Position numbers and translations under genes: made by a program. A stretch of DNA of 64,000 bases from Marsupella aquatica (Eukaryota > Plantae > Marchantiophyta), in assembly GCA_973895155.1 (NCBI GenBank), contig OZ316895.1, positions 10,404,184 to 10,468,183 of the forward strand. The letters run 5' to 3'. The notes below the pieces were generated by a model. The model had not been told where the DNA came from and did not search any database. It was given only the letters and a program-made list of their open reading frames with translations. Every line of letters begins with the position of its first letter. Positions within the stretch are counted from its first letter, which is position 1. Positions 1 through 64,000 of the stretch are shown here, in pieces.

Positions 1-472
1 CTTCTATGCTTGACTGCATAAGCAATGTTAAAGTTCTCCAGGTGAGCACTTTCCTCGGGTCAGAAACCGAAAAGATTAGCTTCTTGGCAAGAAAGTGGTA
101 CTGGTTCAAGATATCCAATAGCTCATTGGGGTTCTCTGTTCTCTTGGATTTATTGCTGTCTAATGCTAGTGGGATTTGGTATTCCAGCCAAGCGACTCAT
201 CTTGAAACCAACCCACTCGCCCATTTCAACAGGCATCAACTAAGTTGTCCTGTCACTTGACCACTGTGCAGGTACACACTGCGGCCCTCGAGGCCTTAGT
301 ACAAATTTTGGAGTTAAGTAATCTTGGTTCAGGCTTGGAAAACTCTCTTTCAGACACTCTAGTGGGTAGATTAAAAGAGGCGCTAGGTTTGGAGAAAAAT
401 GCCGCTGCAAAATCGCTAATCACGCAGGCAATGGACTTGTTAAGAACTGTTGAAATACCAATGCAGGAGTAG
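1..472 (+). CDS. ECM29: 3' end of proteasome adapter/scaffold protein ECM29 (last two exons: <1-41, 272-472)
   Basis: The spliced translation MLDCISNVKVLQ|VHTAALEALVQILEL...LGLEKNAAAKSLITQAMDLL resembles the plant ECM29 C-terminus (CISTVKIAQVHVAASECL...LELEKSEEAKSLL, recalled). Phase-0 GT-AG intron at 42-271; stop at 470-472. Confidence 0.8.
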
Positions 473-1981
473 TTCTTTGTACATATGTAAAGTATTTATT
501 CATGCAAGAGACGGGGATCGGACACTTTTGCTGGGTCAACCATTCCTCTAGGCGTGCTCACGGGCTTGGGGTTTTGACGAACTGGATATCTCTCCCTTCT
601 GCACGCAACAATCATTGGTACTACAGTATTTGAAGTTTATGTCGAAGCAAACCTAATGTGCTTTTAGTCAAAGGCCCTGAACATGTCATCCTAACAAGGT
701 GTACGTGAACAAGACTTACGATGGCCGGTGTACCCCCATCTTACCTTTGACGAACGATGGAGTTCAGCTACTCTTCAATGCGTCCAGGCTTTGAACATTC
801 TATAATATCTCGAGTTACTTACTACAATTGGGAGCTACTGTAGTTGAAACGAAGCACAAAAGCATGTCCTGAGAAAGATATTGGTGTTGACTGTACCTCC
901 TAGCAAACAGCTTGTTGGAGAACGTCTTGTTTTGCACTGTAAGTATGAGTCACAGCTTACAACAGCAAATGCTTGAAAGCTGCCCAAGCTCGTAACCTGT
1001 CTACCCAAGCTCAACACTTCCAACTCGTCGTTTTCACATCCATCTGCTGACAGAAGATTGATTTGTCTATGCAAACTTCCAGCAACTAACATATACGTAA
1101 TCGTAGGGCCCTGTTCCTCCTTAGCCCCCTTCCCAAACAGGGACCGGGGCTCATATGAAACGAAGCTCTTACAGCTCAGATCTCGATAACAAACAGTAAT
1201 TCAAAGTTTGACGATGGCAAATATGAACAAACCTAGCAGTAGTCAGTCTTTTGAGGCCCCTGGACAAATAAATGAATGTAGTGCTACGAAGTCCGAAAGA
1301 GAGAGTGTGAACTTGTTACAGCATGTAGCACCTTCAAGGGCAAACCTTGCAGGAGATGATAGAATGAAGGTTATAGTATTGCTGCCTTTCTCAACGCCTG
1401 TCAATATAGCCCATTAAAGGTCACATTGCACTTTCAACCTGAAGGGGCACTTTCAATCTGAAGGCCAGCATGCCAACTCCTGGAGTGCATGGGTGACTTG
1501 TGTTGGTTACAGAAGTGAACCTTACACCCAAGACTTATATTGTCAAGCAACATACATGTTGTTCAACTTATATTATTTGTACATTGTACCACTCACACTC
1601 TACAAAACAGGGCCGCCCATAACTCCAACAACGCAATTTAAAGCATTGCCTCATGACTGTCCATTCAAACCGTGAGTCTTTGGATCCATTGAACAATCAT
1701 ATATTTGTAGCGTGAGTTTTCCCATCAATTTAATTATTTATTTTGATGCTGTACTGGTTTGCCTACACACATGGAGTTTCCCATGAGAAGTGGACTCTTT
1801 CTAACTATCACAACCAATGAAAAGTTCCTACCCTCCCAAGACCTTCTTTCAATGTAAGAAACAAAGTGCCTGCAGTGTCCTTTTTTTGCATCCATTTCAT
1901 ATCAATTCATTCAAAAATTTATAAAACAAGAACACAGATTTTCAGGGTGAGAGCAAAAGGTTGCTTTGATCATTCTTACAC

Positions 1982-2130
1982 TTCCATTGTCATTGTTTTC
2001 CTTTCCTTTGTACATAGATGAGAAAAACTCACGGGAATCTACACAAAGTTGCGCTTCCATTGTTATTGTTTCCCCTTTCTTTGTACATAGATGAGAATTA
2101 CTCAAGGGAATCTACACGAACGGGGTTGCG
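1982..2130. repeat. Imperfect tandem duplication, 2 x ~73 bp
   Basis: TTCCATTGT(C/T)ATTGTTT...TTTGTACATAGATGAGAA...GGGAATCTACAC occurs twice in tandem. Confidence 0.75.
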
Positions 2131-2380
2131 TAAAGGAGGGGAAACACCTGAAAATATATAGAAATTATAACACCCATATAGTTAGAGTGTACAAGTCATA
2201 TGTGATCTGTTAGATTGTGTACAGATTAATCTAAACTGTTGGATTTGACAAATATTATCCAAGACATCCCAACCGGCAGATTCTACAGTGAGATGTAAAA
2301 AATAGCTCTTAGTCCTTTGCAAGTGACCCTTCTGGCTGCTAATATAGGCAAAGATTAGCTACTAATATATTGCTACTTTA

Positions 2381-2653
2381 ACATCCACCCACTTAAAGCT
2401 TGGGGGTAGGAGCTCACTGTCTCTTGGGAGTCAGAGAAGGTATCATGGAACCTGCCCAAAAAAGTCTTAGAGCAGTATCCACCAACTCAAAGGTTGGGGG
2501 TGGGAAGCTTAGCATCCCCTGAGAGTCAGAAGGAGTATCATGATACCCGTCCAAAAACTCCCACAGCAGTATCTACCCACCTGAAGCTTGGGGGTGGGAG
2601 CACCATGCCCCGAGAGCCAGAGGGAGTATCATGGAAGCTACCCTAGAAACTCC
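2381..2653. repeat. Imperfect tandem repeat, 3 x ~95 bp
   Basis: Unit ATC(C/T)ACC(C/A)AC..AA(A)G(C/G)TTGGGGGT(A/G)GGA...GAG(T/C)CAGA...GTATCATG occurs three times. Confidence 0.75.
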
Positions 2654-2954
2654 AATCTCCAACATGCAAAATTCCTGTTGGTCCCCAAAATGCCTCCGTA
2701 GTGCCATCCTTGCCAAAATAATTGATTAGGCAACTCCTTGACCATGTATAATATGGCCCATTTTTTAAAACCTCAAATGATTTGCAAGGCACCCCCACAC
2801 CCTCAAAGCCCCCCCAAGCCACCCTCACACCAAATGAAAGAGGGTGACTTTTAAACTGGAAACCTGAAGGTCCCAAAGTCCCATGCCAAAGCCAAACTTG
2901 GGTAGGAATCAATCTCTTATCTGTGAACTTGGGTCACAAGGTATGACTCTGATG

Positions 2955-3426
2955 AAATCTTGGTCAACTGCTACATCTCCGTGGCGACAAATTGAGCTCA
3001 AGGGCATTGTTGCAACTATATGAGATCACAGCCTTTTTTAGACAACAGGTGTCTATTGCGCTTCAGCGGACACAGACCTTCACTATTCTTCGTAAAGGAG
3101 AGGCGGTTGGATTCTGGGCATCTAGTCAGATTCACTTGCTTGACACTCCTATGCACTTCACGCCTGAGCTTCACCAGGCTCTTCAATTTGCCAATAGGTA
3201 GACTTTAAGTTTGTGGGTCTTTTGTCTTCCTTGCTCTTGGCTTGTGCCTGGTCCTTTTGCTTTTTGGCCCTTTGCTTTTTGGTCTTTTTCTTGTTCTCCC
3301 TTGATTGGGTTTTTGGTCTCCTGGAGCATGTCTCCTAGGTCAGGTAGTGACCCTTGCTTTTTGGCAGTTTGATTTGATATATATACTATATGTTACTGTA
3401 GAGTTTCATATATATATATATATATA
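2955..3426 (+). mobile_element. 5'-truncated CRE-clade (restriction-like endonuclease) non-LTR retrotransposon remnant ending in (TA)n
   Basis: ORF 2992-3201 reads ITAFFRQQVSIALQRTQTFTILRKGEAVG...LLDTP, matching the FxRQxxSxALQRxxAxxIL tail typical of RLE-type non-LTR ORFs. It is followed by a T-rich 3' UTR and an interrupted (TA)n tract at ~3378-3426. Confidence 0.6.
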
Positions 3427-4175
3427 ATGTGCTGTGAGAATCATGCTATTTTTGGATCAGAGGTCGGAATCCGAAGAATTTCACAGAAAGAGAGCTCTGC
3501 AGAGTGTCAAAATTTGTCCAAATCGCTCGTTCCTTGACATGTTTCTTGCGTGGTAGGTTGTCACAAGCGAGGCATGCAGCAGACTGCATATTGGGTCACC
3601 ATCACTTCACTGTTGGGACAGTACCGCAGCAGCAGGCACGGTATTTCCTGAAGAAAATGAAGCGGTGAAGCTCTACTGACGGGTCACCTTGTCTGACCTA
3701 TTCGGGATCCTAACCCCTAAATTGTAGAGTTCTAACAGGGGGCAGCAGTAAGCCGGAGCTCGGAGTGCCACGAAGAAAACCTGAAAGGAAATCATGGTTC
3801 TTTTAGGATAGAAGGATGTTTTTAATTTGCCAGAACAGCCACCGGGAAGAATTTGATGTTTGTGTCTTGACTTCGGTTGCATGGGATGGGGCTTATGCCT
3901 AGTGACAGGGTTGAGATCCAGATTTATGAAGAAAGTGCGTACAAGACCCGTTTTCGAATGAATTTGCCAGCCGAAGGAGGGGGTGGATTGAATTTGAGGT
4001 GTCGTTCCCAGAGTCTGTTTGTGTGATCCAAGGTTTGCAAGTTACAGCAGAAAGTAGAGAGTCTCTGTTGTTGTTCATCAAGGCGCTGCTGAAACGTCGG
4101 CGCTCTTCATGTTTGGTTTGTGGATTACTACTTTGCAAAAAGAGAGGTAGCGATCCTTTCGTGGAGATCTTTTCC

Positions 4176-7100
4176 ATGGGGCGAAACAAAGGGGATCCTG
4201 CCCGCAGCAAGGCTCGGGCCTCGAGCAGTAGGTGTGTTTCACTAATTGAGGACCTATTAATTTTATTTGAGGCAATGGACGTCATGATTTATAAGGGATT
4301 TTGATTTGTGAAGGTCCCATCTTGCTGTTGGATGGGAATTTGGATGAGAATTTACATGTACTTAATATTGCACCCATTTCAATGGAAGCGCTTTCTCCAG
4401 GAGTATACGCTTGGATATGTTTACCGCACAGCTGAGATTTTCAATGTCACTACGTTGCTCGTCTTGCTGTTGCCTGAATTTTGAGCTACTCAAACCCTAA
4501 GAACTTTCTTCGTGCAAGGACTTATGCCGCATCGCAATTCGAGGACCTTAATTTACCACATCATGTGATCACTATATGGCAGAACACCAAAGGTGTCAAT
4601 ACGCCTCAGACTGCTGCAAAAGCAGAAAGACCTTTGGTTTCAAAAAAGACGCTCCCCTCATACGTTTACTGAAGCTCATCACATGTTTTCCTTGTTTGCT
4701 AAACAGCCTTGCAGCATCGCTCCTGCAGACGCCTGTCACTGCTGCGGTTGGATTTGGTGGGTTTGTCGGTAGTGCACGTGTTGATGTGCCTGCTCCCATC
4801 GAAGGGGAACATTTACAGGTATTGTAATGGCAGTTGACAATTTGGGTTTGGCAAACCCTAAAGGATTGCAGAGTTCAGCTCAGATTTTATATTTACATTG
4901 ATCACTCTGTAGGATGCGGATACTACAGTGTGGTAGGATGTACTATTGCTGGTACTTCGACTTCTTGGGTGGTTTCAGACGATCATGTCGTTAGTGATAA
5001 CAGAGAAGCACTTACTGTGTCAGTCTAGCACTAATTGTACAGAGAAGTGTGTTGTCTGCACCGCAGGATCTAGACGGAGATGCTTTTCTTCATCTAAAAA
5101 GACTGTCCAAGAAAGATCCAACAACGAAGGTCGGTTATGTGGTTCAGATGAAGGCAGTTTCTTCACAGTTTCTCCAGATTCCTCTTCTAAACACATCAGC
5201 ACATTGAACCTCATTAATACTAGCACTGGTGAGATTCATCAATATGTTCTGTTGCTTATTGCAGCTGAAGGCCCTAGTAGCTTTGCGTGCTCTATTCGAG
5301 GAACGTCCACCTACTGAAGTTTCAGCTCTGATATCTCCTTGGGTATGCATTTCTATATACCTAACCGAAATAAAATTTCTATCTTTGAGGACAAAAGTGT
5401 CTTATGCCCTTCGCTTTCTGGATTTCGTATTTTACGCTTTGTATAATTCTCGCTCTTATGTTGACTCCTAGAGAGGACTTTGGATACAAGGTTTCTCAGA
5501 TATAAAAGGGGCTCCAGATATAAGGTCTCTCAGCAATAAATTGGTAATGTGTTGCTTTGCCTGGATAGTTATTCGAGTACAAAAGGTTGGTGCAAGACAG
5601 CAGTAGGCAGGTCCGGCAGGCTACTCATGTGGCTATGACAAGCTTTGCAACTTGTGTGGGGTATTTATCCTTTCCTTTGGATTATGCACTTCTACTGCTA
5701 TTATATTGGTGCGCCATTGAAAAGCGAGTGATATGACTACTTTCCACCCTTGAGGCTGCTTGTGAAGTTTAAGGTAGGGTGAATTGATTCAACGCAATGT
5801 GTGAATTGCCTTCAAATGTTGTGCAGGCGAGGGCTCGCCCCACATTTGCGGTCCTTGATGGGGCCTTGGTGGATCTCGCAATTTGATCCATCCCGTGAAG
5901 TTTCAGAAGCTGCAAAAGACTCTTTCCAGGTGGGGTGTTCTATCCCTCGTTTTTCGACATTACTATTTGCAGCTAACACGTTACCTAACCCAATTCTAAC
6001 GGTTTGCCTAAGATGGAATATTTCAAATAAGGGTGATGCGCAGTGCAGAGTCTGTTTTATGGTGTTTCGGTAGGACAGTCTTTTCTAGGCCATTTGGGCC
6101 TGCAATTTAGTATGACAAACTTACATAATTTATTTCAGGTGGCTTTTTCAGGGCAAAAGAAGCGGCTGGAAGCTCTAATGTTCTGTCAGAAGGAGATATT
6201 TAACCACCTAGATGAAAATCTGAAATTGACCCCACAAACGATATCTGACAAGGCAACGCCCATTGAAGAATCCACTGAAAAGTATGAACGTGTAAGTCAA
6301 TGCTTCCACTCTCAAGTTTTGGATCGGAGGTACAGAGCAATAGTCTTTCTTTGCATAATCTTTATTTATATCCAAAGCGATATTATTGGCGATCGACAGA
6401 ATTTTTAGTGTGTATGTATTCACTTCAACATTTGACTTTGATGGGTTGTGTGCAGGTTGTTTCCTGTTCTCTACTGGCTTCAGCTGCCCTTATTGATGTT
6501 CTTATTGGTTCAATATCCGGCAGAACTGATCAAGGAAATGCTGCAAATAATGTTGACGGAGAGGAAATGTCAAACAGAAGGGCAGGAATTAGTGAGGATG
6601 TGACAAAACTGTGTGGGAACCATAGATTTTTGCAACAGTTTCTTAAATCAAAAGCTTCTCGAGTGAGATCAGCCACGTACCAAGCCTTAAGATCTTACAT
6701 TCAGCATTTGCCCGAAGTCTTTAGAGAAGAGGACATGGATATGGTAGTACCGTCTATTCTAGGAACCTTTGCAGAGAAGGATCCTGCCTGCCATCAGCAC
6801 ATGTGGGATATGGTGCTTCTGTTTACGAAGGCCTTCCCTCAATCATGGGGTAACACTGCTGTCAGAAAGGCAGTGTTCCCTCAGCTCTGGAGTTTTTTAC
6901 GTCACGGATGCTATGGATCACCGCAAACTTCTTATCCATATGTTGTACTTCTCATCTCGTTAATACCTCCAGTGGCTGTAATTCCTTCACAAAACTTTCT
7001 TCTTAACCTTTTCAGCAATCTTTGGCAAGGGCAGACTGCTCCTCAGTTTGGATTAGCAGATTTGACTGCTCTTCTGAAGGCTGTCCAAGAATGTCTCATA

Positions 7101-10100
7101 TGGATTGTTTTGAATGCGAAGAGGTATGGCCAGTAAGAGTCATGAACAATACGATTTTTCGTGCAAATAATTGGCTATGCCGACTTTCAGGAAATGCTTG
7201 CTTGCATTGTCCTCTCCTGCTCGAATTATATGTAGATGGATTTTTGACCATCGAATGTTTGAATACTGGTCTTTTTCAGGTTCTCTGATGCAGAGGGATA
7301 TGAAGCAATTCAATTACAAATTGCACTGGTTGATGGTGTTCTTGTCAAGCTCTTGTGGCACGGTTATATTGGGGGTTTAAGCCAAGAAACATCCTTGGTT
7401 AGCTCAGTCATCGATTCTACTCCATCACCTGCTTTGGCAGGCCCACCGTCAGTCAACAAGTCAAGTGGAGTTGTAGGGGTGGGCTCTTCCAACCGGTTCA
7501 AGCAAGTGTTAGGATCCTGTATTGTGCAGACCATACAGCTCCTATCAGGGCATGTTGATGAGGTGATGGGCACCTTTTGGGATGAGTTCCAGGGGTCGTG
7601 CTTCCAAATAATCTTAGAGGCGGGTAACTGCTGGCAATCTAAGAAAGAAGAGGACCCACGGATTGCCAGAATTGCGGACTTTTTTCTGGTTCTTTGCAGC
7701 AAGACCTCTAAGGGTGAGGACGGGGAACAGTGGTCCTTGGCGCATACGGTCAGGCCTTTTGTCGCAAAATCTTACCCAACTATCAGGTCCCTCGTAAGAT
7801 CCCTTGACAGCTCTATAAAAGCTATGGAGTGAATCTGAAGTTGACCCTTGTGTGAAAGTGTTTGAGGCTTCAAGTCTAGAATGCCAGTGTTTATTGTCTC
7901 GTTTCGGATACTTTGCCTGGAGTTGAGATTGCGAAGGAAAATGGGGAATTCAATCTGCTTTTTTGTCCGTCACGTCTCATCTGTGAGAATCACGGACATC
8001 GTTAGCCTAATTTGATTTTTCTGGAGTGTTCTCATGTCTTGTAAGGAAGAACTAAGCAGTCGGAACATATTTGTTAAAGTACAACTGGTCACTGATACAA
8101 CTCCCTTTTCTCCAAGCTGTAAACATTTGTATGTCCTGAGCCATGTCTTTCACGCTCGGGTCAAGTACTAAAGATCTGAATTTCGTGAATGCAGGAGCAT
8201 CCTGGATCCATCAGACTCATTGCAAAATTGACTTCTATGTATGGGCCCTCAGTGTTTTCGCTACTCAGTGTATCTCAGATTCAAAACGAGAAGACTGATG
8301 AAGGGCGACATTTACAGTTTTCTGTAGACAATGAGGACCTGCGAGAGTTCTTTAGGGATGACATTGTACCGTGGTGTCTAGCTGGGGATGACTGCTTAGA
8401 TGGGCCCAAAGCTGAACTAATTTTGGCATTTATTGAGGATGTACAGTTTCGAAGTGAGTGGGAGTTTGTAATACGTCATATTACAGACTGGCAAGAAGAC
8501 ACGGACTCTACTATAGATCTCAGACAGGTTGAGGTTTTGGGAACTTTAATTGAGAAATTGATGGAGAGAAAGAATGCCCTGTCTATGAGCAAAGACTCCT
8601 TGCTCAAAGGAAACGATACGAGGGCAGACTGGTGGAAATCTTCAAGAATAGACAGAGCAGCTGTGAAAATTGCTTCCAGCAGTCAGCTTTCTCATCCGGG
8701 TTGCCTTCGGCTTCTGAGGTACAACAGCTGATAGAACTCTTGTTAGTTCTGTGGAAACACACTTTGGTGATCACGGCAGTTTCTTTTCTTCTGTCCAACA
8801 GGAAGTGACCTTGATAACCATTGTCTACTCTGCTGAGTTATTCTGAAGGTGTGTGTAATTGTGTGAATGTATTTCAGGAGCGCGCTCGGAGGGACAAGCT
8901 CAGAGAAACCTTCTCTTCCGATTGTTTCAGATGAAGCTGCGGTTGAAATTCTGAACAGTATTTTGTTAAGAATGCTAGGTGTGCTTTCAGCACAAGCTAG
9001 AAATTGGAGCCGTTCGGCACCTTCATTAATCTTGGATTTAGGAGCCAGTGATCTCAAAAGAGTATCGGAGGATGCAGAAATCACTGAAATAAATCTCCAA
9101 CTAGCTGTGTCGGCTGTCAACATTCTCGGGGACTGTATTTTTTCTCTCCTGCCCCTGGACAGAGACCATTCAATCAGCGGGAAGCTCTTGGCTGCTCTGT
9201 TTGGGCTCAAATGGGGCTATTCCTCTCCAGACGACAGTGCATTTTACAATGAGTATGACTCCACCAAGGAGTCTGATACTGATCTGGACGACAGTGAAGA
9301 AGAAACTGAATTTGATCTCAGTTCCACCTTTGAGAGTTCGAACTTTTCTGGGAAGGTGGAGGATGGCAATGTTTCATGTGAAATTGTAGAAGTTGAGCCA
9401 TCTTCGATGCTCGAGCAGGATTGGAGCGGTCTAAACGATTCCCTACTCTCAATCTGGCAGAAAGCCACACCTCAATTTTTTAGCAGATTCAGTGCTTTCA
9501 CAAGGTTTGGTATTCGTCAGGTCTTAATGAAGTGCATAAGGGCTGCTGTCCTGGATGAAGAATCTGAAGCACCTCAGCACGTGGCAAGGAAATGTGCGGG
9601 TTGGTCACAACAAGTGGTAAACTATGTATGCTGTAGTCCAGATGAAGTTTCCGAGTTTGTGGACTTGCTGCTTGCATCTGCAGATTCTTGGCCTCTCTGG
9701 GTAGTGGCACCTTCACCTGAAAGCAATCAGTCTGGTCGATACCGACCCTCCTGGAATGTGCAGCAAAACGTGAGCGATTCGAAGGTTGGAGCCAAGACCT
9801 GGATATCCTTTCCATCCACTGTGTCTTTGAACAAATTTATTTGCACACTCCAGAATCATTTAAGATAGTAACAATGGACGCTTTCAGGAGTTGAAATATT
9901 ATAATTGTGCAAAATTAATGCGACTTTTTGAAAGTTTGTTCTACGTGGATGCTCACGTCTCATCAATTAAAGATATTGAGAAGGTCCCTCAAGCTGTTCA
10001 ACTGATGATTGCTCGTCTGTGATGCAGATTCAAAGACATGGCCGTTTTGCGGCATTCGTCGATCACCTCTCCCGAACTCTAACTGTGCAGGAAGTGTTCT

Positions 10101-13100
10101 TGGGGTCACAGCGGGGAACAGAGACCAACAAGGAAGACAACTTGTTGGAAAAACTGGCTATGGAGTCAAAAACATCTGGTGAATCCTGCCGGACATGGGT
10201 CGTTGTTGAGCTACTTTGCACTTGGGAGTGGCCAGGTGGAAATGCTCTCTCCCAGGTTCTACCATATTTATGGTCCATTGCAAGGTCCCCTGAGGGCAGC
10301 AGGGAGTTCAGTCTTATCTGGGGCACAATTGAGGAGCTCTTTGTAGGCAGTTCCAACTCTAGTAGCTCTAATCTAAGTACCGAAATTTCCAGCTTTGCAG
10401 CAGGAGAGGATGACGGCGCTGCCCCAAAAGAACCATTTCTTCGGGCCCTGTTGGTCTTACTGCAGGGGTTATTAGAGAAAGAAGATGGATGGAGTATTTT
10501 TGATGCACGGGCCCTATTCCGCCGATATGTTACCAAGCAAGAAGCTGCAGACTTCGTTTCTCCAATCTGTGACGTCCAAATCTTACCTCGTGTGTTGGCA
10601 GTCATGATGCCAATCCTCCGCAAGAAAGGCATAGAATCTGCTAATACTAGCAGCGAGGAAGAATGGCAATCATTCTTACAAATAGGAGTTTCCTTGTGGC
10701 TCCAGAAGGCCTTGACTGGACCTCCTCTAGTTGCTTTTGAAACTGGTTCCGAAATTTCAGGTATGCCCAGTCTTAATTATCTTGTTTCTTCATTGCCTTT
10801 TTTGCAGCAAACTTGCTTCCCATCTCGCTAAATGGGTTATTTCAGCGACGGAAGAGCATAGGGAAATTTTGTCATACTAATTGGTTAAATCGTCATCACT
10901 CTAATGCCCACTCCCTCCTTGGATAATTTATCAGGATACCAATGGGTGAAAATTGCGGTCGCATGCTTTCCACTGAACCCTGCTGGAGGTGCAGCTGCAA
11001 TGGCTTCAGCTTCCTCTGTCTCAGTCACGTCACAAGAGAGGGAGCTATTACTAGCACTTCTCCGTAAACAGTACTCTTATGAAGCTATTCGAGCTGTAGC
11101 TGCCCTTGCAGCTGCAGAGCGAATCTCTCAGGTTAAGCTATTGGATAAAATGGAACAGAACAAAGGGGTTGAGGTGACTCTTGCCAAGCTTGTAGCTGTA
11201 GCACTTGGATATTGTTGGTTAGACTTTGAGACTGAAGAGTGGGATTTCATTTTGAAAAAGGTAAGAGGTTGGCTGCAAGAGGCTGTCATTGAAGCCGAAG
11301 AATTTACAGAGGCTGTTGTTGACATAGTTAAGAAGGCACCTGAGATGCCAGAGTTGGAAGTTGCTGACTCAGTAGTGCCAGCATTACAGAATTTGGTTGC
11401 AGAGAAAAGTGACAGTTCCGTACAACTTTACAGTGTTGCTGTTGCCATATTTTCTCTCTTAAGAGGACTGAGTAATCTAGAAAAGGCTGGTTCAACGGAT
11501 GCTATGGCAAAGTTGAGAGTTGCAAACTGGGAAACAGTTGAGATGCGGATATTAGAAGATGTTCTTAGACTCCTATTGGCAATTGGCTTAGCCGAGTGTG
11601 GTGCAGCCACATCTAATGCTGGAGAGAATGGTGCAAAATTAATCGCATCCCAGAGGCAATTGCAGAGTCAATTGTGGGACAGTGTGGCTGATGTCGCGCT
11701 AGGTGCTTCGAATCATGCTCGACAAGCAGCTATCAGAGCTGTGGACTTGTGGGGAGTTGGGAAGGGCGCCATTAGTTCGCTCTATGCCCTTTTATTTTCA
11801 CCCAAAGCTACGACATCTTTGCAGTGGGTTGCTTATGAGTTCCTCTCAACGCCAGAAATTCTGCCTATGGCAATATCGTTTGGGATCGTTATTGGGTCTG
11901 GAGAGACACAGTCCACATTAGAGGAAGGAAGCATAGTTGCAGGGGAAGTTCAAGATGCAGGTGAGGTCAAAGTGGAGGATGGGAAAGGGGAAGATACTCA
12001 GGGCATGCACCCTGCAGAGGTTGCTCAAATCAGACCAGCACTAGCCAGTACTCTTGAGATAAGTTCTTCTGTGATTCTGCAGAGCCCACTCACGTCGCCT
12101 CTACGGGTATGTTCGCATTCTTTGTACTTTCTTGGCTTTCTCTTCTTTACCCTTCACTGCCAAAGTGGCCTTCAAGATCATACCTGTAGTATAATAACAT
12201 GCATCTGAGGATATATGTCTCCACGGACTACCACGTTTGGTCTGTTGAACTGACAGGGGAATGACGGAAGGAGAACTTTAATTGAGACAGTTATATTCAG
12301 AATATATGAAACTTGAATACCAAAGGTGCTGCAGGACTTACTTGCCAAATCTGACATTTTATTAATGTTTAATGTGCAGGTTAGCTATTTGCTGGGTTGG
12401 TCACTGCTCTTGACCCGCCTCCAATCGTTAACAGCATTGTCACGCACAAGGGAGCTCCTAGTCCAATATGTACAAGATTCAGACATTTCGCCAACTTTGC
12501 TTGACTGCTTGTTCCAGTACATCCCACAAGAGCAAAAATTGGGGACATCTGGTTCAAGACGAAGGAATCGGACAGCGAAAGTGGCAACGAGCAGTGCTGC
12601 AGCTTCTGCAACAAGGGCAGCGGCAGCAGGATCTGTTGCCTTCGCAGTGGAAGGGGTGTGGCCCGTTCAGAAAGAGAGTCTGGTCACCCTGGCTGGGGCA
12701 ATTTATGGTCTAATGCTCTTGGTGTTGCCGGCCTGTGTTCGAATCTGGTTCACTGGTTTGCGTGACAAGTCCTTAGCTTCTGCAATTGAAGCATTTACAG
12801 CAACTCATTGCAGTCCCCAGCTTTTGGCTGATGAGTTCGCTCAGGTATGGGACTTCGTTCATAGATTATTCCTTTGCCATTGTTCACTCTGAGGAAGTAA
12901 GTAAATAGCCGCAACAAACTGATTTGGCGAAGCCCTGAGCTTTATGGGTTTTGCGGACACTTCTGGGTTCTATCAGACTGAACAAAATTGAAGGAAAAAA
13001 TTGTAAAGTAAATTGGCTGTCTTGTGCTTACTAGGTTCAAGCATCAGCTGTCAATGAGGAGAATTTATCCATCCGTTCAAACCGTACACTTCGAGAGGTT

Positions 13101-13603
13101 ACAGCCATTTACCAAAAAGAGGAGGCAGGTATGGATATTGTTATCCGAATACCATCCTGCTATCCACTGCGCCCAGTTGAAGTTGAATGCACAAGGCGAT
13201 TGGGAATAAATGAAACTCTCCTCCGAAAGTGGATTCTTTCCATGGCGGCTTTCCTTCGGAATCAGGTTTGTTTCCTGCAGTAGAAGGTTGTTTCTCTAAT
13301 TTATGGTAAGGACGTTGGGATTGCTTGGAGCTGGAGGACTCCAGAAGCTATGCACTGACGTTAATGGTTTTGCAGAATGGAGCCGTAGCAGAGGCAGTTC
13401 AGATGTGGAAGAAAAATGTCGATCGTGAGTTTGAAGGCGTAGAGGAATGCCCGATCTGCTATAGCATCATTCATACCTCCAACCACAGTTTACCGCGCCT
13501 TGCTTGTAAAACATGCCGACACAAATTTCATTCAGCCTGCCTCTACAAGTGGTTTTCTACCTCGCACCAATCAACTTGTCCACTCTGTAAATCGCCCTTC
13601 TGA
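4176..13603 (+). CDS. LTN1: E3 ubiquitin-protein ligase listerin (ribosome quality control), ~16 exons
   Basis: N-terminus [18 protein letters not shown]|SLAASLL...[23 protein letters not shown]|LKAL and [13 protein letters not shown]; C-terminal RWD region plus RING ([11 protein letters not shown]...[32 protein letters not shown]). Inferred exons: 4176-4231, 4707-4818, 5067-5129, 5265-5342, 5569-5660, 5827-5929, 6139-6291, 6456-7123, 7280-7793, 8195-8718, 8878-9784, 10028-10760, 10935-12106, 12380-12844, 13035-13265, 13376-13603; all GT-AG. Confidence 0.96.
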
Positions 13604-16380
13604 AATAGCTGACACATACATCTGTCTGCCTCCTTAGTTATAACCGGCTTCTGAGTGTGTTATAGAATCGTCACGACTCACTCTTACTGAAAGCTACCAT
13701 TGTCATCCCTGTGAGAGTCAAGACCACAGTGGCACAGTAAAAGCCTCCAATTTTGCCTTTTTGTGAGTTTCCAAATATACTGGGAACCGATTGTTTCCTA
13801 CGAGTCAGCATAAAATCGCATAGATCTCTGAGAGCTGGAAGGACTGCAGGAAGAAATGTATTATGCTGAACCTTTCTGGTGGAAACCACACCTGTCATAA
13901 GGCGGTTCTGAGTACTTCTCAATAAAACTAGAATCTTTGGGATATTTTTTCACACCTCTATAAGAGGTCCAAGTTTTTGTAATTGGAAGTTCTGGTTTAC
14001 GAGAATTTGGATAATTTCTCTTGGTATTTGTCCCGGGTCAGGTGCATCACTTAGCCTCGGGTGAAAGCAAGACTCTGTACAGCATCTGAGTTTACAAAGG
14101 AGACTGGATGTTAGAGGCGCACTGGTTCCAGAGTTTTGCATCTGGGATGGTATTAGGTTAGTCTATTTTCATCGTTTTGAATCTTGTCCCCCTCGAACAT
14201 AATGTTAAGATGACATGTGGGTTTCTTTCTTCTTTGGGTTAATGGAAAGCATTAATTGATCGGCAGAATGTCAGAGGATACATGAGCATGGTGTCGTCGC
14301 TATTTCATCTTTGTTGGGAATTAGTTTTGCCCCCCAATTGGGCTCTACGGTAGGCTCTATGGGGCTACGAGATCACCAACTTCGCAAATGAGTACTCTCA
14401 TTAGACTGTTCAGTAACTCGTATTCTGCCTTTGCTTCGTCTCTGTACACTACTGAATTGCATATAATTATTAGCAATGATTCAAGGCCTCATTATTTTTA
14501 TAACCTACTGGTCCTACCCAATCGTTGCGTGTGACCAGTCTGTCTACATGTATGGTTGGAAAATGATGTCTGTGTTTCGAGAGTGGGTTGAATGAAGTTC
14601 CAAAAGCAGGGAAGAGGTCAATTTTTTTTTCTTGTCACTCTAGAAGATGAGAGGAACTATAGTGGGAGGTGCTTGCAATCTCTTGGGTGGCTTGTGCAAG
14701 TGCTTGTAAGTCTTGAGAGAGAGGGGAATGAATTGGTAGGGTTTCAAGTGGATTGAATCAATGCGGAGTGCCATGTACAAAGCATCCGTGGATATGCGGG
14801 GTGGCTCTTGCATGCAATAGACCCGATTACAGGTTCCTGAACTCACAGATGCTCTGATTCTTGTCTCCTCTCCATCAGTATTGGGAGATTCTCTGTACTT
14901 GGGATGGTTTTCGAGAGACCTTAATGAATAACGAAGCAACAAATGCAACGTCTTTCCTAACAGAACCAGCCCACTGAAATGATGGATGCTTTCACGCTAG
15001 GCTACTCTTCAACAACACTGGGAGGTTCTTTGTACTTGGGATGAGTGTACAAGATGCTTTTATCAACAAAGCCCAGAACTAATCAATTCTCCTATGACAA
15101 GAAAGCAATGTATTTGTGTTCCACTGTATGACCCCAATCCTAAACTAGATTACAACGTTGGACGTTTTTTACCTGTGGTCGTAGTTTTAATTTGCTATGT
15201 TGTTTTCAGTGAGAAAAATCAAAACCACAAAAAGAAGAAGCAACAGGACAAAACAAAATGCAATGCGGTGGCTAATGCAATGCAGTGCTGAATACTGCAG
15301 CAGCGACAACACAGCAACAACCCGTGGCAAACGCCCCTGCGGTGAGCCCCTGTGGGGAGCCCTCCTATCATGCCTCCGCCAATATTTTGCTCGGGAGGCA
15401 GGCCCGAGGAGCGAGGCCCAATTGAGGCTCGACTATAAGTTAAGCCCAAGGAGCAGGAGGGAGGCAGGCCCAAGGAGCCCCGACGAGGAGCCAGGCCCGA
15501 CTAGCAGGAGCAAGGGAGGAGCACAAGGAGGGAGGGAGGAGTTTCAAATTGCAAGGAGGGAGGAGCGAGGGAGCAGCCAGGCCCCACTCACGATGAGGGA
15601 GAGCTGACTCCCAACGAGGGAGCGCTGCCTGAACTAGCCGCGGCCCCGACTGCAGCCAACAACCGCCTCTCGCCTCCCTCCTGCAGCCCTTCGGTTTGCC
15701 CTCCGTGGCGCTCTGCCTCCCCCCTGGACTCCTTGCCGCCCGACCCTCCGGCCTCCCCTTGCCTTTGCCTGGACTCCTCCCTCCTCCTTGCTTCCCGACC
15801 CTCCGATGTGGTACCTGGACTCGCAGTCCAATGCCCTCGCATTCTGGCCCTTGCGGCACTTGGCCCTACTTTTCTTAACGACTAGCGACGGCCCAAGGAC
15901 GACCTACACACGGGTTTTAGGTCCAGGCATTTTGACCACAAGTTTCAGGTCCAGATGCTTGCTTTAATTCTAACAGGCTTCATGAAACCGAGCCATCCCT
16001 GGACCTAAGTGAACTCATCCCTATGGTTTCAACTCCCCGCTGAGCATCCGCCTTGCCGTGATCACTTGCCACCCCATTTAGAAGTCAAAAATGCATGGGT
16101 TTGGGGCCAAAATATTGGGACAAAATGTGGTCAGGGGGTGGTAGGTCCCCAAAAGTATATATGAGGGGACCATCTCCTCTCAAACATCCAGAGTTGCAAA
16201 CCACACCACCACCCCAAGGGGACATGGTGTTGTCGAGTAAGGAGCTGAGTAAACTTGGATAAGGTTACCAAAGGGGTTCCATGGAAGGGGTAGGAAGAAG
16301 GTTTGTTGAAAAGTGGGCCGAGCAGTGCCGTTGCTCCAAGGGGTCTCGACATTGGGCGGCTGAAGTCCTGTAAGCGGCCA

Positions 16381-16677
16381 CTCGGGGGTCTCACTATGTG
16401 GATGCCTCCTCCATCACCTGAGACGTTTTTAGGCCTCAGACCCCCTAAAATGTAAGAATAAAAAAATAAATTTAACCCTTATAAAGTTGGAATACTCTTG
16501 GAATATTCCCAAAATTTGGTTAGAAAGACCCTTATGTTCTTATAAGTCTCAAAATTGAATTTAAAAGACCCTATTGTTCTTCTGAGAAAATTCTCAAGTC
16601 TTCCCTTCGAACCAATAAAACGACCCTATACTTCGGCCCACGTGATGTGACATTTTTGTGGAAGTGAAACCCTTGAG
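16381..16677 (+). mobile_element. ~290-bp MITE (non-autonomous DNA transposon), copy 1
   Basis: TIRs CTCGGGGGTCTCAC...GTGAAACCCTTGAG; perfect 8-bp TSD AGCGGCCA (16373-16380 and 16678-16685); homologous to three other copies in the window. Confidence 0.9.
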
Positions 16678-16921
16678 AGCGGCCATGGCAACTTTAGTTT
16701 AAAAGCTTAAAGTAACCAAAACTTTGGGTTCCCATTGGGGTTTCAGGATGCAAGGGGTAGGAAAAAGGACTGTTGAAAAGTAGGCCAAGCCATTCCGATT
16801 CTCCAAGGGGCCAAAGCTCAGACCCCTTGGAATGGGGCATGTAATTTTGAATGACTAAATTGAGCTTGGAATGGGGCATGTAAATTTGAATGACTAACAA
16901 TATATGTGCATTGGATGTAGA

Positions 16922-17207
16922 CTTGGGGGTCTCACTATATGGAGGCCTCTCCATCACATGTGACGGTTTTAGGTCTCAAGCCCCCTAAAATGTAAGAAAA
17001 AATATTAATTTTTCTACCCCTATAAAGTTAGAATATTCCAAAATTTTCATTAGAAGGACCCTAATGTTCTTATAAGTCTCAAAAATGGATTTAAAAGACC
17101 TTACTGTTCTTTTGAGAAAATTAGCAAGTCTTCCCTTTGAACCAATAAAATGACCCTATCCTTCGTCGCATGTGATGTGCCATTTTTGTGGAAGTCAAAC
17201 CCCCGAG
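16922..17207 (+). mobile_element. ~290-bp MITE, copy 2
   Basis: TIRs CTTGGGGGTCTCAC...GTCAAACCCCCGAG; 8-bp TSD GATGTAGA/GATGCAGA (1 mismatch). Confidence 0.88.
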
Positions 17208-17589
17208 GATGCAGACAACGGATGGATGAGACTATGGAATAGGCTATGGAGTAATTAGGGGGTTCTTTTGCTGAGGGGACGGTCGCCAACATGCCTCCTC
17301 ACGACCAGGTATTGGCGGCTTGAGGTGAGGGGTACGCCAAAAACAAAGACTCCATAAATCAAAGGCGTCGGGAGAGGTGAGCTCAACATTAGCAACAACA
17401 AAATGGGGTGCCTGGGAATAATGGAGGGGCTGCCAGGGCCCCAATTGATGGGGTTTGGGGATAAGTGAGCGCTCAACCAAACTTGGTTGGGCACGCCAAG
17501 AGTGGGAGACAACTTCATCATGAGGCCAGGCTTGGGGTCAAGGGCAAGCATTGAAATGACCTCGTGCCATTTCCAATAGTTGTGTCGGT

Positions 17590-18698
17590 GATCCAAGCAC
17601 ATTGGTCCTTCAACCCATGGCTCCCTGTGACCCACATGTATTTTATGAAGGATGGCTCATTAAAGGTGCTTTGGATGAAAGTGGGATTGATCATCCTCCA
17701 TTGGAGTTACCTACCAACACATCCTATGAGGCAGCATCACATGTTCAGCCGAAACCTTGCCTAAGCTATGATGAGGAGTGGCTTATCACCGAGGCACTAG
17801 ATGATGGGGGTATTGAATGTCCTTTGGCCCTCACTCCGAGTAAAAGAAGTGACCCCCCTGCGATCGAGACCCATTCCCTCTTACCCCTTGTTATTTCCAT
17901 TTTTCTATAAAAGTTCCCTTGTTACCAGTAATAATTAGAATTATTAGTTTCAAATGAATAAAATAATCCCTCTGAGCGTTCACACGTCCTCCTATATTAG
18001 TTAACACTGAGAGCCCAGGGAATGTCCTCCTGCAAGAACCAGTGCACCCAGTGCACTCAAGCTCATTTGTTTGATGAGGAGTGGCTCGAGGAGTGGCTCG
18101 GTTTGATGAACAAGAATTATAAGACAGTGAGGAAGATTATCTCAACGATGGGGATGGTGAATTCAACACTTTTGTCAAGGGTACCTTGGAGTGTCAAAAG
18201 GAGAAAGGGAACCGGATGTAGTGCCCGATGTTGCGTCTGACGTGGAGAGTTTGGCAGTTGCACTAGTCACACTTGTGCTGTGGAGCGAAGAAGAAATAGC
18301 GCGACAAAGACGGAGGGCACAACAAATGAGTCGTCTTCCCAAGGCACGAAGGGCATTGGATCCTCACTTGGCCCGACATTGTTTGGTGCGTATGGACGTG
18401 GTTTGCTGCACATGTGGGGCACTTCATTGGCTCAAGGAATGCAAAAAGGGCACCAAAAACAGTCCCATTTTTAGTGTCCGTTGCATATTTTTTCTCAACA
18501 ACCTCTTGGCCAACATGACATCTTGGCCGACACGACATCTTTTTTCTCAACGATGTCTTGGATGACACGATATTTTTTTTCTCAACGATGTCTTGGCCGA
18601 CACTACATTTTTTTTCTCGTCGACCTCTTGACATCTTTCTTCTCAACTACATCTTGGTCTACATTACATCTTTTGTGCAATGCCCTGGATTGAGCTAG
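17590..18698 (+). mobile_element. Degenerate Helitron (Rep/helicase N-terminal Cys motif and 3' end)
   Basis: ORF 18191-18565 contains RHCLVRMDVVCCTCGALHWLKE...SPIFSVRC, resembling the Helitron N-terminal motif RHxLGxMxxxCxxCxALHWxxE...FxxCC. It ends in a decayed GTGCAA..GC hairpin-like motif followed by CTAG|T at 18695-18699. The left boundary is approximate. Confidence 0.65.
18480..18672. repeat. Minisatellite, ~35-bp unit (TTTTTCTCAACGATGTCTTGGCCGACACGACA-like), ~5 copies
   Basis: Read directly from the sequence; lies inside the Helitron remnant. Confidence 0.75.
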
Positions 18699-19693
18699 TC
18701 AAATAGAATGGGATACGTAGTGCAACGTCCGTCTAGAATGAGATTTTTTCATTCCAGAAAGACAGTTTCGTGAGAAGTGGAAGCTCGGATGTTTGGGTCA
18801 TGTCTTTAGTCAAGTTCATTCTCTCGATCATTCTCTGTCATGTTCAGCAATGCATCGAAGTCACAGGCTGATACTTGTATAATTCATCGAGCTGTAGGTC
18901 AATGGCGTAGGTTGTTTGCGTACGGGATAGGATCCTCCCATTGATTTTTGGGCCTTGAGCAATCCCTTTGCATTCCGTTCAGTAAGACAGAATACAAGAT
19001 TTGTAGGACTTTACTGAAGCCATTCGTTGTGGAATTTATGGCATTCGGCAATGGAATTCACGAATCTGTAACCTACACAAGTCTGAAGAAATAATTTTCT
19101 CAGGTTGAAATTGAAGACACTTTTGAAAATGTATTCAATTCTGCCGATGGAACTCATGCAGAAAGTCCGATCTAGCGTTCTGACGTAGCATCTGTGTACT
19201 GTAGAAGTTCGACGCCGAGCACATTTGAATAATTTTGTTGAGCAATCTGCTCTCAAGCAGTTCGGCACTTCGGCTGCTTGCATGCCTGCCTGTGCACGCG
19301 AAGCCACCCTTTCAGCAGCGCCGGTGTGTGCCGCATTCTTCCACTTACTGTGTGTGAGATAATCATACAACCTTTGCAGCACAATCGAACCCATCTCGTA
19401 GAGCAACGCCTGATTGAAATACTCCTTGTCTGGGCAATACTCTATGAGCCAAGTTGCATGTGGGCGGCTTTAGTTTTCGGGCACTCAATTTCACACAGAT
19501 GGCAGTAAAAATGTAGTCTGAGAATTTTGTGGAGAAATCTCCTCGCCAATTTCACAGATGGCAGTAAAGTATTGACTGAGAATTTTGTGGATAAACCTCC
19601 TTGTCACGCATAGCTCATGGCATACAAGTGGTCAACCAAAGGCAAGAAACTGAGATATATCCCTTGAAGTCATAACTAAACAGAAACCAGGGA

Positions 19694-19885
19694 AAACAAG
19701 AGGGATAGCAAGAGCGATTGTGCGACAAAACAGTCAGAACAAGAGGGACAGCAAGAGAAATCGTGCAGCTCAAGCCGAGGGATAGCAAGAGAGCTTGTGC
19801 GACAAAACCACTCAAAACAAGAGGCACAGCAAGAGGGAGTGTGCAGCTCACGCCGAGGGACAGCAAGAGAGATTGTGTGGCTCAC
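19694..19885. repeat. Imperfect tandem repeat built from GAGGGA(C/T)AGCAAGAG subunits
   Basis: Five GAGG(G/C)A(C/T)AGCAAGAG motifs alternate with GTGCGACAAAAC and GTGCAGCTCA. Confidence 0.75.
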
Positions 19886-20739
19886 ACTTAGTTAGCAAGA
19901 TCACAGATACTCTTGAGAATCTAGATCTTAGGGAGTGCAAAGAGTGGATAATTTAGATGCCACATGCAAGTTAGCTCCAAGCCACTCAGCGCAAACAACA
20001 ACGCAATGATGGTGTACCGCGTCACCAACAAAATCAAGATCATTCTGCACCGCGACTTCCCTGGAGACCTACCGTAGACGTGCGACCTATAATAGAGATA
20101 GGCCTAACAGTAAAGAGAAGATTGCGGCGTAGTAAAGATGTCTGTTGCCGTATCATCAGATCTGTATCTCTGTACTTCTCTAAGTGACTGCTTAATTTAT
20201 TAATTTTGTCGCTCTAGAGCAGTTCTTCAATCAATCAATCTCGTTGGTTTCAACTTCGTAGCTCAGTGTCACCAGACAGGAATCCTTCCGCTTCCGTGAC
20301 GTTTGCAGTTTGTCGTTGATTCTTCATCCCCATTCCATTTGCATCATAAATTTACAAGAGTCCCCGACTTTGCCAATTGGAGGAGCGTGACACCTGACCT
20401 TGAGATTATTCCTCATATAGCCTTTCCTTCAACGCAGTACCGGAGAACTGTACCGGTGAACTGTACCGGGATACCGGTAACTGCAGTCCTGATCGTACAT
20501 GTACGAACGTTGACGCGAACGTCATGCACAGAAAAGTATAGAACCGTATACCGTAATATGTACGTTTTAGGTTATAGTACGATTGACGTTTCAGATTCTC
20601 ATAGTCTGTTTCCACTGGGTTATAACCATGTGGAGCTGATCTCACATGACCAGCAATTATTTAGCTGAGCACGAATCAGATCTGGGCTAGAATTTCTCGA
20701 GCATGTGCGCAATCAGCGAAGCATAGGCCCTCTGCTAAT

Positions 20740-21105
20740 CTTACCTGAACATCTGTCGTTGAGCATCAGTTCTTGGCTATAATTAATCGATTATGAGCGC
20801 ACTACTAATCTTACCTAACAATTTTCGTTAATTAAAAAAGACCACTTGACTAAATGTGTTGGGTCCTTGTGTGTGGCCTGTGACCTATTTGGGGTCAGGC
20901 CTGTTTACTCCCTGAATTATTGGGTTTTACTTGTCATGTAAGTAAAGTATTCCCTTCAGCATCGAAAAAAAACCATCTGTCTTTGAGCATCAGCCATTGG
21001 CTAGAATTAATTGGGGATGGGCCATTACTAATGTACCTGAACATCCGTCGTTGAGCATTGGTGGTTGGCTAGAATTAATCGAGCATAGGCGCAGTACTAT
21101 AATTA
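20740..21105. repeat. Three ~65-bp copies (CATC(T/C)GTC(G/T)TTGAGCAT...TTGGCTA(G/T)AATTAAT)
   Basis: Copies at ~20740-20815, ~20975-21035 and ~21035-21100. Confidence 0.7.
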
Positions 21106-22059
21106 AGTGAAAGTCTATCTTGAGCAAGGGCTCTTCGCTTATTGGTCGAGGATGGGTCCAATTATCCAAGTTTGGGTCGACTATGAAAATTACCTGAAGT
21201 CTCTTGTTGAGCACATATGTGTCCAGATGGATATATCTAGTCTCTTATATATATATAGTAAATTTCCTCTTAGAGGGCATTATGGAATATTTTGCCGTGA
21301 AAAATGAGAGCTTCAGCTCAAGGGACCCGTATTGTTCCCTAAACAGGAACTTACTACACTTAAACCACAGCTGGCTTCAAAGAGCACTAGGTACACATAC
21401 GAGATACCGATGCACAGGATCCATATTTCACTATTACCAGTAATTTTGCCCCAAAATTATGGAGCATATTTGCACCTTAAAGGAAAGAAGTGCATGAAAT
21501 TATGGGTAAAGGGGACAAGTCTTGGACACTTCCAGGTTATATATAGGCAATTGTGGTTTAAAGCCTTGAGAACAATTTAATTTCTCTAAATTGAGTATAA
21601 GTAGAGTAAGGTTTTCCTAAAGAGGTGATTGGGACCTTGACTGGGGCATTCTGGGGCATTTTGCCCCCATAATACCCTGAAAAATGCAAAGTGAAATTTC
21701 ACAAAAGGCACTAAGTGTCACTTATTCCTACTTAGATAAGATTTGTCAAGGTGACTAATATTTTACTTTGTGTCAAACAGGGAAAGTGAATTTATGACAT
21801 TTAGACTAAGAAATATTCTGAGCATTTCCTGCTCTCATGATTCATAGACACAAAGCATGGATGGACTAATTCAGATATTTTTTAGTAGGATGTGGGGGTC
21901 ATCCAGAGCATATGCACAAATCTCATTTCCCACCAAGCTTAGCTTTGGTCAGAGAGGAGACAGTAAGAAAGTTTTTATATAAACTTTACAGACTCCTTTT
22001 GAAGTTAGATTCTCCTAGATTTCAAGAGAGTAATCAGCTTATGGTTGTTGAAGTCGGAC

Positions 22060-22300
22060 GCTAATGGGACCTTAATGTAAACATCTTTGTCAACTTTTGC
22101 CACAACTAGCAATATCTTTTGGAAACAGTTGTCCACTAAAGCAACCGCTGCAATGCTGATGGGACTTGGTAAAAGTTTAACAAATATTTACCTCTAAAAA
22201 AACCGGTGCAATGCTAATGCGACCTGGAAAATATAATATTTGCCGAAACTAGCAAACGTTTTGCGCAAAAGTTGCCCCATTAAAGAACGCTGCAGTGGTA
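22060..22300. repeat. Degenerate tandem repeat (TGCAATGCT(A/G)ATG(G/C)GAC...TTTGCC..AACTAGCAA)
   Basis: The motifs recur 2-3 times at ~60-100 bp spacing. Confidence 0.5.
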
Positions 22301-23250
22301 CCCCCATGGAACCTAGACGGCATATTTTGTAAACTGGATTGCGTTACGTCGCTTTGGTCATAGTCGTGGTCATGAGGGAGGGTCAAGGATGAACACTACA
22401 AATAATAAGTTGGCGGTCATTGTTTCGTTGTGATACGGACGAAAAGAATTCGAAAGGAAGGACTCAAATACACCTACTGAGGTGCTGCACATGTGGGGAG
22501 TGGCTTGATGTGTCATTTTGTTATCATTACATGAACAATTTCGTGTAAGTGTTCGCTAGTCATACTGAGGAATGCACATGTTCATGTGGACAGGTAACGG
22601 AGATTCTGTTAAAATCTAGACCTTAGAATAGGGTAGACATTAAAAGGTGAACGGTAAACTCTAGGCTCAACTTAGAGTATTAAATGCTAATTTAATATAA
22701 CTTAAACATAAGGATAAAAATAATATATTCTAACAAGGAGTTGGTAAGATAAAAAAAATAGACCTCAAGAGGGAGTTTAGAAACATGAAATGAAAACACT
22801 AAGAAGGGGGGGGGCGGGAATCTCAAAGTCAAATAATACATAAGATGCACCTTGTTTAAGGCAAATTGAAATAAAAATACATATCAAAAACCTCAGTAAG
22901 ACAAAGTAACCTGAGTAAGCTCTCAGACAAGGTAACTAGCATGTGAGGGGCCCTATGTCTTCTGGGCCCCTTTTTGTGCACATGGCATAAAAATATTGAC
23001 TCAGAATATCGTGGATAATCCTCTTCGTCAGGCAGGGCTTATGCCATAAAAAAATGGACAATCCAAAGCTGGCCGTTTGCAGATTTTGACAACACTTGTC
23101 CTGCCATGGGTTTTGTTGGCTGAACTATGTTCAGCTATGTGATGGGGGCCCCCCAAAAGCCCCCAAGATCCTTTTGTCAAACATATATACTGACTGCAAT
23201 ACTGGATTTCCCTTGTTCTAATGAGACCAAAACAAAATACAATAACTAAT

Positions 23251-23507
23251 TGGCTTAGGTCAATTGGCTAGGGGATTTGCCTGGAACTGAGAGGTCCCAG
23301 GTTCAATCCCCCCTCCATACACTGGGGTGTGGAGGGTATTTGTGTGTGGGTGGGATGGGTTTTGTGGGTAGTGGATTGGAGTTCTGATTATCTGCTCGGC
23401 CCCTGGTCGTCCACTTTGTGGCCCTGATTTAATCCTCTCTCCTTCCTGGTGCGGGTCCCTATCGGATCCGTTGGGGCTCACCCTGGTCTGGGTTCCCTAC
23501 AGAAAAA
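23251..23507 (+). mobile_element. tRNA-derived SINE-like element (family A)
   Basis: Pol III A-box-like TAGGTCAATTGG (23256-23267), B-box GGTTCAATCC (23300-23309) and a short A-tail. The body is repeated at ~31411-31612. Confidence 0.65.
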
Positions 23508-23660
23508 CTGTCACATTTGGATGGGGGGAGTCTAATTGTATTTCCTCCCCATTTCCGTTCAAGACAAAAATAAAAATAAAAAATACAATAATGTATTTCA
23601 TATAGTATTTTTATTCAGACAAAATCATAATGGCTTACGTAGACAGAAGAAAGAGATGAA

Positions 23661-23916
23661 GGGAACATTTAATGATTTGTCTTTTGTGTTTATTTCATTT
23701 TTTGTTGTGTTTTTTCCCACTTTATTCAGCTTAATGTGACCAAGGGGACTCACGGGCCTGGTTTTATGTGCACTGAACTTTGAGGAGAGGGGAACATTTA
23801 ATGATTTGTCTTTTGTCTTTATTTAATTTTTAAAGTTTTTTTCCACTTCGTTCAGCCTAATGTGACCAAACCCCCTTTGGTCACGGGCCTGGTTTTATGT
23901 CCACTGAAGTTTGAGG
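23661..23916. repeat. Tandem direct duplication, 2 x ~130 bp
   Basis: GGGAACATTTAATGATTTGTCTTTTGT...TCACGGGCCTGGTTTTATGT.CACTGAA.TTTGAGG occurs twice. Confidence 0.85.
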
Positions 23917-24214
23917 TTGGGAGGCCAACGGTGGTCAACCTTCTGGCCCTTGCCCTTACAACTCCTGAGTTTTGGCAATCAGGCCTGGCATGGGAGGGGG
24001 TTTTAGAGCACTATTGTCTTAGTTCGTTTGAGCCTTTGAGGGCCTCTCACATGATTCATGGAGATTTCCTTCTACAAATCACAAGTTTCGCATTAAACGG
24101 TGTCGCGTTGAGCCTCCTCCGTTAGCCGGTAGCTGCTGGTAGCCGGTATTTGCCTGCAGACTAAAATCAAATATGTAAAGAATGCGCTTCTGTGCATCGG
24201 CAGTCCATGGGCTA

Positions 24215-24392
24215 CCGGTTAACTCAGAAGAGTGGGAACTCTCAGGTGTTGGGTTCGAATCTCACTATGAGCTTTTTAACATTCACCCGCCCCAAAAGTG
24301 GGGTTCAGACGCCTCTTATTACAGTCATAAGTTGAGTTTGATTCAAAAAGAGCTTACACACATAATCCCCCAAAAGTGGGGTTCAGACACTT
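24215..24392 (+). mobile_element. SINE-like element (family B) with duplicated tail
   Basis: B-box GGTTCGAATC followed by GCTTTTTAAC...CCCAAAAGTGGGGTTCAGAC. The tail occurs twice here and again at ~32840-32860. Confidence 0.5.
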
Positions 24393-27300
24393 CTAGTAAC
24401 ACACAAACTCTTTTTGATTCTAGATGGGAACTGGCTGTTCCAGTTTCCGGTCAATAATCACTACAATCCAAAGGAGCTACAGAACAGTCTTAAATACTGA
24501 ACACGTTACTCGTAGAAGTGAGTTCATGGAGACGGTCCTTGGAAAGTCATTAATGGCTTTCGGATGCCTGCTACTCCTCCCCTTCCCAGAAAAAACTTCA
24601 AAGTCAACATAAGGAAGACCAGCCCCTGGAAAGTCATTAATGGCTTTGGGAAGTTTGCTGCTTGTCCAGTGTCCACTACCTGGAAAAAATTGAAAGTTAT
24701 CATATGTCTTTTGAAGTGTAACAAGCTTGATCTAAACCCCACTTTATGGCAGGTTTGTGTAAAAGGCATGATGCCTCCAGGGGGCTTAGGACACTACCCC
24801 TCCAATATGGGGTCTCACATATAGGACCGGGAGAGGTCTTCCCGAGAGAACACACTTGTCCGTGCAGAGTGTCTCAGGAAAGTTTGACGGAACCTGGTTT
24901 TTTGTGACTCAATTTCTTTAGGCCCATGATATGTGACTTCTGGCCCAAGGATCAGGCTGTGGCCAAAGTTTCATGGATATCAATAGTGCTCAATTCTGAA
25001 ATGGCCTGTATGCATTGCAATTTTGAATGGTAACCAAGAATGCGTCACGCCAAGACCTCTGGCATTTTACTCATCAAATTTGAAACTGAGCTCCAACTAG
25101 ACTAAAAGCAAAGGTTGAAGGATCTGCCACTTCTAAAGGAAGCTTGGCAGCAATGTGCACCCGCAGAGCATGAAAGGGAGAAAACACTTTTCAGAAAGGA
25201 CCTGATTGGCGACAAAAATCAGTGGAAGAAAGATTAAATTGAACAGACAGACGCAAGGCACAATCTGAAGCATCAAAGAAGGACATGTTAGATAGGATTC
25301 ATAAAATCAAGCTTGAGCAGTTTAGTGCAACACAAACTAAGAAGTGTATGCGGATGGACCAACAACCCCCCCAGCAACACCAAATGATGATGACGCAAAT
25401 GATCCACAGCGAGTACACAGCTCATGTTACAGTTGTTCAAGAGCAAATTACAGGGGGGAAACCGGAGAATGATGAAGATGGTTGAATGTAGCTTGCCCAC
25501 CAAATCAGGACCGCCTGTAGATCACAAAGACCAAGAGTACATGGAAGAAAGATTGCGCATTGATGTGTAAAGTCCATTCTTTTTAGAGAAATAGATCATT
25601 TGTGTTCACTAAATACCACACAATTGTAGTTCCAAAATTTTCAATGAAGATTCTGGGAAGTTTTTAAAAAGTGTATGTGTGGATGTTGCCCAGTGACACA
25701 CCCACATAAATTTCATGTTTAATAATTGCAATTTGCATTTCTGGAGGTCATTTCATGTACAATTAAGTGTCTTAGAGTCCAGCAGTACATTTTTTGTTAT
25801 GCACACCTGTAATGCTGGAGGGAAGTTGTGATGTGGCCTCTACCCATACTTCATTGACTTCAGAGAGACAGGTCCACTCTCCCATATCTTCCCCCCAAAA
25901 AACAAGCCAAGGGGTCCACAGCAAAAAAGCGTCAATGAAGGAAAAATTGAAGACAAAAAAAGTAACTTACAAAGGAGCCATGAAGGCTAACAGCCTACTA
26001 GTGGAGAACTGAAAAGCCTGGTAAAACTTTGGAGTAAAGTCTTGCCTGAACTTTCATAAGGTGAACCAATGGTTTTAAGTGCTCTCCAGGTGCAATGTTT
26101 CAAAAGTTGATTTTTGCAAATTAATAGAGTGGGACTTAAACAACTCTTTGACATCATTTTGCCAAAGTTTTTTTGGGAAATCATGTCAGACTTGAGCATT
26201 TCCTTGGTGTTATATTTGTGAAAATTACATGTGAGCACTTATGTAGAGTATTTCAGGCAATTTACACAATGTCACTTAAACGTCCACTTTAATTCTTTAG
26301 CTTTAGTACACAAGACATTAATTGAATTCACAAGGCATCAATTGAATTCATAAAAAATGAGCATAGAGCATGCACATAGTAACAGATGTAAAAGCAGTTA
26401 AATGACCTTGAAAATTTGAGCTCAATGTTGGTGCAACAATCACAAAATTAGCTACCAAAATCATACCTCAATTCACTTCTCTACTTTTACTCAAAGTGAC
26501 ACTCAAAAAATTGACTTTGCGTGTCACACCCCGTAGTACTTCAAAATAAGGATAAAATGAACAGGGAAGTGACAGGGTCCAAGTACTATATATATATTAT
26601 GTTGGTATTTTCAAACAAAAATACATGGAAGAATACTTCCAAAGAGTACACCTCATTGACTGACATACATAGCTGTACCTAAGATGTTAGAATTAGAAAA
26701 GAGTAAAAATAATCACACAAGTCATGAAGGGTGGCAGGGACTCAGGAAGTATATCTGAAAAGCGAGGGGCTTGTCAGGGATATGTTAACCTAAAGGGTCC
26801 CATCAAGCCTTTTGCTGGATTATCTACATGCGAGTTGGCCGTCCACTAGAACCACCAGGGCCCACTATATTTGAGACCCCTAATTGACCACTTAAGTGAT
26901 CTACTCTACCACTATGCGAGAGACTCCTGAATGAAATTCAGCCTCATTCTTGGTTTTTAACCTTTGGTTTTTGCGCACACTTCGGGCAGTGGCGCGCGGG
27001 CAGCGGGAGGGTATGGAGGGTATGGAGGAACAGCGGGACTGCGGGAAGGGCAGGATGGCTACGGGGACACGTTTTACAGGGACACGCAGCACTGAATCTC
27101 ACATGCGAGTGGACTCAAAAACTATAAATGCTGTGCGAGTGCAGTCTAAGGTGCACATTATTATGTTTTCGGAAAGTTGGTCTCGAGTTCTCCAGCACTA
27201 CTAATTAGACCCACTGAATAACCAAATCATACTTCGCGCATTCTCGTCGTTCAAACTCTTCGGTTTGGACGAGCGATAAAGGTTTTACTCGTCGGTTCGG

Positions 27301-27404
27301 AGCGAGCGATAAAGTTTTTGTTTAAGACTTGTGTGTGTGCGAGTGCTGTCTTACCGCTCTCTCTTGCGCGCGAGGAAGTAGTGTGTGTTGCTGAAGTCGG
27401 AACA

Positions 27405-28400
27405 ATGTCGAAGCAAGCGCTCTTGGTCGCTGCTCTGGCGGCCGCAGCTGTGCAAGGCGTCGCGGCGCAGGCGGATCCCGACTTGAAATGGGCGCAGATG
27501 CACGGGTGGTTGATGTGGGCGGCCTTCGGCTTCTTCTTCCCGCTCTCGTTGCTCCTCATTCGGTACAGCCGACCTCAGCGCGATCCCACCTCGACTCTCT
27601 CGCCGGGTCGAGTGACGCTGCTGTTCTATCTCCACGTTCTCGTCACGGTACGTTCAGTCGCTGCAGTGTGCGCTTCTTCGCCCTTGCGGTAACGAAACAG
27701 GTCTAATGACAGTTCGAGTGAGCTTGCCGGTCGAGCGATTGCTGATTTGGATTGGATTGTTCGTGGGTGTGTTGCGTATGTGCAGATAATGGGAGTCGTG
27801 GCTGCGAGTGCTGGAGTCGCCATTCTGATCCATCGGGACGGAGGGAGCTTTGATTTCACTCACCAGAGGTTGGGATTGGCGGTCATGATCATTATGTGGA
27901 TGCAGCCCTTCATCGGGTTTGCTCGCCCTGCAAAGTAAGTTACTGTTCTTGTTCGTTCACGCAACTGACTGTGTTGTCATGCTTGCACAGCAATCATGCG
28001 ATCATTCAGGCATTGTTGACATTTCACTGATTAAGCCTGGTTTCACTAATTTTCTTCATCATACGTCGCCTTGCTGTGTAACTAACACAATCTGTACGAA
28101 TGTTCTTGCTTTTGCAGGGGTGTGACAACGAGACCCCTGTGGTTCGCAATTCACTGGATCTTTGGCACGGGAGCTGTCGTCCTTGGAATCGTGAACTGCT
28201 ACATTGGCATCAACGTGTACCAGCTTGTTTTCCAAGACAACATCAGATCTCTCAATATTGCGTTTTCTTGCCTCCTGGCATTCATGGCATTTGCTTACTT
28301 TTTACAGGATAAGTGGAGTTACATTTTGAACCAGAAGAATAGAGAAAGCGGTTCCATGGGGGTGAAATCATCTCAGACCATAGGACTTCAGAGCTTATGA
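27405..28400 (+). CDS. Cytochrome b561 domain-containing membrane protein (At4g18260-like), 3 exons
   Basis: Signal peptide, then MHGWLMWAAFGFFFP, FYLH, HQRLGL, QPFIGFARP and WFAIHWIFG (four candidate heme His), and YFLQDKW. Exons 27405-27647, 27786-27934, 28118-28400 splice in frame with GT-AG. Confidence 0.93.
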
Positions 28401-29771
28401 AAATTGTACGTAGTATTGCAGTATGGTAGAGGTTTCGTTGCTTCCTCCTATTTCTTGAGGACGAATGAAGAACTTTGCGGCGACACTAAATTTGTATATA
28501 TTGGAGTAAAGGAAAATTATTATCGTAGAACAGAAAGTTACTTTCTGTTCTATGAGAAACTACTTGTCTGTCTCTCGTGTGGGATTTGACCATGATCGTG
28601 TGCATGTTGTATCAAGGTCGGTAATATGCGCTTCTTCGTTCATTCATGATACACCAAACTTTTTGTTGTATGCGCTCGGGCCGAAATCGTGAGCATGTCT
28701 GGGTTTTGGGCTCGGTGGGTATGAGGAACATCAGTACAGGAGTGAAGTCAGTAACCCCACGTTGCGCCCACGTTACAGTCTTTGTCTGCTGTTCGTGGTC
28801 GGTCATGATCGTTTGCATGTCCAAGGATGGGACTCGGTGGTTAGCTGTTTCCAGTTTTCAAATGTCAGTAGAAAGTCGAGGTTTAAGCATCATACGACGG
28901 CCGTCAACGCTTTGGTCATGATTGTCTAAGTGTATGTGGACTTTTGATATCGAGTAAGTTGTCGCTTTCGCGTCGATCAAGAAGTGGCAACTCGGCTGTT
29001 TATGGTCGAAACCCGCAACCAGACATAATAAATTATACTTTTACGGAGAATGTCCTTTTGCGGCATTAATTATATGTTTGACCAGCCGAGGACCTTAAAC
29101 AATGGCAAAAATGTTTGGTCAGGGGACGACCTCACCGCTCGACACTATACAACCTTTTTGTGCCTTCGCGTTGCACTTATCGCTCACGTCTCTACTACTT
29201 TCCCTGTGCGTTGACACGAGAAACATCTTACTGTTGCGGAGGATTTATGAATCTGAATCTGATGAGGCCTTCCTGTCTCAAGAGAAACATACTAAACTCG
29301 AAACGAAGGACAAAACGTGAAATTTCTATTCTGCACTTTGGAGAACAGCACAACACAAAGGAAGGTGTCAGAGAGGAAAAAGCACAAACGGCTGTCTTCG
29401 AGTAAAATGCACATGAGTTCGAGCAACTTGAGGGAAACCTATACAGTAGAAACCCGGTCCATACTCGGGACTTCTTTGAAAACTAATCCGATCCAAAGGT
29501 AAAAGCATCGGATTCCCTTCGAAACCTCGGGATGGTCCTCGACCAAAAGCAGTAGCATCAACTCTACTTGGAAACTGCGGATCGACTCGGAAAAACTGTG
29601 AACGAAAGAATTTCCTAGGAAACTTCGCATTGACTCCGACAAAAATTAGAAGCATTGGATTCTATATTGGAACCTCGGATCGACTCCGATGCGAAATTAG
29701 AAGCACATTCATATATTCAAACGTTCCCGATTGGCTAGAAATCTCCAATACCAGCAGCTCACGAAAGAAAC

Positions 29772-29862
29772 TCCAGAATCTTTTCCACCGTTGAAAGGAA
29801 ATATAGTCGAGAGGATCTCCAGGATCTTCTCCACCAGTGAAAGGAAATATAGTCGAGACTCC
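29772..29862. repeat. Tandem direct repeat, 2 x ~46 bp
   Basis: TCCAG(A/G)ATCTT(T/C)TCCACC..TGAAAGGAAATATAGTCGAGA occurs twice. Confidence 0.8.
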
Positions 29863-30428
29863 ACAAGTTGAATTGGGTTGGATACTTGGATTCGCTGGCA
29901 AGAGTGAATGAGTGATCGTCGTCGCAAAGCTCGCAAAGCTCGCGTCAGGTTAGCCGGGTACGTCGCCGAATGGCCACCAACAAGTAGTGGAACGATCCCC
30001 GTAGCCTCCATTGACGGCCGTGGTGCGCAGTACCCCACACTGCTGGAGGGCCGCAATCTGAGGGAAGGAGCTCGGGACCCGAACACCACACCACCAGCAA
30101 AACCGGGTCGATCCGTGGCCGCCAGAACAAAATAGTCTAATAATCACATTATTGTCACGTCTGTCCCTGAAGAAACTCTGTACACTACCACTGTACCGGT
30201 AGTAGGAGTACGCCTGTGTAGTTTCGATCCTGTGAAAACCATATCCGGGGCACGTGCCTCACGGCATTCTATCATTTGACGCCGATGGTAGTGCCGGAAG
30301 TGCGGAGCTCCAGTGTGGCAGTGTGATCGATGCCGTCATGATTCTAGATTCAACTAACGAACATGGTACGAGACTAGGAGGGCTGGAGGGACGGGACAGA
30401 ATGGGAGCGGCAAATTTCACTCAAAATT

Positions 30429-30737
30429 GGGCTGGAACGAGTGTAACAACCAATTCGGCCAGTTTATATATACTAACGTCATCGTGAGGCATTCTGGGCC
30501 ATAACGCCCCCCAAACCGAGTGGTTCAGGAGCTATTATAGGCGAGGTTCATGATGATTGGAGAAGCCCAGTTCCGTCCATATATCGTTAGGCTTTCTTCC
30601 ACTTCGAGTAATTTTCCCCAACGAGAAATAAAAAGTTTTTAGTACTATTGTATCTGGATAAATGAGCAAACAAATATACTTTCAGATACCTAAAATTGTG
30701 AGGAATGCCGAATTGGTTGTTACACTCGTTCCAGCTC
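30429..30737. mobile_element. Putative MITE with 29-31-bp terminal inverted repeats
   Basis: GCTGGAACGAGTGTAACAACCAATTCGGC (30431-30459) and its perfect reverse complement (30707-30735); no convincing TSD. Confidence 0.7.
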
Positions 30738-31244
30738 AAAAGGATTTACTGAGGATGCCCAAAAAGAAAGTAAAATAGTTTATGTTGTAGTGTTTCAGCT
30801 CAAAGGATTTACATGTTGAGAAATCTGTTAATCACCTTTTTAGATCTTGGGATAAAAAAAAACATTATTAACCACTTTAAAGCAAAATGAATTAGTTTTG
30901 GGTTACTTGGTCCTTGTGCCTCAATGCTTATTCTCTTACAGAGTGTCTCATGCTCACCCCTTATCCTTGGCTTTACAAAGTGGGGATTAGAAATGTGGGA
31001 TTAGCATTATCTTGAAGCTTTTGTTTCTCACACCCCTTGGATTCCATCACACTCTTGGGAAGTAGCATAGGGTTTAAAGGGTCTGGGTATCCATAACATA
31101 ATTATGAAAATTCAACCATAAAAGATAATATAAACAACAAATTTTAACAATTAAAGGATCCATGGGCATGATTTTTTATTATTTTATTTTATTTTTTGTT
31201 TTTTTGGGCATGATTGAAATAGAGGGTCTAAACAAAGAAAATTA

Positions 31245-31612
31245 AAACATTGAGAGGGGGTAACAATAATTTCAAAGTCCAAAAATATCAAGGATGCAAT
31301 ACGACAAAAATACATCTAAAACTCAATAAAACAAACTAACCTGAGTAGGCTCTCGAACAAGGTAACACCAGAAAAAACATTCTCAGTTACTACAGTAGGT
31401 TGTTTTGTAAATCCCCCCTCCACACTTATGGGTGTCCCTTAAGGGTATATGTATGTGGATGGTATAGGTTTTGTGAAGAGTGGATGGAATAGGTTTTGTG
31501 GGTAGTGGATGGGAATATCTACTTGGCCCCTGGTTGTCCACTTTGCAGCCTTGATTTAATCCTCTCTCCCTCCTGGTGCAGGTCCTTGTTGGATCCATGG
31601 GGGCTCACCCTG
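31245..31612 (+). repeat. Second copy of the composite repeat at 22790-22940 plus 23305-23485 (SINE family A body lacking its tRNA head)
   Basis: Shares TAACCTGAGTA(A/G)GCTCTC..ACAAGGTAAC and GGCCCCTGGT.GTCCACTTTG...GATTTAATCCTCTCTCC.TCCTGGTGC.GGTCC. Confidence 0.75.
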
Positions 31613-32676
31613 AAATGCACTCTGATATGGGTTCCTGTATGTATGTCACTGTTGGGGTGGGGAGAGACTATGAGTGTTCTTCCTAGTTTCCGTCCACATC
31701 ACAACAACAAAAAAGTTAGTTTCTTGTAGCAACTAAGGTAGAATTTGGATAGCAATCCTGTTTTAGATAGTTTTTGATTCAGGGACATGCTTAGTTGGTT
31801 TATCTTGTATCAAGATAAAAGGACATATATCCTATTTTGTTGATCCTACTTACTTTCAAACATCATAATAAAGTTTCCTAAATACTATTTTAATATCCGA
31901 GCTTCACGTTCTAAGCATCTGGATGCTTAAATATTAAAGTAAAGCCCAGATGGACCCACCATTTGGACATGGTGCTCCCATGGATCATCTTTTGGTGGTC
32001 CATGTGAGTTCTGGGCTTATAACTTGATGATTATGAGTCTCAAAATATTTTGTAGATTTTCACCTGCAAGGCAACTAGAGAAGGAGGAGAAATTAAAAAA
32101 ACACAAACCCTAGTATTGCATACTGACACTATGAAAAATATTCTTACTAAGAGAATTTACCCCTCCAAATTCCATGATGAATAACTCAACCAAAATGACC
32201 AAAAGTTCATTGTCATTTAGATGGAAGTGTAGCTTACCTACTCCCCTAAAATCCCCTTAAAACTAAAAAGTATTTGAATTTATGGGCATCAAGTTATTAC
32301 AATTGAACTCAAATGTGGTCCGTGGGGGTTTCAAAGGACCACCTAGTGGTCCACTGGAGCATTATTTTCCAGAAGCTTATGATTATCCATGTAAGAAGTA
32401 ATGTTAAATCTACTGATTCAAGTAAGATGTCCATATGATGATTTTCATGAGATTGGAGCTATACTTATTGCTAATAATTCAAAAGATATACATAATATTT
32501 GTCATAAGGCTCACAAACCAGAGCACAATGGTGTCCAACAGTACTCATTCAGGGCTTTGGGTCCCTGGAAAGGCATTTATGGCTCTCCGTACCCACTGCC
32601 CGCAAAGTGCTTCCCAAACCCCCCACAGAAACATAATATAAATACCATAAGTGATGCCCCAAGGATGTGTAGCAGG

Positions 32677-32860
32677 CTCTCGGTGGAGTGGTAGCCCAGT
32701 CAAGTGGGGAGGGCACAGGTTGGGGGTTCAAAACTTGCGAGTGATCCTCTCGGTGGAGTGGTAGCCCAGTCGAGTGGGGAGGCACAGGTTGGGGGTTCAA
32801 AACTTGTGGTGATCCCGTGTGCTTTTTACACAAACCCCACCCAAAAGTGGGGTTCAGACA
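32677..32860 (+). mobile_element. SINE-like element (family B) with tandemly duplicated 70-bp tRNA-like head
   Basis: CTCTCGGTGGAGTGGTAGCCCAGTC.AGTGGGGAGG.CACAGGTTGGGGGTTCAAAACTTG occurs at 32677 and 32747 (A-box-like and B-box-like motifs), followed by the tail shared with ~24270-24310. Confidence 0.6.
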
Positions 32861-33019
32861 GGTTTTTGTGACTCTTCAAGAAATGTGTATTTTGGTTCTT
32901 GTGGGCAGAGGCTGTATGAATGTCATTATTGACATTCCAGGGAACAGTCTCGCTGAATCAATGCTCTGTGCAATTTCTGAGCTGGTGTTTCCATTACCTG
33001 GGATGAGATGGTACTAGGG

Positions 33020-34530
33020 TTCAGTCGCGGAACTCGACTACCTTAACACTTAGCTCCGGCATCGCTGACTCCGACGCCGAGCTCCCTTATGATCCAGGCC
33101 CGGATAGGCCATCCGGGGAGGACTTAGCATGGGGAGACTTGTGGGCAATGAGACGTGGCACTAGCGAGGCAAGGGGCCAAGCTGGGGACACACACTAAGG
33201 ACTTGGACTAGCCTATGGCTGGTTGAGTCAAGGGGAAATGGGCCAGGCTCAAGGGTGGCCGTCCGGACCATCGGATGGGCTTTGAGTTCTGAGGGCTTGG
33301 GAGTGAGCTCCTCTTGGGCCCAAGGCTAATGGAGTTGATGCCATTGGCAACGGACGCTTGGGGCGCAAGTTGTGGCCCCGAGCCGGGTTGGGCCGGCCGG
33401 GGGCCCCAAGCGGCGATCAGACCTGAGGGCCTAGGCATGAGCACTGGGTCGGCCCGGTCACAACGGGCTAAGGCACTCCGCTTGCGGATGCCTATCAAGA
33501 AAGTTATGGGCGTTGCCAGTTGGTGGCGCACCCATCATGCGCGATGTGATCCGGGTTGGGGGCCGAATGTTTAGTGACCAAAGCTGGTCCGAGGGTGGCA
33601 GGTCTCCAGAAGCATATATGAGGGGAGTGGTGTCTCGCTGGGGGCTAAGGGCGAGCCGAAGTCGTGAGCCGCGGCGGTCGCAACACTAAGGGAAACCGTC
33701 AAACGGAAATGGCGATATCTTTCCAACGGGAAGTTCGTTGGAGCACTTCTTAGGTGCATTGGAAAGCTCTTGAGGAAGGCTACGCCCTCCTGAGCTCAGC
33801 TGGGTCTGGGGGTGCCATGGGTTATCGTGGTTTGCGGGTGTTAGCTCACCCGTGTACCAAATCTTGCCGAACAACAGCCAAGCCGCGTTCAGTCTCCCAA
33901 GGGAGCTTGCGTTGGGGAGGCAAGGCCAAGTAGGTATAGAGGCTGAGTCCCAAGAGCGCTCGGTCCCTAGACCATCAGTGGGGCAAACCGGGAGTCGGTG
34001 TTAGAGTCGGGGCTGTTCTGGTCCCGGCGTGTTGAGACAAGCTTGGGACAAGCTTTAGGACAAGCTACGCTATTTGGGCCATGAGCATGTCCTGAGGTCA
34101 GGGCGGTCAGTTGGTGATGGATAGGTACGAGGGGGAACCCGGGCCGCGCCCTAGGAAGGAGCTGTCCTAGACGGACAGTGGGCGTGGGTTCTGGTTCCGG
34201 CTTATGGCAACGGGAGGACCTATCGCTGACCTATTTACCAACGTCTGTTGAGCTTGAGTTAGGATGCTAGACTTGGCGAGTTCTGGATCCGAAGGGGTTA
34301 CTTACCAAGGTGCTTGGTTTTTTGTGCAGACAGTGAGGACCGTTGAGTAGCGGTCATGTAGGTGAGCAAGTGCGGCTTCGTATGGGAGTGGCCGCTGGTG
34401 GTGCTAGAGGCACTTGGATGCTTGCTCGAGGTATTCCGTGGAGGCGTTCGAGCATCAAGGGCACTTAGGCGCAAGTGCTGGGATTGGTGAGGGCGCTGGG
34501 TGGCAAGGTCCACCACTGGTTGTCAGCCTT
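33020..34530 (+). repeat. GC-rich interspersed repeat of unknown class; the first ~300 bp recur in inverted orientation at ~43385-44065
   Basis: GACTACC...TTAGCTCC...GGGGAGACTTGTGG...GGACTT.GACTAGC...GGCCGTCC.GACCA...GAGCTCCTCTTGGG aligns with the reverse complement of 43385-44065 once the solo LTR is removed. The right boundary is approximate. Confidence 0.6.
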
Positions 34531-35537
34531 GGGGGATAATAGTGTTTGCGGTTATTTGTGAAAAATTTAGCTAGTCCCATTATTAGTGTTGGTGATCCAG
34601 AGATGGAGAATCAGGGTGGTGTTAATATCTACTGTGGGGATTTTTGAGGGAAACCTGGAGCGGATGATTATGGTTTCTCGTCGTAATTATGGTTTCAACT
34701 GATCAATGGGTGATGGAAGAGCTTCATCTAAATTCCTCTCCAGACCTATGAAAGTTTGTACAAAGTCATTCTGAATCGTTGGTTTGGTTCCTATCTTGGG
34801 GAATAGTTGGATTTTAGTGTTAGTGCTGGTTCTTTGCAATTGGTTCATCCACTAAGGATGTTTGCTAGTGGAGAGTCACTGACTCAGATCTTTACACTGG
34901 ATCTCTTCCTATACTCTGGACTGAGTTTTTAGCCCTCACTTTTGCGGTAATTGTTTAGTTGGTTCCCCTTGGGTGTGTGATGTGTTGTCAACTTGCACCT
35001 GTAGTTGTGTTTTTCTTCCTTTCCCTCTTAATAACTTGTTTGGTCTTTGAGTGGTTTGTGGGTTTTTGACCTTTTGGGGGTCTGGCTTGTGACTCCCAGT
35101 TTCTATTGGGTTTCCTTTTTGTACAAGTAAAGTGCTCCTTTCAAGAAAAAATAGCACTATGCTGTGCATATTTGTGTGTACTCAAAAAGGTACTAATAAA
35201 AAAAATGTATTTATAAGGGAACATGTAAGAGAGGTTTGTATACTAGGGAAATAATGACTGAATACTAATAGCGTCATTAGAGACTAGCAGTATTTATTAT
35301 TACCATAAGATAATGTGTGCCTACTAATGTCTGTAACATCATTCACATATCAGTGTTTACATATGTTCATGACTAAACATCGTCAATTAGTTACTTCAAG
35401 ATATAAGTGTTTAGCACATTATGTAGTCAAATATAATGGGGGGAAGTAAACCCTAAAAAATTTCAGTGCATTCACTGTGACCCTCTCCTAGCGTACCCGC
35501 TTACGGTAACAAAATGCGATCCAATAGAAGGAACAAC

Positions 35538-35716
35538 GAGAGATATGCTTAGTAGACTCCCATCTGGAAAAAGTTTGCTTAATCAACCCCCTCTATACTT
35601 TTCTCCAATCTGGACCATTGATGGACCTTTCGATCTCAGATCTGGACCATTGATAGACCTCAGGGGGTAGATCAAGTAACAAGTTTCATATTGGGGGTTG
35701 ATCAAGCAAATACCTC
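35538..35716. mobile_element. Small Mutator-type MITE
   Basis: GAG...CTC termini; internal inverted repeat TTTGCTT(A/G)ATCAACCCCC; perfect 10-bp TSD AAGGAACAAC (35528-35537 and 35717-35726). Confidence 0.8.
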
Positions 35717-36349
35717 AAGGAACAACATATAATCATTTGTGAATCTGCAATGGCTCTGGTCCTTGGTTTGAAACGATGCAAGAAACCATTTACCACGTAA
35801 GATCGTCATACTTCCGCATTTAAAGAGGCATTCCGCATTTAAAGAGGCAAGCGATGGCAGAGCTTAAAGGGAGGCAAGGTGCAGAAAGGAATCGAGGGAG
35901 GAGGGCTGAAAGGCGTGATCACTGTGGGAGGGAGATCGTTGAGTAGACGGCATATGAGCGAGGCATCTGTGAGTAAAGGGGCAGTTCAAGTTTCATCGTT
36001 GTGGTTGGAGTTGAGGTCGTAGTGAGCTTTGGAAATCGTTTACAGATTGTCTTAAGCTCTGTGGGTGTTGTTGTTGGTTCGTTACGCAGCAGGCTGCAGG
36101 ATCTTTTTCGGTTTGATATTTTTTCCTCTTTCGGGTTGTTGCTTTTGAGTATGTTCTGTTCGGGGTTTTGTGAGAGCCGGTGACAGTGAGGGTTTCTGCG
36201 GGGAATTGTGATTTCTTGTGTTTGATGTCGCTGCTTATGCCTATGTCATGAGTTTCTCTGCCTGCTGATTCCAGCTTTTAGCGGGTGCGGAGGTTGGCAT
36301 TGCGGGCCGTGTTTCTGAAATTTTTGATCTTTTCTGTAGGGTTGCCTTA

Positions 36350-39300
36350 CGGTTTTTCCTTGAACGTATGTGATGGCAGTCGAGGATTGTTTGGTAGCAG
36401 TCGAGAAATGGGTCTGGCATTTCTGTTGTTTCTTTTCCTGTCCTTGGTGACCTGTCGAGTCGGCTTCTCATCTTCATTAGGTTTATCATTTGAAATACAA
36501 ATCTTTGTCTTCCTCTATGGCAAGGATGAGCGTTGGCCTCTCCTCTCTGTATGTAGAACAATCGTTAGCAATTAACTTGTTACAGAGGGAGATAAAATTT
36601 GTCCGTCAGCTCCACGGTTGTTGACATCATCTTCAGTGTCTTCTAAATCTTCAAATTTGTCGCCTCTCAAGGGGTTCCTCTCTCATGTATGTTCGAGGAC
36701 CGGGGTTCCTGCATGGCTTGGTGCTGAGCTTGTTAATCTACTACTGAGAACATCGGCCTCGTTGTCTCCTAAACCGTCACTATCCTCTAAGTCAACAGTG
36801 TTCGTTCTTCCCCTAGGAAGTTCATTTTCCACTGGGTCCCCGCTAGTGGTTCCACCCTGGCCTGGGGGTTGTGCACACTGCTCATCATCCTTGAACCTGA
36901 ACACCCGAAATCATCATGGGCAATTCAACTCAGCTACGTTCAGAACCATAAATATCGCTACTCTTAACTTCATCCACAACACATCAAATGGGACCTAAGG
37001 TCTTGGCGTCTGCGGAATTCGGCCTCATTACCGTGAACTCTGCAAAGGAACTTAAACGAACTATCACCTGAAGTTTTGCCACGGCTTTGAGAAAATAAAA
37101 TGTGCTCTCACAAACTGCAGGCTAGTGGACCTAAACGTACTTTACGACTGTGAACAAGAATCTGTGCCATTCAGATGACGGCAGAAAAAGCCATCGTCGC
37201 TGCCAAACGCCTGCTGAACAAATTCTAAAATTTACACAGCATTAAAGGAGCACTTCAGAAATTTAGAGTAGAATTTGAATGTGGACTTCGGCCAAGCTCG
37301 AATCATCCTCCGACACACCAGGATGTCACGATCGCCTTACCTTTTAAACAATTCCTTGATCTGCACCACATGATCTTCAGATAACGGAATGATGGCTTCT
37401 GCATCTTCATCCTCACTCGATGAGGCAGACCTTCAAAAGTCGCACGGAAAACAATTGTGTTTACTACTTGGAGCCTCTTCAGTCTCGGACCACTGTAACC
37501 AAGACTCTCCCACTGGAAATCGTTGCTTTGAGTTCCAATTGAACTCATTCAGTTTGTTTCCTTAAGGCATGCTTCAGAGAGAACTCCATTTGAGTGCATA
37601 ACATCTCCTACCTAATATGATGCAATGTGCACAGTACTTCCAGCCGTAACCTTTCAAATGAATAGCAGAGCAACGTCAGTGAAAGACTGGCAAACGCTAA
37701 ATTCAACTTACTCTTCATTATCACTGTGCCGGTTTGTCGGTGCGTCTTCTTCATCGTGACCCAAAGCATCTGCAATGTTAATTTTTTTCCTGTTTTGAGA
37801 GGAGCCACCTGCCTCTTTCCGCATGGATTGTATCATATAATCAGCAGTAATGTGGTGACATTCTGACCGTGTCTTCCAGAACAGAATGTCTACAAACAAA
37901 ATTGGGTGCGCCTCCAGCTTCTTGAAGAGCCGGCGTATTACTTTGCTTACAAAACCAATGACATGTCTGTGATCCTGTGCTGATTGCAGCTGCTCATTGC
38001 AGAGAATACTATAGAATGTCTGGAGAATCGAAATCTGCAGAGGCAACATGCTTGTTTTACGTCATGTGTACTATCATCCCGCACAATGCGTTCTAGTTTG
38101 ACTATTTTGAACTATGGCTTAATCGTCTCGAAAAAATATCGAAACAGCAATATGACTGTTTATTCAATTTTGTGCTACTGATAAAATCAAGCACTAGCAT
38201 TGTGGACATATTCTAAGAAACAATCTACACGCTGAGAAATAATTTCAATACCTTCCACGGCTCCTGAGGAAAAACTTTGAATGATAATAATCAGCAGAAA
38301 CCGATTAAAAACGTAGTATGCATAAAGGGGGCTGATTAGTAGTTGGGACCTGATACAGCATGGGCTCGAGATGGCAGTCTTCACAGATGCGTTGCAGCAT
38401 GCGCACAATGTAGTGGTTGGTTGCAGCCCTGTTGGTTGAGTGGAACTTCAAGAGCCAACAGCAGTTTTTAACAACAAAGTTGTTTGCAAACTTATCCACA
38501 ACTTTTCGGATGTTTAAGGTCACCTCCTTCGTCCTATTCTGCTTCCCGCCATCTGAATCATCACCGTCGTCATCAGCAACTGGAGAAGTATGAATTGTTT
38601 CAACTTCTTCGTCCTGCTGATGAGAGCCAGCGGCACTTTTCTTTGGCAGATCCATCTCAGACTGGTCCCCCGTACGTTCATCACTGTCTGCCACATTTTC
38701 TGCGACTCCTTCGTCACCTGACCTCTCTGGCTCTACATCTGATGTGGAGATATTATATTAGCGCGCTTGGGGGAATGGGGAACATCTATGTCACTTTTCG
38801 AGGCTTGCTCATCTACTTTAGCCTCCGTGGCATCCTCTTCTGCTCCTTCGGATTGGGATTGTTCAGAGGGCTTTGGTTTCTTTTTCCAACCTCCTCTTAC
38901 TTTGGTCAAAACCTAAAAACGAAATTCACAGTTCAATTCATCTCATAGTCATCAAAAGGTCAGCTGATGATAAATTTGTCGAAAATTCTGACGAAAATAA
39001 ATCTAGGGGCACTTTAATGCAGAACACCCAAAAGAAGTGGCGCAAAAATCAGCCAAGATTGAATACTAGTACAGATTAGAGAATTGCTCTGAAGAGTGGC
39101 TTACCGGAAGAGACTCCCCGGACTTGGCGAAACTATCAAGGATGCGGAGGACGATGTGCGTGATCTCCACTAGATCGGCCAAGTGACTGCAATCAGTCAT
39201 CACCAACTCATAATTTGCTTCTCTGAAAACAACTCCACCTCATGTGCGACTCGAAGCTTAAGTCTGTCCATGAGCTAAGTGTCTACAGCAAGATGGTCGT

Positions 39301-40170
39301 GCCCTCGCTATCAACAAACCAGACTTAAAGTTCAGGACTATACCTCCGGGGGTGCTTGGAGGTGTCAAACGACCTGATCAGCGAATTCAGGAACTAGAGA
39401 ACGTCAAAGTTAACCTGGTGGTAGAAAATTTGATATAGTAGGGTGCGTGCCGTGCGACGTTCCTGCTGCCCTTCTCTTGTAAGACTGCCCGACCTTTTAA
39501 GGACAAGATCCAGCATTTTTATCAGTGTAGTTGCTCCGTCATCAGAATCACATAAAGAGGAACATTGAGACAACCTTAGCTGTAACTGAAAGCCTCCTCA
39601 GCACACGTTAAGTTCCTTAGTAGTCTCATGAACCTTACGATCACTAATCGTAGTATTAGGAAAATGTGTTTCATCATGACCAGTAACAGGATTCGTGCTC
39701 CTGACTATCCATAACCTGAAACAATGGACGCAAAAAAAGGGAAATCCTCTGAAAGTGGGTTTCTATGCTCTGGTGAGACGAATTGAATGTGGATGATACA
39801 AACTTTGAAGGTTAATAAAAACACCTTTGAAGGGTACTGAAGGCACAAAAAAAATCCTATACATTACAGGCTTCTCGTTTCCTGAGTATGATACTCTTGA
39901 CAAAATCAGCTGCTACCGAAAACCTAGGAACGATCTATCAGGCACATGCGGCGCAAACTCTTTACGAACCATGTCCTTTATAACACCCCCCTGCAGCTCC
40001 CCAGGGTTTCCAATCTTTGGTTTCCGCTGCAGAATCTGCAAACTCTTGCCATTTTGAAGTCACCATCTTGAACATAGCTTCGTCCATAGTTGAGGCGATC
40101 AGGCCACAAAGATGCTTTCGTGCTGCTGCTTTCTTCTCTGCTCCATCCAGAGAGCCATCATTTGATTTGA
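36350..40170 (-). pseudogene. TIM: TIMELESS (ATIM, fork-protection complex) pseudogene, 5'-truncated, introns retained
   Basis: Exon peptides LCGLIASTMDEAMFKMVTSKW, IKMLDLVL...ARTLLYQIFY...FLNSLIRSFD, FANNFVVKNCCWLLKF...NHYIVRMLQRICED..LEPMLYQ, LFVDILFWKTRSECHHITADY and IKELFKR|FKDDEQC resemble plant TIMELESS. Lesions: an extra G at ~39986-39991, an acceptor reading TG at ~39523, in-frame TAG at ~39394-39396, and further stops at 36683-36685 and 36572-36574. The left end is approximate. Confidence 0.85.
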
Positions 40171-40414
40171 CCTGGTGCTTCTTCACAGACATAAGAACGG
40201 CAACTTCAATAAATGCTCGCCATGTTTACATAATCACTCTCGTAACGGATAGGTTTCATTTCAACGAAGGAAAAAACAAAGCTCGAAAGACAGTTATACT
40301 CGAGATGTGGCATGATCTGCCATTTGACATTGTGAAGAGCTCACACATTCAAAGACCTTGCTGTTGTGGAATTCAGCCACAAGCTGCAGTGACAGGCCCT
40401 GAACTTGTTCCAGT

Positions 40415-42460
40415 TTAATTACACCGACGACCGGCTCTCCCAGATTCTTGATGGAAGCTTTTAAGCGACCTGAAACTGCCCCGATGAATCACAAGCCTGA
40501 CCCATTTATAATTGTATCCAGAGCTGATCACTCCAGTTGCCAGCATGATTTTAGGAGCACCTGACGTCCAAGACCTCACTGAAACCCTCTTCACTGCTAT
40601 GTCTAGATGTGCATCCATATACACACGTTGCAGTCCTTTTTCTTGGAGGGTTCCTGCCATAGATTCCACCTCATTGCGGGTCATACAAAATACCAATGCC
40701 CTCTCTTCTGGCAAAGAATATGCTTCCCAATCTTGGAGAAGATGAAGTATTTCTCCATTCATCATGTTATGGCCAGCCGCAGCTGGGCCTCACAGTTGGA
40801 CAACGGATCCACCCCATCTCTGTTGCTAACATCAGCTCCACATGAACTTGATTATGTGGTGCTAGGGATGCAGTCAACCCTATGATTTGACAGGGGATTG
40901 AAGGATGGGAAGCAATTGTTTCATTGCTGGTCGGAAGTCAGATAATAGGAGGTGGACCTCGTCAAAGATGATGGAATGCAAGGCACCACTGCATTTCAAT
41001 TGCTTTGCTAAGATGATGAATTGTTCGGATTTAACTGCAATCTCCATAGCCACAAAAATGATCGAAGGTGGGTTCCCCACTTCAACTACAACATCTGGAT
41101 ACACAACACAAATAATATTTGCTTGTCTGCATTCCTCTAGGTGACCCTCTACTAGTATAGTGAGTGGAACAACCACAATCACTGTCCTATTTGGTCTAAT
41201 GGTGGAAGGTGCCATGAATACCAATGATTTCCCAGACCCAGTGGGCAGTATAGCAACAAAATCCACCACATTGTCCACAGATAAAGCAACGACTGTTGCT
41301 TGTTCCACAGATTTCCAATCCTTATTGCCAAGCCTCCTTAGGGGCATGGCAAGCTCCAGTTGTTTTATCAAGATTAACTTGTAGTAATAAATCACTTTCT
41401 TCACCTGTCGATTGTGTCTCATGGATGTTTGAGTGATAAACTGTAAACTGTCTCCTTGTTGGGAGCCGTCTCACCTCATATTCAACACCTCCAATAGGTC
41501 CCATAAAATCAAAAGGTGCCAGGAATTACATCCGGCCTTTCTGACCGAGTGAGACCAAGCAACTTGTGCCACAATTGTGACACCAGTACACATCCTCTTA
41601 GAAGATGTCCATCCATGCCTCTGGGATCCTTTGTACTGCAAGCATAGTGATGGCTTATTGTAGCTATCGCATGACCACCTGTTGCATCCACAAGGTCCTC
41701 TTGTAAGTAGGCCTTACATGCTTGTATGTTCTCACTCCAATGTGCTGCTATATGCCGGTACTTTGCAATCCCAAATGGAACACCACAATGCTTTTGGAAA
41801 GCATCTTTTACACTAGCTGAAAGATTCCTATGAGCCTCTTGTCCATGACCACAAACCAACAATCCAGGTACATCATTGCCACTTTGGGACCCCACAAAAT
41901 GTTTGCCACAAAAGGCTGTACAGGGCGAACCAGACAAAGCATTTTTAAGAATAGGTGGCTTTGAGTGTTGGGAATGAACCGGGCAGTGAGGTTTATAGGT
42001 TTCCCAGCATTAGCACATTTGTGATAGGATTGGTAAATCATCAGTGCATCAGATAACCAAATGAATGCTCTCTCCCCAGTAGGGGTGACTGTTGCCCCGA
42101 CTGTTGCAGATTAACAAGCTCGAGTATTCTTCCCCTCTTGCTAGTAGTCCTGCACAAAAATGTAAAAGCAAATTCAATTCAGTAGCTTTTGCATGGGCTT
42201 CTGTAGCTTGGAACATGTGGCCATCCACTTGTGAAGTGATGTCTGGTTCCAGATAATTTCATTCCTATCATCACCCCCCCCCTCTCTTCGTAATATGAAA
42301 TTTGTCATCGTCACATGTGGGATTACTAAACTTGTGGTTGAGTAGATCCCTCCCATATTGTTGAAATTCTGGATTACTTGTATCTGTGAGAAAGGAATAA
42401 TGCAATTTGTCTGTCTGGTTAGCATCATGTATAGAGCCCTTGGTGCTGACCATATGGTCT
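40415..42460 (-). mobile_element. Degenerate ORF: tyrosine-recombinase-like domain fused to a RecQ-type SF2 helicase (telomere-linked helicase-like)
   Basis: Helicase motifs across frameshifts: LPTGSGKS, VVVPLTIL, IIFDEVH, GLTASL, ALVFC, MLATGVISSGYN, VRLVIH, HQESGRAGR. Upstream: HYSFLTDTSN, LLLHFCAGLLARGEEYSSL, YHK, RFIP..LVRP, IAKYRHIA, GGHAIATISHHYA, SQLWHKLLG. Confidence 0.75.
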
Positions 42461-43019
42461 ATCCATTTTGTTTCAAGACCAAAGAGACAACATGATAATT
42501 ACGTAGAAGACTCATCACTCTCATCATTTTCAGAAGAATTGATGTCCACCACATTCTTTGAGGCTTCATTGTCTTTGGACTGTTCAAGCAACACCGTTGC
42601 CAACCTCATTCTTGTTATGAAAATCAAAATTAAGAATAGCATGGAGTCTATCTTGTTTCTTAATCCCCACCTATTTATGGGTGGAGTCGATGATTGTTGA
42701 AGCTTCCTTGTTCTCTGTGAGACCAAAGAAGACTTTGGTTGCAGTATCCAAAAACTCCTTTTGATTTTCAATTTCAACAATAAACAGACCACAATAATCT
42801 TTGACAACATATGTACTATCGGACCAGAGTGTCCAGTCCATCTAAAACTGTAGACCTACATAAAACCAACAGGAGTTTGCAAATTTCCAGCAAATTCAAG
42901 ATCTTGATTGGAGGGTTTATTAAAGCGGGCAAACCAATGAGGTTTGTAATGGAAGGGTCCTATGTATTTGAAAGCGGTCAAAATTTGGGGTCCTTGGGAC
43001 CCTTTTCTTTAGAGGAAAC

Positions 43020-43322
43020 CTTGGGTCCTCACTTCTTTTCTTTTGACCCATCATGCATGAAGAAGTTAGGTTTTTTTAATTCAATTGGGCAGAAGACTTG
43101 AAAAAAATTGATGAAGAAAATAGGGGTGTTTCAACCTAATTTTGAGAATTATGAGAACTATATGGGTATTTTAATATAGAATTTGAAAATATTCCTAGAA
43201 TATTCCATAAATTAGGGGTTATAATTAATAAAAATCTACTTAGTTTTTTAAATTTTTAGGGTGTTTATTACTTGAAAATTTTACGTGTGATATGGAATCT
43301 CCCTTGGAGTGAGCCCCCCAAT
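43020..43322 (-). mobile_element. ~300-bp MITE, copy 3 (most diverged)
   Basis: Colinear with the copy at 44690-44981; perfect 8-bp TSD GAGGAAAC (43012-43019 and 43323-43330). Confidence 0.8.
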
Positions 43323-43525
43323 GAGGAAACCCAGAACAAAACATTAAGCGTAAGAGTGAACATCCTGCAGAAAGAATTTTTTATCCACTCAATATCACCC
43401 AAGAGGAGCTCTCACTCAAGCCTTCAAAACTCAGAGTTCATTTTGTGGTCTGGACGGCCGATCCACTCTAAGCTCGGCTCTTTCCATGACCCGACCAGCT
43501 CCCAACGCTAGTCTAAGTCCTTTGT

Positions 43526-43872
43526 TGTTAAACATTTACTCTTAGTCTAGTGTTACAACTATAAGTGTAGTTAGGACTTACCTTAGTCGTGGACTAGATT
43601 GGGTTAACTAGGTTGCACACTATATCCCAAATGGTGTTTGCTTGGATAGCACAAACTCAAGCTCAATGTTTCGGAGCTAGATGAGAGATAGGGAGATCTT
43701 GTATTGGGGAGACTCGTATGGCCAACGGGCCTAGAGTGCAGTAAAGCTCTCGCGTGTTCTCATGGACGTAGCCTCAAGCTGAGGTGAACCACGTATATAT
43801 CTTTTTGTGTTGACAACTTGCGCGTTGGATGGTTCATGGGCTTGCCGTTGTGAATGTTGTCTATGCTCAACA
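43526..43872 (+). mobile_element. Solo LTR (Ty1/copia-like), 347 bp
   Basis: TGTT...AACA termini; 5-bp TSD TTTGT (43521-43525 and 43873-43877); contains GGACGTAG...GAACCACGTA, a motif common in plant copia LTRs; splits the inverted copy of the 33-kb repeat. Confidence 0.8.
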
Positions 43873-44689
43873 TTTGTCTGCGTCACCAGCTAAGTACCGC
43901 ATTGCCTTTGCTAGTGCATTACTTTCCACAAGTCTCCCCTTACTTAGTCCCCACCAGATAGCCATTTCAATTTGAGCCCAATTCCGGGGGCCTAGACCAG
44001 AGAGGAGCTTGATGTCAAAGACAGCAACGCTGGAGCTAAATGGTAGGGTAGTCAAGTTTTGTGACTACATTACTTTAACTCAAAGCAAATTACCAGTCAA
44101 TAGTGTCTCTTTTATTTGAATAGGTTAGTACAAGCCAGAAAGGAGGGAAATTTCTTCTTAATAGTGCCAGATGCTAATAATCCAAATATCAGTTGGACGG
44201 AGTTGATCCATTTAATCTGCAAGAGTAGCCCTAGATGCCCCCGCAGGCACTAGTTCTCAAAGATGGAATTGACCAAAGAAGATCCCAAATGAATTTGCTT
44301 GTACTTTGAGATTGCTTGCAACCTTTGATACTTCTTAAAAACTGATATTGCACTACAAAGGCCATGACATGTGGAGTAAATATGAAATAGCATTGGGCAC
44401 TACTATTTCAAGAATGTACATTGATTATCATATCTGAGCAGACATCCAAGAGAGATCGTGTGGAGATTGTTGAACAAATACTTTCACATCACTTTATTTG
44501 TATGGTACATCTCTTACACTTAATAACACTGTCCATCTTATGTTGTAGAGCAAGAATGTAGAGGAGCTGGAATGGTTCCGAATTGCACTGGTTTGGAGTC
44601 AATGCATGCAAGCATGAAAGCATGGCAAATGAAGAAGCGGGTTGGCCTCTACGAGGGATGTAAAATAGACCAACATGGGGCCATATGTC

Positions 44690-44981
44690 CTCGGGGGTTT
44701 CACTTTCACAAAAATGTCATATCACGTGCAACGAAATATAGGGTCATTTTATTGGTTCGAAGGGAAGACTTAAGAATTTTCTGAGAAGAACAATAGGGTC
44801 TTTTAAATTCAATTTTGGGACTTATAAGAACATTAGGGTCCTTATAACCAAAATTTTGTTCTCAGAATATTCCAACTTTATAGGGGTCAAAAAATTAATT
44901 TTTTTTCTTACATTTTAGGGGGTCCCAGGCCTAAAAATGTCGCAGGCAATGGGGAGACATCCATATAGTGAGACCCTCGAG
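44690..44981 (-). mobile_element. ~290-bp MITE, copy 4
   Basis: Reverse complement of copies 1 and 2; TIRs CTCGGGGGTTTCAC...GTGAGACCCTCGAG; perfect 8-bp TSD CATATGTC (44682-44689 and 44982-44989). Confidence 0.9.
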
Positions 44982-44989
44982 CATATGTC

Positions 44990-45700
44990 AGATTGTAGCT
45001 TATACGGCATACCCAAGGACATATATACCAAAGAGGATTAAATAGAGGAACTGGACCCACTATTTTTGAGTTGGCTTTGAGATGTGCGGACATGGTTGCG
45101 TCTCCACATCTATTGGAGGAAACAACAAATTAATCTCATTCTTTCCAACGCAACTGAATTTGATTTGGAAAGAACCGTTCCATTGAATGGAGATCTGAAA
45201 ACTCGATTGGTGAGAAAAACGGGAACAAAAAGAACATGCCATTGAGAATGTCTCAACACAAGACTCTCACAGGCATGATATTATTCCTTGTGACTTCACC
45301 AATTGAAATATGAGAGGTTTGAAGAGGAGAAACATGAATTCCACTTATTTCAAGAAAGATGTCTTCCATGCCTTCCATCGGTGGAAATGACATTTTTAAT
45401 TTGTTGCAAAGTGAAGATTTTGAAGAAGACATAGTCTTGGAGACAACCTTTCATCAAATAACAAGATTGTCTATGCCTGCAGTCACCCGTGTAGATAGGA
45501 TGTACCAAGTCTGAAGAATGTCATTCAATTTCCCCTATGGAAAGTTATATAGCTCCAAGGGCTTGGAATCTATGTCAAACCTCAAAACATGGTGCGGGGC
45601 CTGCTTGCAATGGAACCCTTGGATGGAGAGGAAGTCGAAATCAAGTCAAGAAGATCAAGTGGATATGATTAATGTTAGGGCCAAACCGGAGATGATGTAG
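44990..45700 (-). mobile_element. Highly degenerate LINE (L1-like) ORF2 3' remnant
   Basis: Broken translation ...RWKAWK...SCVETFSMACSFCSRFS...W loosely resembles the C-terminal zinc-knuckle region of L1 ORF2; many stops. Confidence 0.3.
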
Positions 45701-46174
45701 ATAAGTCACTTAGTTACACATTGTGTATCACCCAACTCATTGATGTGACAACTGAGATCAAGGTGAAGATTATTAGGATTTGACTCAAGTTCCTAATTTT
45801 AGTTAGCTTGGCCTTGTTAGGGTTACTTCACCCTTGACTACATGAAAAAAATATCCATTTAGATTAAGTCCACACATCTCATTATTCACATGTACTCTCA
45901 TATACTATGGATCATTTAGGAGTTCCTCAACTTGTGGTGTCTCATCCGTGTAACGTGTGATCGAGTGTCTTTATCATGGTCTGCATTAATTTGCTATCTA
46001 GTCTGAGCTGAAAATTTCTCACCCAGGTATTTTACTACAATTTTACAAATAACAAAAGTAAAATGAAGTGAATTAGCTAGAAGTAGGGAAGAGCAAAGTT
46101 CAACTAACCAATTACTGATGTTTCTTGCTAGAAAACTACTAGCAAATTTCAGATTGTCGGCATCTGGTGGATTT

Positions 46175-46770
46175 CTACCCTCTGTAATTTTCTAGATGGA
46201 AGCAACAACAATGCAAGGTTGTGATCAAGATCATCAAAGGGCCAGTTTTGTAGATTTGGTTCTCTACCATGCGTTGAGTGGTGACCTCAATATCAAAATT
46301 CTCCTGCATATTCTCACCCCATATGAAATCCTGAAGCTCACCCTCAGGAATCCAAGCATAATCCTTTTTTTGACCCAAACCACTCAATAACAGTGTATTC
46401 AAATTCTTTGGGAGGAGGTATCTGAGTTTTGTCACATCTGGAATAGTCACTATGGCTTTTGCATGAGGTAGGAGTTTTCAGTGGCATGGAATTTTGTCGT
46501 TGAACATTGGATCATCGTTGAATGTCAGGTCATGCACATGCTGTCGGATGCCATCCAATGCATCTGCTACATCCCCTTTTGGTGTCAGTAGTGAACTGCA
46601 ATTCAGGTATTGCTTCATACTTTGTGTATTTGTGGAAATTTGCTTCCATTCTTGAATGTGGCAATGCTTTGTTGCAAAAAAGCATCGGACATTGGCATAG
46701 GGTGGATTGGAAGCATTGCGTAAAGCTTCCAAGTATGGAAGTTCAGACACAGATGTCGTAGACATGACAC
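46175..46770 (-). mobile_element. Degenerate MULE/SWIM-type transposase N-terminal fragment (At1g60560-like)
   Basis: YAWIPEGELQDFIWGE...HCCCFHLENY resembles the recalled motif AxIPxxRVDDFIxGE...YWCSFGPENY of plant SWIM/MULE-derived proteins; in-frame stop at ~46478. Confidence 0.55.
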
Positions 46771-48598
46771 ACACGAGTACAATGTTCCCAAAAATTAGCA
46801 CGAGGTCACAGCACGCAACACACAGCAAAACATGAATCACAAACTCCTAAATCACAACATGCCATTCCTGATTGACACTAAGGAGTGCCAGGGAATGTGC
46901 AAGACGCCTTACATTCCCTCCATGAAATGGGTTTAGGACACTCTCCACAGTACATATGTTTCTCTTTGTCAAATCCAATCCTGCTCAAAAAGGGATTTAT
47001 GATTGACACAATACTCACAAAAATTGAATGCATACACAGCATGTGTTGTGTCGCTAAAGTATTAGGGGGTCTCAAAATTAGGGCCGGGTCATCCTGTCGC
47101 GGAATGACCCTCATGTCGGTAAGTGTGACCGCAGGCTCATTTCACAGACCTGAATTTTGTTGGGTTTTAACTTTTTGACACACCGGGATACTAGTGTTCC
47201 GCTCTCCTGTCAAAAAACCACACAGTGGCATGTGTGCCCATCGAAAAACCCCGCGGTGACAGTGTGCAGACCTGCCCTGGGGGCTGCCGCACACCTTCAC
47301 AGCCACGTCCGCCCGAACCTAACTCGGACTGCCGGGAAAGAAGCCACAACATATATTTGAGTCTCCCTATTCTAACACCCTCTGAGTACACAAAGGCCAT
47401 CCGGGCGACTACGTCCAAGGTAGCGACCCGAGACGGCTTGGCCGGTGAGGCGAAAGTCGGCCCGGGTCTGGTGGCAGGGACTTGGGGGACTCTAAAATAG
47501 GGACAGCCCGGTGGTGTTCTTTGGGACAGGCTCCCCTAGCGCAAAGGATCACGCTGGCCGAAAGGGTCACGAACTGCCCAAATTTACTGGCCAACCTGTA
47601 AAGCCCTGCGCCCTTACTGTAAAGCATCCAGATTGATGCATTAATGTGCATCCGTTTGCGCTGGATAAAAATTAAAATCAGTCCCTCCTTTTCAATGCTT
47701 CAAGTACTGAAGGGTGCGAAAACAATTATGCCCCAAGGACAAAAAACCGTGCCAAGAGTTCTTTCCCTCGTTTTGTCGAAACATCCATCATTACTCTGCA
47801 GATAATTAGTTAATTACATGCCCTGCCAATTATATCAAGGCTCACACATATTTGCTCCAAGTTCATGGGAGTGTAAATTTTTTGCTGAATTCCAATCTCG
47901 TATCACTTTCGAAGACGTCAAAGAATGCGGAGCATCTCCACCAGACCACCAGTAGTTCACGATTGTGGGAAGCTATGGGGATAGCTGCTCTGCACACGAT
48001 TGTCCCACAATCCTTGAATCCGCCCACCAAAGTGAATTCTCAACGTAGCTGTTGATTCTCTGTTTCACTCAACAACCCCACCGAGGCACCGAGTGACAAG
48101 TGAAATTGGCGAATTTTCACATCGATACTCGCGCAAAGATGCCTGCAGAATGTGGCACTTTCCACGTGGTGTGACAGACTTGTTTGCATGGCGGTTGTGC
48201 GAGACACCTGGTCAGTTCAAATGGTCGTCTTCTCATAGCTTGACAAGTCAGTGAGGTCGGAATGATACGGGAATTGTTGGGACTGTAGAACTGACGGTAT
48301 CTCCTGGACTACTACTGGTGCGTTCTCTACCAGTCCCCAGCAACCAGAAGCATGCAGCTCAGCAGAGCCGCTCGCTAGGTGAGAAAACCAGGTTGGCACG
48401 TACTGATGTGGGAGTGGGAAAAGGTCATGGAGGATGCCCGAGGAAGGAATGCGCCTTCACCGGGATTGAAGAGGACCTCTCCAATCCCGAATTGATCAAT
48501 GAGGAAGGAGGAATTTCAATAGAACTTTTGGATTGAGGTTTGGTGGGGCGGTGCTCCAGCATCGGCAGCGGCAGCAGCAGCAGCCGCAGCTTTGAAAC

Positions 48599-51373
48599 AT
48601 GGAGAAGGGAAGGAGGAAGGTGAAGCACAGAGTGCCACTGAAGGCCTTGGCCCGAGTGGCAAGTGTTGCTGCTGGAGTGCAATTCGGATGGGCACTGCAG
48701 CTTTCGTTGTTGACACCGTATGTGCAGGAGCTCGGAATCCCTCATCAGTATGCCAGTTTGATATGGCTCTGTGGCCCCATCTCTGGCATGTTTGTGCAGC
48801 CAATCATCGGCCACTACAGTGACGTCTGCACCAGCTCCTATGGAAGACGCCGACCGTTCATCGTTGTGGGAGCTTTCCTCGTTATTGTCTCTGTCTTGAC
48901 AATTGGGTACTCGGCCGATATTGGATACCTGATTGGGGACACTCTTGCGTCCAAGCCTCGGGCCATCATAATCTTCGTGTTTGGGTTCTGGCTTCTGGAT
49001 TTGGCGAATAACACTCTGCAAGGTCCCTGCCGTGCATTGCTGGCAGATTACGCAGGTAGAACTCTCATTCCTCCTCTAATATCCCTGGCCTTGGCTTGGA
49101 TACATAAGTCCTTCAAGTACTGTGAAGGAATGAGTTGATTAGGATGTTGAACCTTGTGATTTGTGCAGACTGACCATGATGTCTTATTCTATCTATATAG
49201 CTTATCACGTTCTGCGTAAGACAGGCTAGTTGGTACTGTAGGGAGTCTCAGGCAGATGCTGAGGAGATGGGAATGATTACTAGTTGTATGATATGTTGAA
49301 ACGACATGTTTTGTTGAATCTCAAAAGTACCCCATCGCTGATTGCCATTTGTCAAGCAAATTTCGATTGGTGTTGAGGTCTTTCCCCCCCCTGTAGAATG
49401 ATTCCTTGCGGAATGTTGTAACTGCTCCAACTACCCCTTACCATGGGTCATGAAATTCGAGAGCAGTCCGTTCATCTCCGTTCATCTGTCTGACAATTTT
49501 AGAGTCTATGGTTCAGGCAAAGATCAAGGACGAACGAGGCGAGCGAATGCATTCTTCTCCCTCTTCATGGCTGTGGGCAACATTTTGGGATTCGCTACGG
49601 GTGCTTACGACAATTGGGGAAAGATCCTTGGTTTCACATTAACCGAGGCTTGTGATAACCCTTGCGCAAACTTGAAGTCTGCCTTCATCTTGGGTATCTT
49701 TGTTCTGACCATTACCACCATTCTGAGTGTGACCGCCGCCCAAGAGATTCCTTGGAGCCCCGACACAAGCAAATCTCACGCACACGCCAACAATGCCGCT
49801 GCTGCCCCTTTGCTGGCTGACAAGCCTCTGAATGGGCAAAGTGCAGGCGAGGTTTCCAAGGCCGAGGATCCAGAAGATGATGATGAGGATGACGAGCAAG
49901 TCTCTGAGGCTCTCTTCTGGGAGCTAGTTGTCGCACTGAGAGACCTTCCTCGGACAATGTGGTACATCCTTTTGGTTACCGCTCTCACATGGCTGGCGTG
50001 GTTCCCTTTCCTTCTCTTCGATACAGATTGGATGGGCCGTGAAGTGTACCAAGGAGAGCTCACAGGAAACGACACGGATAGGCTCTCTCAATTGTACTAT
50101 GCTGGAGTTCACATGGGTTCACTGGGCCTCATGCTGAACTCTGTGGTATTAGGTATCACTTCTTTACTGATTGATGTCATGTGCCGGAAGCTTGGACCGA
50201 GCCGAGTTTGGGGTTTGAGTAATGCTATCTTGGCCGTGTGTTTCGCATGCACTGCCATTATTGCTATGGCTGCGAAAGGGGCATCTCGTCATGAAGGCTA
50301 TACAGGACCTTCTAATTTTGTCATTGCTGCGGCACTTGCTGTGTTCGCTGCTCTTGGAGTGCCTCTTGCGGTAAGCTCACCTGTATCTTCAATGAGAGGT
50401 TCTGATGAGTTTTCGCCATCAATGCAATGCGAGTTCCTGAGGAATGCTTCTCTTTTGCATTCAGTCTACAGTAATTTCAGTGAACAACTAATATACTAAA
50501 TCAGGTCCATTGATTCCATAAACACCAAAAGATACCTAAGGTAGATTGTGAGTTTATTCGCAGTGATCAAGGTACTCCACTGCATCAAAATGAATATTAG
50601 TGCTGTTTGCAGTCGGTTCTTTCACGACTAAACGAAGTTTCTCAATTCGTGAAATCTGTCCAATGTTGTTTGCCAACCTTTTGTCTGTGTCCCCGGTGGT
50701 AATGATGCAGGTCACTTACAGTGTTCCATATGCACTTACTGCGAGCTATGCAGAAAAGTCTGGAGGAGGACAAGGTACAGTTGCAAAATGTTTAGAGGAT
50801 TAATGTTAAGTTGTCACCTTAATACATTGGGTTTCATACATGTTTGAAGCCATTAGATTGTTACCCTTGTGCTTGCCCTCAGAGTTTACTTGGATTGAGG
50901 TGATAAGCGTAGGTTCAGAGGAAACTGCGCTCAGCTAACTCGGTCCGAAGCTTCTCTTTGGTCTATCATAGTTTCTGTTGGATCTTGATTAATTGGGTTA
51001 CGAGGTGCTGTGCTGTTCTTCCACACAATGATCGCGATCACGATCATGGGTAATTGAATGTGAGCACCAAAACAGCTATGATGACAGTTAGTTGAAAAAT
51101 CATTTCATTTGGTAACTGAAGCTGTTGCTTGGACTTGCAGGTCTTTCCATGGGCGTGTTGAATCTTGCTGTTGTTATTCCTCAGATGCTCGTATCAATAG
51201 GAAGCGGGCCTTTTGATGCATTATTTGGCGGAGGGAATTTGCCGTCTTTCATCTTGGGCGCCGTGTCAGCATTAATAGGAGGTATTGCTGCAGTTCTCAT
51301 CCTTCCACGGCCTCCACCTGGCTTCAAATCTAGTGGAGGTTTGAGGCGTACGAGGAGTTCTCCAATTGCGTGA
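48599..51373 (+). CDS. SUT4: Sucrose-proton symporter, SUT4/SUC4 (type III)-like, 4 exons
   Basis: Motifs [88 protein letters not shown] and GQG|[15 protein letters not shown]. Exons 48599-49055, 49517-50370, 50711-50774, 51141-51373. Confidence 0.95.

Positions 51374-64000: not shown

Follow-up and report, generated by a model that had tools for sequence, protein, structure and literature searches.

A decayed telomere-linked helicase family gene with a predicted tyrosine-recombinase domain in the liverwort Marsupella aquatica

The relic and its genomic setting

The window, that is, the whole stretch of 64,000 nucleotides of Marsupella aquatica contig OZ316895.1 that was analysed (positions 10,404,184 to 10,468,183), is a eukaryotic region of spliced genes. 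It contains the relic of a gene of the telomere-linked helicase (TLH) family, which lies on the minus strand at 42486-40427, carries eight frameshifts and is truncated at both ends (Table 1). The relic is interstitial, with host genes on both sides. The repeats upstream of it are outside the element as far as shown; very high-copy repeats at 33023-34517 and ~42900-46000, which end sharply at the shared positions 33023, 34517 and 43872, are probably retrotransposon terminal repeats, and the segment 44690-44980 resembles 16380-17209. Two open frames directly downstream of the relic (39965-40225 and 38308-38757, minus strand) are protein-like and match no Pfam family. No telomere-repeat array is present in the 64-kb window (one match with two mismatches, 0.48 expected), no convincing terminal repeats are seen in 34000-49000, and no Rfam family is matched in 36000-47500.

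The entire locus, relic included, also exists in a second version that is 92-95% alike and has single-copy depth, which indicates that the insertion is old. For the part of the window at 36000-50000, runs X1, X3 and X4 hold two locus versions (one exact, the other ~92-95%) at similar depth, which would fit allopolyploidy or an old segmental duplication, and run X5 (word share 0.09) holds the diverged version only. No target-site duplication or empty site is seen for the relic, and in four runs no contig joins its two flanks directly.

Table 1. Features of the window and candidate catalytic residues of the relic
Feature	Position	Strand	Remarks
Listerin/LTN1 E3 ligase host gene, multi-exon	~6288-12892	+	PF22999, 1.7e-27 on 12317-12889
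RecQ-like SF2 helicase core, motifs I-VI	40427..41335	-	LPTGSGKS 41225-41248, DEVH 40952-40963, LTASL 40863-40877, QESGRAGR 40427-40450; frameshifts near 40897, 40780
Variable linker	41336..41541	-	Frameshifts near 41514, 41357
TLH middle region with tyrosine-recombinase-like domain	41542..42486	-	Matches P0006 residues 194-516; frameshifts near 42312, 42202, 42096, 41824
First catalytic Arg candidate	42136..42138	-	P0006 R300; R in 138/139; registers with XerD R148, Cre R173
Catalytic Lys candidate	42018..42020	-	P0006 K355; 139/139; registers with Cre K201 (non-significant alignment), not XerD K172
Second catalytic Arg candidate	41755..41757	-	P0006 R445; 137/139; registers with XerD R247
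His/Trp-position His candidate	41671..41673	-	P0006 H473; 137/139; registers with XerD H270
Nucleophile Tyr candidate	41644..41646	-	P0006 Y482; 139/139; 9 residues past His, as XerD H270-Y279
High-copy repeat(s) upstream of relic	42900..46000		Summed depth thousands to >100,000 versus ~70-100 in unique DNA
Presumed sucrose-transporter-like host gene	48596-50499	+	Named from its motifs; MFS_1 match weak
Two short ORFs with ZZ-type zinc finger	60356-61730	+	PF00569, 1e-4 and 0.024

The nearest relative of the relic is P0006, a 1097-residue protein of the liverwort Calypogeia fissa. In a frameshift-aware alignment of the two, the pieces of the relic are collinear with P0006 and 293 of 623 aligned residues are identical (47%). 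A preliminary description of this DNA had joined the frameshifted minus-strand pieces into one reading frame with SF2/RecQ motifs, extending over 40415..42460 and with no introns evident. The joined frame is confirmed by this collinearity and by Pfam matches of two helicase pieces (DEAD, 2e-12; Helicase_C, 2e-13), and the alignment runs without intron-sized gaps. The location also holds, but the upstream limit has to be moved, as homology begins at ~42486-42489. Over the recombinase-like part, the alignment with P0006 scores 641, compared with 28-36 for eight shuffles. A search with the frame 41512-42009 alone, within which the reading frame switches midway, returned no homologue among 282 candidates.

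The six frameshifts of the middle region and the linker are located by the frameshift-aware alignment; the two further ones flank motif III, where P0006 is gapped, and stops in the alignment are confined to this gap. The best reading of the relic has the eight frameshifts and no in-frame stop, which is odd for an old dead copy. Contigs from three runs show no differences to the window over the breaks or parts of them, and one contig of run X1, which covers 40371-43200, is identical to the window. This agreement of independent runs indicates that the breaks are real and rules out sequencing or assembly error as their cause. The zinc-finger region, in the N-terminal third of the family protein, is missing from the relic, and its sequence ends abruptly after motif VI, whereas copies of a sister family described below read on past 40440/40427. 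Its CpG o/e ratio is 0.27, and that of four other regions of the window is 0.42-0.68.

All of the helicase motifs named earlier are in place in the relic. The likeness to host plant RECQ genes is that RecQ-family HMMs are the best NCBIfam matches of the helicase, far under the cut-off. The relic differs from these genes in having no introns, in carrying a fused upstream domain, and in reading DEVHLLLSDFR at the place of the aromatic loop of canonical RecQ (DEAHCxSQWGHDFR), with SQWGH absent. WG occurs at this loop in only 1 of 49 proteins with a readable pattern, among which E. coli RecQ is included. The helicase shares 24% of its residues with E. coli RecQ, compared with 41-45% with the closest family members, and E. 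coli RecQ ranks 80th of 129 matches to the helicase. The missing loop, the low identity to E. coli RecQ and the fused domain lead us to reject a host RECQ pseudogene, in agreement with the earlier view that this is not a host plant RECQ.

Relatives of the relic and the TLH layout

When 1.84 billion representatives were searched with a profile, 834 proteins matched at E <= 1e-30; the count of 9916 at 1e-3 is inflated by the helicase part of the profile. The best 150 of these matches were used; among the 152 proteins examined, 148 match the middle domain and 139 cover it, and P0006 residues ~230-510 are conserved across these 139 relatives. A helicase motif is found in 108 of the 113 relatives that have more than 250 residues downstream of the domain. 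Pfam scans of 22 relatives detect OrsD/DUF3505 in 18, DEAD in 19 and a recombinase family in none (E <= 0.01), and OrsD is present in all three N-terminal moss ORFs tested. Full-length relatives are composed of OrsD/C2H2 fingers, the conserved middle domain and a RecQ-like helicase.

The published TLH layout, in the part of the account that was available, comprises two C2H2 motifs, a 250-residue "TLH domain" and RecQ motifs (10.1101/2024.02.27.582403), and OrsD/DUF3505 is reported in subtelomeric helicases in the available portions of two further papers (10.1101/2023.02.05.527183; PMC5576322). Judged by its layout and by the position and size of the domain, set beside these descriptions, the relic is a TLH-family gene. 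The likeness to fungal TLH proteins that had been proposed in the preliminary description is thus upheld by the fingers, ~250-residue domain and helicase of the relatives, the N-terminal fingers being missing from the truncated relic itself.

The fungal and Monosiga TLH genes (M. oryzae TLH1, S. pombe tlh1/2 and F. oxysporum TLH) have the same C2H2/OrsD fingers, ~250-residue domain and RecQ-like helicase as the intact relatives, and the likeness extends to multiple copies with many broken paralogues. The present case differs in its plant host, in an interstitial copy without telomere repeats, and in the predicted tyrosine recombinase, whereas the published accounts, in their available parts, assign no function to the TLH domain. 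No published account that links TLH genes to a recombinase was found, with subscription papers, the 2009 TLH-motif paper, bioRxiv supplements and Repbase outside the scope of the search; the available part of PMC7074392, which contains "telomere-linked", RecQ and recombinase, draws no such link.

In an unrooted FastTree of 145 mostly unlabelled rows, the window copy is sister to the Calypogeia protein (98) and the Sphagnum copies form a separate branch; both plant branches fall into a 15-row clade (97) together with seven unlabelled rows. The three named relatives, of 20 looked up, are agaricomycete hypothetical proteins and lie outside this clade. Horizontal acquisition from fungi, which had been suggested earlier, is not borne out by this unrooted tree, in which the two separate plant branches decide neither way.

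Candidate catalytic residues and predicted fold of the middle domain

The five residues that had been proposed as a catalytic set, namely R in ARGEE, K in YHK, R in KYRH, H in GGH and Y in HHY, are all found in the relic where they had been placed. Each belongs to the seven most conserved columns of the 139 relatives, being kept in 137-139 of them, at ~20-40% identity. These columns are Y482, K355, R300, R317, H473, R445 and E303 in P0006 numbering, and the window retains all seven. The first His of HxxR is an Ala in the window and is variable across the family, so that five of the six positions of the R-K-(H)xxR-H/W-Y set are near-invariant but the first His is not conserved. Starship captains are also variable at this His, yet transpose, according to the available part of PMC10104507. 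Profile alignments in which four of the residues fall on the corresponding residues of XerD (E 0.09; reversed control, E 0.46) and two on those of Cre (E 0.25) are non-significant. Pfam, NCBIfam, PHROGs and PDB sequence searches identify no recombinase family, and DUF3504, DUF3435 and NDC10_II have no Pfam match in five proteins (E <= 1) or in the 22 relatives (E <= 0.01).

The evidence on the fold comes from a model in which the Calypogeia relative stands in for the relic. The AlphaFold2 model of P0006 residues 127-517, based on 108 alignment rows, has a pLDDT of 88.4 and a pTM of 0.89; an earlier model from an 8-row alignment (pLDDT 45) was discarded. Comparison of the model with 48,161 solved chains by VIA-align reveals XerA 4a8e as the best match (Z 10.2, rmsd 3.1, 164 aligned), followed by XerH (Z 9.3), XerA (8.9), XerD (8.6) and Cre (8.1), and then by integrases, topoisomerases IB (Z 6.1-7.4), the non-catalytic Ndc10 (Z 6.2) and Flp. 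We take all of ranks 1-26 to be members of the tyrosine-recombinase/topoisomerase IB superfamily, and the first clearly unrelated chain is at rank 27 (Z 4.8). The protelomerase TelA has a Z of 3.9 against the model. A Foldseek search returns no match at E <= 0.001 in the PDB (Cre, E 0.66) or in viral structure libraries, where the top matches are non-significant and are the brown-algal virus proteins Feldmannia B5LWN9 (E 0.007, TM 0.41) and FirrV-1-B4. In the Atlas, P0006 residues 230-520 are closest to mostly ascomycete clusters (0.97), and a phage-integrase cluster at 0.87 is a lead only. The tyrosine-recombinase fold postulated at the outset is therefore favoured by the VIA-align Z of 10.2 on a model with pLDDT 88, whereas the Foldseek and profile comparisons are non-significant. 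Taken with the residues, the model suggests that the TLH middle domain is probably a tyrosine recombinase, with a predicted catalytic function.

The likeness to the Xer and Cre recombinases consists of the best fold matches and of R, R, H and Y in XerD register. The family domain differs from them in its large insertions, in the first His, in the extra invariant residues E303/N311/R317 and in the fusion to zinc fingers and a helicase, and shares no significant sequence similarity with them. Crypton and Starship elements are likewise recombinase-encoding DNA elements without a DDE transposase, the tolerance of variation at the first His being a further likeness to the captains; a fusion to a RecQ helicase is not known for their recombinases. 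Their short direct repeats are not found at the relic, both ends of which are truncated. AcademH and KolobokH resemble the present family as DNA elements with an SF2/RecQ-type helicase, and they use a DDE transposase and terminal inverted repeats, neither of which is seen in the relic (its ends being lost) or in the scanned relatives. The Pfam results agree with the earlier view that the relic is distinct from Cryptons, Starship captains and DDE-type elements, as no such family is matched in its relatives. The word "helicase" is absent from the available part of the text of PMC13465315.

Copies of the family, rival explanations and a possible mobile element

In runs X3 and X5, the depth of the relic at 85% stringency is close to that of single-copy DNA. 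At 80% stringency, a sister family with 83-86% nucleotide identity to the relic is observed in runs of three studies, in unitigs of 5814 (X1), 2188 (X3) and 5872 bases (X5). The depths of these unitigs (106.9, 555 and 67.9) compare with ~17.5, 43 and 5 for neighbouring unique pieces and correspond to 6.1x, 12.9x and 13.6x single-copy depth, unitig depth being a rough estimate of copy number in runs of mostly unrecorded type. In run X4, the sister family is present in short, very deep fragments, with summed depths of 1000-5000 versus ~45. The combination of long unitigs and high depth indicates that the sister copies are near-identical. Their net indels fit one open frame in 6/6 aligned pieces and 5/5 local checks, as judged from indels alone among the rows listed, and the reading frame of the sister family is apparently unbroken, the frameshifts of the relic being cancelled by indels. 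Two of the breaks in the relic correspond to 16 and 17 surplus bases relative to a sister copy.

In the moss Sphagnum jensenii, copies of the family lie on at least three large scaffolds, and moss metagenome loci belong to the same family. These 20 loci, derived from 152 pattern matches in one metagenome scan and including repeated loci (L004/L005 and L006/L009/L011), represent numerous copies that are 77-95% alike and have unrelated flanks. Stops are present in 20/20 loci and a telomere-type dimer at only 1/20, and the five candidate residues are kept in 16/19, 18/19, 20/20 (part of the search pattern), 18/19 and 19/20 of them. The dN/dS ratios were obtained from 13 loci, seven duplicate or short ones having been dropped, and the pairs are not independent: deep pairs (dS > 0.4) have medians of 0.17 in the recombinase domain and 0.15 in the helicase, and shallow pairs (dS <= 0.25) have medians of 0.45-0.47. 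On these ratios, the moss family shows strong selection between subfamilies with individual copies dead, as in transposons. Two independent moss copies (L004:975 and L019:343) have a sharp common boundary located ~3 kb upstream of the reading frame; outside it the DNA is unrelated. This boundary is possibly the element end but may be the end of another repeat. The 3' ends of the moss copies are ragged in seven loci.

The multi-copy behaviour implied by the preliminary description is thus observed twice, in the sister family at ~6-14x depth in runs that hold the window and in the many copies in moss, which derive from selected progenitors. We assign a probability of about 0.55 to the reading that the relic is a dead, doubly truncated TLH-family copy, that the middle domain is a predicted active tyrosine recombinase, and that the family spreads as a selfish element. 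The earlier idea of a decayed protein from a self-mobile recombinase-plus-helicase element is retained as to decay and multiple copies, whereas no ends, target site or empty site were found.

The main rival, which appears unlikely, is the passive spread of a subtelomeric or telomere gene that serves the host in telomere rescue, a role reported for fission yeast tlh: copies would move between chromosome ends by ectopic recombination, the domain would resolve or rejoin ends in a protelomerase-like manner, and the window copy would be an accidental internal leftover of an old end or a repair event. Near-identical sister copies numbering ~6-14 are compatible with a place at chromosome ends, and the failure to find element ends or a target site is also in its favour, but the moss copies, with their number, divergence, unrelated flanks and single telomere-type dimer, do not fit it, and neither do copies that are all dead while their progenitors are selected. 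The low Z of TelA relative to that of Xer (10.2) further argues against a protelomerase-like role. In the available parts of the literature, TLH genes flank most Fusarium chromosome ends and are induced in S. pombe telomere crisis (10.1101/2024.02.27.582403), and all 11 TLH copies of Magnaporthe strain 70-15 are near telomeres, although Magnaporthe ends without TLH are stable (PMC1635262).

It is more doubtful still that the domain acts as a topoisomerase-IB-like swivel or nickase for the helicase, rather than as a site-specific recombinase, and that the family spreads via break-induced replication. The set R-K-R-H-Y is common to tyrosine recombinases and topoisomerases IB, which counts for this explanation, as do the lack of a conserved first His in HxxR and the presence of topoisomerases IB in the same fold list; however, Xer and Cre score 2-3 Z units above the topoisomerases, Starship captains transpose despite the same variation, and the upstream boundary of the two moss copies is sharp and common to both. 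Least probable is that the sister family resides in a plasmid-like or organellar extrachromosomal element, or in an associated organism, and that the window fragment was captured from there: the depth ratio does vary by run (~6x, 13x and 14x, and the summed depths in X4), but the sister family recurs above host single-copy depth in the runs of three studies and has 83-86% identity to a copy on a plant chromosome. Relatives lie on Sphagnum scaffolds of chromosome scale and on a Calypogeia contig of 285 kb, and none was found among viral contigs.

If the family is a selfish mobile element, the zinc fingers may bind the end of the element, and the recombinase domain would cut DNA via a 3'-phosphotyrosine link and join the element end to the target; alternatively, a circle may be released, a route proposed for Cryptons and reported for Starships. 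Unwinding or branch migration of the junction would then fall to the fused 3'-5' helicase, with the result that the element is copied and does not simply change place. Copies would accumulate at chromosome ends in fungi, whereas in bryophytes many would insert inside chromosomes and decay under methylation, as the window copy may have done long ago.

The presence of TLH genes at fungal chromosome ends has been known for more than 20 years, with no function assigned to the TLH domain. More tentatively than the reading of the relic itself, and at somewhat less than even odds, TLH genes may drive an unrecognised superfamily of DNA transposons in eukaryotes. Its members would carry a tyrosine recombinase and a RecQ helicase on a single polypeptide and would copy themselves by recombinase-initiated, helicase-driven replication; fungi, protists and land plants would all be hosts, and this plant would still carry a young, frame-intact, recently amplified family. 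The frame-intact, multi-copy sister family would in that case be a candidate live element. The liverwort and moss copies, annotated solely as helicases, extend the TLH family to land plants, and a recombinase active site may explain why TLH genes multiply and sit at chromosome ends, which would recast them as probable selfish elements.
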